Shown here: positions 1 to 64,000 of the stretch, in pieces | Layout: the number at the start of each line of letters is the position of its first letter | How positions within the stretch are numbered: the stretch's first letter is position 1 | Assembly: GCA_965261105.1 (NCBI GenBank) | Contig: CBDHCM010000006.1 | Coordinates: 1,970,091 to 2,034,090, forward strand | Source of the DNA: Candidatus Aldehydirespirator sp. | GTDB taxonomy: Bacteria > Actinomycetota > Acidimicrobiia > Acidimicrobiales > Aldehydirespiratoraceae | DNA: 64,000 nucleotides | Direction of reading: 5' to 3' | Program-made: the position numbers and the translations under genes | The notes under the pieces: generated by a model | Told to the model about the DNA's origin: nothing | Databases searched by the model: none | The model's input: the letters and a program-made list of their open reading frames with translations, nothing else

Positions 1-157
1 GCCGCTCGGGCCACGGCCTCGCTCAGCGCCTTGCGAAGCTCTCGTGAGATGCGCCCTATCCGCTCGGCCCCAAGGCAAGCCACTGTAAGCCCAGTGCTAA
101 CGTGCGCGCCCGCGACCCGACGCCCGACCGGTGGGCGCGATCGAACGGAGTAGCACC

Positions 158-1084
158 ATGTCAGCGGTGGTTCAGGTCTACGACGACGCTCTGTTGGCCG
201 TGGTCGATCCTGCGGCCGAGCTCGGACGGCTCGGTGGCGGCTGCACGTGGACGGAGGGACCGGTGTACATGCCGGACTCAGAGATGGTGCTGTGCAGCGA
301 CATCCCCAACAATCGCATCATGTGCTGGTCGGCCGCGGGCGGCTTCTCGGTGTATCGCACGGGCGTCGAGTTCACCAACGGCCACACGCTCGACCTCGAG
401 GGTCGCCTCGTCTCGTGCTCTCACGGCAACCGGCGGATCGAGCGCACCGAGCACGACGGATCGATCGTCACCGTCGTCGACCGCTACCAGGGCCGGCGCC
501 TCAACTCGCCCAACGACCTCGTCGTGAAGTCCGACGGCACCATCTGGTTCAGCGATCCTCCCTACGGGATCGCCAGCGACCACGAGGGTCACAAGGCAGA
601 CCGTGAGATGCGCCATTGCTACGTGTTCAGATTCGACCCGGACGACGGCAGCCTCGTCGCGGTCACCGACGTGATCGAGGAGCCGAACGGCCTCGCCTTC
701 TCCCCCGACGAGTCGCTGCTCTACGTGAGCGACACGTCGGCTGCCTTCCGCGAGGATGGCTCGGGGAACCACCACATCATGTGCTTCGACGTGATCGGGG
801 GCCGGGCCCTCGACAACCCTCGCCTGTTCGCGGAGGTGGCGCCTGGCCTGTCAGACGGGTTCCGGGTCACCACCGCGGGGCACGTTCTCACCAGCGCCGA
901 GGACGGCATCCACATCTACTCGCCCGACGCGACCCTGCTCGGCAAGATCCTGACGCCGGAGAAGGTGTCCAACTGCGCCTTCGGCGGGCCTGGGGGCACG
1001 CGGCTGTTCATCACCGCGTCGTCTTCGCTGTACGCCATCGACGTGAAGCTCGGGTGCGCCGAGAGAGGCGCCGCCCTCAACTGA
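158..1084 (+). CDS. SMP-30/gluconolactonase/LRE family protein
   Basis: WTEGPVY, SDIPNNRI, LNSPNDLVV, PNGLAFSPDE and SDGFRV motifs; ATG at 158 after GGAG. Confidence 0.9.
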   Translation: MSAVVQVYDDALLAVVDPAAELGRLGGGCTWTEGPVYMPDSEMVLCSDIPNNRIMCWSAAGGFSVYRTGVEFTNGHTLDLEGRLVSCSHGNRRIERTEHDGSIVTVVDRYQGRRLNSPNDLVVKSDGTIWFSDPPYGIASDHEGHKADREMRHCYVFRFDPDDGSLVAVTDVIEEPNGLAFSPDESLLYVSDTSAAFREDGSGNHHIMCFDVIGGRALDNPRLFAEVAPGLSDGFRVTTAGHVLTSAEDGIHIYSPDATLLGKILTPEKVSNCAFGGPGGTRLFITASSSLYAIDVKLGCAERGAALN

Positions 1085-1120
1085 CAGCCCGGCCCAGCGC
1101 ACAGCCGGACCTAGTCGAGT

Positions 1121-1218
1121 GCCGGTTCTCGCTGAGCGCCGGGATTGGCTGAGCGCCGTTCTCGCTGAGTGCGGTTCTCGCTGAGCGCCGTTCTGGCTGA
1201 GCGCCGTTCTCGCTGAGC
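1121..1218. repeat. Tandem repeat, 6 copies of 16-17 bp (consensus GCCGTTCTCGCTGAGC)
   Basis: Read directly; lies between two convergent stop codons. Confidence 0.9.
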
Positions 1219-1225
1219 GCCGGGC

Positions 1226-2032
1226 TCAGGCAACCATGACCCGGGCGTTGCGACTGTCGGAGTGCAGCAACCCGTCCGGTAGCCCGAAGGCGGAGTCCTC
1301 GGTCCACACCCAGACACGCCACATGTTGCGGTCGATGTCGGTGTACGCCTCGCGTCCGTGGAACAGCCGGTAGTTGTCGACGACGTACGCCTCGCCGGGA
1401 TACAGCTTGAAGTGCGGGATGTGGTCGGTGGCCTCGTAGATGGTCTCCCGCCACTTCACGAGCATCTCTTGATCGCGCACCGGGTCGGTGCTGTCGTCGC
1501 GGGGCCGCTGGTCTATCTCGTTGGCCATCAACAGCATTTTGCGGCCCTTGGGGCTGGTCTTGACGATCGTGCTGGTGGAGGGCTGCATGCCGGCCTCGGT
1601 CTGGTTGATGCGCACCGTGCGCAGCGCCTGCGGTATCCAACCCACCTCGGGATCCTCAGCCATCACTTCGAGCATCTTGTAGCCGTCGACGAGGAACGAC
1701 TCGCCGCCCTCCTCGCTGTGCTTGTTGCACAGCAGCAGGATGTAGTCGGGGTACTTGTCGCCGTAGGCGTACCCGTCGCTGTGGCACTTCGAGCGGGTCT
1801 CGTAGGTCAGGCCCATCGGTCGCCGATCCTTGTCGCCCCCCTCGTTCACAATGGCTGCCGGCGGTACGGCCAGGAGCTTGTCCCCGAATACGGCCATCGC
1901 CGCCTGGCGGCCGTCCTCGGCCTCGCGGCCCAGCCCGGTCAGGATCGCAGCGCCGTACTGCTTGACGAGACGCAGCGCGTCTTGCGGGTCGGCGGTCCGC
2001 TGCGGGACTACTCCTACCTGGTCCAATCTCAT
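1226..2032 (-). CDS. TauD/TfdA family Fe(II)/2-oxoglutarate dioxygenase
   Basis: HSDG (HxD), GGESFLVDG and VDNYRLFHGR motifs. Confidence 0.85.
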   Translation of the reverse strand: MRLDQVGVVPQRTADPQDALRLVKQYGAAILTGLGREAEDGRQAAMAVFGDKLLAVPPAAIVNEGGDKDRRPMGLTYETRSKCHSDGYAYGDKYPDYILLLCNKHSEEGGESFLVDGYKMLEVMAEDPEVGWIPQALRTVRINQTEAGMQPSTSTIVKTSPKGRKMLLMANEIDQRPRDDSTDPVRDQEMLVKWRETIYEATDHIPHFKLYPGEAYVVDNYRLFHGREAYTDIDRNMWRVWVWTEDSAFGLPDGLLHSDSRNARVMVA

Positions 2033-2041
2033 CTTGTCCCC

Positions 2042-3031
2042 CTAGTTGCGTTGATTTCCCGTCGCCCAAGCGGCGACCGCGGCAGCCGAGGCCGCCTTCA
2101 ATTCGTCGGGCGCTCCGCTCGCAACCACCGAGGCACCGGCGATCAAGGCCATGCGCTGGTCGTTGAATCCGAAGATGTCGCGACACAGCTGGTACTCGTC
2201 GAGCAGGCTGGACCCGAAGAGCAGCGAGTCATCCGCGTTCACGCTACACGGTGCTCCGGCGTCGAGCAGTGCTCCGAGCGGGTGATCGTCGTAGGACTCG
2301 GCCACCGACAGCAGCAGGTTCGATGTCGGGCACACATCGAGGCAGATGCCGTCGGACGCGAGCCTTTCGACCAGCGCCGGATCCTCGATTGCTCGAACCC
2401 CGTGCAGGATGCGGTTGGCTCCCAGCGTGTCGAGAGCGCCGATGACGCTCTCGGGCCCGACCAGCTCTCCGGCATGAGGCGTGGAGAGCAAGCCGCCGTT
2501 GCGGGCGATGGCGAACGCATCAGCGAACCTCTCGGGCGGCCCGACGGTTTCGTCGTTGTCGAGGCCGAGCGAGACCACCCCGGCGCCGGCGAACTTCACT
2601 GCCGCCCTGGCCGACTCGGTGGCGTTCGCGGGGTCGGCGGTGCGGTCGCAAGCGACCATGAATCCCACACCGATGCCGGTCGCCCGGGAAGCTTCCTCTC
2701 CCGCGCTGACGATGATCTCGATAACGGCCTCGACGCTGCCGAAGGTCGCGACGTGCACGTGGGGCTCAAATGACGGCTCGACCCAGACGGCGCCGTCGTT
2801 GGCCGCGTCCTCGACTACCTCGTGAACGAGCCGCGCCAAGTCCTCGGGCCGGCGCAGGACACCGCACGCGGCGATGTACATCGCCGAGAAGGCGGTGAAG
2901 TCGCCGTACCCGCTGGTGGACGGCACCTCCATGTCGTGCTGTTGCGCGAGATCTGCGAGCGTCGCCGGGCGCATGCACCCCTCGAGATGCGCATGCAGAT
3001 GTGCTTTGGGCAGATCCCGAAGGCAGCGCAC
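2042..3031 (-). CDS. add: Adenosine/adenine deaminase family protein
   Basis: LPKAHLHAHLEG, PHAGE, RILHGVR, CPTSN and NADD motifs. Confidence 0.88.
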   Translation of the reverse strand: MRCLRDLPKAHLHAHLEGCMRPATLADLAQQHDMEVPSTSGYGDFTAFSAMYIAACGVLRRPEDLARLVHEVVEDAANDGAVWVEPSFEPHVHVATFGSVEAVIEIIVSAGEEASRATGIGVGFMVACDRTADPANATESARAAVKFAGAGVVSLGLDNDETVGPPERFADAFAIARNGGLLSTPHAGELVGPESVIGALDTLGANRILHGVRAIEDPALVERLASDGICLDVCPTSNLLLSVAESYDDHPLGALLDAGAPCSVNADDSLLFGSSLLDEYQLCRDIFGFNDQRMALIAGASVVASGAPDELKAASAAAVAAWATGNQRN

Positions 3032-3035
3032 AGCG

Positions 3036-4118
3036 CTACCGCATGGTGGTCTTGCCGTCGAATGCGTCCTCGAGGATCGACAGGTCTATCAGGCCCTCGA
3101 ATGGCGGCATCGGGTCGATGCCGATGGCCTGCAGCGCCGGATACATCTGAGACTCGACCAGATCGGGATCGATCCAGAACAGGCCCTTCTCGTCGGTCAC
3201 CGGCCCATGGTGGAGCGGGATCTGCGTCTCGTTCTCCCTGGTCTGCTGGTTGAGGTTGAGGCCGAGGTCGACGCCGTACTTGTCCACCGCGAGGCCGGCC
3301 GCGTAGGCAGGGTCGTCCTCGTTCACTTCCCATCCCTTGATGAGCGCCCGCATGAACCGCACGAGGATGTCACGGGTCGTCTCGTCATTCACATAGGAGC
3401 GGGGCGCGAACATGACGTTGGAGTACAGCGGCAGACCGAGATCGTCCCATGTCGCCGTCACGAAGTCTTCGCCGTCGACGTATCCCTGCTCCTCGAGGAT
3501 GAGCGGCTGGTTGGTGAGGAACGCCGAGTATGCCTCGCCCTGCCGCTCCATGAGGGGCTCGGGGGTGAACCCGGCCGGAATGAACTCGTAGTCGGTGTCG
3601 TCGAACCCGCCGAGCTTCAGGGCCGCCTTCACCAGCGCCTCGGCGCCCGGCTGGCCCAGGAACTTGACTCCGACGAGGTCTTCGGCGGTGAGGACGGGCC
3701 TGTCGGGCAAGGAGATGACTCCCTGCGGGGTCACCTGGAACTGCGTGCCGAACAGCACCCAGTCGTGTCCGCCCTCGGCCATGGCCTGGAAGATGCGGAT
3801 CATGCTCGGATCCTGGCCTATGTGCGCCTCGCCGGACGCAACAACGACCGGTGGCGATGGCGCGTTCGGCCCGCCCTGGAGGAACGTCGCCTCGATGCCT
3901 TGCTCCTCGAAATAGCCGTTCTCGAGTGCTACCCAGATCCCGCCGAACTCGACGTTGTTGATCCATCCGTTGGCCTGAATGATCTGGTCGAGCTGCGCCG
4001 GCGCGTCCGACTCGGACGTACCGCTGCAGGCGGCCAAGAACGACGGTGCGAGAACGAGCCCAGTAGCACCGTAGCCCGTGTTTCGTAGGAATGTCCGTCT
4101 TGAGCTTGTAGTAGACAT
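3036..4118 (-). CDS. ABC transporter substrate-binding lipoprotein, NMT1/THI5-like, Tat signal
   Basis: SRRTFL twin-arginine motif, LAAC lipobox, EFGGIWVALENGYFEEQG; GGGAG RBS before ATG at 4118. Confidence 0.85.
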   Translation of the reverse strand: MSTTSSRRTFLRNTGYGATGLVLAPSFLAACSGTSESDAPAQLDQIIQANGWINNVEFGGIWVALENGYFEEQGIEATFLQGGPNAPSPPVVVASGEAHIGQDPSMIRIFQAMAEGGHDWVLFGTQFQVTPQGVISLPDRPVLTAEDLVGVKFLGQPGAEALVKAALKLGGFDDTDYEFIPAGFTPEPLMERQGEAYSAFLTNQPLILEEQGYVDGEDFVTATWDDLGLPLYSNVMFAPRSYVNDETTRDILVRFMRALIKGWEVNEDDPAYAAGLAVDKYGVDLGLNLNQQTRENETQIPLHHGPVTDEKGLFWIDPDLVESQMYPALQAIGIDPMPPFEGLIDLSILEDAFDGKTTMR

Positions 4119-4184
4119 TAGGTCTATTTCTCCCATTATCTTATATTTGAGTTGTTCTGTCTTTTCTAATATTGATCCAATGTT

Positions 4185-5033
4185 TCAGATCAACCAGCGT
4201 TCATTCCCGGTCCGCTCCACGCGCTTGGCGAAGACGAAGAAGGCAACGCTGAGGATGGTGGCCACAATAGCCGCGCTCCACGCGGTGAGCATGTCCAGGT
4301 CGCCGACGGTGTCCTGGAAGACGTGCCCGAGCCCCTGGGTGCCCATGAGGAACTCGGCGATGAGCGCGGCCAGCACACAATCGGCAGCCGACAGCCGGAA
4401 TGCGATGAGTCCGTTCGGGACGGCTGACGGCAGGGCCAGCCGGCGAAATACGGTCATCCGGCCCGCTCCGAGGGCCGCGAAGACGTCCGCGCTGCCCGGC
4501 GGTGTTGCTCGCAGGCCCGATGAGACGAAGACGAACGTCGGGAAGAACGAGATGGCGATGGTAATCACCAAGATGGTGCGCTGCTGGTAGCCGAAGACCC
4601 TGGCGAGGACGGGGATCATGGCCACGATCGGCACCGAGCGGATGATCACCGCGATCGGGGTGAACATGCCGCTGAGGGCCCGCGCGAACCACGACAGCGA
4701 GGCGAGTGTCACTCCCATCAGCGTGCCGCCCACGATGCCGGCGGCGGCCACCGTCAACGTCGAGATCGTCGGGTCGATGTATCGACCGGTGTTCGTGGTC
4801 AGCTCTTCGATCACCGAGCCCGGGCTCGGAATCACGAGGACGTTGACGTCGAACAACGTGACGTAGAGGTGCCACGTGAGTACGAGAATGACCACGCCCC
4901 AGTAGCGAGCGGCGAGGAACCCGATTCCGTGGAGGACAGCCCTGCCCGGATCCCGCCCTGCGTCGGGCACCAGCTCCGCGACGGTCGGTTGCTCCGACAT
5001 CGACGACTCCTGGATCGTCGAGTGAGTTGTCAT
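4185..5033 (-). CDS. ABC transporter permease (nitrate/sulfonate/NMT1 type)
   Basis: Hydrophobic; EAA-like loop ALGAGRMTVFRRLALP; AEFL..GLG; start uncertain. Confidence 0.85.
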   Translation of the reverse strand: MTTHSTIQESSMSEQPTVAELVPDAGRDPGRAVLHGIGFLAARYWGVVILVLTWHLYVTLFDVNVLVIPSPGSVIEELTTNTGRYIDPTISTLTVAAAGIVGGTLMGVTLASLSWFARALSGMFTPIAVIIRSVPIVAMIPVLARVFGYQQRTILVITIAISFFPTFVFVSSGLRATPPGSADVFAALGAGRMTVFRRLALPSAVPNGLIAFRLSAADCVLAALIAEFLMGTQGLGHVFQDTVGDLDMLTAWSAAIVATILSVAFFVFAKRVERTGNERWLI

Positions 5034-5040
5034 GGCTGCC

Positions 5041-5790
5041 TCACCGGAACCTGGTAACGACAAAGCGCTCGAGGGCGCCGAACAATGCGAAGGCGGCCAT
5101 ACTGACGAGCGCCGCGAGCAGGGCGGCGGCCCAGAGCTGCCTGATCTGGAAGTTCTGCATCGAGCTGACGATCAGGATCCCGATGCCCCGCGGGGCTCCG
5201 AACCACTCGCCGAGGATCGCTCCGAGCACGGCCGCGGGCGCGGCCAGCCGCAGCCCGTCCGAGAACGCGGGCAGGGCGGCGGGCATCTGGAGGCGGCGGA
5301 AGCGGGTCCGGCGGTCGGCCCCGAGCACCGCGAACACGTCGAGGTGCGCCCGGGAGGCTGCCTCGAATCCGGATACGCATGCGACGTACACCGGGAAGTA
5401 GGTGGCCAGCGCGGCGATCGCGGTCGGGGTGTTGGCGCGGCTCATAGCCACGATGAGCAGTGGGCCCAGCGCGATCAACGGGATCGCATGGACGGAGGCG
5501 GCGAAGCGATCGATCCCCTCCTTCAGCAGGGGTATCAACGTGCCGATGCCCGCCATCGCCACGGAGAACACCAAGCCGATGACGAAGCCCCGCCACGCCG
5601 ACTGGAACGTGGCTCCTATTGCTCGCTGGAACAGCGACCGGCGGGAGGGATCGATGCCATACTCGATGACGTCGCTGATGGGCGGGAACGTGCGACCGCC
5701 GACGCCGGTCTGGCCGACAATCTCCCACGCGGCCATCAACACGCCGACGCCCACCGCGCCGAGCAGCAAGTTGCGGGCCCGCTCAGTCAC
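5041..5790 (-). CDS. ABC transporter permease
   Basis: IPLIALGPL, LGADRRTRFRRLQMP, GEWFGAPRGIG. Confidence 0.88.
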   Translation of the reverse strand: MTERARNLLLGAVGVGVLMAAWEIVGQTGVGGRTFPPISDVIEYGIDPSRRSLFQRAIGATFQSAWRGFVIGLVFSVAMAGIGTLIPLLKEGIDRFAASVHAIPLIALGPLLIVAMSRANTPTAIAALATYFPVYVACVSGFEAASRAHLDVFAVLGADRRTRFRRLQMPAALPAFSDGLRLAAPAAVLGAILGEWFGAPRGIGILIVSSMQNFQIRQLWAAALLAALVSMAAFALFGALERFVVTRFR

Positions 5791-6605
5791 CTGTCCTCGG
5801 GCTCTCTGTCCTCGGGCTCGGCGTCGAGCGATGCGGTCAACTCGTCGACGAGTGCATGAAACTCATGCGAGCGAAGCAGATCCGGCCCGCGGGGGCGCGG
5901 GAAGTCGACTTCTCGGACCATCTGGACCCGGCCGGGCCGGGCGCTCATCACCACGACCCGGTCGGCGAGGAACACCGCCTCGTCGACGGCGTGAGTCACA
6001 AGCATTGTGCTGATCTGGTCTCGGGTCCAGATGCGCTGCAGCTCGATGTTCAGGCGGCGCCTGGTGACGGCATCGAGTGCGCCGAACGGTTCGTCGAGCA
6101 GCAGTATCTCCGGCTCGAGGACCAGCGCTCGGGCGATCGATGTCCGCTGGCGCATGCCTCCGGAGAGCTGACGGGGCCGGGCCTTGGCGAAGTCGGCGAG
6201 GCCGACGAGCTCGAGGAGCTCCTGTATCCGCTCGTTGTCGACGGGCCTTCTGGCCACGTGGAACGGGATCGCGATGTTGGCGTGGACGGTGGCCCAGGGC
6301 AACAGCGCGTGGTCCTGGAAGGCCACGCCGAGGGCCTGCCGGTTGGCCACTGCCAGAGGGCTCCCGCCTCCGAGGGTGACCGTGCCCGATGTTGGCTCCT
6401 CCAGGCCGGCCGCGAGGCGCAGGACGGTGCTCTTGCCGCAACCGGACGGACCGAGCAGCGCCACGAATTCGCCCTGACCGACGTCGAAGGTCATCTTGTC
6501 GAGGGCTCGCACCGTCTCGCGACGCAGCGGGAAGTCCTTGACGACGTCCGTCAGGACAAGCTCGGAGCCCCCACGTTCTTTATGCCCATCGCGCGCCGTG
6601 GCCAC
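5787..6605 (-). CDS. ABC transporter ATP-binding protein
   Basis: GPSGCGKS, LSGGMRQR, LLLDEPF. Confidence 0.93.
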   Translation of the reverse strand: MATARDGHKERGGSELVLTDVVKDFPLRRETVRALDKMTFDVGQGEFVALLGPSGCGKSTVLRLAAGLEEPTSGTVTLGGGSPLAVANRQALGVAFQDHALLPWATVHANIAIPFHVARRPVDNERIQELLELVGLADFAKARPRQLSGGMRQRTSIARALVLEPEILLLDEPFGALDAVTRRRLNIELQRIWTRDQISTMLVTHAVDEAVFLADRVVVMSARPGRVQMVREVDFPRPRGPDLLRSHEFHALVDELTASLDAEPEDREPEDR

Positions 6606-6780
6606 CTGCTCCTCCGGCTAGTCCTCAATCTTCATCAAGCCGCGTCCTGTGAACTCCCCCCTTGGCGAGTCCACATGTGTCCCCCGAACCCACAACGATG
6701 TGCTCGCTGCACCCCTCGAGGACTAGCCGCGGACGGTACTCCCCCGGTGGACCCCGGTCAAAGATGAGTGCCGTCCCAGC

Positions 6781-6830
6781 ATAGAACCAGATACAATCTG
6801 ATTTTAGATCTAGTCTAGATTAAGCTATAG
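6781..6830 (+). promoter_or_regulatory. AT-rich furA promoter/operator with palindrome ATCTAG-T-CTAGAT (6808-6820)
   Basis: AT-rich patch just upstream of furA; FurA autoregulation of furA-katG is established in actinobacteria. Confidence 0.55.
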
Positions 6831-6854
6831 CGGCTGCGTGATCGAGGACGCCGA

Positions 6855-9946
<3,092 letters not shown>

Positions 9947-10122
9947 CTGCTCGATGCGCTAGCTCGGGTCGGAGCCTGATCGAACGACCATCGACCGATA
10001 GGAAGGCGTCAACGTCGAGGACTACGAGCGCTGGGTCCGCGAGCGGGACTACCCGTACGCCAGATCCTTCGGCTCGGGTGGCGACTTGAGATCTTCGCCT
10101 TGCGATTCACCACGCGGCGGGC

Positions 10123-11373
10123 CTACACCAGTGTGCCCAAGGGAACGGCGGCGATGCGGTCGCCGATGCGGAAGGCTGTGGCGCCTGGATGGACCACGAG
10201 CCCGGCGCGGAAGGACTCGCCGAGGCGGTCCCGCAGTGCCGCGAGGTGGCGGGTGTCGGTCGCGCTCACCGTGTGTGAGAGCTTCGACTCGAAGGCGAGG
10301 ACGCTCCCGTCGGGCAGTTCGGCGATCAGGTCGATCTCGCGGTCGCCTCCGGCTGACCGCAGGTGACCGAACCGCCAGCCCAGCCCGAGCGCCTCGGCAG
10401 TCGCCCTGATCTGGCACACAACGGCGCTCTCGAAGAGTTCTCCGAGGCGCGTTCGGCGCCCGCTCAGCACCGAGGCTGTGTCGTGGTGGTCGGCGGCCGC
10501 GAGCGCAGGGTCGACCAGATGCCGTTTGGGCCGCTTGGTCAGCCGTTTCAGCCGGTTGTGAGACCAGCCGGGCAGTTCCTCGATCAGCCCGAGTCGGTTC
10601 AGCAGGTCGTGGTAGGTATCGCCGGTGGCTTTGGCCACCTCGGCGGCGTGGTGGATGGTGGCGTGCTCGGCAGTGGTGCCGACCGAGGCGCCGTAGGCGC
10701 GCACGTAGCGGCGGAGCTTGCTCACGTTGCGGAGCACCGAGACGATCTCGGCGAGGTCGCGCGACACGGAAAGGTCCAGGTAGGAGCGCAGCGCCTCCTG
10801 ATGGTCCGCCGGAGCCATACCGAGGTACCCGGGCAGCCCCGACTCCACCGTGGGGGCCACCTGCTCGGCTTGCGAGAAGGGCGAGCGGGCGCCGCGGGCT
10901 GCGTCGATGCCGTGCTCCGCTAGGTCGGCCAAAGCGACGGAGGGTTCGGCGCCCCGCCTCTCCGAGAGCGTCATCGGCCGCAGGCGGACGGCAAGGATCC
11001 GGCCGGCGCCTGCATGTATGTCGGCTGTGATCGCTGTCCTCGCCGACCCGCTGAGGATGAATCGGCCCGGCGACCGATCGTCATCGATCATGCGCCGCAC
11101 CGCGTCCCAAACGACCGGGACCCGCTGCCATTCGTCGATCAACACCGGCCTCGGCAACGACGCGCAGGCCGCTTCCGGGTCGTTGGCCACCATTTCGGCC
11201 GTCGGTGGATGGTCCAACCGCAGCGTCGTTGCCGCAAGCCGCTGCGCGGTGCTGGTCTTGCCCGCTCCCCGGATGCCCTCGACAAGACAGGCCGGATGGA
11301 CTTCGAGCAGCCGCGCCAAGCGCCCGTCGATGTGCCGCTGCAGATATTTTATGCATAAAAGACTAACAGACAA
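10123..11373 (-). CDS. AAA_14 ATPase with DUF4143 C-terminal domain
   Basis: GIRGAGKT Walker A, LIDEWQ Walker B, FILSGS, LFESAV, REIDLI..ESK; 5' end ambiguous. Confidence 0.85.
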   Translation of the reverse strand: MSVSLLCIKYLQRHIDGRLARLLEVHPACLVEGIRGAGKTSTAQRLAATTLRLDHPPTAEMVANDPEAACASLPRPVLIDEWQRVPVVWDAVRRMIDDDRSPGRFILSGSARTAITADIHAGAGRILAVRLRPMTLSERRGAEPSVALADLAEHGIDAARGARSPFSQAEQVAPTVESGLPGYLGMAPADHQEALRSYLDLSVSRDLAEIVSVLRNVSKLRRYVRAYGASVGTTAEHATIHHAAEVAKATGDTYHDLLNRLGLIEELPGWSHNRLKRLTKRPKRHLVDPALAAADHHDTASVLSGRRTRLGELFESAVVCQIRATAEALGLGWRFGHLRSAGGDREIDLIAELPDGSVLAFESKLSHTVSATDTRHLAALRDRLGESFRAGLVVHPGATAFRIGDRIAAVPLGTLV

Positions 11374-11571
11374 TCCACATTGTGGATGATCTCTTGTCCC
11401 CGGAGTTTCCCACCGCCTAGGTTTGCTGGCTCCTCTATCACCATGGCTCGGCTATTTCGTTGAAGCCAGAAAGAGCCAGCATCACGTCTGTTTCGGATCA
11501 CTGGGACGCAGCTAGCATCCTGCCCGCAACGTTGATGGGTGGCTCATCAGACCGGCGCGCGGCCTAGACCG

Positions 11572-12543
11572 TTAGCCAGCCGTTTGGCTGTTCAGCGCCC
11601 GGTCGAGCGCGGCCATCTCGTCGCGGTGCCAGCGCTGGGAGGTGTCGGACTGGGGAACGAAGCTGGACGAGCCGTGGAACGCGCCCGGGTAAACGTGCAG
11701 TTCGCAGGGCACCTCGGCCCCTAGCAGCGCCTGGGCGTAGGCGATGTCCTCGTCGAGGAACATGTCGAGGCTGCCGACGGTGATGATGGCCGGCGGGAGC
11801 CCGCCGAGGTCGGTCGCCCGGGCCGGAGCGGCGTGGTACGGGACGTCGTCGGCGCCGTTGTTGGCGTCGAGGTAGGCGGACCAGCCCGCCGCGTTGGCGT
11901 CCCGGTTCCATAGCCGGCTGTCGTCGATCATGAAGCTGGACGGCGTGTCGTTGCGGTCGTCGAGCATCGGGAACCTCAGCAGCTGGAAGCAGGGGCTGAC
12001 CTGCTTGCGATCGCGGGCCAGCAGGGCGAGCCCCGCGGCGAGGCCGCCGCCCGCGCTGGCACCGCCGACGGCGATGCGGGCTGTGTCCAGGCCGAATGCC
12101 TCGGCCTGTTCGAAGAACCACACGAGGCCGCAGTAGCAGTCCTCCAGCGGGGTCGGATACGGGAACTCGGGCGCCAGGCGATAGTCGACGGACGCCACCA
12201 CCACGTCGAGGTCGGAGGCGATCGCCGCGCAGCTGGCGTCGTTCATGTCGACGCTTCCCAGCACCATGCCGCCGCCGTGGATCCAGTACAGGCCGGGACT
12301 GCGGTCGCGTCGCTGCTTGGGCCGGTAGACGCGGACGAGCACCTGATGGCCGTCGACAGCCTCGGCGTGATGGTCGGCGATCTCGACCGTGTCAGGAATC
12401 TCGGGCACGGGCAGGAGAGCCATGAGCTCGTCGAAGCTTGCCCGCGCCGCGGCCAGGTCGGAGAGGTCGAGCAGATCGCCGGGCAGCATCTCCAGCACCG
12501 CAAGGTGCTCGGCATCGAGGTGATCTTCGAGGTTGATGCTCAT
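11572..12543 (-). CDS. HSL-family alpha/beta hydrolase (esterase), copy 1
   Basis: HGGG, DYRLAPE, GASAGG, D...HG catalytic pattern. Confidence 0.92.
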   Translation of the reverse strand: MSINLEDHLDAEHLAVLEMLPGDLLDLSDLAAARASFDELMALLPVPEIPDTVEIADHHAEAVDGHQVLVRVYRPKQRRDRSPGLYWIHGGGMVLGSVDMNDASCAAIASDLDVVVASVDYRLAPEFPYPTPLEDCYCGLVWFFEQAEAFGLDTARIAVGGASAGGGLAAGLALLARDRKQVSPCFQLLRFPMLDDRNDTPSSFMIDDSRLWNRDANAAGWSAYLDANNGADDVPYHAAPARATDLGGLPPAIITVGSLDMFLDEDIAYAQALLGAEVPCELHVYPGAFHGSSSFVPQSDTSQRWHRDEMAALDRALNSQTAG

Positions 12544-12889
12544 ATCCCTACCTTCTCACCGGCGCCAGCGTGATGACCAACACTGCAACTGGATGCGCTC
12601 GCTGAGGATCTGGGCCAACCCATCGTGTCGATGTCGATCCGGGCACTGCCAGCGGAGTTCCCAGACGACATCGTGACGCTGGGCCGGATCCCGTACGAGG
12701 CCAGCGCCGATGCCGTCATGTACCGGCGGGTGCTTGACGACCCACATCCTCCCTCAGGAGATCACCCAGACTCGGTCACCCCCGGCCCGACGCAGAAGGG
12801 ACAACGTCTCAGGTTGTCACACCTAGCGAGCGGCCCGACGCTCCACCGCTGGACGGCTCCTGGTGTGGTGGGCCGTCCACCAAGCCGCT

Positions 12890-14257
12890 TCAGCCCATTA
12901 TCGGCTCGTCGGGCACGCCGGCCTCGTAGCGTTCCCAGAAGGCGGGGGCGGCCTCGCGGCAGCGGGCCTTGACCTCCTGTTCGTCGACGGTCAGCAGCTC
13001 GCGGTCCCTCATGAGGACCTCTCCGGCGACGATGGTGGTGGTGATCATCGACTCGTTCATGGCGAAGATCAGATGACCGCCGATGTTGGCGGGCGTCATC
13101 GGGGTCGCCGGGTGGTAGTCGACCAGGATCAGGTCGGCGGCTGCGCCCTCGGCTACCGTGCCTACGGGCGTGTCGGGGAAGTACAGGGACGCGAGGGCGG
13201 CGTTGTTGTAGACCGCCATCTCGAGGAGCTGATCGGGCGACAACCGCCGCCCGTCGCGGTGCGCGATCTTCTGGAGGAAGTAGGCGGCTTCGGCCTCTCG
13301 CCACATGGTGGGCGCCAGTCCGTCGTTTCCCAGGCACACCCTGACGCCGGCCCGCATCTGCGACTCGACGGCTGCGATGCCGTCGCCCACGTTCATGTTG
13401 TTGCGGGGCTGGTGACTCGACGCGGTGCCCGTGTCGGCCAGGAGCATGATCTCTCTGGCGTCGAGATGGATGGCGTGGGCCATGATCGAGCGGTCGCCGA
13501 GCATGTCGTGGTTGAAGAGCCGATCCACCGAGCGGGTGCCGGACTCGGCGAGGCTCCTGTACTGGTCGTACTCGTGCTCGCCGACGTGGACGTGGAACCC
13601 GACCCCGGCGGGCACCGACTCCCGGCACGCCGCCAGCGTGTCATCGCAGACCGTCATCGGCGCGTGGATCCCGAAGTTGGCCGCGATGCGCGCGCCGCTG
13701 ATCGGGCCGCCGGAGCAGCGATCGACGAATCGGGCGTTCTCGGCGATGCCCGCGCCGGCTCGTTCGGGGCCGTCGCGGTCGGTGACCTCGAAACATAGAA
13801 CGGCCCGCAGGCCAGCGCTGGAGATCACCGACGCGATCAAATCGAGGACCCCGTCGATGCAGTTGGGCGAGGAGTGGTGATCGAAATAGGTCGTGGTGCC
13901 GTTCTTGATGGCGTCGACCGTCCCGACCTCGACCGCGAGGCGCACCTCTTCCTCCCCGAGCGCCCGGTCATAGGGCCACCAGAGCCGATCGAGGATCGTC
14001 GGCAGGGTGATCGGGGGGTGATGGGGAACGTTCATCCCCACCGCGAAGGCACTGTAGAAGTGGCCGTGGGCGCAGATGTTCCCAGGCAGGATGTACTGGC
14101 CGCCAGCATCGAGTCTCGCCGCGCCGCCGTGACGGTCCTCCAGCTCGGCGCTGGGCCCGATCGCGACGATCCCGCCGTCCTCGATGAGCAGCGCATGGTC
14201 GTCCATGATCTCGTTCGGCCGTCCCCAGGTGACGACAGTGCCGTTGGTGATCAGCAC
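12890..14257 (-). CDS. Metal-dependent amidohydrolase (SsnA/AtzA-like)
   Basis: PGNICAHGHFY, GTTTYFDHHSSP, HVHVGE, MAHAIH, LGNDG, GAAADL. Confidence 0.85.
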   Translation of the reverse strand: MLITNGTVVTWGRPNEIMDDHALLIEDGGIVAIGPSAELEDRHGGAARLDAGGQYILPGNICAHGHFYSAFAVGMNVPHHPPITLPTILDRLWWPYDRALGEEEVRLAVEVGTVDAIKNGTTTYFDHHSSPNCIDGVLDLIASVISSAGLRAVLCFEVTDRDGPERAGAGIAENARFVDRCSGGPISGARIAANFGIHAPMTVCDDTLAACRESVPAGVGFHVHVGEHEYDQYRSLAESGTRSVDRLFNHDMLGDRSIMAHAIHLDAREIMLLADTGTASSHQPRNNMNVGDGIAAVESQMRAGVRVCLGNDGLAPTMWREAEAAYFLQKIAHRDGRRLSPDQLLEMAVYNNAALASLYFPDTPVGTVAEGAAADLILVDYHPATPMTPANIGGHLIFAMNESMITTTIVAGEVLMRDRELLTVDEQEVKARCREAAPAFWERYEAGVPDEPIMG

Positions 14258-14305
14258 CGGGGGCCCCCTCGGCCCCGGCGCGGGGCGTGCCCGCCCGCGA
14301 CCGGG

Positions 14306-15325
14306 CTAGAACCCGTCGGCGAAGGCATCTATCACCTCTCGGATGTTGCCCTTCAGCGGGTACATGATCGGGCACGTCACCCCCGCGTCGACGTACTGGC
14401 GGACCTTGCGGCGGCAGTCCTCGGCAGTGCCGACGGCCATGATGTCGCGCACGATCTCGTCGGGAATGACCGCGCTGGCCCGCTCGTAGTCCTCCTCGGT
14501 GGCCGGCCACCCCATCAGGGCCTTCGCCCGGTCGGCGACCTCCTCGCTGACGCCGCTGGCCTTCATGATGTGGGGCTCCGTGGCGAAGTAGTAGGCCGCC
14601 AGCTTCTTGCCCTCGTGCAGCGCGCTGTCGGGATCCTCGTCGCACATCGACACGACGATCAGCTCCGGGAGATCGATGTCGGAGATGGACCGCCCCGCCC
14701 TGTGGGCGCCCTTCTCCACCAGGGTGACGGCCCGGCGGACGTAGTCGACCGAGACGCCGTAGTTCAAGCAGACCCCGTCGCAGATCTCCCCGGCCAGCTC
14801 TAGCATCCTCGGGCCGGTCGCACCGAGGTAGATGGGTATGTCGCGCGGGGAGGTGTCTCCCCACACCACGTCGAGGGACACGCCGTCGAGGCGCACGAAG
14901 TCGCCGGTGTAGGTCACCGGCTCCATGGAGAACAGGGCCCTGATCGCCTCGATGTTCTCACGCATGGCCGCGAGCGGGCGGGTCATCTCCACGCCGACGC
15001 GGCCCGCGATCGGCTCCCACCAGGCGCCGAGACCGAGCATCACGCGGCCCCGACCGTCGACCTTGCCGCCGAGTTCCCACATGGTGCTGAAGCTCGCCGC
15101 GATCACCACCGGGTTGCGGGTCCAGATGGGCAGGACCCCGGCGGCGACCTTGATGCGGCGCGTGTGCGTCAAGAATGCGCTCATGGCGACGATGCAGTCC
15201 CGCGCCAGACGGTTGTCGCCCTGCCAGATCTCGCTGAAGGCCCGGTCCTCCATGTACAACGCGAGATCGAGCTCCTCTCGGATGTCGATCCTGTCCTGCA
15301 TGTAGATGGCCATGCGCTGCGTCAC
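14306..15325 (-). CDS. LLM class flavin/F420-dependent oxidoreductase
   Basis: [41 protein letters not shown]. Confidence 0.88.
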
Positions 15326-15379
15326 TACAAGACCCTCCGTTGCCGGGGCTCGGTCGGTGTGTCCCTGCGGGCGGCCGTG

Positions 15380-16405
15380 TCAGCTGCCGAAGTCGAAGGC
15401 ATCGATGCCCGAGAGCAGTTCGGCCCGAAGCGGGTCCGGGCAGAAGCTCGCCTCGACGGAGGTCCGTGCAAGCTGGCGGATGACGTCGGTGGACCAGCCG
15501 TAGACCTCGCTCGCAGTAACGTACTCGTCTTCGAGGTTGATCCGGTAGAAGCCCGGCCCGTCGGTGTTGAGGGTGACCCGTGCTCCCGCGTCGACGAGGG
15601 TCCGGATCGGATGGGACGCCCGGTCCGGATACATGCCGAGCAGCACGTTGGACCACGGGCAGACGTTGAGGAAGATGCCGCGCTCGACGAGCTCCTCGAC
15701 CAGTTCGGGGTCTTCCACCGATCTCACGCCGTGGTCGACCCGCTGGGTCTTGAGGAGGTCGATCGCGTCCCACACGCCTTCAGGGCCGCTCGACTCGCCG
15801 GCGTGGGCCCGTATTCCGAGTCCGTTGGCCCGGGCCCGCTTGAAGACGGGGGCGAAACGGTCACCGGTGCGTCCCGCCAGAGCTTCGTTCCCGTCGATCG
15901 ACAGGGCCGCCACTCTCGGATGCTGCATGGCCAGCATGGTGTCGAGCACGGCATGGGCTTCGGCCCGGCTGTGCTTGCGGGAGATGCTGATCGACAGGTA
16001 CACGGGCGGGCAGCCGTCGCGCTCCGCCTCCTCGAGCCCCGACGCGACCGCGGCGATGAACTCCTCGAGCGGGCCCGTGAAGCTCTTCCAGTGGATGGGG
16101 CTCACCATCACGTCGGTGTAGGAGACCCCCGAGCGGCGCTGGCGCTGGGCGAGCGAGTACGACAGCGACGCGACCTGCTCGCCGTTGCACGGCAGGGCGA
16201 GGACCCAGTCGAGGAAGGTCAGGAACTCCTGGAGGTCGGCCCACTCGAACATGGCCTCGGGCGGCTCCTTGAGCAACGGAACACCGTTCTCGGTTGCCAG
16301 CCTGACCGCGTCCTGCACCTCGAAACCGCTGTCGAGGTGGATGTGCAACTCCGCTTTGGGAAGTCTGCGGACAGTGTCTGCGGTGACAGCGCCCATCGTG
16401 TCCAC
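15380..16405 (-). CDS. Adenosine deaminase family protein (second, divergent paralog)
   Basis: LPKAELHIHLD, AHAGE, RVDHGVR, CPWSN, NTDG. Confidence 0.85.
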   Translation of the reverse strand: MDTMGAVTADTVRRLPKAELHIHLDSGFEVQDAVRLATENGVPLLKEPPEAMFEWADLQEFLTFLDWVLALPCNGEQVASLSYSLAQRQRRSGVSYTDVMVSPIHWKSFTGPLEEFIAAVASGLEEAERDGCPPVYLSISISRKHSRAEAHAVLDTMLAMQHPRVAALSIDGNEALAGRTGDRFAPVFKRARANGLGIRAHAGESSGPEGVWDAIDLLKTQRVDHGVRSVEDPELVEELVERGIFLNVCPWSNVLLGMYPDRASHPIRTLVDAGARVTLNTDGPGFYRINLEDEYVTASEVYGWSTDVIRQLARTSVEASFCPDPLRAELLSGIDAFDFGS

Positions 16406-16503
16406 CCTTCACGCCAGCTCTGGCATCGTGTCGAGCGACTCGACACTGTTGCCGGCACCTCGCCGCCGGAACCGAGTCGCAAACGTCGACGCTAGCTGAT
16501 GAG

Positions 16504-16530
16504 GCCGCCCCCGTTCGAGCACGGGGCGGC
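16504..16530. terminator. GC-rich hairpin, possible terminator after esterase copy 2
   Basis: GCCGCCCC...GGGGCGGC 8-bp stem; no U-tract. Confidence 0.4.
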
Positions 16531-16648
16531 TCTCGAAGGCTCGGGCCTGTTGCAGAAGGCGCTCCCCCACATCGGTCACACGACCGACGGCAAGTTCTGA
16601 ACCACGTTGATCAGGCTGGCGAGCGGGCTACACCGTCAGCCAGCTGAT

Positions 16649-17608
16649 TCAGCCGTTCAACGCCCGGTCGAGCGCGGCCTTCTCGTCGCGGCGCCAGCGC
16701 CGGGAGGTGTCGGATTCAGGGACCAGGGTGGACGAGCCGTGGAACGCGCCCGGGTACACGTGCAGCTCGCACGGCACCTCGGCGGCGAGCAGCGCCTGGG
16801 CGTAGGCGATGTCCTCGTCGAGGAATATGTCGAGGCTGCCGACGGTGATGATGGCCGGCGGAAGCCCGCCGAGATCGGTCGCCCGGGCCGGAGCGGCGTA
16901 GCACGGGACGTCGTCGGCGCCGTTGTTGGCGTCGAGGTAGGCGGACCAGCCCGCCATGTTGGCGTCGCGGTTCCATACCCGGTTGTCGTCGATCATGAAG
17001 CTGGAGGGCGTCTCGTTTCGGTCGTCGAGCATCGGGAACGTCAGCAGCTGGAAGCAGGGGCTGACCTGTTTGCGATCGCGGGCCAGCAGGGCGAGCCCCG
17101 CGGCGAGGCAGCCGCCCGCGCTGGCACCGCCGACGGCTATGCGGGCGGTGTCCAGGCCGAACGCCTCGCCTTGTTCGAAGAACCACACGAGGCCGCAGTA
17201 GCAGTCCTCCAGCGGGGTCGGATACGGGAACTCGGGCGCCAGGCGATAGTCGACGGACGCAACCACCACGTCGAGGTCGGAGGCGATCGCCGCGCAGCCG
17301 GCGTCGTTCATGTCGACGCTGCCCAGCACCATGCCGCCGCCGTGGATCCAGTACAGGCCGGGACTGCGGTCGCGCCGCTGCTTGGGCCGGTAGACGCGCA
17401 CGAGCACCTGATGGCCGTCGGCGGCCTCGGCGTGATGGTCGGCGATCTCGACCGTGTCAGGAATCTCGGGCACGGGCAGGAGAGCCATGAGCTCGTCGAA
17501 GCTTGCCCGCGCCGCGGGCACGTCGGAGAGGTCGAGCAGATCGCCGGGCAGCATCTCCAGCACCGCGAGGTGCTCGGCATCGAGGTGATCCTCAAGGTTG
17601 ATACTCAT
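16649..17608 (-). CDS. HSL-family esterase, copy 2
   Basis: Near-identical to 11572..12543; same motifs. Confidence 0.92.
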   Translation of the reverse strand: MSINLEDHLDAEHLAVLEMLPGDLLDLSDVPAARASFDELMALLPVPEIPDTVEIADHHAEAADGHQVLVRVYRPKQRRDRSPGLYWIHGGGMVLGSVDMNDAGCAAIASDLDVVVASVDYRLAPEFPYPTPLEDCYCGLVWFFEQGEAFGLDTARIAVGGASAGGCLAAGLALLARDRKQVSPCFQLLTFPMLDDRNETPSSFMIDDNRVWNRDANMAGWSAYLDANNGADDVPCYAAPARATDLGGLPPAIITVGSLDIFLDEDIAYAQALLAAEVPCELHVYPGAFHGSSTLVPESDTSRRWRRDEKAALDRALNG

Positions 17609-17620
17609 GTCCCTACCTTG

Positions 17621-18190
17621 TTACAGGATGATGGTCAGGTTCTGTTGGGGTCCCTCGGCGTCGATCAGCACGATGATCTTCCATGCGATCTGCCAGTTGC
17701 CGGGGCCTGTTGGGGTTGTGGGTTGGCGGACTAGCCGGTAGTCGATGGTTCCGGTCCAGCGTCGATGCTGATCGGGCCGATACTCGTCGCAGATGAGGGC
17801 GCATCGCGAGCGGCAGGTTTCGTCGTCGATGGGCCAGACCTCGACGCCGGCAAGGCTCCTCTGCGTCCGCGATGGCGGGCTCTGACCGTGCACCTTGCCG
17901 GTGCCCAGCCAGGCGACCCGGTCCTCGATCCGCCGGCGATCGTCGAACGCGAGGGACCAGGTGGTCGCCGGGTCGTCGAAGCGGCTCAGGGGGATCCAGT
18001 AGACGGCCTCATCGGTGAGGAGGTCGAGCCATTCGCGGTAGCGGCCGTCGTCAAGCAGGCGCGCTTCATGGAGGATCAGCCCTTCGACTTCGGTGCGGAG
18101 GCTGCTGAAATCTGATCGACCCAGCCTGGTCGAATCAGCCGCGAACGCCCGGAGGCGCTCATAGAGCCCGTCGTCGACGTACGAGCTCAC
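17621..18190 (-). CDS. Aromatic ring-hydroxylating dioxygenase beta subunit
   Basis: EARLLDD..YREWLDLL...YWIP, QSPPSRT; GTG start overlaps the alpha-subunit stop. Confidence 0.88.
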   Translation of the reverse strand: MSSYVDDGLYERLRAFAADSTRLGRSDFSSLRTEVEGLILHEARLLDDGRYREWLDLLTDEAVYWIPLSRFDDPATTWSLAFDDRRRIEDRVAWLGTGKVHGQSPPSRTQRSLAGVEVWPIDDETCRSRCALICDEYRPDQHRRWTGTIDYRLVRQPTTPTGPGNWQIAWKIIVLIDAEGPQQNLTIIL

Positions 18191-19557
18191 GGCGTTTCGC
18201 CGCCCCGGTGCTGCATGAGTCTCAGCCACTCGCGCTGGTACGCCCGCATCGGAGCCTCGCTGGTCACGCCGTAGCGGGCGCCCTCCTCACCGTCACTGCC
18301 CCGGCCGGTGTGGAGCCACTCGACCTCGGGCACGAGCTCGAGCCCGCGCTGGGCCCGTTCCCAGTTCTCGATGTCGTCCGGATCGCCGAAGTTGGGGAAG
18401 TCCTCACCGATGCGGAGACGCAACGGGAGCGACTCCGGTTCGGCCCCGGCCAGGCTCGTGACGTGCCAGAGGATCTCGGTCCGGTTGACCGCTCGAGGTT
18501 GCACCACCCCGATCGAGTTGTCGACCAGCGAGAGGTTCGGGAAGACGAAGACGTTCATCCCCGCGACCGTCGTTCGCTCGAGGATCTCCGCAGTGGCCTC
18601 GGGCCCGTACTGGTGCTCGACGGCGTCAACGGTCGCCTCGGTTCCGGGCGCCGGCCTGGTCGCGTCCCATACGCGCTCCCCCATCCCGGGCCGTTGGTCC
18701 AGGTACTGATGACCGCCTCCGAGGGCCCTCGAGTACATCGGGGTCTCGTCGGGGTTTCGCTTGAACTGCGAGATGAACAGCCCGTCACGGTGCCGGGCGC
18801 TCATCTCGACGAAGGAGCGGTGGGTGGCGAACGGATGGAGCCCGTCGGCTGCGCCGTCGAGGTAGAGCTTCCAGTTCGCCCGGGCCGCCACCCGTCTCAC
18901 ACCGTGGCGAACGACGAGCTCACCATCGGGGGCGTGGTCGACCCACTCGTCGATCAGGGCGGCCGCGGCACCGAGATGCTCAGCCAGCGGTGGCGCCTCT
19001 GCGGATAGGACGCCGAAGACGAACCCTCGGTATGACTCGACCCGATCCAGGCGGTGCAGTCCCCATTCGCTGAGGTCGAACGAGTCGCCGACGCCCGACG
19101 GGAACGGAACGTTGAGCAGCTCGCCTGAGCTCGAATAGGTCCAGCCGTGGTAGCTGCAGACGAACCGGGACGCGTTGCCGCGGGCCTCGTTGCAGACCGT
19201 CACACCGCGGTGCGAGCAGCGGTTGAAGAAGGCTCGGGCCGTGCCTTCGCCGTCGCGGCTCAGGATGACGGGCCGGGTGCCGAGATTTGTGAGCTTGAAG
19301 TCGTGCGGCTCGGGTATCTCGCTCTCGTGGCCGAGATAGACCCACGTGCGGCCGAAGATGCGCTCCATCTCGTCGGCGAACACCGCTGGCTCGGTGTACA
19401 GCTTGCGATGCACCCGGTCGTTGCGGACGAGCGATCCGTACTCCGGCTCGGCGCGGGATGGTCCAAGAGTTGACAGGTCACGCAGATTGATGTTGTTGCG
19501 GACGAGCGACCCGTACTCCGGCTCGGCGTCCGGCGGCTCAACGGTTCTCGATGTCAC
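18187..19557 (-). CDS. Rieske ring-hydroxylating oxygenase alpha subunit
   Basis: NRCSHRG...CSYHGW Rieske motif, ANWK...DGLHPFATH, VFPN, DDIE. Confidence 0.92.
   Translation of the reverse strand: MTSRTVEPPDAEPEYGSLVRNNINLRDLSTLGPSRAEPEYGSLVRNDRVHRKLYTEPAVFADEMERIFGRTWVYLGHESEIPEPHDFKLTNLGTRPVILSRDGEGTARAFFNRCSHRGVTVCNEARGNASRFVCSYHGWTYSSSGELLNVPFPSGVGDSFDLSEWGLHRLDRVESYRGFVFGVLSAEAPPLAEHLGAAAALIDEWVDHAPDGELVVRHGVRRVAARANWKLYLDGAADGLHPFATHRSFVEMSARHRDGLFISQFKRNPDETPMYSRALGGGHQYLDQRPGMGERVWDATRPAPGTEATVDAVEHQYGPEATAEILERTTVAGMNVFVFPNLSLVDNSIGVVQPRAVNRTEILWHVTSLAGAEPESLPLRLRIGEDFPNFGDPDDIENWERAQRGLELVPEVEWLHTGRGSDGEEGARYGVTSEAPMRAYQREWLRLMQHRGGETP
19420..19528. repeat. 34-bp direct repeat (1 mismatch) at 19420-19453 and 19495-19528, 41-bp spacer
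   Basis: GTTGCGGACGAGCGAYCCGTACTCCGGCTCGGCG twice; gives duplicated AEPEYGSLVRN in the protein. Confidence 0.9.
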
Positions 19558-19681
19558 AGCTCCCCCCTGGCTTCCCACCGGCAGCTGCGCGGCGGCGGCT
19601 TAGACACCGAATCTACGCCAGCTTAGGATGAACTTTGGGCTCGTGGGCTGAGTGGCAGGCCGCAGTCTCAGGGAGAAAGAT

Positions 19682-20647
19682 ATGAGATTCAAGAGCTGGC
19701 CTTGGCTCGCTGTTGCTCTCGCGGGTGCGATGCTGTCGCTTGCCGCGTGCAGTGGCGACGATTCGAGCGACTCTGGCGGGGGCACTCTCGCCTTCAGCCA
19801 ACCGTTCACCAACAGCCCGACCCGCACGGCCATCGTCGGCTTCTCCGCCGATCGAGCCGAGGAGCTCGGCTACGAGCTGCTGCTGGACGAGGCCAATGTG
19901 GACGGGGCGCGCCAGGCGGCAGCCATCGAGACGTGGATCGTCTCCGAGGTCGACGCCATCTCCGTGTTCACGGTCCCCGGTGGCGACACAACCTCGCTGG
20001 CGGCGGAGGCCCTCGACAAGGGGATCCATTGGATCAACTACGGAGCGCCGAGCGATCCGCAGACTTCGTCGGTGACATTCCAGAACGCCGACGGTGCCCG
20101 GAGACTGGCCGAGGCCGCGGCCGAATGGATCAACGAGCGGGGCACGGCCAAGGTCGCGATCCTGACCTTCGACCCGTCGCCGCTCGCAGTCGAGCGGTCT
20201 GATCTCTACAAGTCGATCCTGGCCGAGATGGCGCCGGGCGCGGAGATCGTTGCAGAGCAGGACGGTGGCGTGTCCATCGAGGGAGGGCTGACGGCCACCG
20301 AGACGATCCTGCAACAACACCCCGACTTGAACGTGGTGTTGGGCATCCTCGACGATCAGACGATCGGCGCCCACCAGGCGTTCATGAACGCGGGGACGCC
20401 GGCCGACTCGCCCGATGTGTTCCTCGGCGGCATGGACTCGCCCGAGCAGGCCCTTGCGCTTGTGAAGGAGTGCGGGATGTACCGCGCCACAGCCGCGCTC
20501 GACTTGGCGGCTCTGGGCCATGCCGTCGTCGATGCGATGGTTGCTGCCATCGACGGTTCGCCCGCGGACGCGTCGCTCCCGTACGAGATCGTGCGTTGCG
20601 GCGACGACGACGCCCTGGATCGCCTGCTCGGCCAGTACGCGAGCTGA
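19682..20647 (+). CDS. Sugar ABC transporter substrate-binding lipoprotein (RbsB-like)
   Basis: LAAC lipobox; periplasmic-binding motifs (QHPDLNVVLG, GAHQA, GMD). Confidence 0.85.
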   Translation: MRFKSWPWLAVALAGAMLSLAACSGDDSSDSGGGTLAFSQPFTNSPTRTAIVGFSADRAEELGYELLLDEANVDGARQAAAIETWIVSEVDAISVFTVPGGDTTSLAAEALDKGIHWINYGAPSDPQTSSVTFQNADGARRLAEAAAEWINERGTAKVAILTFDPSPLAVERSDLYKSILAEMAPGAEIVAEQDGGVSIEGGLTATETILQQHPDLNVVLGILDDQTIGAHQAFMNAGTPADSPDVFLGGMDSPEQALALVKECGMYRATAALDLAALGHAVVDAMVAAIDGSPADASLPYEIVRCGDDDALDRLLGQYAS

Positions 20648-20648
20648 C

Positions 20649-20813
20649 CAGGCTCCAACCCGTGTCGACGGCCGGCCGGCGCGTCGGCCAACACAGGCTC
20701 CAACCCGTGTCGACGGCCAGCCAGCACGCGGGCCAACACAGGCTCCAACCCGTGTCGACGGCCGGCCAGCACGCGGGCCGTGACGGGCTCTGACCGATGT
20801 CGACGGCCAGCGA
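20649..20813 (+). repeat. 45-bp tandem repeat, 3 copies plus a degenerate 4th containing the next start codon
   Basis: CAGGCTCCAACCCGTGTCGACGGCC... at 20649, 20694 and 20739; degenerate copy at 20784. Confidence 0.9.
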
Positions 20814-22308
20814 GGTGCGGGTCGATGACTTGGCGGTGTCGTATGGACGGCGTCAGGTGCTGCGCGGCGCCTCCCTCACGGTCCGCCCAGGGGAGATCCA
20901 CGCTCTGTTGGGCGCCAACGGTGCCGGGAAGAGCACGCTGATCAAGTGCCTGGGCGGCGGGGTGCGGTGGGAGGCGGGCACCATCACCCTTGACGGGGTC
21001 CCGTACCAGCAGTTGACGCCGCGGCAATCCCAGGCACTGGGCGTTTCGATCATCTTTCAGGACCTCAAGCTGATCGGGCTGCGGTCGATCGCGGAGAATC
21101 TCGTGCTCGGCCGGGAGCCCCGGTCGGGTCCGCTGCTGCGGGTGCGCGAGCAGCGCCGGATCGCTCGGGCCGCGCTGGAGGAGCTCGAACTCGACGTCGA
21201 CATCGACTTGCCCGTGCAGGCGCTGCCCCCCGCGCTCCAACAGCTCGTGGCCATCGCCCGGGCCATCGCGACCGAGCCCCGCATCCTGGTCCTCGACGAA
21301 GCGACCGCGGCCCTCGACGACCCCGACGTGGAGCGCCTCGGGCGGCTGCTGCGGCGCCTCCAGGCCAAGGGGATCCCGATCCTGTTCGTCACACACCTGC
21401 TTGACGAGGTGCTGGCCCTCGCCGACACGGTCACTGTGCTGCGCGACGGTCAAGTCTCGCTTCAGGGGCCGGTTGCAGAACAGAGCGGCGACGCGGTGAT
21501 CCGGGCGATCGTGGGGCGGTCGCTCGAGTCCCAACCGAAACGGGCCCAGGCGCCCAGTGTTGATCGAGGCGGCCTCGAGGTCGAGTCGCTGCGCACCGAC
21601 AATGTCGCATCGATCTCGTTCTCGGTTCGACCAGGTGAGATCGTCGGCCTGTTCGGTCTGCTGGGTTGCGGCCGGTCCGACGTGGCGCTCGCGGTTGCCG
21701 GCGCCAAACCGTCCACCAGCCGGATGACCTTGGACGGCGCGCCCCACGCGCCGAGGTCGGTGGCGTCGGCCATCCGGTCCGGGGTGGCTTTCATCCCTCC
21801 CGACAGGGCGAAGCAGGCGATCTTCCCGATTCTGAGCGCCGAGGACAATGTGGTTCTGCCGATCATGCGTCGACTGGCCGAGTGGGGGCTGCGCCGGCGC
21901 CGGCGCGAGCGTCGGCACTTCATTGAGGCGGCGGAGACGTTGGGCATCTCTCCTGCGGACCCGGCGGCGCCGGCGTGGACGTTCTCGGGCGGCAACCAGC
22001 AGAAGCTCGTGGTCGGTCGGTGGTTGAGCGGGGGCGGTCAGATCCGTCTGCTCGTCTTGGACGAGCCGACCGCGGGCGTCGATGTGGGCGCGCGTGCCGA
22101 TGTGTACCGGTCGCTGAGGGCGCTGGCCGCTCGGGGGCTGGCAGTCCTCATCAGCTCCTCAGAACCGGAGGAGATGCGCTCCATCGCCGATCGCGTCGTC
22201 GTGTTGCACAAGGGCGAGGCAGTCGGCGAGCTCATCGCCGGCGCCATCAACGACCATGCTCTGCTCACCCTTGCGCACCACAGCATCTCTGGGGGGCGTG
22301 TTGCGTAG
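20797..22308 (+). CDS. Sugar ABC transporter ATP-binding protein (RbsA-like, two NBDs)
   Basis: GANGAGKS, LVLDEAT, FSGGNQQK, LDEPTAGVDVGA. Confidence 0.92.
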   Translation: MSTASEVRVDDLAVSYGRRQVLRGASLTVRPGEIHALLGANGAGKSTLIKCLGGGVRWEAGTITLDGVPYQQLTPRQSQALGVSIIFQDLKLIGLRSIAENLVLGREPRSGPLLRVREQRRIARAALEELELDVDIDLPVQALPPALQQLVAIARAIATEPRILVLDEATAALDDPDVERLGRLLRRLQAKGIPILFVTHLLDEVLALADTVTVLRDGQVSLQGPVAEQSGDAVIRAIVGRSLESQPKRAQAPSVDRGGLEVESLRTDNVASISFSVRPGEIVGLFGLLGCGRSDVALAVAGAKPSTSRMTLDGAPHAPRSVASAIRSGVAFIPPDRAKQAIFPILSAEDNVVLPIMRRLAEWGLRRRRRERRHFIEAAETLGISPADPAAPAWTFSGGNQQKLVVGRWLSGGGQIRLLVLDEPTAGVDVGARADVYRSLRALAARGLAVLISSSEPEEMRSIADRVVVLHKGEAVGELIAGAINDHALLTLAHHSISGGRVA

Positions 22309-23287
22309 GGTCCGCCTGCTCGTCGACAACGCTCTGCTGCTCGCTCTGGGGCTGCTCGTCTTGTTCTTCGCCAGCCAGAACGACAGGTTTGTGAGCTTCG
22401 ACAACTTCCGTCTGGTGGCGTTACAGGTCTCGATCATGGGGATCGTGTCGGTGCCGCTGGCTCTGCTGCTCATCAGCGGCGGCATCGACTTGTCGGTCGG
22501 CTCGATCATCGGTCTGGGCGGCATGACGAGCGCTAGCCTCCTCGACAGCGGCACGCCGGTGTCGGTTGCGGTGCTTGCAGGGATCCTCGCCGGCGCCGCG
22601 GTCGGTGTCGCCAATGGCGCGCTGTCGATCTTCACGAAGCTCTCGCCGATCGTGGTCACCCTCGGTGCGTTGGCCGCGGTGCGCGGCCTGACGTTCTACA
22701 TCAGCGCGGTTCCGATATTCGGGTTCCCGGACTCGTTCACGAACCTCGCGTCGGGGCGGATCCTGGGAGTGCCGATCCTCGTGCTCATCGCGGCCGGAGT
22801 GTTTGTGATCGGCTACCTGTTCCTCAACCGGACGCCGTGGGGCCAGCACGTCTACGCATTCGGGGTGAACAGCGAGGCGGCCCGTTTGGCGGGGATCTCC
22901 ACCCGGGTGCTGCCGTTCATGCTGTACGTGGCCACCGGCGCGGCCGCGGGCCTGGGCGGCTCGCTGCTCGTCGCCCGGCTGAACAGCGCGACACCGGGCA
23001 CGCTCGGGCTCGCCTTCGAGATCGACGTCCTCACCGCGATACTCCTGGGCGGGGTCGCGTTCGGCGGCGGCCGCGGCCGGCTCAGCGGTGTGCTCGTCGG
23101 GGTCGTGTTCCTCGGCGTCTTGTCGAACGGCCTGGTTCTGCTCGATGTCAGGTCGTTCACTCAGACACTGTTGAAGGGCATCGCCCTGGTGGCAGCCGCG
23201 GGGCTGGCCACGCTGGTGGGAAGGCTCGAGACGCGTGCTGCGCTGGCGGCCCGTTCGGCTGCCTCGGTCGGCGAGCAGGGCCGCTAG
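22298..23287 (+). CDS. Sugar ABC transporter permease (RbsC-like)
   Basis: ISGGIDLSVGS, NSEAARLAGI, LLGGVAFGGGRG. Confidence 0.9.
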   Translation: MLRRVRLLVDNALLLALGLLVLFFASQNDRFVSFDNFRLVALQVSIMGIVSVPLALLLISGGIDLSVGSIIGLGGMTSASLLDSGTPVSVAVLAGILAGAAVGVANGALSIFTKLSPIVVTLGALAAVRGLTFYISAVPIFGFPDSFTNLASGRILGVPILVLIAAGVFVIGYLFLNRTPWGQHVYAFGVNSEAARLAGISTRVLPFMLYVATGAAAGLGGSLLVARLNSATPGTLGLAFEIDVLTAILLGGVAFGGGRGRLSGVLVGVVFLGVLSNGLVLLDVRSFTQTLLKGIALVAAAGLATLVGRLETRAALAARSAASVGEQGR

Positions 23288-23415
23288 ACCGTCAACACCC
23301 CAACTACGCCGACCCCTCGAGTTACGGGTTGCCGCCCTCAATGCTCTCATGCAGCACCGGCTGCTGCGCGTTCGACATGGGCGCGGCCCATTCCCACTGC
23401 TCCGGTATGGGTCGA

Positions 23416-23811
23416 TCAGGGTCGCACTTCGATGAATCCGGCCGCGCTGAAGTCGCCGTCGAACGCGAGGGCCTCGGTGATCCGTTCGCGGCGCATGATC
23501 TCGAAGCTGGTGGCGTCCACATAGGAGTACTGCCGCTCGTCATGGCGCTCCAGCCACCGCCATGCCCGTTCGTCGACAGTCGAGTCGACGACCACGATCG
23601 ACACTCTCGGCGAGCTGCGCAGCATGGTCACGAAGTTGAGCGCCTGGGCGTGCCCAGCGCGCCGGCCCAACCATGTCCAGGTCTCGCCGACGACGAGATT
23701 GGATGTGCGGATCGGCCCGCGGTCGCCATGCCAGAGATGTGCGGCATCGGTGTGTCGGCGATCTGCGGGGACGAGCAGTCCGATCCAGAAGGACGTGTCG
23801 GCGAACTTCAC
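23416..23811 (-). CDS. vapC: VapC PIN-domain toxin
   Basis: FADTS, VVGET, YSYVDATSF, AFDGDF acidic PIN motifs. Confidence 0.9.
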   Translation of the reverse strand: MKFADTSFWIGLLVPADRRHTDAAHLWHGDRGPIRTSNLVVGETWTWLGRRAGHAQALNFVTMLRSSPRVSIVVVDSTVDERAWRWLERHDERQYSYVDATSFEIMRRERITEALAFDGDFSAAGFIEVRP

Positions 23812-24032
23812 GTCCCAGTTCCGTAGATGACCGCGTCGAGGTCGTCGTCGGGCTCGACGTCCACACTTCCGACCAGGCTGTCGAGGGGATCGGCGAACTC
23901 TTCGCTCTCAGAGGCGAGCGCAACCCGCACGGCGTCGCGCATGAGCGCCGAGCGCGAGATCCCCCGTCGGGCAGCCGCGCCCGACAGCGCTTCGTCGATG
24001 TCGTCCTCCAGATAAAGCTGTATACGCCGCAT
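23808..24032 (-). CDS. vapB: RHH/CopG antitoxin (VapB)
   Basis: MRRIQLYLEDD...GISRSALMRDAV; GTGA overlap with vapC. Confidence 0.85.
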   Translation of the reverse strand: MRRIQLYLEDDIDEALSGAAARRGISRSALMRDAVRVALASESEEFADPLDSLVGSVDVEPDDDLDAVIYGTGT

Positions 24033-24205
24033 AGAAGGAGTATACACCACCAGCTCGGCCATGCCCCATGACACAGGACGATGCGGCGGGCGCGAAGAGG
24101 AACGTGTCAGGCTGCCGACGGCGCAATGACCTCGGCTGTCGCTGCGCCGGGGTTGTGTTCCTCGGCGTCTACAGGAGTTCCTGTGTCAGCGCTGTCTTGC
24201 TGGTG

Positions 24206-24469
24206 TCACGATGTGCCGGCCAGCACTTCGACAGCTTCGTCGTCTGAGGCTTCGGTTGCTTCGTCGTCTGACGCTTCGGTAGCCGTGTCGTCTGACGGCT
24301 CCGAGTCGGCGTCTGCGCTCGGGCGGATTCGCTCTTTCACTCGGTTGGCGGTGTCCTTGACTGCAGCTACCGGATCGCTTGAGCTACGCCAACCACGATT
24401 CTTGATCCACTTGGAGCCGACGGCGAATGCCGCAGCGCCTGCGAGCACGGCCGCAAGTATCTTCTTCAT
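24206..24469 (-). CDS. Small membrane-anchored protein with acidic repeat tail
   Basis: MKKILAAVLAGAAAFAVG anchor; TEASDDEA repeats. Confidence 0.6.
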   Translation of the reverse strand: MKKILAAVLAGAAAFAVGSKWIKNRGWRSSSDPVAAVKDTANRVKERIRPSADADSEPSDDTATEASDDEATEASDDEAVEVLAGTS

Positions 24470-24558
24470 TGGGCAACTTTCTGATGGTGAGTTCTGATGG
24501 TGAGTGTTGAGAGCATACATGTGTTTGCCAGCGCTTCGACGCTGTCGAGGGACCGTTT

Positions 24559-24952
24559 CTAGCTCGTGTCGGCGAGGAAGTCGGTGAGGGCGTGGCGGTC
24601 GGCGATGCCGGGCCGTCGACCGCACTCTCCAGGCCGAGCAGTCCTGAACCACGTCGGTCAGACCGGCGGCCAGCTTGGCGCGGGCGGAGAGCCTTCGACG
24701 GGCCGAGTATCCGAGGGCGGGCACGGCGTACAGGCGTCGAGCCCCGGCAAGGTCCCCGCGGTCGGTGTTGAGGATCCGGCCAGCCTCAGCGACTGTCATG
24801 TCGTGGTGGTCGTCGCGGCGCAGCATCCGCAGGGCGTCGCCTGTGCCTATGTCGCCGCACACCAGCACACGGCACAGGAACCCGGTGAAGCCGGTGTCTT
24901 GCACCATGGCTGCCATGTCGGTGCGGCCGAAGCGTGCCGCGAGCTTGCGGCA
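24559..24952. repeat. Mosaic of duplicated gene 3' ends (Rieske gene, RHH antitoxin, MOSC gene)
   Basis: 24559-24615 matches 29228-29285; 24612-24655 matches 62845-62888; 24680-24952 matches 28392-28664. Confidence 0.9.
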
Positions 24953-25065
24953 TCCACGCGGTCGGTTCTTGTTGTATTGCAGCTTGCTTGCAGATAGACC
25001 ACCATCTTCGCAGGAACGTGACGCAGCTAAGGTTATGCTTGTGTTCAACCCACGAGGAGGTTCCG

Positions 25066-26364
25066 ATGCTTCTCCGCTTCGAGGTCGGCAATCATCGTTC
25101 AATCTGCGAGTCGGTCGAGTTGTCAATGGTTGCGATGGACAAAGATCGCGCTGCGGCTCGCCAGCTTGAGGGAATCGACGAGAGGGTTCTGGCCGTTGCT
25201 GGAATCTACGGCGCCAACGGGTCGGGCAAGACCAACCTCATCGACGCGCTCGCGTGGCTGTCTCACGCGGTAGGGGTGTCGTTGCGATCCTGGGAGGACG
25301 CGGTCCCTTGTGACCCGTTCAGCTTCGCGTCCGGGCCACCGAAGCCGTCGTACTTCGGGATAGAGCTGGTCGTCAGCGGCGTGCGGTACCGCTACGAGCT
25401 GGAGGTAGACGAGTCCAAGGTCGTCTTCGAGGCGCTCTACAGCTATCCGCGGCAACGCCGTCGCACACTCTTCGAGCGTGATGGCGACCCTCCGGTGTTC
25501 CGGCGCGGCACACGCTTCACCGGCGGCGGGCGCGAGCTGATCACGCCGACAACATTGGTCATTTCCGCTGCCAGCCGACTCACCGAGGAAATCGACCGTG
25601 TGGCGCGTTGGCTGCGCGGCATCAACTTCGTAGGCCTCTGGCCTCGAGCGTTCCTCGGCAGGGAGGCTCGCTTGTACCGACCGAGCTTCCGGTGGACGCC
25701 TCACGGCTGGGACGACTTCCTGGTTGACGTCTTCGACGAAGCGCCGTCGCGGCGCCAGCACGACAGTGGCGCGCCCGCGGGCAAGAACCGCCATCAGCAT
25801 CGCGATCTGGCCTTGGCGATGCTCATGTTTGCGGATCTGGGGGTCCAGGGCGTGGAGGTGGTCGACGAAGCGCCGAGTCCTAGCCGTGGCGGTCGCAGGC
25901 TCAGGCTTCTGCACGATGTCTCCGGCGATCCGCGTCCTCTGGAGCTCGGTGATGAATCCGATGGGACCCTCACCTGGCTCGGCTTGATTCCTGAACTGCT
26001 CGCAGTGCTGGAGGAGGGTGGTGTCATCGTGGTCGACGAGCTCGATTCCAGCCTGCACCCGGTGATCTCCGGCAAGCTCGTGGAACTGTTCCAAAATCCC
26101 TCGACCAACCGTCACGGCGCCCAGATCATCTTCACCACCCACGACACAAGCCTCCTCGGCTGCCTCAACCGCGACGAAGTCTGGCTCACGTCCAAGAGAC
26201 GCGACGGCAGCACAGAGTTGACAGCGCTGTCTGACTTCCGCAGCACCAGCGTCCGACGTTCCACGAACCTCGAGCGCGGCTACTTGCAAGGTCGCTTCGG
26301 CGGAATCCCGGTAGTGGACCAGTACCGAGTTCGCGAGGCTCTGGGCGTCGCGGCCCAAGGCTGA
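25066..26364 (+). CDS. AAA_21/ABC-type ATPase (RloA/AbiLi-like)
   Basis: MLLRFEVGNHRSI, IYGANGSGKTN, ESDGT, VDELDSSLHP, QIIFTTH, YLQGRFGGIP; GAGGAGG RBS. Confidence 0.88.
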   Translation: MLLRFEVGNHRSICESVELSMVAMDKDRAAARQLEGIDERVLAVAGIYGANGSGKTNLIDALAWLSHAVGVSLRSWEDAVPCDPFSFASGPPKPSYFGIELVVSGVRYRYELEVDESKVVFEALYSYPRQRRRTLFERDGDPPVFRRGTRFTGGGRELITPTTLVISAASRLTEEIDRVARWLRGINFVGLWPRAFLGREARLYRPSFRWTPHGWDDFLVDVFDEAPSRRQHDSGAPAGKNRHQHRDLALAMLMFADLGVQGVEVVDEAPSPSRGGRRLRLLHDVSGDPRPLELGDESDGTLTWLGLIPELLAVLEEGGVIVVDELDSSLHPVISGKLVELFQNPSTNRHGAQIIFTTHDTSLLGCLNRDEVWLTSKRRDGSTELTALSDFRSTSVRRSTNLERGYLQGRFGGIPVVDQYRVREALGVAAQG

Positions 26365-26366
26365 GC

Positions 26367-26999
26367 GTGGCATCCCGCCGACGAGGCGAAAGGCCGCTGC
26401 GACGCCGCGCCCCGCAGATCGATGAACTAGCCTGCTTCGTCATTTTCTGTGAGGGCGAGCTGACTGAACCGCTGTACCTGAAGGCGTTTGCCTCCCTTCA
26501 GCGGGTTCGCAGCGTTGCGACACTGGATATTCGTGGAATGGGATGCGAACCGCGCAAGCTCGTGGAAGAAGCCAGGGCTGCGAAACGCAGCGAACGCGGT
26601 CAGTCGACCGGGTCCACGAAGTACTGGTGCGTGTTCGACGTGGAAGCGCCTACGCGGCATGCGCGGCTGAACGAGGCGGTCCATATGGCTCGCGACAACG
26701 GCATCAGCGTGGCGATCTCCAATCCCTGCTTCGAATTGTGGCTGGTACTCCACTACACCGACCACGAGCGCTGGATCGATAACGACGACTGTGGCAGTCT
26801 CCGTCGTCGACAAGACAGCTCGCAGGGCAAGAGCGTCGACGGCGCTGCCTACATGCCGCGGCGACACCAGGCCATCAAGCGGGCCAGACGGCTCGCGATG
26901 CTGCACGCCAGCGCCAACCGAGAACTCCCCGACGACAACCCGTCCTCCAGCTTGTACCGCCTACTGGAAGCCATTGATCCAATTGAAGACCAGCCATAG
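26367..26999 (+). CDS. RloB family protein
   Basis: IFCEGELTEPLY, WCVFDVE, ISNPCFELWLVLH, NPSS. Confidence 0.9.
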   Translation: MASRRRGERPLRRRAPQIDELACFVIFCEGELTEPLYLKAFASLQRVRSVATLDIRGMGCEPRKLVEEARAAKRSERGQSTGSTKYWCVFDVEAPTRHARLNEAVHMARDNGISVAISNPCFELWLVLHYTDHERWIDNDDCGSLRRRQDSSQGKSVDGAAYMPRRHQAIKRARRLAMLHASANRELPDDNPSSSLYRLLEAIDPIEDQP

Positions 27000-27012
27000 C
27001 GCCAGTGCGCGA

Positions 27013-27105
27013 TCACATCCAGTGCAGGATGGCCTCCGCGAACCTCGGCTTGAGCGACAGGACAACCATCCGGTCTTGATCGAGCTCCTGCATGTCCTCA
27101 ATCAT
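27013..27105 (-). pseudogene. N-terminal remnant of an ASCH-domain protein
   Basis: VVLSLKPRFAEAIL resembles an ASCH N-terminus, then a premature stop. Confidence 0.45.
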
Positions 27106-27361
27106 GCCGCCTAATCCCTTCCTCGCAGAACGCCGCCGACGATTCCACAGCCGGCGACCTCGGGCCTCAGCGTCCGATTGAGGAGGGCCAGAACACTCTG
27201 GCGGGTGTGCTCGGCGGCGAAGCGGTCGTAGGCCAGGCCCGCACCTTGACCGGGAGGTGGGGGCTGCCGCGGTCCCAGACGAGACGGCCGCTACGATCGG
27301 TCGCGTCGGATGCGGTGGACCCGTCACGATGCGCCCAGCAAGAGCGAGGAGGAGGAGGAGC

Positions 27362-27577
27362 ATGTCAAGCGATCGCGACACCTACAAGTACCAGTTCGTC
27401 GGCCCCGACAGGCGGATCAAGCACAGCGGCATAACGAACGATCTAGAACGCCGCGAAAGGGAGCTGCGCCGCGAGTACGGCCAGGGCGACATCCGCCAGG
27501 TCGGGCACAGGACCACCCGCGAGGCCGCCCGCGAGTGGGAGAAGAGCAGGCCCACCGCGGGTCGGTCGGGCCCCTAA
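27362..27577 (+). CDS. 71-aa minimal GIY-YIG-like protein
   Basis: TYKY...HSGITNDLERRERE...AREWE; (GAG)5 RBS at 27346-27360. Confidence 0.65.
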   Translation: MSSDRDTYKYQFVGPDRRIKHSGITNDLERRERELRREYGQGDIRQVGHRTTREAAREWEKSRPTAGRSGP

Positions 27578-27653
27578 CAGGCGCAAACCCCGTTGGGTTC
27601 CAGTTCTCATCCACCGGCCGAGGGGCTCTCCCCGAGCCGGGGAAGGCTGCCGC

Positions 27654-28148
27654 GTCGGCGAGGAAGTCGGTGAGGGCCTGGCGGTAGGCGATGCCGGGCC
27701 GGTCGTGCTTGGTGTGGGCCTGGAGTCTCGCGTCGGGGGGGAAGGCCGCGGGCAGCGTTTCGAGGACGGCTTTGTCCTCGAGCTCTACGGCCAGCTCGAA
27801 GTCGATGATGGACTGCCGGTCGATCGAGTCGGCGAGGTCGTTGCGCAGCACCGTCAGGTGGACGTCGGTGACGCCGTCCTGCACCGGGCAGCACCCTTTC
27901 CCCGGGATGTGGGTGCTGCCGTCGGAGTAGTGCATCCGCCCCACCTGCACGAACGGCAGCCACATCTCGGTCACCGACCGCCTGCTGCCCGGTCGTTGCG
28001 AAGTGGGAGCGCGGGCGACCGGCATCTTCCCGTAGCTGATCGAGATGCCGAAGGAGGAACGCTGCACCGATCCGACCGGCACACGCGGGTCTTGATCCGC
28101 GCCGAAGGAGCCCGAGTGGACGAATGCAACGTGGGTGGAGTCGGTGTT
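27654..28148 (-). pseudogene. Duplicated 3' half of the Rieske oxygenase at 29228
   Basis: Colinear match to 29237-29731; lacks the Rieske domain. Confidence 0.9.
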
Positions 28149-28151
28149 TGG

Positions 28152-28270
28152 CGAAGGCGGCTGCTGACGCCGACGACCGGTCCGTGTCGTCATGGACTCG
28201 CCGGGCCGTCGACCGCACTCTCCAGGCCGAGCAGTCCTGAACCACGTCGGTCAGACCGGCGGCCAGCTTG
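28152..28270 (+). pseudogene. 3' remnant of an RHH antitoxin gene (paralog of 62644..62880)
   Basis: 28152-28248 matches about 62793-62888; tail shared with 24612-24677. Confidence 0.8.
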
Positions 28271-28382
28271 TCGCGGACGGCCGTCTGGGTAACAGTCGGA
28301 GCATGCATATGGATGGTTGGACCGGCGCCGCAGCGGCGCTCGAGGCCACACCGGCCGGCGTCGGCTGCTCCACTGGGACGTT

Positions 28383-29063
28383 CTAGGCGAGGCGGGCGGC
28401 GAGCCTTCGACGGGCCGAGTATCCGAGGGCGGGCACGGCGTACAGGCGTCGAGCCCCGGCAAGGTCCCCGCGGTCGGTGTTGAGGATCCGGCCAGCCTCA
28501 GCGACTGTCATGTCGTGGTGGTCGTCGCGGCGCAGCATCCGCAGGGCGTCGCCTGCGCCTATGTCGCCGCACACCAGCACACGGCACAGGAAACCGGTGA
28601 AGCCGGTGTCTTGCACCATGGCTGCCATGTCGGTGCGGCCGAAGCGTGCCGCGAGCTTGCGGCACGGGCTGCGGGGCTCGGTCACCTGGATGACGCTGGT
28701 CCCGGCCTGGAGCACGTCGCCGACGCGCACCTCGGTCTCGACGAGGCCGACGGTTGTGAGGTTCTCGCCCATCGCGCCGGCGTCCGGAAGTTCGAGGCCG
28801 AGTCCGCCCCAGTGGGGGTAGTGCTCCTTGGGGTAGGCGAGCAGAGCGAAGTCCGGCCCGCCGTGGTCCTTGTAGACGTGCTCGTCGCCCGGCAGGCCGA
28901 GCGGGCCGACAGCGACGCGGCCCCGCACCGGGGTCTTGATGAACGCGCTCACGATCTTGCGGCTGCCTGAGCCGATCTCTCCGACAGAGCCGACGCACAC
29001 CGCTTCGACGGTTCCTGCGATGTCGGGCACGGTCCCTGCGGGCGCCGCAGCAGAAGAGGTCAA
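28383..29063 (-). CDS. MOSC domain protein (YiiM-like)
   Basis: SAFIK, HGGPD, MGENLT, EPRSPCRKL, GFTGFLCRVL. Confidence 0.9.
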   Translation of the reverse strand: MTSSAAAPAGTVPDIAGTVEAVCVGSVGEIGSGSRKIVSAFIKTPVRGRVAVGPLGLPGDEHVYKDHGGPDFALLAYPKEHYPHWGGLGLELPDAGAMGENLTTVGLVETEVRVGDVLQAGTSVIQVTEPRSPCRKLAARFGRTDMAAMVQDTGFTGFLCRVLVCGDIGAGDALRMLRRDDHHDMTVAEAGRILNTDRGDLAGARRLYAVPALGYSARRRLAARLA

Positions 29064-29227
29064 TCGATCACCACGAGCGAGAGGCTACCGGCGGCAGTGC
29101 GCGGCGATGAGACAGCCCAAGCCGCAGCGTCCGTGACCAACTGCTGAACGCCGCCGGCCAGGGTCTGGCCGTTTCGCAGGTGCGAGGGCGCGTCTGGGTG
29201 CCGGCAGGCGCCATTGGTGTGACGCTG

Positions 29228-30250
29228 TCAGCTCGGGTCGGCGAGGAAGTCGGTGAGGGCGTGGCGGTAGGCGATGCCGGGCCGGTCGTGCTTGGTGTGG
29301 GCCTGGAGTCTCGGGTCGAGGGGGAAGGCCGCTGGAAGGGTTTCGAGGACGGCTCTGTCCTCGAGTTCCACGGCCAGCTCGAAGTCGATGATGGCTTGCC
29401 GGTCGCTCGAGTCGGCGAGGTCGTTGCGCAGAACCGTCAGGTGGACGTCGGTGACGCCGTCCTGCACCGGGCAGCACCCTTTGACCAGGATGTGGGTGCT
29501 GCCGTCGGAGTAGTGCATCCGTCCCACCTGCACGAAGGGCAGCCACATCTCGGTCACCGAGTGTCTGGTGCCCGGTTGTTGCGAAGTGGGTGTGCGGGCG
29601 ACCGGCATCTCGCCGTAGCTGATCGTGATGCCGAAGGAGGAACGTTGCACCGATCCGACCGGCACACGCGGGTCTTGATCCGCCCCGAACGAGCCCGAGT
29701 GGACGAACGCGACGTGGGTGGAGTCGGTGTTGTTGTCGATGATGGCGGCGGCGCTGGCGTGGTAGCGGATCACTCCGATCTCGATGCGGTCGAACCGGGA
29801 GTCCTCGAACTCGGGGATGGTCGGGATCGGGGCCGGCGGCTGCGGCTCCAGGGAGATCCAGGCCAGGCCGTGGGCCTCGACCGTGGGCAGCACCTGCAGG
29901 CACGCCGACGTGGGCAGCGACGCCCCGGCCTCCAGCTGCGGGATCTCGACCACGGCGCCGTCGGGCCCGAACTGCCAGCCGTGGTATGGGCACACGAGCC
30001 GGCCGTCGGTGACGGTGCCCTTGGAGAGCTGAGCCCAGCGATGCGGGCATCGATCCAGAGCCGAGCGCAGCCGCCTGTCCGGCGTGCGCCACAACACGAC
30101 CTGCGTGCCCAGCAGCGTCCGAGCCGCAGGTGCCGTACCAACCTGCGAGGAGAAAGCCACGGGGTGCCAACACCGCCGCAGCCGGGAGGACCGGCACACC
30201 AGCAACACACCGTCGCCGAACTCGGTCGCAGGATCCGACGAAGTCGTCAC
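29228..30250 (-). CDS. Rieske non-heme iron oxygenase (VanA/demethylase-like)
   Basis: WHPVA, DRCPHR...CPYHGWQF, DNNTDSTHVAFVH, EDRAVLE; start uncertain (30250-30337). Confidence 0.9.
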   Translation of the reverse strand: MTTSSDPATEFGDGVLLVCRSSRLRRCWHPVAFSSQVGTAPAARTLLGTQVVLWRTPDRRLRSALDRCPHRWAQLSKGTVTDGRLVCPYHGWQFGPDGAVVEIPQLEAGASLPTSACLQVLPTVEAHGLAWISLEPQPPAPIPTIPEFEDSRFDRIEIGVIRYHASAAAIIDNNTDSTHVAFVHSGSFGADQDPRVPVGSVQRSSFGITISYGEMPVARTPTSQQPGTRHSVTEMWLPFVQVGRMHYSDGSTHILVKGCCPVQDGVTDVHLTVLRNDLADSSDRQAIIDFELAVELEDRAVLETLPAAFPLDPRLQAHTKHDRPGIAYRHALTDFLADPS

Positions 30251-30492
30251 GAAGCCGCATAGTGGCACGCGAGCGACACCCGCAGCCACCTCACTCCGAC
30301 CAACCGAGACACCAGCGCGACGGAATATTCTCAACACTCCAATGAATGGTCGCCTGTCGGGTTCCGTCAGGAGTGCGGCAGAAGTCGGTCTGAGGCGGGA
30401 TCCGGGGCATCCATATCGGGCCCCGAGCTCCCGACCTTCGGTCCCCCTTCTTTGCGGAAGGCGGTTTCAGCTAGTACCAACCTGTACGTAAG

Positions 30493-32127
30493 CCTGAATC
30501 CACCGACGGGTTTGTGGGATCGACGGTTGGGGCCGGTTGGCCGCTGGGCTGGTGCGTGTGTGCGGGCCGGCGCGTTTTGGGGCGTGCGAAACTGGAGTGC
30601 GGGGCTGGTGCGGGTTGGTGGCGCTGGGGGTGCTTGTTGGCTGCGTCGGGCCGGGGCGGCCGCTTAGATGAGCAGGGGCAGGTTGCGGATCCGGTCGAGG
30701 GCTGTGGTGAAGGCCGTGGCCCATGGCCAGTTGAGCGGCAGGCGCAGTCTGTGGCGGCCGCTGTGGTTGACGAGGCGGCCGGGCACGGCGAGGAGCCGGT
30801 TGCGGATGGTGGCCGCGACGGTGAGCTGCGCTGTGGGGTGGGCGCGGCCGAGGCGGGCGGTCCAGCGGGCGAGGTTGTGGGCGAGCACGCAGCAGGCGAG
30901 CCAGGCGCCGTTGGCGGGGAACTGTCTGGAGGGGCAGCGGCTGAGCCCGGAGTTCTCTTTGAGGTCGCGAATGGCGAGTTCCACGGTGGCGTGGCCGCGG
31001 TGGTAGGCGTCGGCGGCGACGGTGTCGAGGTCGGCTCGGTCGGTGACGAAGCAGTGGTGGCGCCAGTTGGGCCACAGCTGGGCTTGGGCGCCGATCAGGC
31101 GGGTGCGGCGCACGACGAGCCGCAGCTTGGCCCGCTCGCCGTCGGGGCCGCGGAGCTTGTCGCCGCGGCGGCCGGGGTCGATGGTGGTCTCAGCCACCTG
31201 GGCCTGCGCGCCGCGGGTGTAGGCGATCGCCTGCCAGGCGTCTTCGCCGATGGCCGCTACAGCTGCTTTGACCTTGGCGTTCTGTGGGATCGTGATCGAG
31301 TAGCGCGCGTTGTGGGCCCCGATGTCTGCGATCATCCCATAGGAGAAGAACCCCGCATCGGCGCGCACCGCGACCGCCGCGTCCGGCGCCAGGCGCCGCA
31401 CCCGGGCCAGGGCCTCGCGCGCGAAATGCTCGTTGCCGCGCTGCGACGATCCCGACCGCATCGCGGAGTGCAGCACCTCGCCGGTGTCTGATCGCACCGC
31501 CACCAGCGGGTGATAGCCCAACACTCCGGTGTGGCCGTACGCGGCGCCGTGCTTGGCCTTGGCGCACACCTCGCAGATCGTGGAGTCCAAATCCACGGTC
31601 ATCTCCGCGGCCGGCGCGGCGCCCACAGACCACGCCCGCACCAGCGCCTGCTCGGCCGCCTTGTCGAGCTGGCGCACATGCCCGAACATGAACGACCGCA
31701 AGAACGACCCCACAGTCGACGGTGCCATCACCCGAAACGGCAGCACCGCCTGCGACGCCGCGGCCCCCAGACGGCCGGTGTCGTCGATGCAGCGGCCGCC
31801 CACCAGCATCGACGCCACCAAAGTCAACACCTTGGGGCCCGCTCCCGAGCCCGCCGAGCCCGGCGGGCGCACCGTCTCGTCGATCAGCGACTCCAGCCCA
31901 AGGCGATCCATCACCGTGCCCGCCGGCAACAACCCCGCATCGGCCACCAAAGAAGCGTCGTCGAACACTGCCTCCAACCCGTCGATCCCGCCCGCTATGC
32001 TCCTCACAGGAAGTGCCTCCTCACGCAGCTGGAATAACTGTCGTTATTAACAGTGTTCTGCCACGTCAGGAGGCATTTCTGGTGGATGCTCCAACCCCAC
32101 AAACCCCACCGCGCCGGTGGATCCAGG
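30493..32127 (-). mobile_element. IS1380 family insertion sequence, copy 1
   Basis: TIRs CCTGAATCCACCG/CGGTGGATCCAGG; 5-bp target duplication GTAAG at 30488-30492 and 32128-32132. Confidence 0.95.
30664..32007 (-). CDS. IS1380 family DDE transposase
   Basis: VDLDST, GYHPL, VRADAGF, VELAIRDLK, NGAW...AHNL. Confidence 0.93.
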   Translation of the reverse strand: MRSIAGGIDGLEAVFDDASLVADAGLLPAGTVMDRLGLESLIDETVRPPGSAGSGAGPKVLTLVASMLVGGRCIDDTGRLGAAASQAVLPFRVMAPSTVGSFLRSFMFGHVRQLDKAAEQALVRAWSVGAAPAAEMTVDLDSTICEVCAKAKHGAAYGHTGVLGYHPLVAVRSDTGEVLHSAMRSGSSQRGNEHFAREALARVRRLAPDAAVAVRADAGFFSYGMIADIGAHNARYSITIPQNAKVKAAVAAIGEDAWQAIAYTRGAQAQVAETTIDPGRRGDKLRGPDGERAKLRLVVRRTRLIGAQAQLWPNWRHHCFVTDRADLDTVAADAYHRGHATVELAIRDLKENSGLSRCPSRQFPANGAWLACCVLAHNLARWTARLGRAHPTAQLTVAATIRNRLLAVPGRLVNHSGRHRLRLPLNWPWATAFTTALDRIRNLPLLI

Positions 32128-32233
32128 GTAAGAGCGCGTTTAACGTGGCATCTTGACAAAATCGGGCTACCAATCTGTACCTGTGGATAACCGCCAATAT
32201 CGGATCGTTGTTAGACGCTCGGGCATCTCGACA

Positions 32234-32749
32234 TCATGAAGCCGAAAGCAGATCTCCTACGGGTCGGGTCTGGCTTGTTCGGGCACGCTTCTTCGAGATA
32301 CGGCTCATGCGGTTGCGGGCGCGACGTCCTGCCTCACCTAGGTCGAGAGTCTCCGTCTTGGTCCGCATGGCCCGCAAGCACACCGGTTCGGTGGCGCTAC
32401 CCAATCGTTTCGACCAGTCGTCGATGTTCCCAAAAACCAACAGCACCAGGTCTTGCCGCCGGAGTTGGCGTCCTCTCGGATCGATCCAGATCACCTGCTG
32501 CTCGCGCTCGGCGCAGAGCAGGATCATATCGAGATTGGACGTCACGATGATCTGACTGGCTCCACTGGCGTGGCTCAGAACAGCCTCATCATCCGAGCCG
32601 CGAACGGGGCTTGGAGGGCTTGCGAGATCGTCGCCTACAAAGGAGACAGGGAACTGAAGCTCCCGGAGGGCAGAGGCCACTCTCCAAGGCAGGTTCTCAT
32701 CGAACAGCAGCCGGATCCCAGCCCGTGCTTCCCGCGATGCCATGGGCAA
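32234..32749 (-). CDS. DUF5615 PIN-like toxin (VapC45 type)
   Basis: LLFDENL, GSDDEAVL, IIVTSN; downstream of a DUF433 gene. Confidence 0.7.
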   Translation of the reverse strand: MPMASREARAGIRLLFDENLPWRVASALRELQFPVSFVGDDLASPPSPVRGSDDEAVLSHASGASQIIVTSNLDMILLCAEREQQVIWIDPRGRQLRRQDLVLLVFGNIDDWSKRLGSATEPVCLRAMRTKTETLDLGEAGRRARNRMSRISKKRARTSQTRPVGDLLSAS

Positions 32750-32755
32750 CCGGAC

Positions 32756-33433
32756 TCAGGCCGCCAAGGCGAGTTCGTAGTCGAGGGCTGATCGCACCTG
32801 CTCGGTGGTGAGCCGGTAGTCGTCGCATAGTTCGATGAGGTCCCATTGATCCGGTTCTTCTAGGTCGAGCAGGCTTGCGAGAAGATGTGTGGGAACCCTT
32901 GTGGCATCCACGCAGGGAGCCCCGGCCTGCACAGAAGGGTTGATCCAGACGCCCGGGTGCGGTCGCCAGATCGAGGCCATGTTCAAGTCGTTGAACGTTA
33001 CGCGCCTGAGCAGCGGCTCGATCATGCCCTGGAATGCCAGCTGTCCACGCATCCCGGCATCCTCCCAATCGCCCGCAATCTCCGCGAAGAACCCGACGCC
33101 GACCGTCGCCAGGCCCTTATGAGCAAATGGGCGGTCCGTGCCGAGAGTCTGCGCCAAGTGTTCGGCACCCCTCGCGATGTGGTCGCGTGGCACTCCTCTA
33201 CTCGTCAGCTCAGCGATCACCCTCAGGCTGAGAAGGTCCCAGAAGCTGAACAGTCCTGCCAGTTCTCCCGTCAGTAGCGGCGGCCGGTCCTTTCTCGGTC
33301 GAGTCCATCCCTCGATCCGTGCCCTTCCTTGCGGGAGTAGGCGCGCCACCTCGCTGATGTCGTAGATGCCCCGGCCTAGGTAGGAGACCATGCCGGAGCC
33401 CGAGGACGTCACTGCGGATATGCCCACGACCAT
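32756..33433 (-). CDS. HTH + DUF433 antitoxin (VapB45 type)
   Basis: YDISEVARLL HTH, FSFWDL, INPSVQAGAPCV..TRVP, YRLTTEQVRSALDYE. Confidence 0.8.
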   Translation of the reverse strand: MVVGISAVTSSGSGMVSYLGRGIYDISEVARLLPQGRARIEGWTRPRKDRPPLLTGELAGLFSFWDLLSLRVIAELTSRGVPRDHIARGAEHLAQTLGTDRPFAHKGLATVGVGFFAEIAGDWEDAGMRGQLAFQGMIEPLLRRVTFNDLNMASIWRPHPGVWINPSVQAGAPCVDATRVPTHLLASLLDLEEPDQWDLIELCDDYRLTTEQVRSALDYELALAA

Positions 33434-33710
33434 CAGAGTAGCTGTGGCATGCGACTAACCGAAACGAGTGTTCGGGGCACGACCGTCAGCGGCGACAGGG
33501 TTGCAGACTCGCGGACATGTTGGCTATGGGGCAGCGGAGCGGGGGTCGGTGCTCCGCACGCCGCGGCCGCCCACAACTCTGCGCACTGTAGCGGCCGCCG
33601 TTCGTGCTCCGACTCCGGCATGGCAACTGCCTACCGGATAGCTTGCGCGTCATCGTGGGCGGTACTTGCCGCGACGGCACGTTTGGAGTGACGACTCGGA
33701 AGGGACGGGC

Positions 33711-35246
33711 GTGGCGACTGATCTTGGTGAACTGCAGAACAAGCTATGGGGGGCGGCGGACCAGCTTCGGGCCAATTCTGGGCTGAAGGCGTCGGAGTAC
33801 GCCTCGCCGGTGCTGGGGCTCATCTTCTTGAGGTATGCCGACGAGCGGTTCGCCCAGACCTCCGAGGCCGTGGGCACGGGCTCTGCTCGCCGTCCGGTCG
33901 GCCCCGACGACTACCAGGCCGCAGGCGCGCTGTACCTGCCCGAACAGTCCCGGTTCGAGACGCTACTCGACCTGCCCGAGGACGCCGACATCGGCAAGGC
34001 CCTGAACCAGGCCATGGGCGGCATCGAGATCTACAACCCAGATCTCCGGGGCATGCTGCCGAGGGACTACTCCCGCATCCCCAACGACATCCTCGGAGAG
34101 TTGCTGCGGCTCCTGCGGGCCCTGCCGGGGGCGATCGAGGGCGACGGGTTCGGGCTCACCTACGAGTACTTCCTCGGCAAGTTCGCGTTCTCCGAAGGCC
34201 AGAAGGGCGGCGAGTTCTTCACCCCCACCTCGATCGTGCGGCTCATCGTGGAAATCCTCGAACCGTTCCACGGAAAGATCTACGACCCTGCGTGCGGCTC
34301 CGGCGGCATGTTCGTGCAGTCGGCCCACTTCGTCGAGCGTCACCGCCGCGACCCGGGCCAGAAGCTGTCCATCTACGGCCAGGAGAAGACCGGCGACACC
34401 GTCCGGCTCGCCAACATGAACCTGGCCGTCCACGGCCTCAGCGGCGACATCCGGGAGGGCAACACCTACTACGAGGACCTCCATGACTCCGTCGGCAACT
34501 TCGACTTCGTCATGGCCAACCCGCCCTTCAACGTCAACAAGATCGACAAGACCAAACTCGCGGACGATCCCAGGTTCCCGTTCGGCCTGCCGAGGCCCGA
34601 CAACGGCAACTACCTATGGGTACAGACCTTCTACTCCGCGCTCAACGACGCTGGCCGAGCCGGATTCGTCATGGCCAACTCCGCGTCGGACGCCCGAGGC
34701 AGCGAACTCGAGATCCGCCGCAAGCTCATCAAGGACCACAGCGTCGACGTGATCATCGCCGTCGGCACGAACATGTTCTACACCGTCACCCTGCCCGTGA
34801 CGCTGTGGTTCCTTGACCGCGGCAAGAAGAACACTGACCGAGCCGACCAGGTGCTCTTCATCGACGCCCGCGAGATCTACAACCAGATCGACCGAGCCCA
34901 CCGCGACTGGACGCCGCAGCACATCGAATTCCTCGCCAACATCGTTCGCCTCTGGCGAGGTGAAGGACCCGAGTTCGACGCAGGAAGCGATGAGATGCTT
35001 ACCGCCGGGCTTTCTGACGGGACGTACGGCGACGTGGCCGGTATCTGCGCCACTGCAACACTCGGGCAGATCGAGGAACAGGGCTGGAGTCTCAACCCTG
35101 GGCGCTATGTGGCCCCTCCAGCACTGATCGACGACGTGGATATCGACCAGGTTCTGCCAGGACTGTCCCAGGAGTTTTCCCGACTCTCCGCTGAGGCTGC
35201 GCGACTCACGGATGCTGTCCGCCAAACCCTTGAGATGATGACGTGA
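33711..35246 (+). CDS. hsdM: Type I R-M methyltransferase subunit
   Basis: [42 protein letters not shown]. Confidence 0.96.
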
Positions 35247-36472
35247 CACATCTATCCGAACTGTGTGTCGCGATTGTCGACTGCGAACACAAGACTGCTC
35301 CGAAGTCCGGGGATGGAACGGGTTACGCACTGGTAAGAACAACAAACATCGGGCGAGGGCGTCTCGACCTGACCAACGTCCACCGAATCGAGGCCACGGC
35401 CTACGAGGAGTGGACGCGTCGCGCAGTGCCTCAACCGGGTGACCTCATCCTTGCGCGAGAGGCACCTGTGGGGAATGTTGCCCTGGTTGCGTCCGGGATG
35501 GAACCGGTCTTAGGACAACGAACTGTCCTAATCAGGCCAGACGAGGAGAAGGTAGATGCGGGCTTCTTAACGTACCGACTGCTAGCACACGACCTACAAC
35601 ATTGGATGAGCGGCGTGGCCAACGGCGCAACGGTACCTCACCTCAATATGGAAGATATCCGCGCATTGCCTATGCCGGAGTTACCGCCACTTCGCGCGCA
35701 AAGCCAGATAGGGGCCACGCTAGCGGTGTTTGACGACTTGATCGAGAACAACCGGCGTCAGATTGAGATATTGGAGGAGATAACTCGATTGTTGTACCGT
35801 AAGTGGTTCGTTCACTTCCGATTCCCGGGGCATGAGGGCGTCGAGTTGGTCGACTCTGATCTCGGTCCGATCCCCGAGGGTTGGGCAGCAGGTGAGTTCT
35901 CGGATCTGGTGTCAGAGATCAAGGATACTGTTCCCCCCGAGGATATAGCAAGAGGCACGCCGGTCGTGGGACTCGAGAACTTGCCGAGACGCTCCACGAC
36001 GCTTCACGAATGGGAGAATGCATTAGACGTTGGAAGTCGGCGCAAGGTCTTCGTCGAGGGTGACATTCTGTTTGGGAAGATTCGTCCCTACTTCCACAAG
36101 GTGGTCGATGCGCCTATCTCTGGGTGTTCGTCGACTGATGCAATTGTCTTCAGACCGAAGGAGCATCGCCTGCGGTGCCGAGCCTTGGCAGTTGCTTCGA
36201 GTGATGAGTTCGTTGGAGTCGCGACTGCAACGTCCAACGGGACGAAGATGCCGAGGGCCAACACCGAGATTCTGATGACTTACGACATTCTTCATCCGAC
36301 CGAGGATGTCGAACGGGCCTTCAGCCAGACGGTAGGACCGATGGGCTCCCTTCGAAAGACCCTTGCAGCGCAGACCCGGAAACTGCGCGAGGCCCGTGAT
36401 CTGCTTCTGCCTCGGCTCGTCTCATGTGAGTCTGATGTGTCTGAGCTTGATTTGGGTCTGGTGGCGGGGTGA
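35243..36472 (+). CDS. hsdS: Type I R-M specificity subunit
   Basis: Two TRDs with conserved spacers (DDLIENNRR...IPEGW; [11 protein letters not shown]); visibly lower GC. Confidence 0.93.
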
Positions 36473-39400
36473 GCCCAACGGCTCTGACCGAGGATGGGCT
36501 GGTTGAGCAGCCTGCGCTGCGGCTGTTGTCGCAGTTGGGTTGGGAGGTCGCGTCGGGGTTCGACGAGACCCTAGGGTCTGCGGGCACGCTTGGCCGCGAT
36601 TCGCAGTCCGAGCCGATGCTCGGCCACCGGCTCCGGGACTCGCTACGCAACCTGAACCCGGGCCTTCCTGATGCGGCGATAGTGGAAGCCTCTGAGCTTC
36701 TGATTGGGGATCGGTCGGCGATGGATCGGGTTCGGGCGAACCGCGAGGTCCACGCGCTGCTCCGCGAGGGCGCGAGGGTCGAGACCGCCGGTGACGGTGG
36801 TGAGCGCCGGACGATCACGGTGCGGTTCGTCGACTGGAACCGTGCCGACGCGAACGACTGGCTGGCGGTTTCGCAGTTCTGGCTCGCGGGCGACATGTAC
36901 AAGCGCCGGGCCGACGTGGTGCTGTTCGTCAACGGAATCCCGCTGGTCTTCATCGAGTTGAAGGTCTCGCACAAGAACGTCCGCGACGCGTACGACGGGA
37001 ACCTCCGTGACTACCGCGACACCGTCCCGCACCTGTTCTGGTTTAATGCGTTCGTCGTCCTCTCCAACGGGGCCGACACCCTGGTTGGCTCGACGTTCGC
37101 TCCCTGGGATCACTTCGCTGAGTGGAAGAAGATCAACTCCGAGGGCGAACAGGGCGTGGTGTCGCTTGAGACTGCGCTGCGGGGAACGTGCGAGCGGCAC
37201 CGGCTGCTCGACCTGGTCGAGAACTTCGTCGCCTTCACCGAACGTCCCGGTGGCTTGGTCAAGGCGCTGGCCAAGAACCACCAGTTCCTTGGGGTGAACA
37301 ACTCGCTGGAGGCGCTCCGGGAGTTGCAGCAGCGCGAGGGCCGGCTCGGGGTGTTCTGGCACACCCAGGGGTCGGGCAAGTCGCTGTCGATGCTGTGGTT
37401 CACCCAGAAGGTCTTGCGCAAAGAGCCCGGCAACTGGACCTTCGTGCTGGTCACCGACCGTAAGGAGCTAGACGAACAGCTCTATGGGGACTTCGCCGAT
37501 TCTGGGGTCATCACCTCGGGGCGGGAGGTCCACGCTGAGGCGTCGGTCCATCTCCGCGAGCTGCTGGGCGAGGACCACCGGTACGTGTTCACGCTGATCC
37601 ACAAGTTCATCCCGCCCGAGAAGGGCCAGCGGATGCCGGTGCTGTCCGAGCGCCACGACATCGTGGTCATCACTGATGAGGCCCACCGCTCCCAGTACGA
37701 CACACTGGCCGCCAACATGCGCCTGGCGCTGCCCAACGCCTCGTTCCTCGGGTTCACCGGCACACCGCTCATCGCCGGTGAGGAGGAGACCCGGCGGGTG
37801 TTCGGCGACTACGTGTCGATCTACAACTTCCGGGACTCCATCGCCGACGGGGCTACCGTCCCGCTCTACTACGAGAACCGCATCCCGGAGCTGCAGCTCA
37901 CCAACGACGATTTCGACGACGAGCTGGAAGACCTCCTGGAGGAGGCTGCGCTCGACGACGCCCAAGAGAAGGCGGTGGCGCGCCGCTTCTCCAAGCAGTA
38001 CGAGCTGATCACCCGGCCCCAGCGCCTGAAGGAGATCGCCGAGGATCTGGTCCACCATTTCGTTAATCGGGGTTTCAGGGGCAAGGCCATGTACGTGGCC
38101 ATCGACAAGGCCACCGCGGTGCGCATGTACGACCTAGTCGAGGCCGAGTGGGCCCGCTACCTGGCCGAACTCGAAGACCGGCTGGCGGGCACGCCTGAAC
38201 TGGAGCGCCCGCACCTGGAGTCGCTCATCGAGTTCATGCGCAGCACCGACATGGCCGTGGTGGTGTCGCAGGCCCAGAACGAGGTGGCCGACATGGCCGC
38301 GGCCGGGCTCGACATCGCCAAGCACCGCACGCGGATAGTCAACGAGGACCTCGACTCCAAGTTCAAGGACCCCGACGACCCGTTCCGGCTGGTGTTCGTG
38401 TGCGCCATGTGGCTCACCGGCTTCGACTCGCCGTCGACATCGTCGGTGTATCTCGACAAGCCGATGCGCAACCACCTGCTGATGCAGACCATCGCCCGAG
38501 CCAACCGGGTATTCCCCGACAAGGACAACGGTCTCATCGTCGACTACGTGGGCGTGTTCCGCAACCTGGAGAGGGCCCTCGCCATCTACGGCGCTGACCG
38601 CACCGCATCCGGCGTCGACTCCCCCATCCGACCCAAGGACGACCTGATCGCCGAGCTGGACGCCGCGCTGACGGAGGTCACCGAGTTCTGCGATGCCAAC
38701 GACATCGATCTCGCCGACATGGAGGCCGCGCAGGGATTCGAGTTCGTCGCTCTCCAGAAGGCGGCCGTCGAAGCGCTGCGCATTGACGAACAGACCCGCC
38801 GACGGTATGTGTCGCTGGCCCGGCGGGTCCGCAAGACATTCAAAGCGCTGCTGCCTGATCCTGAGGCGCTCGCGGTCACCCACCGCGTGGCAGTGATCCG
38901 CTCGATTGCTTCGAAGATCGAATCGTTGTCGGAGGCGCCCGACATCAGCAAGGTGGTGGACTCGGTGTCGGACCTGCTGGACCGCTCGGTCGGCGCTAGG
39001 GAGTACATCATCCGCTCTGCCGGTGGGGCCGATCCGCTGATCGACCTCAACCAGCTCGACTTCGAGCAGCTCGCCCTGCGCTTCGCCGCCAACAAGCGCA
39101 CCGCGGCCAACGCCATCGAGAAGAACATCGACCAGCGGCTCGACGACGCGGTGCGCAAGAACCCGACACGGCTGGAGCTGGCCGAGCGGTTCCGGCAACT
39201 CATCGACGAGTACAACGCCGGCACCCACAACCTCGAGGAGTTCCTGCGCCGGCTCAAGGCCATCAACGACGAATTGACCGACGAAGAACAGCGAGCCGTC
39301 CGAGAAGACGCCACCGAGGCAGAGCTGGCCATCTTCGACCTGCTCACCAAGCCCGAGCCGGAGCTGACCAAGGTCGAAGCGCTCACGGTGAAGGGCGCAG

Positions 39401-40269
39401 CCAAGAAGCTGCTGGGACACATCGAGGACAAGCTCGTCCTCGACTGGAAGCGCCGCCAACAGACCCGCTCAGCCGTGAGGGTCGCTGTCAGGGATGTCCT
39501 TGACGCCGAGTTGCCCGAGGCTTACGGCCCCGAGTTATTCGACCGAAAGGTCGACGTCATTTTCGACCACATCTACGCCAGCTACTTCGACAACGGTGCA
39601 AGCGTCTACGACGCCCCTGATGCCAGTGTTGGCGTAGGCGCTGCGGTTGCGACGCTGCCGACGACCACCGAGGAGATCGGCGACGATCTGCTGGCTCACG
39701 TTCGCTCCGATCCCGAACTATTCGCCCGGCTCATGGAGACAGTTTTCGGCGCGAGCGCCACCTGGGCGTGCCCCACCGAGCAACTCCTTGTCCGCGACGA
39801 GACGCGAGCCGTCGAGTACAAGCAGACCGCCCGATGGAACGTGCGGGAGCAGCGCAGGGATAAGACGATGGAGCAAGTCGTCATCAAGACCGTCGCGGGC
39901 ATGCTCAACGACCGGGGCGGAACCCTACTGGTCGGCGCCACCGACGGCGGCGAGCCCGTCGGCCTCGCCGACGACTACGCCCAGGTCAAACCCCCCAGCG
40001 CCGACGGCTACGTGAACTGGCTGGACACGCTGTTCGAGAACCAGCTCGGCCACCCAGGCGCCAGCCGGGTCACCATCCGCATCGACCAGGTAGACGGCCA
40101 CGACGTCTGCCGCATCGACGTACCCGCCAGCTCCCGCCCCATCTGGGTCAAGAACAACAACGGCCCCGACACCATCTACCAACGCCGCAACAACTCCACG
40201 CGGCCAGTGCCGCCAGCCGAGATTGACAACTTCATCGCCGAGCGATTCGGAATTCAGCATGCGAGTTGA
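36469..40269 (+). CDS. hsdR: Type I R-M restriction subunit with C-terminal Schlafen/AlbA_2-like domain
   Basis: DVVLFVNGIPLVFIELK nuclease, QGSGKS, DEAHR, TGFD, QTIARANR; extra domain from about 39781. Confidence 0.93.
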   Translation: MSPTALTEDGLVEQPALRLLSQLGWEVASGFDETLGSAGTLGRDSQSEPMLGHRLRDSLRNLNPGLPDAAIVEASELLIGDRSAMDRVRANREVHALLREGARVETAGDGGERRTITVRFVDWNRADANDWLAVSQFWLAGDMYKRRADVVLFVNGIPLVFIELKVSHKNVRDAYDGNLRDYRDTVPHLFWFNAFVVLSNGADTLVGSTFAPWDHFAEWKKINSEGEQGVVSLETALRGTCERHRLLDLVENFVAFTERPGGLVKALAKNHQFLGVNNSLEALRELQQREGRLGVFWHTQGSGKSLSMLWFTQKVLRKEPGNWTFVLVTDRKELDEQLYGDFADSGVITSGREVHAEASVHLRELLGEDHRYVFTLIHKFIPPEKGQRMPVLSERHDIVVITDEAHRSQYDTLAANMRLALPNASFLGFTGTPLIAGEEETRRVFGDYVSIYNFRDSIADGATVPLYYENRIPELQLTNDDFDDELEDLLEEAALDDAQEKAVARRFSKQYELITRPQRLKEIAEDLVHHFVNRGFRGKAMYVAIDKATAVRMYDLVEAEWARYLAELEDRLAGTPELERPHLESLIEFMRSTDMAVVVSQAQNEVADMAAAGLDIAKHRTRIVNEDLDSKFKDPDDPFRLVFVCAMWLTGFDSPSTSSVYLDKPMRNHLLMQTIARANRVFPDKDNGLIVDYVGVFRNLERALAIYGADRTASGVDSPIRPKDDLIAELDAALTEVTEFCDANDIDLADMEAAQGFEFVALQKAAVEALRIDEQTRRRYVSLARRVRKTFKALLPDPEALAVTHRVAVIRSIASKIESLSEAPDISKVVDSVSDLLDRSVGAREYIIRSAGGADPLIDLNQLDFEQLALRFAANKRTAANAIEKNIDQRLDDAVRKNPTRLELAERFRQLIDEYNAGTHNLEEFLRRLKAINDELTDEEQRAVREDATEAELAIFDLLTKPEPELTKVEALTVKGAAKKLLGHIEDKLVLDWKRRQQTRSAVRVAVRDVLDAELPEAYGPELFDRKVDVIFDHIYASYFDNGASVYDAPDASVGVGAAVATLPTTTEEIGDDLLAHVRSDPELFARLMETVFGASATWACPTEQLLVRDETRAVEYKQTARWNVREQRRDKTMEQVVIKTVAGMLNDRGGTLLVGATDGGEPVGLADDYAQVKPPSADGYVNWLDTLFENQLGHPGASRVTIRIDQVDGHDVCRIDVPASSRPIWVKNNNGPDTIYQRRNNSTRPVPPAEIDNFIAERFGIQHAS

Positions 40270-40307
40270 GGCGAACTGCGCCGATCCAACCGATACCGAC
40301 CTGCCGT

Positions 40308-41402
40308 CTAGTGTCCTGTCTGGGGAATTCGTTGGATATATGAGGTGAGGTTGTCGAGTATCTCGTCTGCGGTCTTGTGCCATATGAAGGGTCTGGGGTT
40401 GTTGTTCCAGTTGTCGGTCCAGGCGTTGATGGAGTCTTTGAGGTCTGTGACGCTGGTGTGGGCGCCGCGGCGGATCCATTTTGTGGTGAGCTCTGAGAAC
40501 CAGCGCTCGACGAGGTTCATCCAGGAGCTGTAGGTGGGGGTGAAGTGGAAGCTGAAGCGGGGGTGGCGCACCAGCCAGCGCCCGATGGCGGGGGTCTTGT
40601 GGGTGGAGACGTTGTCCAGCACGATGTGCACCGCGAGGCCCTCGGGGACTTCTTTGTCGATGAGGTTCAGGAACTTGCGGAACTCCTCTGAGCGGTGCCG
40701 GGGCGTCATGGATGTGATGACGTTGCCGGTGGCGGCGTCGAGCGCGGCGAACAGGTTGGTGGTGCCGTGTCGGCGGTAGTCGTGGGTGCGCCGCTGGGGC
40801 GTGCCCGGCATCAGCGGCAGGATCGGGGCGGTGCGGTCCAGCGCCTGGATGCCGGTCTTCTCGTCGACGCAGAGCACCACCGCGGCCTCGGGCGGGTTCA
40901 AATACAGCCCGGCGACGTCTCTGACCTTGTCGACGAACTGCGGGTCCGGCGACAGCTTGAACTCCCCCACGAGGTGCGGCTTGAGCCCGAACGCCCGCCA
41001 GATGGAGTGCACCGAGGACCGCGAGATGCCCACCGCGGCGGCCATCGACCGAGTCGACCAGTGCGTCGCGTCGCGCGGGGCGGACTCCAGGGTGCGCACG
41101 ACCACCTCCTCGACCTTGGCATCGCCGATGGTGCGCGGCGGCCCCGGCCGCGGGTCGTCACAGAGCCCGTCGAGGCGCCGCGACGCGAACCTGGTGCGCC
41201 ACTTGGCGACCGTCGCGGGATGGCACCCCAGCCCCGCGGCGATCTCCTTGTTGTAGCGGCCCTCGGCCGCGGCCAGCACGATACGGCACCGCAACGCCAG
41301 AGCCTGAGACGACTTCGGCCGGCGCGCCCACCGCTCAAGCGTCTCGCGCTCCTCGCCGCTGAGCTCGACCACAACCGCCGGCCGTCCCCGCCGTGTGCCC
41401 AT
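40308..41402 (-). CDS. IS630 family transposase
   Basis: CVDEK, VLDNVSTH, SSWMNLVERWF. Confidence 0.95.
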   Translation of the reverse strand: MGTRRGRPAVVVELSGEERETLERWARRPKSSQALALRCRIVLAAAEGRYNKEIAAGLGCHPATVAKWRTRFASRRLDGLCDDPRPGPPRTIGDAKVEEVVVRTLESAPRDATHWSTRSMAAAVGISRSSVHSIWRAFGLKPHLVGEFKLSPDPQFVDKVRDVAGLYLNPPEAAVVLCVDEKTGIQALDRTAPILPLMPGTPQRRTHDYRRHGTTNLFAALDAATGNVITSMTPRHRSEEFRKFLNLIDKEVPEGLAVHIVLDNVSTHKTPAIGRWLVRHPRFSFHFTPTYSSWMNLVERWFSELTTKWIRRGAHTSVTDLKDSINAWTDNWNNNPRPFIWHKTADEILDNLTSYIQRIPQTGH

Positions 41403-41486
41403 CGCCGCCCCCGATCATCGCCTGCGACGGTCCACCCTACCGCCCCGGCCACACAAACGCGACCAACTAACCAGACAGAACACTAG
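40308..41486 (-). mobile_element. IS630 family insertion sequence
   Basis: Ends CTAGTGTCCTGTCTGG / CCAGACAGAACACTAG; CTAG (TA core) at both ends. Confidence 0.92.
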
Positions 41487-41500
41487 AAGGAGCCTTAACA

Positions 41501-43954
41501 ATGCCGTTCGAGAGTCCGGACTATCTGCTCAGCCAGCTAATGAAGAACGTGCACAACGGCACGATTCAGCTTCCGGACTTCCAGCGAGAGTGGAAGTGGG
41601 ATGACGATCGCATCGCGAGTCTGCTCGCCTCGATCTCAGTCGGGCATCCCGTAGGAGTTCTGATGATGCTTGAAGTGGCCGGCAGCGATGTGAATTTCGC
41701 TGCCAAGCCCCTCGCTGGTGCCGAAGGGGGTGTGACCGGGGAGCCGGAGCGACTGCTGCTAGACGGGCAGCAGCGCATGACTTCCCTCTTCCAGGCTCTC
41801 GCTTCAGACCGCCCGGTGCACACGAGCGACGGGCGCAAGAGGAGCCTCACTCGTTGGTACTACGTCGACATGGCGAAAGCGCTCGCTGACCCGAGCGACC
41901 GAGAGGAGGCGATCCGGTCGATCCCCGAAGACCGCGTCATCCGGGAGGACTTCGGCAGGTCCGTTGTGCTCGACCTCTCAACCCTAGATGCCGAGTGCAG
42001 AGCCGAGATGTTCCCGCTGTCGGGAGTGTTCGATTCGGCAATGACGAACAAGTGGATGATGCACTACGCCCAACTCGATCAGGAGCGAGTCTCCGAGAGG
42101 CTCCTGCGGTGGGACCGTTTCCAGAAGGAGGTTCTGATCAATTTTACCAGCTATCTGGTCCCAGTGATAGTCCTAACGAAGGGTACCCCCAAGGAGGCCG
42201 TGTGTACGGTCTTTGAGAAGGTCAACACTGGTGGGGTACCACTCAACGTCTTCGAGTTGCTCACGGCGACGTTCGCAGCGCAGAACTTCAGGCTCAAGGA
42301 CGACTGGTATGAACGCAGCCAGAAACTCCGAAGACGCAAGATCAACAGCACACTCGAGAGCACTGACTTCCTCCAGGCCGTGACTCTTCTCGCGACCAGC
42401 GCCCGACGAATCTCCTGGACGGGCTCAGCCGGCGATGCACCCGGGGTCTCGTGCAAGCGTAAGGACATCCTACGGCTGACCCTTGATGAGTACCGAGAGT
42501 GGGCTGACGCGGCTGCCGAGGGATTCGACTGGGCTGCGAAGTTCCTAGCGCAGGAAGGCATCTTCACCGCTCGAGACGTCCCGTACCGGACTCAGCTTGT
42601 CCCGCTCGCCGCCATACGTGCGACCCTCGGCGAGGAGATCGAGAACCACGGCACGATCGCGCGAATCCGTCAGTGGTACTGGAGTGGCGTGCTTGGCGAA
42701 CTCTACGGCAGCGCTGTCGAAACCCGGTTCGCTCGAGACTTGGAGGAGGTCGTTGATTGGATCAAGTCCGACGGACCTGCGCCTGGATCGGTGAGTGCAG
42801 CAAGCTTCAACTCCTCGCGTCTGCTAACGCTTCGAACCCGCAATTCTGCTGCTTATAAGGGTCTCTACGCACTCCTTATGCGCAATGGAGGCCTTGACTG
42901 GCAGAAACACAAACCGATGTCACTGGCCTCCTTCTTCGATTATCGCGTTGATATTCATCACATATTTCCCCAGCATTGGTGCAATAGCAATGGCGTGGAC
43001 ATAGCCCACCGCGAGAGCATCGTTAACAAGACGGCCATTTCGTACGATACCAACAGACGTATTGGTGGCCGGGCTCCGAGCGTCTACCTACCAATCCTGG
43101 AACGGCATGCCGGTATCTCAGCCGATCAGCTGGATCCGATACTAACGACGCACGCAATTGATGCGGAAGCCCTTCGTGCGGATGACTTCATCCGATTCTT
43201 CGAGGACCGCAAACGCCGACTACTTGATGTCATCAGCGGTGCGATGGTCAAGCCTGTGAACATCGACGATGAGAACATCGAGACAGAGCTCAGTCTCTTT
43301 GAGCCCGAGCCCGACGATATTCCAGACGAGCCCGACCAATTCACCGCATGGGTCAGCGACACATCAGGCCCTTCCTCCGTTAGGAGGCAGAAATTCCAGA
43401 CGCCAGAGCCACAATCGGATGGCACGCCGAGAGCGTGGCTGATCAGGGCCGGTAGCTCGGGAGAGGATGAGGATCTCAATATCGAGGACGGCCTAGCTGT
43501 CGTGCGCTTCGTTCAGGTTCCTGATCTGACAGACGTTTCGACATGGGACCAACTGAGGGAGATCGTCCGCCGTTCGCATCCGGGAGACAGCGATAGCAAG
43601 ATCGGCAACGTCGCAGGCCAGCTGTGGGCATTGCGATCACGGGTGCGAACGGGCGACCTCGTGGCACTGCCGCTCAAGACGACTTCGCAGATTGCGTTGG
43701 GCATCGTGACCGCTGGGTACGAGTACCGGGAGGTGTCGGACGTAAGAAGGCGTCACCTGGTCTCAGTGGACTGGAAGCGCGTGAACCTCCCACGTAGTGC
43801 TGTCCAACAGGATCTGCTGCACTCGCTCGGAGCATTCATGACCGTCTACGAGATCACACGCAACGACGGCGCATGGCGACTCCTGCAGATCCTTGCGACG
43901 GGCAGCGACCCTGGCCCGAGGGCAGAACCGGTCGAAGCGGTCGCGGCCAATTGA
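41501..43954 (+). CDS. GmrSD-family type IV restriction enzyme (DUF262 + HNH) with C-terminal Mrr-N-like domain
   Basis: QLPDFQREWKW, LLDGQQR, FEKVNTGG, DIHHIFP...N...N; C-terminal AWLIRAG...GDLVALP...G...Y...VDW. Confidence 0.85.
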   Translation: MPFESPDYLLSQLMKNVHNGTIQLPDFQREWKWDDDRIASLLASISVGHPVGVLMMLEVAGSDVNFAAKPLAGAEGGVTGEPERLLLDGQQRMTSLFQALASDRPVHTSDGRKRSLTRWYYVDMAKALADPSDREEAIRSIPEDRVIREDFGRSVVLDLSTLDAECRAEMFPLSGVFDSAMTNKWMMHYAQLDQERVSERLLRWDRFQKEVLINFTSYLVPVIVLTKGTPKEAVCTVFEKVNTGGVPLNVFELLTATFAAQNFRLKDDWYERSQKLRRRKINSTLESTDFLQAVTLLATSARRISWTGSAGDAPGVSCKRKDILRLTLDEYREWADAAAEGFDWAAKFLAQEGIFTARDVPYRTQLVPLAAIRATLGEEIENHGTIARIRQWYWSGVLGELYGSAVETRFARDLEEVVDWIKSDGPAPGSVSAASFNSSRLLTLRTRNSAAYKGLYALLMRNGGLDWQKHKPMSLASFFDYRVDIHHIFPQHWCNSNGVDIAHRESIVNKTAISYDTNRRIGGRAPSVYLPILERHAGISADQLDPILTTHAIDAEALRADDFIRFFEDRKRRLLDVISGAMVKPVNIDDENIETELSLFEPEPDDIPDEPDQFTAWVSDTSGPSSVRRQKFQTPEPQSDGTPRAWLIRAGSSGEDEDLNIEDGLAVVRFVQVPDLTDVSTWDQLREIVRRSHPGDSDSKIGNVAGQLWALRSRVRTGDLVALPLKTTSQIALGIVTAGYEYREVSDVRRRHLVSVDWKRVNLPRSAVQQDLLHSLGAFMTVYEITRNDGAWRLLQILATGSDPGPRAEPVEAVAAN

Positions 43955-45885
43955 CGAGAATGCGACTCCCGCGGGAGCACGGCGGAGAGCGGAGAGGCAC
44001 ACATGCCGCTGGATGAATGGGCTGGGCCCGGCAGTGTTCTGGGCTGCTACATATCCGAAGAGTCGAGTAGGACCCTTGCTTCATATCGCGCTCAGGCCAA
44101 CCTGATCGCTGAGCATGCCAACGTAGAGCAGGACACGGCGCACGGCGGCTACCAGCATCGGCAGCTCTTTGAACTTGTCCAGAACAGCGCCGATGCGCTC
44201 TGGGCCGACTCTGGCGCCCAACCGAATGACGAGTACGGCCCACGGCCTGCACGCGGGCGGGTCGAGATCCGTCTGACCGAGAACCGCCTCTACTGCGCCG
44301 ACGATGGAAAGCCCATCCACCCGGACGGCGTGACGGCTCTCATGTTCTCGCACATGTCACCCAAGAGGGGTACCAGCCAGATCGGCACCTTCGGCTTGGG
44401 CTTCAAGGCTGTTCTCGGCGTGAGTGACTCCCCCGAGTTCTTCAGCCGCTCAGGCTCATTCCGATTCGACCGCGCTCGCTCGCAGGAACGGGTGCGCGCC
44501 ATCAGGCCGAATGCTGAGAACTGTCCGGTGCTGCGCCTTCCGGAACCGATCGACCCGGCCGAATGCTGGGAGCGAGACGCTGTGTTACGCGAGCTCATGG
44601 AGTGGGCGGTCAACATCGTGCGGTTGCCCCTCAGGCGAGGAGCGCGCGACGACGTCCGCGAGCAGATGCGCGCCTTCCCCGCCGAGTTTCTTCTATTTGT
44701 CACTCACGTACGAAAGCTCGCGCTCATTGACGATGCCGACGTTGTGGACCGAGTACTGGAACTGGAGAGAGTCGACGACAACTGCCTCCTAGCCGACGGT
44801 GACGCGACCAGCGAGTGGAAGCTCTTTGAGCGCACCTGCATGCTTTCGAGCGACGCCCTTGCCGACCGGCGGCCTGACGACGATCGAGAGGAGGTACCAA
44901 TTTGGTGGGCCGCGCCCCTCGACCGGCTCGACCGGCCTGGCAAGTTCTGGGCGTTCTTCCCAACCAACACAGTGAGCCTCATCCCAGGCATCCTGAATGC
45001 GCCCTGGAAGACGAACGAGGATCGTCAGAACCTTCTAACCGGCCGTTACAACGACGAATTGATCGAGTCGGCGTCGGAACTGATCGCCGAGGCACTGTCA
45101 GTCCTCTCTACGGATGACGACCCAGCCCGACACTTGGACGCGCTGCCGCGACGACACGAGGCAGGCGACCCCGAGCAGGCGGATCTGCTCCGCGAGCGAC
45201 TGTTCGCTGCTCTTGACCGACGCGCCATCGTTCCCGATCAGGACGGAAGACTCCGCGGTGTTCGGGAGGTTTCCTACCCTCCGCAGCAGCTGACCTTGGA
45301 TCGCGAATTCGAAATGGTGTCGCTAGACCGATGGGCTGCGCATCCAAGTAGGCCACCCGACTGGCTTCACCACAAGGCGCTTGCTCGGACCCGGCTCGCA
45401 ACGATCGACCGGATGTTCCACTCGCCGGGCCAGCCGGGAGTCAGGGTGCCGCGAGCACCGCGCGCATCCATCGCCAGATGGCTCGAAGCGCTCGTTCAGC
45501 ACGCGGAGACAAGCGGCGAGATTGCCGCATCGACGGCGGCAATTCAGACTGCCGCGCTCATCCCTGCGGACAGACGCTCAGGCGTGGATCTTGGCGCGAT
45601 CGTGCTGACGGCATTCGGCGATTGGCGCCCGCCGGACCCCGACCTTCTCTTTCTCCCTGATCCGTCGCCAGCGGTCGGCAGCACGATGGACCGGGAGTCC
45701 TGCGTCCATCCGGCGCTGGTGTCGGACAAGGGGACGCTCGCGGCCTTGAGAGAGCTTGGCCTTAGGCGACCCTCGGCGGACAGTCGGTTCAGACGCCTCG
45801 CTGAGCAGGTCTTTGCACACCGCAGCACAACGACTCTCGACCAAGATCCCCATGAGTCTTTCTGGGTTCTCGCACGAAGTCTGAG

Positions 45886-47521
45886 CCTGGATCCACCGGC
45901 GCGGTGGGGTTTGTGGGGTTGGAGCATCCACCAGAAATGCCTCCTGACGTGGCAGAATACTGTTAATAACGACAGTTATTCCAGCTGCGTGAGGAGGCAC
46001 TTCCTGTGAGGAGCATAGCGGGCGGGATCGACGGGTTGGAGGCAGTGTTCGACGACGCTTCTTTGGTGGCCGATGCGGGGTTGTTGCTGGCGGGCACGGT
46101 GATGGATCGCCTTGGGTTGGAGTCGCTGATCGACGAGACGGTGCGCCCGCCGGGCTCGGCGGGCTCGGGAGCGGGCCGCAAGGTGTTGACTTTGGTGGCG
46201 TCGATGCTGGTGGGCGGCCGCTGCATCGACGACACCGGCCGTCTGCGGGCCGCGGCGTCGCAGGCGGTGCTGCCGTTTCGGGTGATGGCGCCGTCGACTG
46301 TGGGGTCGTTCTTGCGGTCGTTCAGGTTCGGGCATGTGCGCCAGCTCGACAAGGCGGCCGAGCAGGCGCTGGTGCGGGCGTGGTCTGTGGGCGCCGCGCC
46401 GGCCGCGGAGATGACCGTGGATTTGGACTCCACGATCTGCGAGGTGTGCGCCAGGGCCAAGCACGGCGCCGCGTACGGCCACACCGGAGTGTTGGGCTAT
46501 CACCCGCTGGTGGCGGTGCGATCAGACACCGGCGAGGTGCTGCACTCCGCGATGCGGTCGGGATCGTCGCAGCGCGGCAACGAGCATTTCGCGCGCGAGG
46601 CCCTGGCCCGGGTGCGGCGCCTGGCGCCGGACGCGGCGGTCGCGGTGCGCGCCGACGCGGGGTTCTTCTCCTATGGGATGATCGCAGACATCGGGGCCCA
46701 CAACGCGTCCTACTCGATCACGATCCCACAGAACGCCAAGGTCAAAGCAGCTGTAGCGGCCATCGGCGAAGACGCCTGGCAGGCGATCGCCTACACCCGC
46801 GGCGCGCAGGCCCAGGTCGCTGAGACCACCATCGACCCCGGCCGCCGCGGCGACAAGCTCCGCGGCCCCCACGGCAAGCGGGCCAAGCTGCGGCTCGTCG
46901 TGCGCCGCACCCGCCTGATCGGCGCCCAAGCCGAGCTGTGGCCCAACTGGCGCCACCACTGCTTCGTCACCGACCGAGCCGACCTCGACACCGTCGCCGC
47001 CGACGCCTACCACCGCGGCCACGCCACCGTGGAACTCGCCATTCGCGACCTCAAAGAGAACTCCGGGCTCAGCCGCTGCCCCTCCAGACAGTTCCCCGCC
47101 AACGGCGCCTGGCTCGCCTGCTGCGTGCTCGCCCACAACCTCGCCCGCTGGACCGCCCGCCTCGGACGCGCCCACCCCACAGCGCAGCTCACCGTCGCGG
47201 CCACCATCCGCAACCGGCTCCTCACCGTGCCCGGCCGCCTCGTCAACCACAGCGGCCGACACAGACTGCGCCTGCCGCTCAACTGGCCATGGGCCACGGC
47301 CTTCACCACCGCCCTGGGACGCATCCGCAGCCTGCCCCTGCTCATCTGACCGGCCGCCCCGGCCCGGCGCAGCCAACAAGCACCCCCAGCGCCACCAACC
47401 CGCACCAGCCCCCCCACACCAGCCTCGCACACCCCAAAACGCGTCGGCCCGCACACACGCACCAGCCCAGCCGCCAACCGGCCCCAACCGTCGAACCCAC
47501 AAACCCGTCGGTGGATTCAGG
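45886..47521 (+). mobile_element. IS1380 family insertion sequence, copy 2
   Basis: Same TIRs as copy 1; target duplication CTGAG at 45881-45885 and 47522-47526. Confidence 0.96.
46006..47349 (+). CDS. IS1380 family transposase
   Basis: Near-identical to 30664..32007. Confidence 0.93.
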   Translation: MRSIAGGIDGLEAVFDDASLVADAGLLLAGTVMDRLGLESLIDETVRPPGSAGSGAGRKVLTLVASMLVGGRCIDDTGRLRAAASQAVLPFRVMAPSTVGSFLRSFRFGHVRQLDKAAEQALVRAWSVGAAPAAEMTVDLDSTICEVCARAKHGAAYGHTGVLGYHPLVAVRSDTGEVLHSAMRSGSSQRGNEHFAREALARVRRLAPDAAVAVRADAGFFSYGMIADIGAHNASYSITIPQNAKVKAAVAAIGEDAWQAIAYTRGAQAQVAETTIDPGRRGDKLRGPHGKRAKLRLVVRRTRLIGAQAELWPNWRHHCFVTDRADLDTVAADAYHRGHATVELAIRDLKENSGLSRCPSRQFPANGAWLACCVLAHNLARWTARLGRAHPTAQLTVAATIRNRLLTVPGRLVNHSGRHRLRLPLNWPWATAFTTALGRIRSLPLLI

Positions 47522-50171
47522 CTGAGTCCCGTCGATGCAATCGCCATCGTCCATGAGCACACAGGCTGGCCGGGACAACTACGGATCAAGACTCGCTCCG
47601 GTGACTGGCAGCCAGCCCATTCCGTGCTGATGCCCGGCGACATCTTGCCCGGCGACGGCAGCCGGGATGACGATGCGACCGTCGATATAGATTTTCATCA
47701 CCGCGATGTCCCGCTGTTGTCTGAACTTGGGGTGAGCGACGCGCCGCTGGCGAGCCGCGACATGAGGTGGGAGCCCCTCTTCTACCAGTACCAGCGCCGC
47801 TGTGAGGAGCATTACCGCCGACGAGACGATCTTCCGTTTTGGCCACGGACGGGATACCTGGACCTCACGTCGATGGGCGTCGGTCCGCTGACCGTGCTAC
47901 TTGGGCTGTCCGGCGAGGGTAGGGCGCTCTTCACCGACGCGCTGCTGGAACTGGATGCCAGTTATCAATCGTGCAGGATGTGGCACACGGGTTCGAACGG
48001 ACACCTCTATCCAGAGGTGTCCTTCGACTCGTTAACGGTTGACGCCATACGCACACATGGCCGGATCCGTACCGCTGGCGGAATTGTGCCGTTCGCTGAC
48101 GCGCTCGGGCCTCAGCCCAAGAGTCCGGCGGCCCTTCACGTCCTTTTGCGGCATCCGAAGGCCGACAAGATCAAGCAGGCCTTCAAACTCTCGGAACCAG
48201 TACCGGAGTTCTTCGGGGAAGGAGAACCGGTTCCGCTGACCGACGCATGGCCAGGACTGGCAGGGCATCTGCCAGCACACCGTAGGACAAGCAAGCTCAT
48301 TCTCTGCGAACGGATCCGTATAGCGGGGGTGGAGCGCGATTGCGTCTTCGGCACGCCCGACGTCTATCTCGCCGGCAACGTCGAGGACGATGAGAGGAGA
48401 GCTCTCGAACTAGTCGCTGAAGCTCTTGACCTAGCTCTGACGCACGGCGCGATTGACGCAATCCTGCAACGCAGGACTCCTGCAGAGATTGAAGAGCGAC
48501 GAGCCGCGGTTCGACTACACCCGACAGATGCCGAGCGCCTCCTCGCGGCGGTCGGCGAAGAGGCCCTGCGTACGGGTCTTCCTCCATCGCTGCTGGACGC
48601 ACTCGCCAATGGCAGTGAGGCACTCCAGGGCACGGACCTTGCGGAGGCCGCCATCGCAACCCACCACACGGACGCCCTTAGGCAGTTCAAATGGGCGCTG
48701 GACGCCCTCGACCCGCCCAAGAGTTGGTCTGGATCGCGGCGCGCCGTCGAGTTCGTGCGCTCTCTGGGCTTCTCGGAGGAGTGGGCGGGAGAGCGCAATA
48801 GGCGGCGCCCAGCTTTCATGGAAGTCGAAGGTCCCTGGTCGCTTCCTGAGCTCCACGACTATCAGCAAAGGGTTGCCGCGAACGTGCGCGAGATGCTCCG
48901 ATCGGAGCCGGGTGACGGTATCGAGCGGCGCGGGATGCTCACCATGCCGACCGGCTCGGGAAAGACCCGCGTTGCTGTTCAGGCGATTGTCGAGGCCATG
49001 CGTGACGACGGAATCCAGGGTGGTGTTCTCTGGATCGCGGACCGCGACGAACTCTGCGAGCAGGCTGTCGATGCCTGGGCGCAAGTGTGGAGAAGCCTTG
49101 GCACCGAGGCGGGGCAGCTTCGTATATCCAGGATGTGGAGTGGGCAGCCCAGACCTTCGCCTGCGAGCGAACGCCATGTCGTCGTCGCCACTGTCCAAAC
49201 GCTCAGCGCTCGGCTGTCGAACTATCCGGCCGAGTACGAGTTTCTTAAGGACTTCACGTTGGCAGTCTTCGACGAAGCGCACCGGTCGATCGCTCCCACG
49301 TTCACATCCGTCATGCAGGAGATCGGGTTGACGTACCGCAGAAGAGAGGACGAGCCCTTCCTGCTCGGCCTCACGGCCACCCCGTACCGAGGGCACGACC
49401 AAGAGCAGACGGCCAGGCTCGTCCGCCGCTATGGCCAGAACCGGCTTGATGCCGGGGCGTTCGTTAGCGACGACCCGCGGGACGTCATCAGCGAACTGCA
49501 GGCCATGGGCGTGCTCGCCCGCGCCGACCAGGAAATGATCGAAGGCGGCACGTTCCGACTGACGACCGAGGAGCTGGAAGAAGTATCAAGATTCGCGCGA
49601 GGGACAGAGCGACTAGCTCATCCTCTCGCCTGGCTCCCGCAGAGCGTGGAAGATCGCATGGCACTGGACTCCCGCCGCACCACACGCATCATCGAGGCGT
49701 ACAAGGCCCATGTGGAGCCGGACTGGCCCACCCTGATCTTCGCAACATCCGTGGAGCACGCCCAGACCCTGGCAGCACTGCTGAACCTGCGGGGGATCAC
49801 GGCGAGATCTGTGAGCGGAACCACCGAACCGGCCACCCGCCGGCGCGTGGTTGAGGGATTCCGCAATGGTGAAATCACTGCGCTCGTCAACTACGGCGTT
49901 TTCCGCGAGGGATTCGATGCGCCCAAGACACGGGCCATCATCGTGGCCCGGCCGGTGTACAGCCCGAATCTCTACTTCCAGATGATCGGTCGAGGACTGA
50001 GGGGTCAGATGAACGGCGGCGATGACCGCTGCCTCATCCTCAACGTACGCGACACCATCGCGAATTTCGGCGAAGGGCTCGCCTTCGCTGACTTGGACTG
50101 GCTATGGGATCGCTGAAAGCGAACCGCGCTTCTGAACAGGGACGGATGCTGTTCGTGGTCTCGTGAGAGGT

Positions 50172-50266
50172 GGCAAAGAAAAGCCCCGCCAGTGCACCAC
50201 CGACAAGCGATGGTGGACGGCGGGGAAGATTGGTTGATTTCTAGCAGATCAACGAGGGCAATGCAA
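50172..50266 (-). ncRNA. Candidate small RNA 'B', copy 1, with own promoter
   Basis: Minus strand TTGCAT-N17-TAGAAA, then CCAATC, CCCCGCC...GGCGGGG hairpin and CTTTTCTTT tail; 3 copies in window. Confidence 0.55.
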
Positions 50267-50280
50267 CCACGGTGGCAAAG

Positions 50281-50889
50281 CTACGGGCGGTAGTCGAAGG
50301 GGTCGTGGACTTGGTCGTAGTCCCGTCGGCCAAAGCGATGCTCCCATCTGAGGTAGCTCCTCTGAGGCTGTCGCCTGCCTCCTCCGGTCCATGCAGCGGT
50401 CTCGCAAGCCACTCCCGAGGCGTGCGCACGCTCCAGCGCCGGCAGCAAGTCGGAGTCTCCCGAGAACAACACCACGACGTCGAATTCTCCGTTAGCGGCG
50501 CCGAACGCGAGATCTAGGGCGAGCACTACATCGATCCCCTTCTCGCGCGGAGTGCCGGTGCGGTAGTCGAGCGGCCGGGTGCAGACCTCCAGTCGGGGCT
50601 CGCTGGTGCTCGCAGCGCTGCGCCAGCGACTGACCTGCTTGCGGGCCGCGGCGTAGCCTTTTGGACTCTTGGTCGAGCTCGGCATGCCGCGATAGATCTG
50701 GACTTGGACGAGTTTGCGAAGTCGTGTACCTGGATAGCTCGGATGGCGCTGCTCAATCAGCTTGGCGAGTTTGAGGGGATCGAACTGTCCAACGACATGG
50801 TGATCGCCGTCTTCGCCGAACGCCTGCCGCGCGCCACGATAGGCGTTCTGGTAGTCGATGAACAGAGCGAGCCTGTCAAGACCAGACAT
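50281..50889 (-). CDS. NYN domain (PIN-like) RNase
   Basis: LFIDYQN, REKGIDVVLALD, FSGDSDLLPA. Confidence 0.92.
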   Translation of the reverse strand: MSGLDRLALFIDYQNAYRGARQAFGEDGDHHVVGQFDPLKLAKLIEQRHPSYPGTRLRKLVQVQIYRGMPSSTKSPKGYAAARKQVSRWRSAASTSEPRLEVCTRPLDYRTGTPREKGIDVVLALDLAFGAANGEFDVVVLFSGDSDLLPALERAHASGVACETAAWTGGGRRQPQRSYLRWEHRFGRRDYDQVHDPFDYRP

Positions 50890-50985
50890 GGCTGTGGCCT
50901 CCCTTCGAGCATGCGTCGATCGGCACGCCAGTAACCACGGGGTTCGCCGCGGCCATCAGGCCGACTCCTCTTCGCGTACCGCTCG

Positions 50986-52140
50986 TCACCAAGTTCCTCT
51001 TGCGTCACGCTCTGCTGCGCGCTGCAACCGGTCTTCAGCAATAACCGTGGCTGGCCGTTCCGTCTCGAGACCGAGCTTCCACATGATGTACCTCGCCGTT
51101 GCTCGACGAGTGGGAGCACGCGTGACGACTTCCGTCTCTGCCATGCAGATGCCCTGCCAGTCGCGGTTGGTCTTTCGCCAGTCGATCTCAGCCAGGCCAT
51201 CGAGGATCTCAGTCCAAGAGGTGCTCGGGTCATCGTGCGCTGCTCGGGCGGCACCTCCGGCGAAGCCGAGAGCCCACAACGACAGCGCATAGGACGACAC
51301 GTATACCTGCCGGGCGTGCTGGGGCTTGGTGTCACCCTCAAGAATCCCCCGCCAGGGCACCACCAGGTCCGTAAGGCGGATCCAGAAATCGATCGCCAGC
51401 GACCTCATGTCCTCCACCTCTGTTTCCGGGAGCTTCTCGGGAAGGTTGCCCAACAGCTGGACGTTGGCCTGCTGCAGCCCGGAGAGGGTGGCGAACCTCG
51501 CTGAACGCACCGACAGCGACACCCGTTCCTTGTCGATGCGATCCTTGAACAGCGGCACCTCCTCCACGCAGGCCATCGTGACGCGGTTGATCGGCAAACG
51601 GTGGTCAAAGAGGATGTCGAGCGACTTCGAAGTCTTGTGCACCGTGCGGTTGAGATCGGAGAAGATCTGCTGGCTGCGCTCCAGGCCGCCGTCGGGCAGA
51701 ACGACCACCGAGATCGTGTCCTCAGCGAGCGCCGAGTCGCGGCGGAGCGCCTCGGAAATGCCCGCCACGCGGTGCTGGCCGTCGTTGATGACGTACTTCG
51801 CCTCTAGGGGCAGAATCAACTCGCCGATGTCAGCCCCCTGGTCCACAGGGTCGAAGTCCACATCGTCGGAGTCCACCGAGACGGTGATCGCGGAGAAGAT
51901 GTAGTCCTCGTGGTCCAGGACGTAGTTGGCGATCTCTGGGATCCTCTTGGAGTTGAGGGCCCGTTGGCTCCTGTTCTCCGGAGTCAACTCGAGCATCTGG
52001 TCCGGGTCGAAGGTGAAGAGCTTGACGACGGCGCCGAACGGCAGGGTCGCCGTGTAGTAGTTGGTGTTCCCCATCCGGCCGCGGGTGGCGGGAACCCGGA
52101 AAGTGGGCTTAAGACGGCTTGTCACGCTTCTGAGAGACAT
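50986..52140 (-). CDS. dndB: DndB-like DGQHR domain protein
   Basis: RSQRALNSKRIPEIANY, IFSAITV, INDGQHR, SQQIFSDLN. Confidence 0.85.
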   Translation of the reverse strand: MSLRSVTSRLKPTFRVPATRGRMGNTNYYTATLPFGAVVKLFTFDPDQMLELTPENRSQRALNSKRIPEIANYVLDHEDYIFSAITVSVDSDDVDFDPVDQGADIGELILPLEAKYVINDGQHRVAGISEALRRDSALAEDTISVVVLPDGGLERSQQIFSDLNRTVHKTSKSLDILFDHRLPINRVTMACVEEVPLFKDRIDKERVSLSVRSARFATLSGLQQANVQLLGNLPEKLPETEVEDMRSLAIDFWIRLTDLVVPWRGILEGDTKPQHARQVYVSSYALSLWALGFAGGAARAAHDDPSTSWTEILDGLAEIDWRKTNRDWQGICMAETEVVTRAPTRRATARYIMWKLGLETERPATVIAEDRLQRAAERDARGTW

Positions 52141-52213
52141 GATAGCTCCTTTCTATTCATTGTGTGATGAACCGAGCAGTACCGGACCGCTCGGCGCCGA
52201 CCAGCATAGCTAG

Positions 52214-52285
52214 TACGTCTCAGAACTACAACCATACGTCTACAGCTAGCGTCTATACGTCCTAATTATGAGATTTATACGTCTA
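52214..52285. promoter_or_regulatory. Four phased TACGTC direct repeats upstream of dndB
   Basis: TACGTC at 52214, 52235, 52256 and 52278 (spacing 21, 21, 22). Confidence 0.65.
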
Positions 52286-52314
52286 CAAACGGTTGATCAG
52301 CAGAGCCTCGGGCG

Positions 52315-53028
52315 TTAGAGCGCTGTTCGAGCCTTCGACTCCTGGGGAAGTACGAGGGCTCCTCCGTCTTCGGTGTCCGCGACGGTGAGTGGCGGCATGG
52401 CCGGGTGCCGCGACTTGTCGACCTCGGGGGTGTTGGCCTTGCGTTTGTTGCAGTAGGTGTGGGCAGCCTGGAGGTTGTCGATCTTGTGCAGGCGGCTCTT
52501 GTATTGGATGCCCGGCTCGGCCTTGCCGCCCTTGCCGACGTCGAACAGGACGAACACCTTGGGCACCACATGCTCGATCTGGGCGCCCTTGATCTTCGTC
52601 TCCCCCGCGCACAGCCCGCATCGCCCGCCGTCGCGGTCATAGACGTAGCGGAGCATGCTGCGCCTATGAGCGTCGTCCCAGCGGCCGGCGGCATCAGGCT
52701 CGTCTCGTTCCAGATACCAGCGGTGGCCTTTGTCGATGGTCTTTGCGACTTTGGTGAGGAACCCCCGGGGCTTGTCACCCGCGTCTGGGGTCGTCGCCTC
52801 CTCGGCGTTGTCTTGTGCTCTTTGAACGGGAGCGGAGGCATCCTTGTCGGCCGGTGCGTCCACAGGCGGTTGGTCCTGAACTATGCCGCGGCATCGCGGG
52901 AACTCGGAGCACCCCCAGAACTCGCTGCCGGCGTTCACTCCTCGCCGGGCCGTGCGCCGAACCATGGGCCGGTCGCACTTCGGGCAGCTGGGAATCGGCA
53001 CTGTGGTCTCCTCTGCCAGTGAACTCAT
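52315..53028 (-). CDS. Topoisomerase-type C4 zinc finger + HNH endonuclease
   Basis: CPKCDRPM...FWGCSEFPRC; RDGGRCGLC...EHVVP...NLQAAHTYCN. Confidence 0.85.
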   Translation of the reverse strand: MSSLAEETTVPIPSCPKCDRPMVRRTARRGVNAGSEFWGCSEFPRCRGIVQDQPPVDAPADKDASAPVQRAQDNAEEATTPDAGDKPRGFLTKVAKTIDKGHRWYLERDEPDAAGRWDDAHRRSMLRYVYDRDGGRCGLCAGETKIKGAQIEHVVPKVFVLFDVGKGGKAEPGIQYKSRLHKIDNLQAAHTYCNKRKANTPEVDKSRHPAMPPLTVADTEDGGALVLPQESKARTAL

Positions 53029-53803
53029 GAGTACTGCCAGCGTTATTGCGAGCGAGGGAACGATAGCGGCGCAGGTGTGAAGCCAAGGCGCCTATAGCAA
53101 CATTCGTAGCTAGAGCTGCAACCGAAGCGGATTCATCGAGGGCGGCTCTAGTCTTCGTTGAGCGATGCACACGGAAACACGGCGGCGGTACACGGGGTCG
53201 AGCGCGCTGACCTCTCCACTTGTTCTCGGCCGACCGGACGGCTCGTAAGTCCGCCGGAGCCATCCAGCTTGACGGGTGCCGTCGGGGCGTGAGCTCATTG
53301 GATTGGGACAGCACCAAGCGCAAGCTTGCGGAGGCAACTGAGGTCGGCCGCGACGCGGGGGTCGCCAAGAGCCTCAAGGCGGGCGGCAGGGCAGCGTTGG
53401 ACGCGACCGCGGAGCGCACGGCACAGGTGATGGCCGCGGCTCAGGCCCTGTTGGCGAGTGACCTGTCCTCAGACCTCAACAACCTGGTCGCGGCCGCGGT
53501 CAAGGGAAGCGCGACGATCTACGACAAGGCGATGGACGCCAACTACCTCGACCCGCTGCTGCGGCCGGGTCTGGGCGGCAGCTACCACCGGCTCTTCGAT
53601 GGGGGCCACACCATCGCCGGGGCCGTCAGAGCCGCTCGGGACGCATCCTCCGACGACACCGTCATCGAGGAGGCGCGGGGAACCGTTCAGGCGCTGCTCA
53701 GAGACGCCGCTACCCCCAGAGGCCTGCCGGTCGCGACCTGGGACAAGGGCACCTTCGACGCAGTGGCGGACTCCCGGGAGTCGACGTTCGCAATACCCAA
53801 GAG
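52918..53803. repeat. 886-bp direct repeat, copy 1
   Basis: Colinear with 55041-55926. Confidence 0.9.
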
Positions 53804-53822
53804 TGGTGAGCATCCCCCCTAA
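53289..53822 (+). pseudogene. Truncated copy of hypothetical membrane protein (see 59711..60754)
   Basis: Match ends after ESTFAIPKS. Confidence 0.8.
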
Positions 53823-54031
53823 TCGTGGAGACATCGTCTATGAGGAGACGCTATGTCACAGCCACGACGTTCAATTCCGGGTGTGGGTATCGCACGCCGA
53901 CGACCTGTCCAAGCCGTGCTGCATACCTGCGACCGGCCGAGCGAAGCCCTGCGCGCCGGCCTCCCACGAAGCGGGTCTGGGTGCTAGTCGAGGAATGAGG
54001 GCGACCGACCGAGAATGCTCCCCCTGTACCC

Positions 54032-54127
54032 GGCAAAGAAAAGCCCCGCCAGTGCACCACCGACGGAGCGGAGGCGGACGGCGGGGAGGATTGGGTACAT
54101 GATGGCGCATTGCAGCCGATGATGCAA
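54032..54127 (-). ncRNA. Candidate small RNA 'B', copy 2
   Basis: TTGCAT-N17-CATCAT at the same spacing as copy 1; same hairpin and U-rich tail. Confidence 0.55.
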
Positions 54128-54254
54128 CGTTTCACTCGGCGGTCGGCCAGACCGGCTCTACGAATCCGACTGCTTGTCACCATTCACGTACCGGTGCGTG
54201 ACCGCGGTTGGCGTCGGCCCGCCGCTGGCCAACTCCTTTGCGCCCGGCAAACGC

Positions 54255-54929
54255 TCAAGGGCGGGCGGCGATCACCGCGGGCGTTCGGCTGGTCGCGGCA
54301 ATCCATGCGCGGGAGTCGGAGCACATCCAGCCGACTAGCTCCAGAAGGTGCGCGTGATCGCGGGACAGATCGCGTCGATGGATCGGCTCGTGATGCGCGA
54401 TCCGGTTCCGAAGGAAGTGGAGGCGCTGCATCCGGTCTGCCACGCCGGCTCGAACTTGCCGCGGGTTACGGGTCGCAGGGTGCATCGGAAACACTGACGC
54501 GACTGCGGGCACCCACAGCGATGTCAGGTACGGAGGCTTGCACAGGTATCGCCAGAATCCGAAGCTCAATTCGGCGATGACCCTGCCGTGCACCTCCGAG
54601 CCCGTGCCTCCACCGGTCGCGCGCCGCTGGGCAGCGTCGATGTCTTCTCGGGCCCGCCTGCCGTGCTGGCCCGGAAAGAGTTGCATCTGCCGGTACCACA
54701 CGTCTGCCCATCCCCTAGCCGATCCGTATCTCACGAGCGCATCGTCGACCGCATTGCGGAAGACGATCTCTAGACGGCCAAGATCCTCATGTAGAGCACC
54801 GGCCACGCTGGCATTCCAGTCGTACAGGCGGATGGCGGCCTCAATGTCGCCGCCGGTGGCCTGCAGGTAGGATTCAAGGCGTGTCGTCGTCAGGCGAGTG
54901 GCGATTATTTGGTAATCAATGCTTGACAT
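54255..54929 (-). CDS. Abi family (AbiD/AbiF, Abi_2-like) HEPN RNase
   Basis: RLESY...LYDWN...LEIVFRNA, ELSFGFW, LRNRIAHHEPI (RxxxxH). Confidence 0.88.
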   Translation of the reverse strand: MSSIDYQIIATRLTTTRLESYLQATGGDIEAAIRLYDWNASVAGALHEDLGRLEIVFRNAVDDALVRYGSARGWADVWYRQMQLFPGQHGRRAREDIDAAQRRATGGGTGSEVHGRVIAELSFGFWRYLCKPPYLTSLWVPAVASVFPMHPATRNPRQVRAGVADRMQRLHFLRNRIAHHEPIHRRDLSRDHAHLLELVGWMCSDSRAWIAATSRTPAVIAARP

Positions 54930-55017
54930 CTTCTTCCCAGACCCTATAGTTGTTCTTGAAGGCCCCGGAACCGTCCCTGCTTCGGCAAACGGCCGGGGTT
55001 ACGCCTTTCTGGGGCTC
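54923..55017 (+). ncRNA. Candidate small RNA 'A', copy 1, with sigma70 promoter overlapping the abi start codon
   Basis: TTGACA (54923)-N16-TATAGT (54945); nested hairpin capped by a C(UUCG)G tetraloop. Confidence 0.6.
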
Positions 55018-55040
55018 GCTTGCCGTCGCACCGAAGCAAG

Positions 55041-55926
55041 GAACTCGCTGCCGACGTTCGCTCCTCGCCGGGCGGTGCGCCTCACCATCGGCCGGTCGCA
55101 CTTCGGGCAGTTGGGAATCGGCACTGTGGTCTCCTCTGCCAGTGAGCTCATGACTACTGCCAGCGTCCGCGCGAGCGAGCGAACGATAGCGGCGCAGGTG
55201 TGCGACCAAGGCACCAATAGCAACATTCGAGGCTAGAGCTGCACCCGAAGCAGATCTATCGAGGGCGGCTCTAGTCTTCGTTGAGCGATGCACACGGAAA
55301 CACGGCGGCCGTACACGGGGTCGAGCGCGCTGACCTCCACTTGTTCTCGGCCGACCGGACGGCTCGTGAGTCCGCCGGAGCCATCTAGCTTGACGGGTAC
55401 CGTCGGGGCGTGAGTTCATTGGATTGGGACAGCAACCAAGCGCAAGCTTGCGGTGGCAGCCAAGGTCGGCCGCGACGCGGCGGTCACCAAGAGCCTCAAG
55501 GCGGGCGGCTGGACAGCGCTGGACGCGACCGCGGAGCACACGGCGCAGGTGATGGCGGCGGCGCAGGCCCTGTTGGCGAGTGACCTGTCCTCAGAGCTCA
55601 ACAGCCTGGTCGCGGCCGCGGTCAAGGGAAGCGCGACCATCTACGACAAGGCGATGGACGCCAAGTACCTCGACCCGCTGCTGCGGCCGGATCTGGGCGG
55701 CAGCTACCACCGGCTCTTCGATGGGGGCCACACCATCGCCGGGGCCGTCAGAGCCGCTCGGGACGCATCCCCCGACGACACCATCATCGAGGAGGCGCTG
55801 GGAACCGTCCAGGCGCGTGCTCAGAGACGCCGCCACCCCCAGAGGCCTGCCGTTCGCGACCTGGGACAAGGGCACCTTCGACGCAGTGGCGGGTTCCCTG
55901 GAGTCGACGTTCGCAATACCCAGGAG
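55041..55926. repeat. 886-bp direct repeat, copy 2 (includes 5' fragment of the zf-HNH gene)
   Basis: Colinear with 52918-53803. Confidence 0.9.
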
Positions 55927-56455
55927 CTGGTTCCATGACCTGAACACCTACGACGCGGCCGACCTGCTCGGCGCGTCGGTGGGTGTGGTCGCCGTGGTCC
56001 TGGGATGGAACCGCGCCGACACCGAAACCTTCGCCAGCCTCACCGCCGGCATGGGGCTGCCAGCCGCCGTCGGCGCCAATCCCCTACTGCTGGTCGTCGT
56101 GGTAGTCGCGGCAGCCAGAGCCTTCCACAAGGCCCGCCCCGGCGGCGAGTACACCGAACTCGTCGACGGCGGATTCAAAGGCGCCGTCGGCTCCGGGGCG
56201 ACAATGGCGGCGGTCGCGCTCGCGACTTCGGCCGGCGGGCCCGCGGGAGTGGCGCTCCTGGTCGGCCTCACCGCAGGCATCGTCGCCAACTCCGCAACGA
56301 AGAACGTGAGCCTGACCGCAATCGGCCGTTTCGTCGCCACCCGAGCCGCCGCCATGACTACAGACCCCGCCACAGAGCAGGCCGCCGAGCTGGCGGATGT
56401 CGATGGGCCCGACGGAGCCGACAGCGACGCAATGGACACGGCTCACAACCTCTGA
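55410..56455 (+). pseudogene. Frameshifted full-length copy of hypothetical membrane protein
   Basis: Single-base insertions near 55435 and 55816 relative to the paralogs. Confidence 0.75.
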
Positions 56456-56745
56456 TCATCGCGACCGCTCCGCAGCAGCCGCCTGAGCCGCCGCCCGAGC
56501 TCGCCCAAGACGCTGGAACCCCCACGCCTCTTCCGGTACGGCATTGGCCGTGGCGATTGGCGCGGTTGGCGCTGTCATACTGCTGCGGTACGGTTCGGCC
56601 GCTCGGGCGGCGCTCCATGCTGAGGGCTAGGGGCCGGGCGAATCGCTGTCAAGCGCCGCCCGGTGAGCCGACAGCCGCGAAGCGGCCCGTGCACCCGGGT
56701 GCTAACTTCGCCAGCGCATCGTCAAGCATACGTGGAGGCACGGAA

Positions 56746-56922
56746 GTGGCTGAAGTTCGAATCGTTACTCGCGAGCAGATGCTCGACGAGCTCAAGGAGA
56801 TACTCGCAGACGAGCACACGACGCTCGACGAATTCACCGCCGCAGGACAGGCCGATGCTCTCGACGACGCCTTCCATCGCGATCTGTGGCTCTACTACAG
56901 GGACTGGATCATCAAGGGGTGA
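56746..56922 (+). CDS. Small acidic protein, putative antitoxin
   Basis: 58 aa; GGAGG RBS; GTGA overlap with the next gene. Confidence 0.6.
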   Translation: MAEVRIVTREQMLDELKEILADEHTTLDEFTAAGQADALDDAFHRDLWLYYRDWIIKG

Positions 56923-57617
56923 CAGAAGCGACGCTGCGCGACGAAACGGAGAGGTTCGCCGACACCCTCAACAACATTGTCGAAGCCACGATCGACACCG
57001 ACATTCGGTTCCGGACCGATATCGCCGCGGATGCCGAACGGGCCAACCTCCAACCGATTCAGCACCCAGGACGCCGCTCCAACGGGTTCCCGCTGATCCG
57101 CCCGGGCGACGATCCCCAAGCTCCCGCCCTACTGCTCGTCGCAAGGTTCGCTGTCGAGATGGACGACGAGGACCGGCATCTGCGCGTCGCTAGTTCGACG
57201 ATCGGCCTCTGGGTGGACATCACCGCGGCACGCAAGGATCCGCGCCCGCTGATACGAGTCGAGTACGACCGCCGCAGAGTGGCCAGCGACCGAGCGGCTG
57301 CGCACGTCCATCTCCACGCGCACTCTCCTGAACTGGCCTGGGTCCACGGATCCAGTGGCCGGCCCGCTCCCGATCTCCATCAACTGCACTTCCCGGTGGG
57401 CGGCCAGCGATTCAGGCCGACACTGGAGGAGTTCCTGCTATTCCTGGACCGGGAGCACCTATACGCCGACTTCAAGGACGGCTGGAGGCCAGCCGCGCTG
57501 GCCTCCCTTCGAGAGTGGGAGGAGGTCCAAGCCTCGGCGACTGCCAGGCGCTTCCCCCAAGCGGCCGCACGCTCACTAGAGCGCCTTGGCTACAGGGTCA
57601 TAGCCCCGGCAGCATAG
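56919..57617 (+). CDS. Hypothetical protein, putative toxin (His-rich motif)
   Basis: RVEYDR...AHVHLHAH...LHFPVGGQRFRPTLEEFL. Confidence 0.6.
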   Translation: MTEATLRDETERFADTLNNIVEATIDTDIRFRTDIAADAERANLQPIQHPGRRSNGFPLIRPGDDPQAPALLLVARFAVEMDDEDRHLRVASSTIGLWVDITAARKDPRPLIRVEYDRRRVASDRAAAHVHLHAHSPELAWVHGSSGRPAPDLHQLHFPVGGQRFRPTLEEFLLFLDREHLYADFKDGWRPAALASLREWEEVQASATARRFPQAAARSLERLGYRVIAPAA

Positions 57618-57728
57618 AAGTCCCATTGATCCTCAATCCCACTGTGAGTATGGCGGGCGCGTCCCGGCAGGGGTGCCAAGCTGGTGTCGGCGGCGGCGTC
57701 GTGACCCACAATCCCACTGACCTGTGTG

Positions 57729-58953
57729 TCCTCTAAACGAGATGTCCGATGTTGCCGCCGGCGCCGGTTCGGCGTCCTGGTGCAGACCTGATTAGAAGCC
57801 TGTCCGCCCTGGTGGTGTGACTCATCACAGTGTTGTCGTATCAGGCCCCTTCCGGTGCGCACACGACACTGACAAAGGAGACGCATCGTGTTGGCAGACA
57901 TCGTGGATCATGTGATCGGCATCGACCCGGATCGAGATCGGATAACGGCGTCGCTGGTGGAGGCGTCCACGGGCGGCGAGCTGGCGACCGAGGCGTTCGA
58001 GACGACCCGCGGGGGCTACCAGCGGCTCGTGGCGTGGGCGGACCGCCACACGTCGCGCGAGTCGAGGGCCTGGGCCGTGGAGGGCTCGGGCAGCTACGGG
58101 TCCGGAGCGTGCGCGCACCTCGGCGCGGCCCGCGAGCAGGTGATCGAGTTCAGCCACCCCCGCACCGCGGCGACCAGCGACGGCGCCAAGACCGACGCCC
58201 TCGACGCCCGCCGGGCGGCGCGGGAGGTTCTCGGACGCCCAGACCTCGCCGTCCCACGCGCCCGGGGCCGCCGCGAGGCGCTGCGAGCGCTGGAATCCAC
58301 CCGCCGAGGCGCCCAGACGGCGCGCACCGCGGCGATCAACGAACTCAAAGCCCTCATCATCAGCGCGCCTGTTGACCTGCGCGACCAACTCCGCGGCCTC
58401 ACCACCGCCGCCCAGGTCGCCAAATGCGCCGCGTTGCGCCTGCCGGCGGCTCCCCTCGACGAGCTCACAGCCACCAAACAGGCCCTACGCAGCCTCGCGC
58501 GGCGGATCAAGACCCTCACCGCCGAAGCCGCCGAGTTGCAAACGAGCATCCGCGGGCTCGTCGAAGCCGTCGCCCCCCACCTGCTCGACCAGCCCGGCGT
58601 CGGACCCATCACCGCCGCGCAGATCTACATCGCCTGGTCACACCCCGGCCGCTGGCGCAACGAAGCAGCCTTCGCCCGCCTCGCCGGCGTCGCCCCACTC
58701 GAAGCGTCCTCGGGGCAAAACACCCGCCACCGCCTCAACCGCCGCGGCGACCGCCAACTCAACCGCGCCCTGCACACCATCGCCGTCACCCGCAGCCGCT
58801 ACTGCCCCCACACCCAGGCCTACATCGCCAAACGAACCGCCGAAGGCAAAACCCCCCGAGAAGCCCAACGCTGCCTCAAACGCTACATCGCCCGCCAGAT
58901 CTACCGCCTCCTCCAACACCCCAAAATCAACACTTGACAAACATAGAAGCATC
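57729..58953 (+). mobile_element. IS110 family element (ends approximate)
   Basis: No TIRs; about 160-bp non-coding left end; TTGACA at right end (58934); possible TC core. Confidence 0.75.
57888..58937 (+). CDS. IS110 family DEDD recombinase/transposase
   Basis: IGIDPD, AVEGSGSYG, KTDALDA, PGVGP, ASSG, RGDRQLNRALH. Confidence 0.95.
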   Translation: MLADIVDHVIGIDPDRDRITASLVEASTGGELATEAFETTRGGYQRLVAWADRHTSRESRAWAVEGSGSYGSGACAHLGAAREQVIEFSHPRTAATSDGAKTDALDARRAAREVLGRPDLAVPRARGRREALRALESTRRGAQTARTAAINELKALIISAPVDLRDQLRGLTTAAQVAKCAALRLPAAPLDELTATKQALRSLARRIKTLTAEAAELQTSIRGLVEAVAPHLLDQPGVGPITAAQIYIAWSHPGRWRNEAAFARLAGVAPLEASSGQNTRHRLNRRGDRQLNRALHTIAVTRSRYCPHTQAYIAKRTAEGKTPREAQRCLKRYIARQIYRLLQHPKINT

Positions 58954-59043
58954 GTCTAGCGCGCTGGGCTGCGAAGAGAGGCGGGCATGACCATCAGGCC
59001 CTACACCGACGTGCCTTCATGTGCCTGATCCTGGACTTCGAGA

Positions 59044-59520
59044 TCAAGGGGATTTCTTAGCCAGGTAGTCCGTGTCGGTGGCCTGGAGCAGGCGGAGCAC
59101 GTCGAGGGCGTCCTTGTCGCTCATGCGGTCACTGGCACTTGAGCGTTCGGCGATCTTGTGGACCTTGGCCACCACAAGTCCGCCCGGGCCTGCGACGTGC
59201 ATGGTGGCGCTACGGCTATCAGAAGGGTCGAGGGCTTGGATCTCCATCGGTTCTCGGTCGACCAGCGCAGCCTCAAGTCCCTTGGCCCGACGGGCGACAC
59301 GCTTGCCATGCGGCCCGAGGCGAGCGCCACGCGATCCCGGACCCGCCAGGGCTTCGGGCACCATGAGATCGACGTAGATGCCGTCGGGACTGACCCATCT
59401 GCCGGGGGACTCACGCAGTGTGAAGCCGCGTCGGATCAGCAGTTCGTCCAGCAGAGGCGAGTCTGCGAGATCGGCTGGACCGATGGCGAGGTCGGCGTCA
59501 CCGACCTTCGTTGCGGCCAT
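59044..59520 (-). pseudogene. Nucleotidyltransferase-family (GSU2403/AbiEii-like) fragment
   Basis: DADLAI, VDLMVPE, LVVAKVHKI...KDALD; lacks the N-terminal GG/GA motif. Confidence 0.55.
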
Positions 59521-59710
59521 GCAGCCGGGCGCACCAGACGCACAGGAACGGGTGAGGATAGGTGGTCACAGCATCGACGCTAGGCGATCAGATGAGATCG
59601 CAGTCAGCGCGTCGATCTCGTCCTGGACTGGCTGGATTCCAGCGGCGGGATCGTCAGAGGCCCGTGAATCTCCCCGGGGTGGTGTAGCCCTTGCTGGGTA
59701 CTGTCGGGTT

Positions 59711-60754
59711 GTGAATCCGTTGGATTTGGACAGCGCGAAGCGCCAGCTCCGGCGAGCGGCTGAGATCAAACCTGGTACGGCGGTCGCCGACAGACTCAAA
59801 GCCGGCGGCAGGACAGCGCTGGACGCGACTGCGGAGCGCACGGCACATGTGATGGCCGCGGCGCAGGCACTGTTGGCGAGTGACCTGTCCTCAGACCTCA
59901 ACAACCTGGTCGCGGCCGCGGTCAAGGGAAGCGCGACGATCTACGACAAAGCGATGGACGCCAACTACCTCGACCCGCTGCTACGGCCGGGGCTGGGCGG
60001 CAGCTACCACCGGCTCTTCGATGGGGGCCACACCATCGCCGGCGCCGTCAGAGCCGCTCGGGACGCATCCCCCGACGACACCGTCATCGAGGAGGCGCTG
60101 GGAACCGTTCAGGCGCTGCTCAGAGACGCCGCCACCCCCAGAGGCCTGCCGCTCGCGACCTGGGACAAGGGCACCTTCGACGCAGTGGCGGACTCCCGGG
60201 AGTCGACGTTCGCAATACCCAAGAGCTGGTTCGATGACCTGAACACCTACGACGCCGCAGACCTGCTCGGCGCGTCATTGGGTGTGGTCGCCGTGGCCTT
60301 GGAATGGAACCGTGCCGACACCGAGACCTTCGCCAGACTCACCGCCGGCATGGGGCTGCCAGCCGCCGTCGGCACCAATCCCCTACTGCTGGTCGTCGTG
60401 GTCGTCGCTGCAGCCAGAGCCTTCCACAAGGCCCGCTGCGTCGACGAGTATACCGAACTCGTCGACGGCGGATTCAAGGGCGTCGTCGGCTCCGGAGCGA
60501 CAATGGCGGCGGTCGCGCTCGCGACCTCGGCCGGCGGGCCCGCGGGAGTGGCGCTCCTGGTCGGCCTCACCGCAGGCATCGTCGCCAACTCCGCAACGAA
60601 GAACGTGAGCCTGACCGCAATCGGCCGCTTCATCGCCACCCGAGCCGCCGCCATGACTACAGACCCCCCTACAGAAGAGGCCGCCGACCCGCCGGATGTC
60701 GATGGGCTCGACGGAGCCGACAGCGACGCAATGGACACGACTCACAACCCCTGA
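59711..60754 (+). CDS. Hypothetical membrane protein (intact copy)
   Basis: GGSYHRLFDGGHT motif; Gly/Ala-rich hydrophobic C-terminal helices. Confidence 0.7.
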   Translation: MNPLDLDSAKRQLRRAAEIKPGTAVADRLKAGGRTALDATAERTAHVMAAAQALLASDLSSDLNNLVAAAVKGSATIYDKAMDANYLDPLLRPGLGGSYHRLFDGGHTIAGAVRAARDASPDDTVIEEALGTVQALLRDAATPRGLPLATWDKGTFDAVADSRESTFAIPKSWFDDLNTYDAADLLGASLGVVAVALEWNRADTETFARLTAGMGLPAAVGTNPLLLVVVVVAAARAFHKARCVDEYTELVDGGFKGVVGSGATMAAVALATSAGGPAGVALLVGLTAGIVANSATKNVSLTAIGRFIATRAAAMTTDPPTEEAADPPDVDGLDGADSDAMDTTHNP

Positions 60755-60874
60755 CCATCGCGACCGCTCCGCACCAGCCGCCGGCGGTCTGCCCGTAGAT
60801 CGTGTCAGCGCGGCGTCCTTGTCGGCTCGCCGAGTCCGGTGGATCCGAACCGCTGCGATATCATGTTTGATGTC

Positions 60875-61216
60875 ATGTGGTCGGTGGAGGTAGAGTCGGA
60901 AGTTGAGAAATGGATCGATTCCCTGCCGGTGAAGGAGTTCGCGACCGTGCTCGCAGCCGTCGAGCGGCTCTCAGAACGCGGCAGCCAACTGCGGGTGCCA
61001 GCGTCGCGGTCACTGGGCGAGGGCCTCTTCGAACTACGCATCGACGTTGGCCGAACACAGCGGCGCATCACCTACTACTTCGCGGACGGCCGCCGAATCG
61101 TGCTGCTGACCGCGTTCCGCAAACAACGACAGACCGAGCGGGTCGAGATCCGGCGCGCTCGCCAAGCCATGCGACGCTGCATCGCTGAAGGACACACGGC
61201 CGAGGAGGACGACTAA
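60875..61216 (+). CDS. higB: RelE/HigB-like toxin (Gp49 type)
   Basis: LGEGLFELR...RITY...IVLLTAFRK; toxin-first order; imperfect palindrome GATATCA..TGATGTC just upstream. Confidence 0.88.
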   Translation: MWSVEVESEVEKWIDSLPVKEFATVLAAVERLSERGSQLRVPASRSLGEGLFELRIDVGRTQRRITYYFADGRRIVLLTAFRKQRQTERVEIRRARQAMRRCIAEGHTAEEDD

Positions 61217-61521
61217 TGGGTCGCACGACTATCGAGGAACTGCGCAACCGGCGGGTCAACGCCATGACCAGCGCCGAGCGGGCCGAATTCGACGAGGCGC
61301 TTACCGCGGCCCGCCTGGCCATCGACGTCGGCGAGAAGGTCCGAGAAGCCCGCGAGGCGGCCGGACTCAGCCAACGAGAGCTAGCTGTGCGAATGTCCAC
61401 CAGCCAAGCAGCGGTGGCTCGCCTCGAGGCCGGCGGCACCAGCGCCACACTCACGACCCTGCAAAAGGCCGCTGCCGCGCTGGGCCTCGAACTCACCATC
61501 GACCTCGCTCCAGCACACTGA
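61216..61521 (+). CDS. higA: XRE HTH antitoxin
   Basis: REAAGLSQRELA..STSQAAVARLEAG. Confidence 0.88.
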   Translation: MGRTTIEELRNRRVNAMTSAERAEFDEALTAARLAIDVGEKVREAREAAGLSQRELAVRMSTSQAAVARLEAGGTSATLTTLQKAAAALGLELTIDLAPAH

Positions 61522-61725
61522 CAACGCTGTCCGTCAACTGCCCAGTGGTTGGCCTGATACTCGAACGTGCCGTTGCCGTGGAGCGCCTTGGTGGAGTTGC
61601 CGACGCGGACGTAGACCGCTGTGGGACTGTTGTGACCTGAACGGGGGCTTGGCGAACACAGGTCTACGGTCCGGTGCATCGGCCCAGTTGCGCATCGGGA
61701 CCAGACCACGCCCAGCTACAGCCAC

Positions 61726-61802
61726 TGCTAGGATGGCGGCGAAGACCCCGGAACCGTCCCTGCTGCGGCAAACGGCCGGGGTTGCGCCCTTTTGGGGCTC
61801 GC
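61726..61802 (+). ncRNA. Candidate small RNA 'A', copy 2
   Basis: Extended -10 TGCTAGGAT (61726-61734), then near-identical hairpin (loop TGCG). Confidence 0.5.
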
Positions 61803-61858
61803 CCGCCGTCTCGGGCGTGCCAGCGAAGACAATCGACCACGAAGCGCAGCCTTCGCAT

Positions 61859-61929
61859 GGAAAGAGAAGCCCCGCCAGTGCGCCACCGACGGGCGGAGGC
61901 GGACGGCGGGGAGGATTGGCTACACGATA
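61859..61929 (-). ncRNA. Candidate small RNA 'B', copy 3
   Basis: -10 TATCGT at the same spacing; compensated G-C pair in the stem; -35 not conserved. Confidence 0.5.
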
Positions 61930-62049
61930 GCCGAAGGAGAAAGACCCCCATGCGTTCTACGGGCCCGCTGTTAGCGGTTTGTCGGCTGTTTCCGGCTTGC
62001 ACCTACTGGCCGGGATCACTGCTCCACCGCCCGATCAAGCGGCGCTGCC

Positions 62050-62489
62050 CCTATGACTTCGGACAAACGATGACCAGGATCTACGACTTGACCCTGCTGT
62101 CGCGCTCCAACGTCGGCTCAACCTTCTACGTCGATCTGGCCGACTGCCTCTCGGCCCTGGTGGACGAAGCCAGGATGCAGCGCGACTACCAGCCAGAGGT
62201 GTCCAACGCGGATGCGTACCCGGTGGACTACCGGATCGAGGGAAAAAGCGGCATCCCGCTATTCCTCTACGGTGTGCCCAACCGCGACAAGGCGCGGTCG
62301 ACGACGATCATGCTCGGCTACTTCCACCGGCATGATCTCGCGTTCGAGTCGATCATCGTCTTCGAGGACCAGGCCGAGATCCCGAGAGTCGATCTTGCGG
62401 GACTCTCCGATGTGGGCGGGGACATGATCTCGTCGCTGGAGTCGACCGAGGATCTCAACCGGAAGCTCTTGATGCGTGTCGCCGCATGA
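62050..62489 (+). pseudogene. C-terminal fragment of a DUF1828-associated-type hypothetical protein
   Basis: YPVDYRIEG...LFLYGVPNRDKAR...FEDQAEIPR; no credible start. Confidence 0.45.
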
Positions 62490-62643
62490 TCGCCGGCAAC
62501 GCGACCGCCCGTCGCTTGATATAGCAGTGTCAAGGGCCAGTGGGATCTGCCCAGTGGCCCTTGACCGGTGACCCGAGCAAGTGCCGCCCAATCGGCTGTT
62601 TCGTCGCCTCGGCGCACCTGGCCGCCCGCTACCGGGAGGACCG

Positions 62644-62880
62644 ATGAACGTCGGAGACATGACCCCCGAAGAGGAGTACGACTTCTACGGCAAGCCCGAG
62701 AATCAGGTGCCCCAGGGACCGGCGCGGCGCCGGAAGCAGCGCATGACCGATCCCGTGCCCGTGCGTTTCCCACCCGAGATGCTCGAACGGGTCAAAGCGG
62801 CCGCTGCCGCCGACGACCGCTCCGTTTCGTCCTGGATTCGCCGAGCCGTCGACCGCACTCTCCAGGCCGAGCAGTCCTGA
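62644..62880 (+). CDS. RHH/CopG-like antitoxin (orphan)
   Basis: PVPVRFPPEML...DRSVSSWIRRAV; GGGAGG RBS. Confidence 0.8.
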   Translation: MNVGDMTPEEEYDFYGKPENQVPQGPARRRKQRMTDPVPVRFPPEMLERVKAAAAADDRSVSSWIRRAVDRTLQAEQS

Positions 62881-63041
62881 ACCACGTCACGCACGACCTG
62901 TAGCCGCCGGCTCTGCTAGTACCATGCGTCGGCTATTTCGTTGACAGCTGAAACAGTCAGCATCACTCCTGCTTCGGATCAGTGGGAGGCCGTTAGCATC
63001 CCGCCCGCAACGTTGGTCGATGGTTGAGGAGAGCAGCAGAC

Positions 63042-63494
63042 ATGGAACAGCCGGATCACGACATCGAGTCCCCGGTGGCCAACACCGACCTGGGTGAGGG
63101 CGGACACGACGGCGTACCGCCCGATTCCGACGGGGGCGCGCCTGGTCGCGGCTCTCTGGTCACCGAGGCGGCTGCGGGAACCGTGGGCGGCGTGGTTGCG
63201 GGCTCGCTCCTGGGCTGGGGTAGCGCAGGCATTGCAGCTGCCGGTGCAGCGGTCGCCCTGCCCCTCGCTGGAGCTGTGGCGGCTGGCGGTCTCATCGCCG
63301 TGGGTGGGGTCACTGTGGCCCGTCGTCTTGGAGTTCCCGTCGACCAGGCCGCGCACGGAGCCGGCCGCGCTGCCGCTACCGCGGCACGGGCGGTGGGCCC
63401 GGCCGCTACGACAGCAGCCAAGGTCTCCAAGTCCGCGGCCACCGGCGCGGCACGGCGCCTGAAGTCGCTTGTGGACAAGTTCGAGTCGCCCTGA
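63042..63494 (+). CDS. Gly/Ala-rich hypothetical membrane protein
   Basis: GAGGAG RBS; glycine-zipper-like hydrophobic stretch. Confidence 0.6.
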   Translation: MEQPDHDIESPVANTDLGEGGHDGVPPDSDGGAPGRGSLVTEAAAGTVGGVVAGSLLGWGSAGIAAAGAAVALPLAGAVAAGGLIAVGGVTVARRLGVPVDQAAHGAGRAAATAARAVGPAATTAAKVSKSAATGAARRLKSLVDKFESP

Positions 63495-63531
63495 CTCGAG
63501 TTCGCAGCGACCATTCCGAGGTCAGGTCACC

Positions 63532-63638
63532 GATCAGGGTCGTACTTCGGTGAATCCCGCCGCGCTGAAGTCGCCGTCGGACGCGAGGGTCTCGGTGATG
63601 CGTTCACGGCGCATGATCTCGAAGCTGGTGGCGTCCAC
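63532..63638 (-). pseudogene. 3' remnant of vapC
   Basis: Matches 23414-23520 (VDATSFEIMRRERITE...). Confidence 0.85.
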
Positions 63639-63642
63639 GCGG

Positions 63643-64000
63643 TCACCGTTCAGCTGCTGTGGTTCGTGCGAGGAAGCGTTCGAGGTGGCCGACGAGAGTT
63701 TCGGGCTGGTCGATCGGGATGAGCGTGCGGCTGTCGTCGATCCAGATGAGCTCGGCATTCTCGAAGTGCGCGGCTAGACGTTCAGCGTGCTCGGGTGGCA
63801 TCAGCCTGTCCTTGCGGGCCCACACCACCAGGACGGATCCCGTGAAGGCGCGCTGCTGCTCGGCCCATTCGAGCAACTGTGTCTTCTTGGGCACGTTGCG
63901 GAGGTACTTGTCGAGATCCCGGCGTGCCCTCGGATCGTGGCGCAGCGGCTCGATCCAGCTCATGAACTGTTCGTTCGGCACCCGCTTCTTCGACAGGCCG
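63643..64000 (-). CDS. Alpha/beta hydrolase, 3' part (cut by window edge)
   Basis: VLVVWARKDRLMP...IDDSRTLIPIDQPE. Confidence 0.75.
   Translation of the reverse strand, partial: GLSKKRVPNEQFMSWIEPLRHDPRARRDLDKYLRNVPKKTQLLEWAEQQRAFTGSVLVVWARKDRLMPPEHAERLAAHFENAELIWIDDSRTLIPIDQPETLVGHLERFLARTTAAER

Follow-up and report, generated by a model that had tools for sequence, protein, structure and literature searches.

The hsdMSR operon and its defence island

The window, by which we mean the whole stretch of 64,000 nucleotides analysed here, carries an intact type I restriction-modification operon, hsdM-hsdS-hsdR. The methyltransferase subunit gene hsdM (33666..35246, +) was identified with Pfam (N6_Mtase, 274.5 bits; HsdM_N, 70.2 bits) and with PADLOC (MTase_I, 667.9 bits), and translation may actually begin some codons past the TTG. 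It is followed by hsdS (35243..36472, +), which encodes a full-length specificity subunit (Pfam Methylase_S, 43.8 bits; PADLOC Specificity_I, residues 6-396) and shares 4 bases with hsdM at one end and 4 with hsdR at the other, and by hsdR (36469..40269, +), the last gene of the operon. Two IS copies bound a defence segment of 13.7 kb. The left copy (30601..32133, -) contains a DDE_Tnp_1_4 transposase recognised by Pfam (30664-32007) and the right copy (45880..47412, +; transposase 46006-47349), which forms the right boundary, interrupts a Tiamat-like gene; together they make up a 1533-nt inverted repeat that is 98% complementary. The defence island around hsdR comprises GmrSD-like, Tiamat-like, PbeA-like, NYN and DndB genes: the GmrSD-like and Tiamat-like genes, like the type I system itself, lie within 10 kb of the fusion described below, and the PbeA-like, NYN and DndB genes are found farther along.

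The hsdR gene, referred to here as hsdR-Slfn, is one uninterrupted open reading frame for a protein of 1266 amino acids, in which a complete HsdR (residues 1-1034) is followed by a linker and a Schlafen/AlbA_2 domain. The protein belongs to the HsdR family, as it scores 470 bits against the NCBIfam model TIGR00348 (cut-off 284.55), and the PADLOC REase_I model matches residues 11-1012 with 561.4 bits. The HsdR part keeps all of its own modules, namely a PD-(D/E)xK DNase, an SF2 translocase and a DUF3387 helical tail. The N-terminal nuclease domain (residues 6-213, 36484..37107, +; Pfam HSDR_N, 143.5 bits) contains D149, E163 and K165, each identical in all 146 aligned homologues. The SF2 motor (residues 271-693, 37279..38547, +) matches the Pfam families SWI2_SNF2 (241.7 bits), ResIII (65.6 bits) and T1R_D3-like (62.4 bits), and carries a Walker A motif, GSGKS, at 301-305 and a DEAH box at 403-406; G303 and K304 are present in 146/146 homologues and D403, E404 and A405 in 145/146. 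The helical domain T1RH-like_C/DUF3387 (residues 717-1034, 38617..39570, +; Pfam, 113.5 bits) completes the subunit, whose nearest solved relative is the HsdR of EcoR124I (E 3e-34, aligned over residues 118-713).

A preliminary description of this DNA had proposed that the frame continues beyond the normal HsdR end into a covalently built-in domain. The frame does run without a stop past KVDVIFDHIY, which ends at residue 1034, into DETRAVEYKQT, KTVAGMLNDRGGTLLVGATD and IYQRRNNST, and the extension begins exactly where T1RH-like_C (DUF3387) ends, in a single frame with the complete HsdR of the hsdMSR operon; the start proposed for it, 39560, is one base off the frame, the codon of residue 1031 beginning at 39559. 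Unfused relatives end normally shortly after DUF3387, and the 36 that are cleanly unfused measure 1035-1125 amino acids. In hsdR-Slfn this end is followed by a linker of 69 residues (1035-1103, 39571..39777, +), for which AlphaFold predicts a disordered stretch and then two short helices at about 1072-1093 (in the model of residues 1040-1266, pLDDT 43-65 over model residues 1-30, helices at model residues 33-41 and 43-54). The linker is the least conserved part of the protein, with a median identity of 56%.

Logan contigs from runs X1 and X3 give the assembly some slight support: they cover 39567-40135 and 39567-40152 with 0 differences. The two runs come from one sample that may be the source of the window itself and are not independent of it. 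The contigs of these runs tile 39300-40300, again with 0 differences, and a single contig per run bridges linker and Schlafen domain. Other contigs showed two in-frame skips, of 72 nt and 108 nt.

Identity of the C-terminal domain

The single-lobe Schlafen/AlbA_2 nuclease domain occupies residues 1104-1260 (39778..40248, +) and was recognised by Pfam, by profile searches of the PDB and by Foldseek. The preliminary description had read an E-x4-E-x-K and an N..GG.L..G..D pattern in this region and had suggested a search with the AlbA_2 model. Both came out as anticipated: Pfam SLFN_AlbA_2 (PF04326) matches residues 1111-1247, scoring 47.7 bits with the full-length protein and 51.6 bits with only its last 236 residues (E 1.7e-13; cut-off 25.3) and spanning 117 of the 118 profile positions, and the two patterns correspond to E1111-x4-E1116-x-K1118 and to N1147..G1150 G1151..L1153..G1156..D1159. 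The codons of the putative catalytic residues lie, on the + strand, at 39799-39801 (E1111), 39814-39816 (E1116), 39820-39822 (K1118) and 39943-39945 (D1159). SLFN13 and SLFN11 use the same set of two Glu, a Lys and a downstream Asp for catalysis. Ex4ExK is named as a Schlafen motif in the study of bacterial pSlfn proteins (PMC13056530).

Searching the PDB with a profile built from 95 diverse relatives retrieved SLFN14, SLFN11 and SLFN13 with E values between 6e-9 and 4e-8, in alignments that superpose the E-x4-E-F-K and GG.LLIGVdD blocks, as well as SLFN5, SLFN12 and CbCash (9ylu, E 4.5e-6). The AlphaFold model of residues 1040-1266 (pLDDT 87.7, pTM 0.77, with pLDDT 95-98 over the Schlafen domain) matched bacterial AlbA_2, SAMD9 and SLFN structures in Foldseek, the top hits being 3lmm (5e-7), 2kyy, SAMD9 (7ksp, 9o0d), SLFN11 (7fex) and SLFN13 (5yd0), all with probability 1.00. 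Among the 95 relatives E1111, E1116 and K1118 (E72, E77 and K79 of the alignment) are invariant and D1159 (D120) is present in at least 90%. A set of 107 fused HsdR homologues has the two glutamates conserved in 106 proteins each, the lysine (K1118) in 102 and the aspartate (D1159) in 101, with substitutions at these key residues in 1 to 6 of the 107. By sequence, profile and fold the added domain is a Schlafen/AlbA_2 domain, far beyond chance, and that the protein is a real HsdR-Schlafen fusion is virtually certain.

PrrC, the tRNase of the type I system EcoPrrI, pairs an ABC-ATPase-like N-terminal part with a HEPN-type nuclease; searches of the HsdR-Slfn protein and of its 236-residue tail (E<=0.1) gave no match to a family of the PrrC, HEPN or ABC type. 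The domain search of the fusion protein likewise found no Csx15, CARF, Ago or GHKL ATPase domain, and no PADLOC model (2023) matches the Schlafen tail. A complex prediction with two copies of residues 1099-1266 scored 0.00 ('no answer'), which speaks neither for nor against self-association.

Distribution, gain and loss of the module

The preliminary description had allowed that the fusion might be unique to this assembly and had proposed a survey of the architecture. The fusion proved to be recurrent: our homologue search recovered 395 proteins at E<=1e-3 from 2430 candidates, and all 120 matches listed of these 395 combine HsdR with AlbA_2 (PF11867 + PF04326). The source genome alone has three HsdR-Slfn genes, one of them from a different HsdR lineage, and in two further proteins (P0177, P0245) the Schlafen domain is fused to HsdR types without DUF3387. 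A homologue is also encoded by Streptomyces capoamus (WP_353755119.1), which is in culture. Partners other than HsdR also occur. Among the 50 longest of the 150 nearest Schlafen representatives, 21 are joined to DNA-directed defence enzymes, comprising 9 HsdR, 5 GmrSD_N, 3 BrxL, 3 Eco57I/MmeI methyltransferases and 1 DUF4011 helicase; the DUF262/GmrSD_N-Slfn proteins P0153, P0171, P0218, P0249 and P0271 are among the nearest relatives of the domain. One HsdR-like-Slfn gene is solo, the ORFs of 200 aa or longer in the surrounding 13-kb locus including neither hsdM nor hsdS.

The 120 closest HsdR cores divide into 80 fused and 40 unfused, and their tree calls for at least 5 gains or losses of the module, 4 being imposed by branches with good support; the count is 5 when the partial-Schlafen rows P0273 and P0282 and one linker-only row are left out and 6 when P0273 and P0282 are taken as fused. 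A congeneric unfused orthologue with an HsdR 85% identical to ours ends 6 residues past the junction. We considered a split gene and rejected it, as no Schlafen match lies downstream of the Schlafen-less or unfused hsdR in any of the four loci inspected (L009, L023, L024, L025). A recent foreign origin of the module was also rejected, its composition being that of the core (GC 0.66 vs 0.65, GC3 0.89 vs 0.88).

The Schlafen part evolves faster than the core in 107/107 homologues, with a median identity of 74% vs 84%. In 10 pairwise comparisons dN/dS was 0.14-0.33 for the Schlafen part and 0.11-0.15 for the core, roughly double, on a crude pairwise Nei-Gojobori estimate (GC3 0.88, dS 0.4-1.0) whose range leaves out the saturated loci L008, L010 and L021 (dS not estimable, or ratio about 1). 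These comparisons indicate that purifying selection acts on an inherited Schlafen module, which closely similar HsdR cores have repeatedly gained or lost; with one third of the closest cores lacking it, the module is dispensable.

The faster evolution of the module and the several truncated or Schlafen-less variants that we saw are what would be expected of a decaying or accidental, functionless fusion, or of an artefact of assembly or annotation. Such an origin is highly improbable, given over 100 independent fusion sequences spread across many assemblies, the low dN/dS ratios, the conserved active site and the independent occurrence on different HsdR lineages; the agreement with the X1 and X3 contigs points the same way, within the limits of a shared sample.

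A candidate second effector of the restriction complex

Judged from its homology to bacterial and mammalian Schlafens that have been studied experimentally, the domain is most likely an RNase, probably a tRNase, which would serve as a second effector of the restriction complex, and we consider it probable that the domain is an active defence RNase. The preliminary description had taken Schlafen domains to be tRNA/RNA endonucleases, which agrees with the bacterial members of other architectures that have been shown to be phage-defence tRNases (PMC13056530, PMC13462974). An accessory role is distinctly improbable: here the domain would bind or cut RNA, R-loops or single-stranded nucleic acid at the motor, perhaps to remove transcripts or to attack phage RNA locally, or act in binding or assembly only, with no global tRNA depletion. 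Consistent with such a role, the host enzyme is a DNA translocase, the module can be dispensed with and is often lost, and AlbA_2/Schlafen domains bind DNA too, the structural matches including 7ksp ('hSAMD9_DBD with DNA') and SLFN5 ('DNA/RNA binding protein'). Against it, the acidic residues, which are invariant or (D1159) at least 90% conserved among the 95 relatives and persist in 101-106 of the 107 fusions, point to a catalytic domain and not just a binding one, and tRNA is the substrate cleaved by all bacterial Schlafens characterised so far, as described in three recent reports (PMC13056530, PMC13462974, preprint 10.64898/2026.05.29.728809).

Among the closest known systems are the 55 pSlfn groups of Taboada et al. 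2026 (PMC13056530), in which an E-x4-E-x-K nuclease is combined with a variable partner in defence islands; like them, the HsdR fusion is a Schlafen nuclease joined to another domain no more than 10 kb from known defence genes. In that study RorSlfn5 gave E. coli phage protection and cleaved tRNA, and EcoSlfn7, a DUF262-Slfn protein of group pSlfn7, protected E. coli from several phages; DUF262/GmrSD_N-Slfn proteins are, as noted above, close relatives of the HsdR-borne domain. Unlike the pSlfn proteins, where the Schlafen domain is mostly N-terminal, here it is C-terminal on an 1100-aa enzyme with its own DNase. HsdR is absent from the 55 pSlfn compositions (PMC13056530 Supplementary Table 2, last sheet), none of which combines PDDEXK, P-loop and pSlfn; none of the 17 supplementary files of that paper contains PF04313, PF18766, PF11867 or PF04851, the names HsdR, ResIII and SWI2 are absent from its architecture table (file 12), and three inspected members of pSlfn15 (P-loop_NTPase.pSlfn) are 460-520 aa long. 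Supplementary Data 3 of Weickert et al. 2026 (PMC13462974), which gives protein lengths, has 0 occurrences of 'HsdR', 'type I restriction', 'R subunit' and two fused-protein accessions, and may still hold an entry of HsdR length. Bacterial Schlafen defence tRNases have been described in 2025-26; a fusion with HsdR as the partner was not found in the text and searchable supplements of that literature, a scope that ends short of figure 1d of the SLFN-pAgo preprint (architectures of 103,533 Schlafen proteins).

Schlafen domains joined to other restriction-modification components have been described as TRD-Slfn (pSlfn19), as methyltransferase-Slfn (pSlfn22; Cluster 3 in PMC13462974) and as Schlatpase-HsdS of Poribacteria (preprint 10.64898/2026.05.29.728809). 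In these the partner is a specificity or methyltransferase component or a GHKL ATPase is added, whereas here it is the restriction and translocase subunit, with no GHKL ATPase. In two further systems an invader sensor switches on a Schlafen tRNase through oligomerisation: in Cash (CRISPR-associated Schlafen), type III CRISPR sensing acts via cA4 and tRNA T-loops are cleaved after filament formation (PMC13462974), and in SLFN-pAgo a guided Argonaute that senses invading DNA triggers the tRNA cleavage (preprint 10.64898/2026.05.29.728809). Their sensors differ from ours, which has no Csx15, CARF or Ago, and oligomerisation of the HsdR-borne domain is a proposal only.

The tRNase domains of mammalian SLFN11, SLFN13 and SLFN14 and of SAMD9 share the fold and the catalytic motif. 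SLFN11 in addition combines, in one protein, a Schlafen nuclease with a helicase-type domain, a parallel to HsdR-Slfn, and its tRNase is activated by binding of ssDNA (PMC13056530). Mammalian Schlafens differ in having two lobes (N and C) per chain, the single bacterial domain being homologous to the C-lobe only (preprint 10.64898/2026.05.29.728809), and also in domain order and helicase family.

How the RNase would be triggered is the weakest inferred step. We propose that the restriction-modification complex would act as the sensor: on engaging unmodified DNA its motors would translocate, stall or collide, so that Schlafen domains tethered to adjacent R subunits come together; an R2M2S1 complex has two R subunits, and more would meet when complexes collide. 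Such pairing could yield an active oligomer of the kind that other Schlafen nucleases need, and the dual output, DNA cleavage plus translation shut-down, would lead to growth arrest or abortive infection. The idea of collision and dimerisation draws on the mechanics of type I enzymes. We hold the whole chain, including a trigger coupled to the sensor, tentatively, as somewhat less than an even prospect.

A further one of the closest known systems is EcoPrrI-PrrC, in which a type I system is likewise physically linked to an RNase that targets translation, forming a second defence line, and in which PrrC, as the preliminary description had stated, is a protein of its own, a tRNase that guards the type IC system EcoPrrI (review PMC12707154). 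PrrC is of unrelated fold, whereas here a Schlafen domain is fused to the HsdR C-terminus, and the trigger of PrrC is known (Stp inhibition of EcoPrrI) whereas that of HsdR-Slfn is a proposal only. The same precedent is the basis for a guard, the trigger envisaged in the preliminary description, in which the working complex would hold the Schlafen RNase inactive until it is freed by an anti-restriction protein, either a DNA mimic or a peptide like Stp, that disables the complex, as a covalent version of EcoPrrI-PrrC; we regard this as unlikely. Its precedents are PrrC, whose gene is embedded in a type IC locus and which T4 Stp activates by inhibiting EcoPrrI, and PARIS, another sensor of anti-restriction (PMC12707154). 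The long linker would permit docking on the complex and release, and with the HsdR DNase kept, an RNase firing only on failed DNA cleavage would not be redundant. An effector triggered by the sensor would, by comparison, be partly redundant because HsdR's own DNase answers the same signal, unmodified DNA, and firing on unmodified DNA would risk self-intoxication when host sites are transiently unmethylated.

Several observations speak against the guard. The Schlafen domain is unrelated to PrrC, whose families, with HEPN, were not found in the whole protein or its tail, and Ocr and similar DNA mimics bind the M2S1 core and are not known to bind HsdR. Domains of the same Schlafen clade are carried by GmrSD_N, BrxL, MmeI-like methyltransferases and a helicase, which share no common guarded complex, and also by the solo HsdR-like protein, with no methyltransferase gene found in its 13-kb locus. 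The sequence and comparative data give an inhibited-restriction trigger no preference over others. A division of labour in which the partner senses and the Schlafen domain executes would fit the fusions with other partners and the solo HsdR-like-Slfn protein at least as well as the guard, and we slightly favour a trigger on engagement of foreign DNA over one on inhibited restriction.

Taken to its full extent, the favoured reading would make the type I complex, driven by ATP along unmodified DNA, a foreign-DNA sensor for an abortive RNase, such that restriction and tRNA depletion would follow from one recognition event in a single polypeptide and the Schlafen domain would serve elsewhere too as a clip-on module; in this breadth it is rather doubtful. 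If true, the clip-on Schlafen would turn GmrSD-like, BrxL, MmeI-like and solo HsdR-like helicase-nucleases into dual DNA/RNA effectors.

The wiring between classical restriction and abortive infection has been an open question since PrrC-EcoPrrI, and here it is a single polypeptide. Since both parts are in one chain, the RNase cannot dissociate from its sensor, so that the coupling is directly testable by point mutants. Two papers of 2026 point out that many defence-linked bacterial Schlafens adjoin restriction-modification systems, with an activation mechanism described as unknown (discussion of PMC13462974), and the HsdR-borne domain would be a clean model for the activation of such Schlafens. 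Natural controls are at hand in the 85%-identical orthologues with and without the module and in the three fused genes of one genome. The Schlafen part is missing from the current protein names of fused HsdR, the databases labelling these proteins merely 'HsdR family type I site-specific deoxyribonuclease'.

Domain architecture and Schlafen fold

The hsdR-Slfn gene is a single open frame of 1266 codons (36469..40269, plus strand), and Pfam recognises in its product HSDR_N (residues 6-213), SWI2_SNF2/ResIII (271-494), T1R_D3-like (621-693), T1RH-like_C (DUF3387; 717-1034) and SLFN_AlbA_2 (1111-1247). This last domain spans 117 of the 118 profile positions and scored 47.7 bits in the whole protein, against a gathering score of 25.3, and 51.6 bits (E 1.7e-13) when the last 236 residues were searched alone. 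NCBIfam assigns the protein to HsdR (TIGR00348, 470 bits against a cut-off of 284.55) and PADLOC to REase_I (residues 11-1012), with no PADLOC model matching the Schlafen tail (residues 1040-1266). The preliminary description had read a Schlafen/AlbA_2 domain behind the HsdR end and proposed an HMM search for AlbA_2, which gave the Pfam match above the gathering score. All the sequence strings that it quoted are present, its motifs correspond to E1111-x4-E1116-x-K1118 and N1147..GG..L..G..D1159, and the feature itself is confirmed; only the start at 39560 needed correction, being one base out of frame with the codon that begins at 39559. As anatomy, the fusion is real and well supported.

An alignment of the tail with 94 diverse relatives was used as a profile against the PDB, where it matched SLFN14 (5.9e-9), SLFN11 (8e-9), SLFN13 (4e-8) and CbCash (4.5e-6), and further SLFN5, SLFN12 and the bacterial AlbA_2 structures 3lmm and 2kyy, with the E..E.K and GG.LL.G..D blocks aligned. 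The AlphaFold2 model of the tail obtained with the same alignment (mean pLDDT 87.7, pTM 0.77) starts with 30 residues at pLDDT 43-65 (1040-1069), followed by two short helices and by the Schlafen domain proper at pLDDT 95-98; Foldseek against the PDB returned 3lmm, 2kyy, the SAMD9 DNA-binding/tRNase domain (7ksp, 9o0d), SLFN11 and SLFN13, all with probability 1.00. Residues E1111, E1116, K1118, N1147, G1150, G1151, G1156, G1165, D1169, D1179 and R1239 are invariant in the alignment and D1159 is at least 90% conserved, while the fused HsdR homologues retain E1111 and E1116 in 106 of 107 cases each, K1118 in 102 and D1159 in 101. Judged from sequence and model, the Schlafen active site is intact and sits on a tether with a predicted-disordered start. 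In metagenome runs X1 and X3, contigs skip 72 nt (39474-39547) and 108 nt (39612-39721) in frame, the longer skip falling in the linker; these may represent linker-length variants, the paralogue or other strains.

Recurrence, gain and loss of the module

A survey of the HsdR plus AlbA_2 architecture, also proposed in the preliminary description, showed that it is not confined to this assembly. Residues 1040-1266 were used in a word-indexed search of proteins 696-2216 aa long; of 2430 candidates, 395 matched at E<=1e-3, and PF04326 occurred together with PF11867 in all 120 of the matches listed. Most of those listed measure 1260-1280 aa and have the N-terminal and motor domains of HsdR as well; their sources are Candidatus Poriferisodalis, Acidimicrobiales/Acidimicrobiaceae MAGs, Streptomyces capoamus and one partial alphaproteobacterial protein, and every source names the fused proteins plain HsdR. 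Scanning GTDB species genomes yielded 16 loci, nearly all in Acidimicrobiia MAGs, and a search of 41 genomes, those of the window and of 40 relatives, found a Schlafen-tail match in 21.

When the query was just the HsdR core (residues 1-1035), PF04326 was present in 80 and absent from 40 of the 120 listed matches, which lie at 76-96% identity; the unfused forms are mostly 1035-1065 aa long and end just past DUF3387. A FastTree of the core with 144 labelled rows (108 fused, 36 cleanly unfused) requires at least 5 state changes, of which well-supported branches force at least 4, against an average of 32.3 with shuffled labels, this being a quick tree whose rows join the tail-search and core-search sets and whose proportions are biased towards fused. 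A congeneric orthologue (L009 3030-6347, minus strand, in relative G020) is 85% identical over residues 1-1094 and stops 6 residues past the equivalent of A1100, which coincides exactly with the module boundary. Together with L025 and P0275, it belongs to HsdR variants of 1099-1105 aa that bear the linker and the two helices without the Schlafen domain; these are likely secondary losses, or else the linker was there first as an optional tail. Schlafen sequence was absent downstream of hsdR in all four Schlafen-less loci inspected (the congeneric one and three others), so these are not split genes and that reading was rejected.

The Schlafen part diverges faster than the core in all 107 fused homologues, the median identity being 84% in the core, 74% in the Schlafen domain and 56% in the linker. 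Its dN/dS is 0.14-0.33, versus 0.11-0.15 for the core (10 pairwise comparisons; three saturated ones dropped), and its GC and GC3 are those of the core. The Schlafen domain is under purifying selection, and that it is a functionless remnant we consider less likely. The fusion is recurrent and modular, and the module comes and goes.

The window's own genome contains three HsdR-Slfn genes in all. The first paralogue (L007 3540-7352, minus strand, G000:C6), ~635 kb upstream of the window, encodes 1270 aa that are 88% identical over 1265 residues, with a Schlafen domain ~80% identical to that of the window gene, and is accompanied by an hsdM of its own (9827-11401). Between these two genes lie ORFs of 313 and 278 aa with no more than a weak Methylase_S match, so hsdS may be unusual or damaged there. 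The third gene (L008 6802-10350, plus strand) encodes a solo HsdR-like helicase-nuclease of 1182 aa from another lineage, with a core only ~25% identical, no DUF3387 and a C-terminal Schlafen domain (996-1135) 38% identical to that of the window gene. Its divergently oriented partner gene encodes an M78-peptidase (RmrA/CapP-like) protein, and neither hsdM nor hsdS was found when the ORFs of 200 aa or more in the 13-kb locus were inspected. The same arrangement recurs in relative G023 (L010 3820-7323, plus strand; 1167 aa), with an M78 partner and no hsdM or hsdS found in the 13-kb locus; the HsdR-like gene and its M78 partner may together be a distinct defence gene pair that works independently of a methyltransferase. 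Akin open frames of 1155-1169 aa with the Schlafen domain occur in several relatives. Beside the L008 gene, an ORF at 38-2431 (plus strand) matches only the C-terminal part of PADLOC Avs2 models (profile ~600-1350); because the frame continues past the start of the extracted locus, the ORF may just be truncated at that edge.

Partners, known systems and proposed trigger

In an exhaustive HMMER search, 4738 of 1.84 billion representatives matched at E<=1e-3 and 1993 of them at E<=1e-10; the conserved core lies at residues 1104-1260. Among the 50 longest of the best 150 matches, Pfam recognised HsdR or HsdR fragments in 9 (two without DUF3387), GmrSD_N (DUF262) in 5, BrxL, the BREX Lon-like protein, in 3 (P0202, P0204, P0210), an Eco57I/MmeI-type methyltransferase in 3 (P0165, P0221, P0224), a DUF4011-AAA_11 helicase in 1 (P0132) and the Schlafen domain alone in 29. 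This census indicates that the Schlafen clade is a mobile module, mostly C-terminal, recurrently placed on DNA-directed defence enzymes. Where a BREX survey (PMC12839542) speaks of Schlafen, the passages show it only in histidine-kinase/wHTH form and none fused to BrxL.

Type I enzymes form R2M2S1 complexes and cleave on stalling or collision. The HsdR-borne Schlafen domain would be, by analogy with other bacterial Schlafens, an RNase effector, probably a tRNase, and a probable RNA-directed second effector of the restriction enzyme. Its trigger would lie in the restriction enzyme itself engaging unmodified DNA, with translocation, stalling or collision bringing the tethered single-lobe Schlafen domains together. 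We favour this sensor-coupled trigger, the weakest step of the proposal, because the other partners sense or process DNA without a common complex to guard, because one of the HsdR-like carriers apparently functions with no methyltransferase, and because known Schlafens are activated by assembly. RorSlfn5 senses a T5 protein and then cleaves tRNA anticodon arms, and EcoSlfn7 (DUF262-Slfn) confers phage protection (PMC13056530); in Cash, cA4-driven filament formation precedes tRNA T-loop cleavage (PMC13462974), and in SLFN-pAgo oligomerisation connects DNA sensing by the Argonaute to tRNA cleavage by the Schlafen domain (preprint 10.64898/2026.05.29.728809). The preliminary description had instead proposed that the Schlafen domain is activated when restriction is inhibited, which has precedents in PrrC and PARIS (PMC12707154) and accounts for a second effector on a DNase-proficient enzyme; we consider it about half as likely as the sensor-coupled trigger. 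No PrrC-family domain was found in the fusion protein, which is therefore not a member of that family, although its mode of action may resemble EcoPrrI-PrrC. A local, non-suicidal role on nucleic acids is less likely.

Work from 2025-26 presents bacterial Schlafen nucleases as phage-defence tRNases with modular fusions and frequent RM linkage, and describes fusions to specificity subunits (TRD-pSlfn, Schlatpase-HsdS) and methyltransferases (PMC13056530, PMC13462974, preprint 10.64898/2026.05.29.728809), whereas the partner here is HsdR, the restriction and motor subunit. Full-text searches for Schlafen/AlbA_2 with HsdR, type I restriction or restriction-modification found no described Schlafen-HsdR fusion, none of the titles listed by a broader search (20 of 60) suggests one, and the word HsdR does not occur in the text of the three key bacterial-Schlafen papers. 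There is no HsdR-type entry among the 55 compositions of PMC13056530 and no Pfam accession of HsdR domains in its 17 supplementary files; Supplementary Data 3 of PMC13462974 was covered by word and accession searches only. Domain databases will already display the architecture automatically. The general principle has been published very recently, and the present case contributes sensor and effector in one polypeptide, which, with natural orthologues with and without the module and three copies in this genome, makes the wiring of restriction to abortive infection directly testable.

Operon and defence island

The fusion gene is the last of an hsdM-hsdS-hsdR operon in which hsdM (33666-35246) and hsdS (35243-36472) have strong scores and neighbouring genes share 4 bases at their ends; the type I system is intact. 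The operon lies in a defence island, in a 13.7-kb segment between inverted copies of one IS (30601-32133 and 45880-47412; 1533 nt, 98% complementary), a repeat with an added 114-nt extension at 93% (30491-32133 and 45880-47523). This block comprises a DUF433/DUF5615 gene pair (32234-33433, minus), hsdMSR-Slfn, an IS630-like transposase (40308-41402, minus), a GmrSD-like gene (41501-43954, plus) and a truncated Tiamat gene (44003-46009, plus), and seems to be a defence segment of composite-transposon-like or invertible type. The Tiamat TmtA-like gene, an N-terminal third covering only positions 12-415 of the 1538-position PADLOC profile, runs into an IS copy and was thus apparently truncated by insertion. 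The GmrSD-like gene lies directly downstream of the type I operon; its 817-aa product has GmrSD_N (DUF262) at the N-terminus, matches the PADLOC candidate PDC-S02 at residues 645-812 and is apparently a type IV-like enzyme whose C-terminal module is not the standard one. The defence island also holds a PbeA-like helicase (47624-50116), an NYN protein and DndB, which with a Zn-ribbon/HNH protein make up a Dnd/Pbe-related cluster adjoining it (47624-53028). The window contains no tRNA genes. GC over 32-46 kb is 0.59-0.65, and most flanking stretches are higher (0.63-0.71, mostly 0.65-0.70).

Follow-up and report, generated by a model that had tools for sequence, protein, structure and literature searches.

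A short bulged hairpin and a single family of NYN-domain ribonucleases occur together across many phyla and on plasmids. The two may make up a hitherto undescribed module of RNase and RNA, which may, by analogy, work like an RNA-antitoxin system. The window analyzed here, a stretch of 64,000 nucleotides from Candidatus Aldehydirespirator sp., lies in a defence island with GmrSD-like, TmtA-like, PbeA-like, DndB, PD-T4-5-like and HigBA-like genes, in which no tRNA or tmRNA was found. It holds three copies of the hairpin, with an IS110 transposase located between copies 2 and 3. The features on which the argument draws are the following.

50175-50233, minus strand: putative RNA, copy 1 (CCAATC 50233-50228; hairpin 50225-50184; tail CTTTTCTTT 50183-50175)
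50238-50266, minus strand: promoter-like site of copy 1, read directly (TTGCAT 50266-50261, 17-nt spacer, TAGAAA 50243-50238)
50281-50889, minus strand: NYN-domain RNase gene, 202 aa, final gene of the run Zn-ribbon/HNH, DndB-like, NYN
50986-52140, minus strand: DndB-like (DGQHR) gene immediately 5' of NYN (Pfam DndB E 2.3e-88; PADLOC DndB)
52315-53028, minus strand: Zn-ribbon/HNH-like gene opening the NYN run (Pfam Zn_ribbon_Top1 E 2.9e-9; weak HNH match)
54032-54127, minus strand: putative RNA, copy 2, with its promoter-like site (TTGCAT 54127-54122, 17-nt spacer, CATCAT 54104-54099)
54255-54929, minus strand: PD-T4-5-like/Abi_2-like (HEPN-type) gene 5' of copy 2 (PADLOC PD-T4-5 E 2.9e-16; weak Abi_2 match in Pfam)
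61859-61929, minus strand: putative RNA, copy 3, with its -10-like site (TATCGT 61929-61924, 4 nt, CCAATC 61919-61914; hairpin 61911-61870)

The 62-nt unit lies on the minus strand at 50172-50233, 54032-54094 and 61859-61919, and each copy consists of a bulged CCCCGCC/GGCGGGG hairpin and a U-rich tail, with a -10-like hexamer 4 nt 5' of CCAATC. This layout had been described in the original prediction and was found in the sequence of every copy, as were the TTGCAT hexamer at 17 nt in copies 1 and 2 and a conserved bulge and mismatch, which correspond to a bulged U and a C/C mismatch retained in 3/3 copies. In copy 1, TTGCAT begins 14 nt past the NYN stop codon (TAG, 50283-50281 on the minus strand), and the RNA, comprising a 5' CCAAUCUU, the bulged hairpin and the tail CUUUUCUUU, is predicted from the sequence to be about 58 nt long and to start near 50232, both ends being estimates. 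The promoter-like site of this copy failed a strict sigma-70 scan; its layout and phasing recur throughout the family. Copy 1 has a fold of -28.9 kcal/mol (z -4.8) and a terminator-like site, and scores 96.2 bits against covariance model R1 (CM R1). The five data sets found to contain 49800-54400 are all contigs of unspecified kind, with no RNA set listed among them. Copy 2 (96.5 bits) sits 160 nt downstream of the PD-T4-5-like/Abi_2 gene, with CCAATC (54094-54089) 4 nt after CATCAT and the hairpin at 54086-54044. Copy 3 (94.7 bits) has no good -35 and no minus-strand gene upstream, its promoter region coincides in part with the site of ribosome binding of a plus-strand ORF starting at 61950, and it has an orthologous copy with the same flanks in the related genome G003. 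Folds across the three copies range from -28.9 to -35.6 kcal/mol (z-scores -2.7 to -4.8), and a terminator scan called all of them on the minus strand, each presenting the GC-rich hairpin and U-tract of an intrinsic terminator. The 4.95-Mb genome contains 38 matches to the 13-nt core (at most one mismatch), with the hairpin context in these three only, and CM R1 likewise returned three full matches from the 150 of 732 candidates that were scored. A REP-like element, the alternative raised beforehand, would be expected in many dispersed copies, and it does not fit a genome with three copies of the window subtype and three leader-type copies. Four variants of the hairpin are present in this genome.

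Covariation within the window had also been proposed, and pair 27/46 does vary (A-U, G-U and G-C across the three copies), but the signal is not significant among three sequences, which contain one double change, a value reached in 339 of 500 shuffles. Structural support therefore rests on the wider family. In the wider-family alignment (A5), which was fitted to the covariance model and includes related genomes that are not independent, 97.5% of cells are paired, versus 36-54% in slid controls, and changes on both sides of the stem occur in 15 of 17 pairs, amounting to 107 cells versus 27.6 ± 3.7 in shuffles. Three features are invariant (7-bp outer stem, bulged U, 5' AWUNCU), and the inner-stem pairs swap freely; outer-stem swaps such as CCUCACC/GGUGAGG appear in Bifidobacterium and Rothia variants, and a minimal form with 7-bp and 4-bp coaxial stems is common. 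A CCUCC stretch at the 5' side of the RNA, considered by eye as a possible anti-Shine-Dalgarno sequence, falls mostly within the stem and was set aside.

That the hairpin is a separately promoted unit, as first proposed, is supported comparatively by the phasing of its promoter elements. Among the 66 hairpins of NYN-seeded loci, TANNNT was found 4-16 nt 5' of the stem in 52, at exactly 12 nt in 38, as opposed to 21 of 400 random positions, and TTGnnn at a 16-19 nt spacer accompanied 31 hairpins versus 1 of 400 random positions. The same patterns on the opposite strand were present in 2/65 (TANNNT) and 0/65 (TTGnnn). At least five T within 9 nt after the stem were observed in 55 of the 66. Leader copies had been predicted to carry weaker U-tracts than stand-alone copies, which was not borne out (6.4 versus 5.7 T per 10 nt), and this failure counts against an RNA partner. 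The hairpin family was not found in Rfam 15: nothing in the window reached the gathering score, the surroundings of copy 1 produced only a chance-level Hrs1 match (E 3.3), and the hairpin in 12 related loci had no match at E up to 1.

The protein encoded by the adjacent gene matches Pfam NYN (PF01936) with 44.7 bits (cut-off 24.2, E 2.6e-11). Its AlphaFold2 model (pLDDT 89.6) and alignment present a PIN-like fold with a conserved acidic pocket, D12, D120, D126, D145 and D147 being invariant across 17 NYN relatives. The top Foldseek match for the model is 2qip (E 1.7e-6), annotated as of unknown function, which we take to be NYN/LabA-like. Among relatives, a DndB-like gene next to NYN was seen in G025 only, and no conserved protein partner was found within 2.5 kb of NYN, the next commonest cluster occurring in 5/80 loci; this agrees with the earlier observation that no protein antitoxin is adjacent.

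Co-occurrence of the hairpin with NYN genes across genomes, the comparison proposed at the outset, was observed from both directions. Searching from the protein, the hairpin was found beside the NYN gene in about 76 of 80 NYN loci from many phyla. CM R1 produced 69 matches in these loci, 69/69 on the NYN strand, upstream of the gene in 61 loci and downstream in 3; of the 16 loci without a CM match, five have the hairpin by regular expression, seven carry a divergent version and four have none. In the 61 upstream loci the hairpin directly precedes the NYN start codon and forms the 5' terminus of a leader whose promoter is phased; the median distance to the tblastn NYN match is about 13 nt, a gap too short to leave room for a second promoter. 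Searching from the RNA, CM R2 found 12 matches outside the genome of the window in 150 genomes drawn evenly from the phylum, of which nine adjoin an intact NYN gene (seven as leaders, two as separate units divergent from it), one lies at an NYN remnant, one is without NYN and one is probably false. NYN is present in 28 of 101 relatives, with a patchy distribution. In 14 of the 15 NYN matches among these relatives with 45% identity or more, the element follows at a distance of 31-93 nt, and in the clade at 36-44% identity it is directly upstream of NYN in 11/12 loci. The hairpin and NYN are thus paired in three arrangements, as leader, downstream in the window's clade, and divergent in two other lineages. 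The downstream arrangement corresponds to a 6-row clade (SH-aLRT 99) plus one further lineage, and arose once or twice only, in a quick IQ-TREE phylogeny from which 18/80 loci had been excluded beforehand (17 partial matches and one duplicate) and L072 and L135 dropped for in-frame stops. In the window's clade, the downstream hairpin and its own promoter are kept down to 45-50% NYN identity, with no NYN after it and no leader before the gene. The RNA gene is doubled in tandem after NYN in G051 and G060, two being the most seen in tandem (after NYN, in G051). NYN genes are often truncated or deleted with the RNA gene intact, as in L007, where about 555 nt of NYN are missing. Nineteen actinobacterial plasmids carry NYN, and in 3/3 of those examined the hairpin is 8-35 nt 5' of the gene, one of these units lying between GNAT and RepA.

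The reading that we favor, though we put it at somewhat short of an even chance, is that the hairpin is an RNA partner restraining NYN, by analogy with type III toxin-antitoxin systems or AbiF-RCd22. The 62-nt unit would be a small RNA gene, whose promoter would fire about 5-6 nt 5' of the stable bulged hairpin and whose U-rich tract would terminate the transcript, yielding an RNA of roughly 45-60 nt that would be the characteristic partner of a single family of solitary NYN ribonucleases of about 200 aa. In the usual order (promoter, hairpin, U-tract, ribosome-binding site, NYN), the position of the hairpin and U-tract before the gene implies that NYN would be made only by read-through and that the short RNA would be expected in excess. 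The RNA gene would have been relocated, in the window's clade, to just past the NYN stop codon with its own promoter retained; since it follows NYN, it could have no leader action there and would have to act as a free RNA. NYN would be bound through the invariant features of the RNA (7-bp outer stem, bulged U, 5' AWUNCU), and binding would restrain a presumably toxic nuclease, the RNA being its antidote and/or its own regulatory substrate, such that loss of a short-lived RNA would release the RNase. In the same defence island, the RNA genes of copies 2 and 3 would be spares or orphans. Plasmid carriage, residence in a defence island, patchy spread and loss of NYN with the RNA kept are, taken together, typical of how addiction or defence modules live. 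A broader proposition, which we regard as possible but speculative, is that these loci form a new and widespread class of RNA-antidote systems in Actinomycetota, Chloroflexota, other phyla and plasmids, in which one promoter-proximal terminator hairpin would be attenuator, abundant small RNA and protein-binding antidote for a solitary NYN, with the NYN-less phage copies as decoys.

Several known systems resemble this arrangement in part. In type III systems (toxIN, cptIN, tenpIN), the RNA promoter comes first and a terminator separates the RNA from the endoRNase gene. The likeness extends to an endoRNase without a protein antidote, a small, structured, promoter-driven RNA, the terminator in between, with an expected excess of RNA over mRNA, and occurrence on plasmids and in defence islands. 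The order promoter, RNA, terminator, toxin ORF is that of 61/80 family loci; in the window, NYN comes first and its RNA gene second. However, by Pfam and by fold the toxin candidate of the window is NYN/PIN-like and not of the ToxN/AbiQ/CptN/TenpN fold, and the RNA is a single hairpin, dispersed here in three copies, whereas type III antitoxins are defined by tandem repeats that the toxin cuts and processes, a difference that speaks against the RNA-partner reading. Regnase-1 is a eukaryotic NYN/PIN-like RNase that acts on stem-loops, including one in its own mRNA. It offers an analogy only, that of an NYN-type RNase whose target is a short stem-loop tied to its own gene, and it differs in being eukaryotic, in having the element in the 3' UTR and in lacking a separate RNA gene. 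[quoted passage not shown] The NYN loci share the leader position, but both the protein family and the RNA are different, and the abiF model had no match in the window or in 12 related loci. An Abi_2-like gene does precede copy 2 in the window; this pairing was found nowhere else, no other hairpin copy in relatives lying beside a PD-T4-5-like gene, and an Abi-RNA pair is therefore not claimed. HEC-09, an NYN candidate in defence loci and the only tested one that was found, protected against no phage tried, which counts against a toxic NYN, and no RNA partner is reported for it in the part of the preprint available to us (bioRxiv 10.1101/2024.01.29.577857). The window NYN protein matches PADLOC HEC-09 weakly and partially (E 1.7e-7, residues 110-157 only), and HEC-09, which according to that same part has an extra N-terminal domain, is a distant relative. 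No description of the hairpin family, of an NYN-RNA pair or of a type III NYN toxin-antitoxin was found in the open literature, judged partly by titles and abstracts.

The leader position that is usual for the hairpin also makes an attenuator possible, and we consider it unlikely, though a serious contender, that the element is a cis-acting attenuator or autoregulatory leader only. The promoter-proximal terminator and 5' end cap would then keep NYN very low, NYN might cut the leader of its own mRNA or bind to it, copies in downstream, divergent or orphan positions would be relics of lost or rearranged NYN genes, and copy 1 would merely end the HNH-DndB-NYN transcript. Such a leader would share with intrinsic terminators, attenuators and 5' stabilizer hairpins a GC-rich stem and U-tract between promoter and gene, and would agree with the strong U-tracts, with the short gap before the start codon and with a leader position that is by far the commonest both in the NYN loci and among the RNA-seeded matches (7/12). 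NYN start remnants follow several apparently orphan hairpins (L196, and C6:4239127 in the genome of the window), and in the tandem NYN arrays of L094 and G017 the downstream hairpin is the leader of the next gene. Against this, the window's clade keeps a promoter-bearing hairpin downstream over deep divergence, a divergently transcribed copy is kept in two further lineages, and termination does not require an outer stem and bulge that are invariant across phyla while the inner pairs swap freely; unlike ordinary intrinsic terminators, the stand-alone and divergent copies also have a phased promoter of their own.

Copies away from NYN bear both on this reading and on another, which we hold to be rather improbable, that the element is a portable promoter-terminator punctuation of mobile and defence DNA, unspecific for NYN and linked to it by shared descent. 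The finding of homologues after unrelated genes had been named beforehand as evidence against a dedicated module, and it was made in part: the usual position is the NYN leader, and the copies in question are a minority. About 15 of some 42 family-B matches in the genus are, by our reading, away from any NYN gene or fragment, six of the 20 genomes with the element have no NYN match to the query used, and 2/3 window copies do not adjoin NYN, proportions that also weaken the case for an RNA partner. Copies follow Ymh-HEPN genes in L010, L020 and L029, which represent one homologous context and not three, as well as the Abi_2-like gene, and in L017 and L020 they precede SNF2 helicases. In the window, each of the three copies points towards the end of a plus-strand gene. 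The hairpin was further identified on 46 viral contigs, before or after unrelated genes and with no NYN found in the DNA retrieved around each match, which again argues against an RNA partner, and no NYN match was found among 50,697 cultured-phage records. In one phage group it lies between a tail-fibre gene and a glycosyltransferase moron, a spot expected for a plain terminator. The orphan and NYN-less phage copies thus keep the plainer readings, attenuator or terminator, alive. Permuted-stem control patterns, however, were present on 3 and 0 viral contigs versus the 46, and their near absence indicates that the hairpin sequence itself is selected. Moreover, the element is rare (1-14 copies per genome, three of this subtype here) and no general terminator of the genome, its coupling to NYN spans phyla, plasmids and three arrangements, and a promoter placed directly before a terminator would make no sense as punctuation.

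It is very improbable that the hairpin is a substrate or sensor instead of an inhibitor, with NYN processing the RNA into a product with a role of its own (for instance by removing the 5' AWUNCU leader), or with a phage cue displacing NYN. The bulged U and the 5' leader of 6 conserved, single-stranded nucleotides do resemble a defined recognition or cleavage site, and the common coaxial minimal form points the same way, but the processing would be conjectural and no conserved downstream effector was found. The least credible reading is a DNA-level site, either a hairpin for recombination (attC-like or att) or the point where a mobile element inserts or ends, whose repeats would bracket cassettes at 50.2-54.1 kb and 54.1-61.9 kb. 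It draws on the three direct repeats on one strand with conserved asymmetry, on the IS110 transposase, on G003, which has the flanks of copies 2 and 3 at a single copy with the intervening 7.8 kb absent, and on G051, where 9 kb contain 8 copies, all on one strand and each following the final codons of NYN. Integron attC sites carry R''/R' core sites and lie near an integron-type tyrosine recombinase. An integron or att site was rejected as the main explanation because no inverted core sites flank the stem and no tyrosine recombinase is encoded in the window or in the surrounding DNA to about 65 kb, the PF00589 matches closest by lying about 67 kb and 88 kb beyond its ends. Other repeats (segA, R70) also flank the 7.8-kb segment, for which unequal homologous recombination suffices. 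The low copy number counts against a DNA site too, and an RNA is indicated by the U-tract, the promoter phasing, the constant strand with respect to NYN and the position as leader.

To our knowledge, RNA antidotes of protein toxins are known for few folds only, ToxN-like and, recently, Abi_2. Even as an attenuator only, a sequence-invariant leader common to phyla and phages would need explaining. If the RNA-partner reading is true, the hairpin and its ribonuclease would be the first RNA-controlled bacterial module for NYN/PIN-like RNases, and a function would be gained for an NYN family of 285 representatives at E up to 1e-30, or 1410 at E up to 1e-10. For RNA databases it would mean one more conserved, strongly covarying motif, and an RNA of about 45 nt together with a protein of 200 aa would provide a very small system for studying stem-loop recognition by NYN nucleases.

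Re-reading of the sequence showed the anatomy first described for copy 1 of the element (50172-50233), a 62-nt repeat made up of CCAATC, hairpin and U-rich tail, to be exact to the base: the stop codon of the NYN gene is followed by 14 nt, TTGCAT, 17 nt, TAGAAA, 4 nt and CCAATC; next come a bulged hairpin, its base formed by CCCCGCC/GGCGGGG, and CTTTTCTTT. The unit recurs, as had been reported, at 54032-54094 and 61859-61919, with a core identity of 86-91% and with flanks that are unrelated except for the promoter-like hexamers. All three copies gave good folds and were identified as terminator-like sites on the - strand, and a core-sequence search, together with a covariance model built from the three copies (R1), confined this subtype to them within the host genome (4.95 Mb, 68% GC). 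The co-varying stem position claimed among the three copies is a single pair and not significant. Family searches of window ORFs identified the 41-64 kb region as an island of lower GC harboring defence and mobile genes:

47624-50116, + strand: PbeA-like helicase
50281-50889, - strand: NYN gene (202 aa, predicted RNase), in one run with the next two genes
50986-52140, - strand: DndB-like gene
52315-53028, - strand: Zn-ribbon/HNH gene
54255-54929, - strand: PD-T4-5-like/Abi_2 gene
41-64 kb: GmrSD-like gene
41-64 kb: TmtA-like/sacsin ATPase
41-64 kb: DDE transposase
41-64 kb: IS110 transposase
41-64 kb: HigB/HigA-like pair

An ORF at 61950-62489 (+), preceded by a strong ribosome-binding site (AAGGAG) and matching none of the families searched, has its start overlapping the promoter region of copy 3 on the opposite strand. 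Its version in the related genome G003 is split by ~0.6 kb, and the ends of the insert resemble window positions 58961-59053, beside the IS110 gene.

The original prediction had tied the element to NYN genes, and searches with R1 bore this out across phyla. Among 101 related genomes, 20 (own genome included) carry the element and 28 the NYN protein. When element and NYN coordinates were compared, counting truncated NYN matches, the element was located 31-93 nt downstream in 14 of 15 NYN matches of at least 45% identity (the exception being G060:1622160), and, in a distant NYN clade (36-44% identity), a diverged hairpin was present immediately before the start codon at 11 of 12 loci, the twelfth presenting it before a second, degenerate NYN start. 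The analysis was extended to 80 NYN loci from contigs with one genome per species, drawn from Acidimicrobiia, many Actinomycetes, Thermoleophilia and Chloroflexota, with a few from Pseudomonadota, Planctomycetota, Elusimicrobiota and others. R1 yielded 69 matches, each on the same strand as NYN, with 61 loci carrying them upstream of the gene and 3 downstream; where R1 gave no match (16 loci), 5 loci present a hairpin by simple regular expression and 7 a diverged hairpin with U-tract on folding, leaving 4 of 80 with no hairpin by any of the three methods. In the reverse test, a broader model (R2) was run on an even sample of 150 genomes from the phylum and returned 12 matches outside the own genome: seven NYN leaders (hairpins just upstream of the start codon), two separate units transcribed away from the adjoining NYN (L202, L203), one ahead of a decayed NYN start (L196), one without NYN (G187) and one that is probably false, lying within a coding region without promoter or tail. 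In the own genome, leader-type hairpins also precede two paralogues of NYN and a single decayed NYN start. At E-values up to 1e-30 the NYN family numbers 285 representatives, almost all of ~200 aa, and it is encoded on 19 actinobacterial plasmids; in all three plasmid loci examined the hairpin ends 8-35 nt before the annotated NYN start.

The separate promoter proposed for the RNA is likewise a recurrent feature of NYN-seeded loci, far above random positions. A TANNNT hexamer lies 4-16 nt ahead of the stem in 52 of 66 hairpins, exactly 12 nt ahead in 38, and TTGnnn 16-19 nt further upstream in 31, compared with 21 and 1 of 400 random positions in the same loci and 2 and 0 of 65 on the opposite strand. 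The hexamer noted 4 nt before CCAATC corresponds to the 12-nt promoter phase of the family, from which a transcription start 5-6 nt ahead of the stem is predicted. The transcript would then have the hairpin at its extreme 5' end, and most transcripts should stop after 45-60 nt at the U-tract, which has at least 5 T in 9 nt in 55 of 66 hairpins; a comparison of U-tracts among hairpins gave no support to the prediction of a leaky leader. In an alignment of the 69 R1 matches, which is fitted to the covariance model and hence biased towards the structure, 97.5% of cells pair, 15 of 17 pairs show two-sided changes and 107 cells are double-changed (27.6 ± 3.7 in shuffles), with pairing falling to 36-54% when the partner is slid by 1-3 columns. 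Inner stems differ plainly in sequence and always pair, exchanging G-C for C-G freely, while the outer seven pairs, the next two (GU/AC or UU/AA), the bulged U before GGCGGGG and the 5' AWUNCU are near-invariant, so the outer stem is conserved in sequence. Rare variants exchange outer pairs in step (e.g. CCUCACC/GGUGAGG, CCUCGCC/GGCGAGG).

On these comparative grounds, we favour the hairpin RNA as a putative trans-acting partner of NYN, and more than an attenuator. Attenuation alone could account for the hairpin in the common leader layout, but the pair is kept together in three layouts (leader, downstream and divergent), which argues for action in trans. In the clade of the window, the RNA gene follows NYN and retains its own promoter with no NYN following, and NYN has no leader hairpin. 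A quick maximum-likelihood tree places this downstream form in one clade (6 rows, SH-aLRT 99) plus one further lineage, implying one or two origins, and the divergent layout occurs in two unrelated genomes. RNA genes, moreover, outlast NYN and are at times doubled, which again speaks against attenuation alone: ~555 nt of the NYN gene are deleted in L007 with the RNA unit intact, intact units are preceded by NYN fragments in G003, G007, G051 and G060, and tandem RNA genes follow NYN in G051. No protein gene is conserved beside NYN (5 of 80 loci contain the next commonest flank cluster), and this too favours a trans-acting RNA, as does the setting in defence islands and plasmids (one plasmid module adjoins RepA and ParA) with a patchy, multi-copy distribution.

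Several individual loci show further arrangements. Locus L033 (G051:C1:12000-31999) contains eight same-strand element copies within 9 kb (9271-18141), each preceded by the last NYN codons, with two pairs in tandem at a 134-nt period and one full and one truncated NYN gene remaining. L094 (600-3106) presents three tandem promoter-hairpin-NYN modules, the first two sharing a hairpin variant from which the third differs. In L095, a tRNA gene (1130-1218) and a duplicate of its 3'-terminal 54 nt (3295-3348) flank ~2.1 kb with a hairpin-NYN module (NYN at 2501-3091), a layout that looks like a very small integrated island. In L127, a variant hairpin with U-tract (2219-2340) stands ahead of a short non-NYN ORF whose ribosome-binding site is good; this hairpin is flanked by two other copies upstream of NYN.

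Homologues after unrelated genes, named in the original prediction as a point against it, were found for a minority of copies, most family copies lying beside NYN. Within the genus, about one third of element copies lie away from NYN, and 6 of 20 element-bearing genomes have no NYN match with this query, one such locus having a distant PF01936 gene on the opposite strand. In L010, L020 and L029, which represent one homologous context, copies lie after a Ymh-HEPN gene (Ymh is listed as a HEPN family in Table 1 of PMC3710099), and in L017 and L020 copies precede SNF2 helicases. Copy 2 follows the Abi_2-like gene, a pairing not found beside other copies in relatives.

A strict two-arm pattern also matched 46 viral contigs, versus 3 and 0 for permuted-stem controls, so that the viral occurrence is not due to chance; many of these copies share the AWUNCU flank and the 12-nt promoter phase. 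In myovirus-like contigs of 45-47% GC (L152 2174-2200 and ~25 similar contigs, including L147, L151-L158, L160 and L162-L164), the same GC-rich hairpin with U-tract separates a tail-fibre-like ORF from a GT2+TPR glycosyltransferase moron, exactly where a plain terminator would sit. The hairpin precedes a 102-aa ORF in L161, L169 and L179. Phage mimicry of a type III antitoxin has reportedly been observed, and by analogy the viral hairpins could be decoys; they could equally serve a host factor other than NYN, and a tblastn search of the sequence retrieved around the 46 matches gave no NYN.

That the element is an att or attC-like site is unlikely. Between copies 2 and 3 lie 7.8 kb that are absent at the matching place in G003, but other local repeats bound this segment as well, the ~65 kb around the window contain no tyrosine recombinase, and all other features point to an RNA. 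Copy number rules out a REP-like element. Among the local repeats, a ~0.9-1.1 kb segment (segA) occurs three times at 90-93% identity (52918-53807, 55041-56483 and 59690-60782), covering + strand ORFs 53220-53822, 55453-55938 and part of 59378-60754, for which no match was found in Pfam, NCBIfam or PADLOC; G003 has one segA copy beside its element. A second hairpin repeat (R70, CCCCGG...CCGGGG) occurs at 54958-55027 and 61741-61810 (90% identical), its only copies within the host genome, and L016 and L021 have R70-like sequence upstream of their element copies. Elsewhere, the own genome has 51 PF00589 matches, among them four near-identical gene pairs, each of two adjoining tyrosine recombinases (474 aa + 746-861 aa; e.g. 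C6:1880018/1881652, 2118768/2120402, 2475081/2476691, 3995545/3997179), which suggests a multi-copy recombinase-borne element.

The protein is a NYN family member, and the candidate NYN-RNA module would follow the same logic as type III toxin-antitoxin systems. It lies outside toxIN, cptIN and tenpIN, having neither their toxin fold nor their repeat RNA; the RNA is a single hairpin rather than processed repeats, which counts against a type III-like reading. Closer in apparent logic is AbiF-RCd22, whose RNA motif, located in the leader of an RNase toxin gene, both represses the toxin and neutralises it directly, in cis as well as in trans (PMC12373285). The NYN hairpin falls outside the abiF motif family. 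A further point against the reading is that HEC-09, a defence candidate with a distantly related NYN, protected against none of the phages tested (bioRxiv 10.1101/2024.01.29.577857). By analogy, the module may work like the toxIN/cptIN/tenpIN or abiF systems. No RNA tied to bacterial NYN genes was found in Rfam or the openly accessible literature, and we file the candidate NYN-RNA pair with the RNA-controlled RNase modules.

What the first reader, a model, noticed from the sequence alone, without database searches (positions are those of the whole stretch)
54032..55017. Abi/HEPN gene flanked by two different small RNAs; promoter of RNA A is embedded in the abi start codon
Seen: TTGACA at 54923-54928 is the antisense of the abi start (ATGTCAA), with TATAGT 16 nt later. 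It points away from abi into a nested hairpin AAGGC-CCCGG-CCGT-TGC(TTCG)GCA-ACGG-CCGGG-GCCTT with a cUUCGg tetraloop. The RNA would be antisense to the abi 5' leader. RNA B copy 2 lies about 130 bp downstream of abi. Established: AbiF-family HEPN RNases can be held by a cis-encoded RNA antitoxin and are linked to Cas13 ancestry. Inference: A is the cognate RNA of this HEPN protein; B is either a second ligand or left over from a lost NYN gene.
Basis: partly seen in the sequence, partly recalled or inferred. Interest (0 to 1): 0.82.

Follow-up and report, generated by a model that had tools for sequence, protein, structure and literature searches.

The report
Hairpin RNA gene partnering Abi nuclease
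Next to a phage-defence nuclease gene sits a small, separately promoted hairpin RNA gene that accompanies this nuclease family across several bacterial phyla and is probably the RNA that keeps the nuclease in check.

Summary
TTGACA (54923-54928), a 16-nt spacer and TATAGT (54945-54950) point away from abi (54255-54929, minus strand) into a three-stem hairpin with a cUUCGg loop.

It is not chance. Covariance models find the same hairpin beside abi homologues in 56 of 80 loci from other genomes, including 28 of 29 loci at 45% identity or more. The stems covary. A TAnnnT box sits at a fixed distance in 61 of 69 distinct copies.

In most loci the RNA gene is divergent from abi, and its promoter covers the abi start codon. 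In one actinobacterial clade (4 of 4 loci) the same RNA lies upstream on the same strand, in the order promoter, RNA, U-run, SD, abi. This fixes the transcribed strand and matches a type III toxin-antitoxin layout.

The protein has an invariant RNRxAH motif. Its only notable structural match is PbAbiF bound to its ncRNA. Rfam, including the abiF motif, has no match for the RNA.

Best reading: an AbiF-like RNA-protein pair using a new RNA family in an unusual divergent arrangement. An antitoxin role is inferred, not shown.

Element B is unrelated to abi. It is a terminator-like repeat, found elsewhere after NYN genes.

The parts
54923..54950 (+). Promoter of RNA A: -35 TTGACA (54923-54928), 16-nt spacer, -10 TATAGT (54945-54950). 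The -35 overlaps the abi start codon (CAT at 54927-54929).
   Evidence: 11 of 12 consensus. A TAnnnT box sits at the same offset from the hairpin in 61 of 69 distinct copies. A TTG-starting -35 at spacer 16-18 occurs in 43 of those 61, against 7 at a control offset.
54958..55013 (+). RNA A, copy 1 (ends inferred). P0 is GAAG/UUUC. P1 is 54962-54968 with 54993-54999. There is an AA bulge. P2 is CCGU/ACGG. The internal loop is CCC opposite A. P3 is UGC/GCA with a UUCG loop. The tail is UUACGCC plus a U-rich run.
   Evidence: covariation in relatives. The start is set 7-8 nt after the -10 box. The 3' end is inferred from the U-rich run. There are no expression data.
54255..54929 (-). abi: a 224-aa HEPN protein of the AbiD/F (Abi_2-like, PD-T4-5-like) kind, with RNRIAH at residues 174-179.
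54035..54093 (-). Element B, copy 2: a GC-rich hairpin plus CUUUUCUUU on the minus strand, about 160 nt after the abi stop. It is terminator-like and could end the abi transcript.
   Evidence: Not conserved beside other abi genes.
61729..61810 (+). RNA A, copy 2 (90% identical), with a -10-like TAGGAT (61729-61734) and no abi beside it. B copy 3 follows 50 nt later.
   Evidence: The same A-B-p139 arrangement occurs in G003.
61861..61919 (-). Element B, copy 3.
50175..50233 (-). Element B, copy 1, 48 nt after the stop of the NYN gene (50281-50889, minus strand).

Best explanation
A is a real, free-standing small RNA gene. A sigma-70-type promoter lying across the abi start codon fires away from abi. 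It produces a roughly 55-nt RNA that folds into a three-stem hairpin with conserved unpaired bases (an AA bulge and a C-C/U-C loop) and ends in a U-rich run.

This RNA is the dedicated partner of the adjacent AbiF-like HEPN protein. The most likely mechanism, by analogy with AbiF/AbiFr and RCd22, is that it binds the Abi dimer and blocks its RNase site, acting as a type III-like antitoxin. Loss of the RNA during phage infection would then free the nuclease.

Shown here:
- conservation of the RNA structure;
- the promoter and the transcribed strand;
- genetic linkage to abi;
- the AbiF-like fold and the HEPN motif.

Inferred:
- transcription in vivo;
- RNA-protein binding;
- antitoxin action;
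- phage defence.

B is not part of the module. It is a terminator-like repeat.
For: **Linkage within the genus.**
- A is found at 25 places in 17 of 39 genomes.
- All 8 loci in 7 other genomes that keep the abi 5' end have A 28-33 nt from the start codon.

**Linkage beyond the genus.**
- 56 of 80 abi loci have a hit immediately upstream, always in the same relative orientation.
- By protein identity this is 28 of 29 at 45% or more, 11 of 14 at 38-44% and 17 of 37 at 30-37%.
- Two further loci (L018, L019) also carry it.
- A Rhizobium plasmid has it at 48 bits, 29 nt before the annotated Abi CDS.

**Structure.**
- 118 cells carry compensatory changes, against 37.2 +/- 5.1 in shuffles (0 of 500 reach it).
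- 12 of 18 pairs covary.
- An independent MAFFT plus RNAalifold run on 22 diverse copies returns the same three stems, with 9 of 13 pairs compensated.

**Strand.**
- TAnnnT ends 11-13 nt before CCCCGG in 61 of 69 copies, and no other offset has more than 3.
- A -35 is present in 43 of those 61, against 7 at a control offset.
- There is no such positional peak on the abi strand.
- In the G298 clade the same RNA strand is encoded upstream in the sense direction in 4 of 4 loci, in two of them (G298, G367) followed by a U-run and SD before abi.
- In the 46-52% clade a second, outward-facing copy with its own promoter follows abi.

**Protein.**
- R174, N175, R176, A178 and H179 are invariant in 24 sequences.
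- The AF2 model has pLDDT 91.4.
- The top PDB fold match is 8vz6_A, PbAbiF with ncRNA: E 4.7e-3, TM 0.57. The next match has E 0.65.
- PADLOC PD-T4-5 matches at E 2.9e-16.

**Literature** (passages read in PMC12373285, PMC12737573 and PMC13064643).
- AbiF is a type III toxin held by an adjacent ncRNA.
- In AbiD/F loci the upstream DNA is more conserved than the gene. The same is seen here: A is 83-97% identical in nucleotides while Abi is 57-78% identical in amino acids.
Against: - There is no expression, binding or toxicity evidence of any kind.
- 14 of 25 A copies in the genus have no abi within the DNA fetched, and 8 genomes carry A without any close abi. A may therefore have a function independent of abi. 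Orphan antitoxins are also expected in toxin-antitoxin biology.
- 24 of 80 abi loci gave no hit, mostly those at 30-41% identity.
- The RNA does not match the Rfam abiF motif.
- The fold match to PbAbiF is weak (13% identity; no PDB match at E <= 0.001), and phmmer finds no solved relative.
- Pfam Abi_2 scores below its cut-off.
- Two strand tests were weak. Folding energies did not discriminate: 12 cores were more stable as listed and 19 as reverse complement. G-U versus A-C counts in the three core stems were only 20 to 11.
- Alignments A3 and A4 were fitted to the model, and R2 was trained partly on weak hits.
Confidence: 0.6

Rival explanations
1. A is a purely cis-acting regulator. As an antisense RNA to an abi leader, or through promoter competition and transcriptional interference at the shared start region, it sets abi expression without binding the protein (type I-like or occlusion control).
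For: - The abi start codon lies inside A's promoter: 12-17 nt before the -10 box in 13 loci and 7 nt before it in the 46-52% clade. RNA polymerase at this promoter must cover the abi start.
- Any abi leader longer than about 28 nt would be complementary to A.
- Abstracts listed (PMC12825309, PMC10268837) describe mutually exclusive polymerase binding at bidirectional promoters.
Against: - In the G298 clade the same RNA is encoded in the sense direction (4 of 4 loci). Neither antisense overlap nor promoter overlap is therefore conserved, whereas the RNA is.
- Stems covary while unpaired bases stay fixed. An antisense RNA does not need this.
- Orphan copies and downstream copies keep the promoter and the hairpin.
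- No abi-strand promoter was seen upstream of A.
- The TAnnnTA signature of symmetric bidirectional promoters (recalled; no call or paper read here gives it) is not general in the output, which I judged by eye only.
Confidence: 0.15
2. A is a required cofactor, guide or sensor of the nuclease rather than its inhibitor. For example, it could be an RNA that targets or activates the HEPN protein, or whose cleavage or sequestration by a phage factor is the trigger.
For: - The linkage and structural evidence is the same as above.
- The literature places AbiF-type RNAs on the path to Cas13 crRNAs (passages in PMC12737573).
- One locus has three tandem copies (L127).
- Orphan copies with intact promoters persist where abi is lost or broken: G018, G010, G014 and G033 have broken abi but intact A.
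Against: - The apical loop is the only freely variable part. There is no spacer-like variable segment.
- The sequence is nearly invariant among close relatives, which does not fit a guide.
- The characterised relatives use the RNA as an inhibitor (PMC12373285, PMC13064643).
Confidence: 0.15
3. A is not an RNA partner at all. It would be a conserved terminator or insulator, or the end or recombination site of a small mobile cassette that carries abi.
For: - In one clade and in G077, inverted copies flank abi.
- A 4.6-kb contig of G007 is bounded by inverted A copies.
- In the window, A1 sits exactly at the junction of a segmental duplication, and A2 abuts B3.
- The hairpin plus U-rich tail has the form of a terminator.
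Against: - A promoter aimed into the hairpin is conserved at a fixed distance in 61 of 69 copies.
- Asymmetric bulges are conserved while stems covary.
- Homology between loci runs beyond the A copies in the clade with two copies, judged by eye from the output.
- No transposase or integrase travels with it in the loci read.
Confidence: 0.06

Closest known systems
AbiF with its ncRNA: PbAbiF-AbiFr (PDB 8VZ6) and C. difficile AbiFCd-RCd22, a type III toxin-antitoxin
   Same: - A small all-helical HEPN protein with an Rx4H motif.
- The best and only notable fold match.
- A hairpin RNA of about 38-40 nt core encoded right next to the gene.
- Upstream DNA better conserved than the gene.
- In the G298 clade, upstream RNA on the abi strand, with the full promoter-RNA-U run-SD-gene order read in two loci (PMC12373285 section 7).
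   Different: - The RNA is not recognised by Rfam RF03085.
- In the window and most loci it lies on the opposite strand, with its own promoter overlapping the abi start codon.
- The protein is shorter (224 aa against 297 aa) and 13% identical.
- Pfam Abi_2 scores below its cut-off.
- Binding and toxicity were not tested.
PD-T4-5 (E. coli plasmid-borne anti-T4 abortive-infection gene; Vassallo et al. 2022, PMC9519451)
   Same: - The PADLOC PD-T4-5 profile matches residues 3-193 at E 2.9e-16.
- The paper calls it a distant relative of AbiF/D with an Abi phenotype, cloned with its native promoter (passages read).
   Different: - The passages read mention no RNA component.
- I did not locate the E. 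coli locus. One search found no DNA match, and an E. coli IncC plasmid Abi gene gave no credible RNA hit.
ToxIN, AbiQ and other type III toxin-antitoxin pairs
   Same: An RNase toxin paired with an adjacent structured RNA. Orphan copies and multi-copy RNA occur: there are three tandem copies in L127.
   Different: The toxin fold is different. The window has a single RNA unit rather than a repeat array. The RNA is transcribed divergently rather than co-transcribed.
Type I toxin-antitoxin and cis-antisense RNAs at divergent, overlapping promoters
   Same: A small RNA gene lies back to back with the toxin gene, with promoter elements over the toxin start.
   Different: The toxin is a 224-aa nuclease, not a small membrane peptide. 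The RNA structure is under selection, and the RNA also occurs in the sense orientation.

Membership tests
AbiD/F (Abi_2, PF07751) HEPN proteins | Match to Pfam Abi_2 above the curated cut-off | tested here: not met
   E 4.4e-4, 21 bits against a 25.6-bit cut-off, with no stretch passing. 11 of the 120 listed homologues carry a precomputed PF07751. PADLOC AbiD matches at E 3.9e-4.
AbiD/F (Abi_2, PF07751) HEPN proteins | HEPN Rx4-6H catalytic motif | tested here: met
   RNRIAH at residues 174-179. R174, N175, R176, A178 and H179 are invariant in 24 sequences.
AbiD/F (Abi_2, PF07751) HEPN proteins | Fold like solved AbiF | tested here: inconclusive
   The top PDB hit is 8vz6_A: E 4.7e-3, probability 1.00, TMq 0.57, 13% identity. 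The next hit has E 0.65, and none is at E <= 0.001. phmmer against PDB sequences found none.
Type III toxin-antitoxin | A structured RNA gene conserved next to the toxin gene | tested here: met
   56 of 80 loci, including 28 of 29 at 45% identity or more. Covariation.
Type III toxin-antitoxin | RNA upstream of the toxin and co-transcribed, separated by a terminator | tested here: not met
   The window and most loci are divergent, with a separate promoter. The upstream same-strand position is met only in the G298 clade, 4 of 4 loci.
Type III toxin-antitoxin | RNA binds and neutralises the toxin, and the toxin is growth-inhibitory | not testable with these tools
   No tool here folds protein with RNA, and there are no experiments.
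Rfam abiF motif (RF03085) | Match to the covariance model | tested here: not met
   No hit at E <= 1 in 44000-64000. No hit at E <= 10 in 54900-55060. No hit at E <= 1 in 8 related loci.
PD-T4-5 (PADLOC) | Match to the PADLOC profile | tested here: met
   PDLC04038, E 2.9e-16, residues 3-193 on profile positions 4-214 of 309. This library has no curated cut-off.
Intrinsic terminator (element B) | GC-rich stem-loop followed by a T-run on the transcribed strand | tested here: met
   The three B copies are the three best terminator-like sites in 49900-62200, all on the minus strand. Folds are -27 to -29 kcal/mol with z -2.2 to -4.5.

The most novel reading that the evidence does not exclude
This is a previously undescribed, widespread RNA family that partners a branch of AbiF-like HEPN nucleases. 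The RNA has become an autonomous gene. It has its own promoter, is free to sit in either orientation, can duplicate on both sides of the nuclease gene, can form short tandem arrays and can persist as orphans. In the commonest layout its promoter physically covers the nuclease start codon, so that making the RNA and making the nuclease may exclude one another. This would be a one-promoter-region switch, and a snapshot of how a toxin-bound RNA gains independence on the road that led from AbiF to Cas13.
Probability: 0.3. Interest if true: 0.8.

Novelty: new variant of a known kind. Interest (0 to 1): 0.64.

Why it matters
AbiF-type nucleases held by a neighbouring RNA were established only in 2025, and they are the proposed ancestors of Cas13. 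This locus shows a second RNA family, unknown to Rfam, serving a distinct branch annotated only as "hypothetical" or "Abi family protein". That branch spans Actinomycetota, Acidobacteriota, Pseudomonadota (including a Rhizobium plasmid) and Melainabacteria.

The RNA gene is encoded in the opposite direction, from a promoter laid over the nuclease start codon. Three consequences follow:
- It explains why such single-gene Abi systems could be toxic to clone without their flanks.
- It flags an annotation artefact: ORF calls that run through the RNA gene.
- It offers a simple, testable model of RNA-nuclease coupling, with cultured carriers available.

Tried and rejected
- **RNA-seq evidence.** No RNA holder is listed.
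- **Genus-only alignment.** The 22 copies are too conserved to show covariation, and shuffles reach the observed values.
- **Strand by folding energy.** Inconclusive. Of 35 cores, 12 were more stable as listed, 19 as reverse complement and 4 equal, with a mean difference of about 0.
- **G-U against A-C counts.** 20 to 11 in the core stems and 48 to 4 in the weak outer helix. This is suggestive only. One pair shows both G-U (8) and A-C (7).
- **abi-strand promoter upstream of A.** No positional peak in 60 loci.
- **Symmetric bidirectional -10 (TAnnnTA; signature recalled, from no call).** Not general in the output, judged by eye.
- **E. coli complete genomes, using the Enterobacteriaceae-MAG locus.** No match.
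- **Plasmid homologues from Xanthomonas, Pseudomonas, Agrobacterium and E. coli.** Only weak hits (17 bits or less at the expected place) or none.
- **Seven weaker R1 hits in the order-level search (22-27 bits).** They looked like unrelated sequence in the print-out and were not pursued.
- **One phylum-level hit (G239).** It is a hairpin after a tRNA gene with no abi beside it, and I treated it as false.
- **tblastn hits of P0036 and P0117 to L068 and L069.** These matches come from ORF extensions that run through A itself, so they do not show abi.
- **NYN remnant near B2 or B3.** None.
- **Zilberzwige-Tal et al., Cell 2025.** Not held. Its text and supplements, and the supplements of the other papers, may already list this clade or RNA.
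- **Rows dropped.** From the 85 rows of A4 I removed 15. These were reverse-strand shadows of true hits and weak hits away from abi starts.
- **The tally.** It used the 68 rows down to 24.4 bits that lie in the 80 loci.

Full report
**What is at the coordinates.**
- The minus-strand ORF 54255-54929 encodes a 224-aa protein.
- On the plus strand, TTGACA (54923-54928) overlaps the complement of its ATG (CAT, 54927-54929). After 16 nt comes TATAGT (54945-54950), and 12 nt later the hairpin begins.
- The consensus scan scores this promoter 11 of 12. It is the best of only two promoter-like sites in 12.3 kb.
- Repeat finding shows a second copy of the hairpin block at 61741-61810 (90% identical).
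- It also shows three copies of element B, at 50175-50233, 54035-54093 and 61861-61919.
- blastn against the whole genome finds no other copy of either element.
- B2-abi-A1 sits at the junction of a local segmental duplication. Segment 52918-53803 resembles 55041-55926, and part of it 59690-60225. To the right of A1 lies a truncated copy of a Zn-ribbon/HNH gene.

**The protein.**
- Pfam Abi_2 matches only below its cut-off: 21 bits against 25.6.
- PADLOC gives PD-T4-5 at E 2.9e-16 and AbiD at E 3.9e-4. NCBIfam gives nothing.
- 390 homologues were found, all "hypothetical" where named.
- In an alignment of 24 of them, R174, N175, R176, A178 and H179 (RNRxAH, the HEPN Rx4H motif) are invariant.
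- An AlphaFold2 model has pLDDT 91.4 and is all-helical.
- Its only notable match among solved structures is PbAbiF bound to its ncRNA: 8vz6_A, E 4.7e-3, TM 0.57, 13% identity. The next hit has E 0.65.
- Sequence search of the PDB finds nothing.
- I read the protein as a distant AbiD/F-type HEPN protein. The PD-T4-5 paper describes its own gene the same way (PMC9519451, passages read).

**Element A in the genus.**
- A 101-nt query finds 25 places in 17 of 39 genomes, at 83-97% identity.
- The Abi proteins of the same genomes are 57-78% identical.
- All 8 loci in 7 other genomes that keep the abi 5' end have A 28-33 nt from the start, on the opposite strand. In four genomes (G018, G010, G014, G033) abi is frameshifted, broken or truncated while A is intact.
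- Fourteen copies have no abi in the DNA fetched. One more lies at a contig start.
- Eight genomes carry A without any close abi homologue.
- Orphan copies keep a -10 box (TATAGT, TACAAT, TAGGAT, TATGCT) although their left flanks are unrelated.
- In this close set the sequence is too conserved for covariation.

**Element A beyond the genus.**
- A covariance model built from the 22 genus copies (R1) finds strong hits in four other families of the order. abi lies next to the hit in two of them, at 60% and 49% identity.
- Eighty abi loci were fetched from one genome per species.
- With R1, and then with R2 built from the R1 hits, 56 of the 80 have a hit immediately upstream of abi, always in the same orientation relative to abi.
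- By protein identity this is 28 of 29 at 45% or more (the miss is a contig-edge fragment), 11 of 14 at 38-44% and 17 of 37 at 30-37%.
- By record title, carriers include Acidimicrobiia, Kineosporia, Micromonospora, Pseudonocardia, Phytohabitans, Acidobacteriota, Alpha- and Gammaproteobacteria, Melainabacteria and an Enterobacteriaceae MAG.
- Thirteen of the R2 hits (for example L124, L122, L129, L106, L133, L121, L018 and L019) were not in R2's training alignment.
- Reverse-strand scores at the same sites are far lower, for example 74.7 against 19.0 bits in L117.
- On plasmids of cultured bacteria, a Rhizobium leguminosarum plasmid has the RNA at 48 bits, 29 nt before the annotated Abi CDS. 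An Acetobacter plasmid has it at 26 bits.

**Structure.**
- On the 85-row alignment, 118 cells carry changes on both sides of a pair, against 37.2 +/- 5.1 in shuffles (0 of 500 reach it).
- The covariation score is 0.251, against 0.137 in shuffles and 0.013-0.071 when partners are slid. Twelve of 18 pairs covary.
- That alignment is fitted to the model. I therefore also ran MAFFT plus RNAalifold on 22 diverse copies. It predicts the same three stems, with 9 of 13 pairs compensated.
- The consensus is P1 (A)CCCCGG/CCGGGG(U), a 1-2-nt bulge, and a 4-bp P2 that changes freely (CCGU/ACGG, CGAU/AUCG, UGAC/GUCA, GCAC/GUGC). Then comes an internal loop C(C/U)C opposite one base, P3 UGC/GCA, and an apical loop of variable length.
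- A weaker A/U-rich outer helix and a U-rich 3' run complete it.

**Which strand is the RNA.** Known AbiF RNAs lie upstream on the gene's own strand and are co-transcribed (PMC12373285, section 7), so this needed testing.
- Folding energies do not discriminate. G-U against A-C counts lean only weakly toward the plus-strand reading.
- Promoter geometry is clear. TAnnnT ends 11-13 nt before CCCCGG in 61 of 69 distinct copies, with many different hexamers, and no other offset has more than 3.
- A TTG-starting hexamer sits 16-18 nt upstream in 43 of those 61, against 7 at a control offset.
- The abi strand upstream of A shows no positional peak in 60 loci.
- In another actinobacterial clade (G298, G342, G367, G369) the same RNA strand lies upstream of abi in the sense direction in 4 of 4 loci. 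In G298 a TATAGT box precedes it and a U-run and SD follow it. In G367 a U-run and a purine-rich stretch follow it. The other two hits cover only the core hairpin.
- In the 46-52% clade, and in G077, a second copy with its own promoter lies about 75 nt after the abi stop. It is on the abi strand and points outward.
- One locus (L127) has three tandem copies.
- The same RNA strand is thus made whatever the gene order. What is conserved is the RNA and its nearness to abi, not any antisense overlap.

**The promoter-start codon overlap.**
- In 13 loci where codon 1 is ATG or GTG, its first base lies 12-17 nt before the -10 box (15 nt in 9 of them, as in the window).
- In the 46-52% clade a CAT lies 7 nt before the -10 box, read by eye from the output.
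- How abi itself is transcribed remains open.

**Element B.**
- On the minus strand each copy is a GC-rich hairpin followed by CUUUUCUUU or CUUCUCUUU. The three copies are the top three terminator-like sites in the region.
- In the genus, B occurs at 23 places in 16 of 39 genomes. None is near another abi homologue, and G005 and G020, which have intact abi, have no B.
- Five copies lie 50-57 nt after NYN gene stops, in G000, G025, G007, G062 and G003.
- No NYN remnant flanks B2 or B3.
- B is best read as a recurrent terminator module. B2 may simply end the abi transcript.

**Comparison with what is known.**
- Passages in PMC12373285, PMC12737573 and PMC13064643 state that AbiF is a type III toxin whose adjacent ncRNA blocks the HEPN site. 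They also state that AbiD/F upstream regions are more conserved than the genes, and that Cas13 is proposed to descend from AbiF.
- The present module works like that family on every point I could test. It differs in three ways:
  - the RNA family (no Rfam match, including RF03085);
  - the RNA's autonomy and usual divergent orientation;
  - a shorter, very divergent protein.
- I could not read Zilberzwige-Tal et al. 2025 or any supplements, so prior description of this clade cannot be excluded.
- Literature searches for a divergently encoded AbiF-type RNA found none (one search found no "antisense", "opposite" or "orientation" in PMC12373285).

**Verdict.**
- A is a genuine, conserved small RNA gene tied to this HEPN nuclease.
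- The antitoxin mechanism is inferred by analogy. I put it at about 0.6, given that there are no expression or binding data (one search listed no RNA run).
- B is not part of the system.

Noticed in passing
own genome C6:1486346-1486927 (outside the window); loci L008-L015: A second Abi paralogue group (36-39% identical) has a different conserved leader on its own strand. It consists of a GC hairpin, a CCCCGGCUUUCCCGGGG hairpin and an invariant block (GCCCCAAGCAGCUUC...GAGAGGCC...AGGAGCG) directly before the start codon. It gives no hit to R2 or Rfam and shows little covariation.
   Followed up: partly
window 52315-53822, 54999-56455, 59378-60754: A Zn-ribbon/HNH gene (minus strand) and a divergent gene for a 458-aa protein with hydrophobic segments and no family match occur in three partly truncated copies. 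In other genomes A often lies about 90 nt past the 3' end of the Zn-ribbon/HNH gene, convergent with it (L048, L051, L052, L060).
   Followed up: partly
window 47624-52140: This is a defence-island context. It holds a ResIII/DEAD helicase (PADLOC PbeA-like), a NYN nuclease gene and a DndB-like DGQHR gene. An IS110 transposase gene lies at 57888-58937. A pair I read by eye as HigB-like and XRE-family toxin-antitoxin genes (not scanned against any family library) lies at 60839-61521.
   Followed up: partly
genus genomes G000, G025, G007, G062, G003: Element B, at 87-97% identity, recurs 50-57 nt after NYN gene stops. It also occurs at 18 other places in the genus whose neighbours I did not read. 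It may be a conserved 3' element of its own.
   Followed up: partly
L127:2246-2467; L093 and L095-L101; G077:C20:4201-5098; G007:C17: The copy-number and layout variants of A are as follows:
- three tandem copies upstream of abi in a Hamadaea MAG;
- two outward-facing copies flanking abi in a sponge-associated clade;
- a 4.6-kb contig bounded by inverted A copies.
   Followed up: partly
P0036, P0072, P0117; window ORF 54916-55539 (minus strand): Some database ORF calls for Abi homologues carry N-terminal extensions that are translations of the complement of RNA A (for example ...KGVTPAVCRG.DGSG...). This is an annotation artefact, and it also causes spurious tblastn hits on orphan A copies.
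   Followed up: yes
L018:1290-1400, L121, L166: tRNA genes lie directly beside the A-abi module in two distant loci, which suggests island insertion at tRNA genes. A tRNA-terminator hairpin in G239 gave a false R2 hit at 30.7 bits.
   Followed up: no
L167 (G298:C44:62513-63649): In the sense-oriented clade the G298 Abi protein is 379 aa. It has an extra C-terminal domain of about 150 aa that I did not identify.
   Followed up: no
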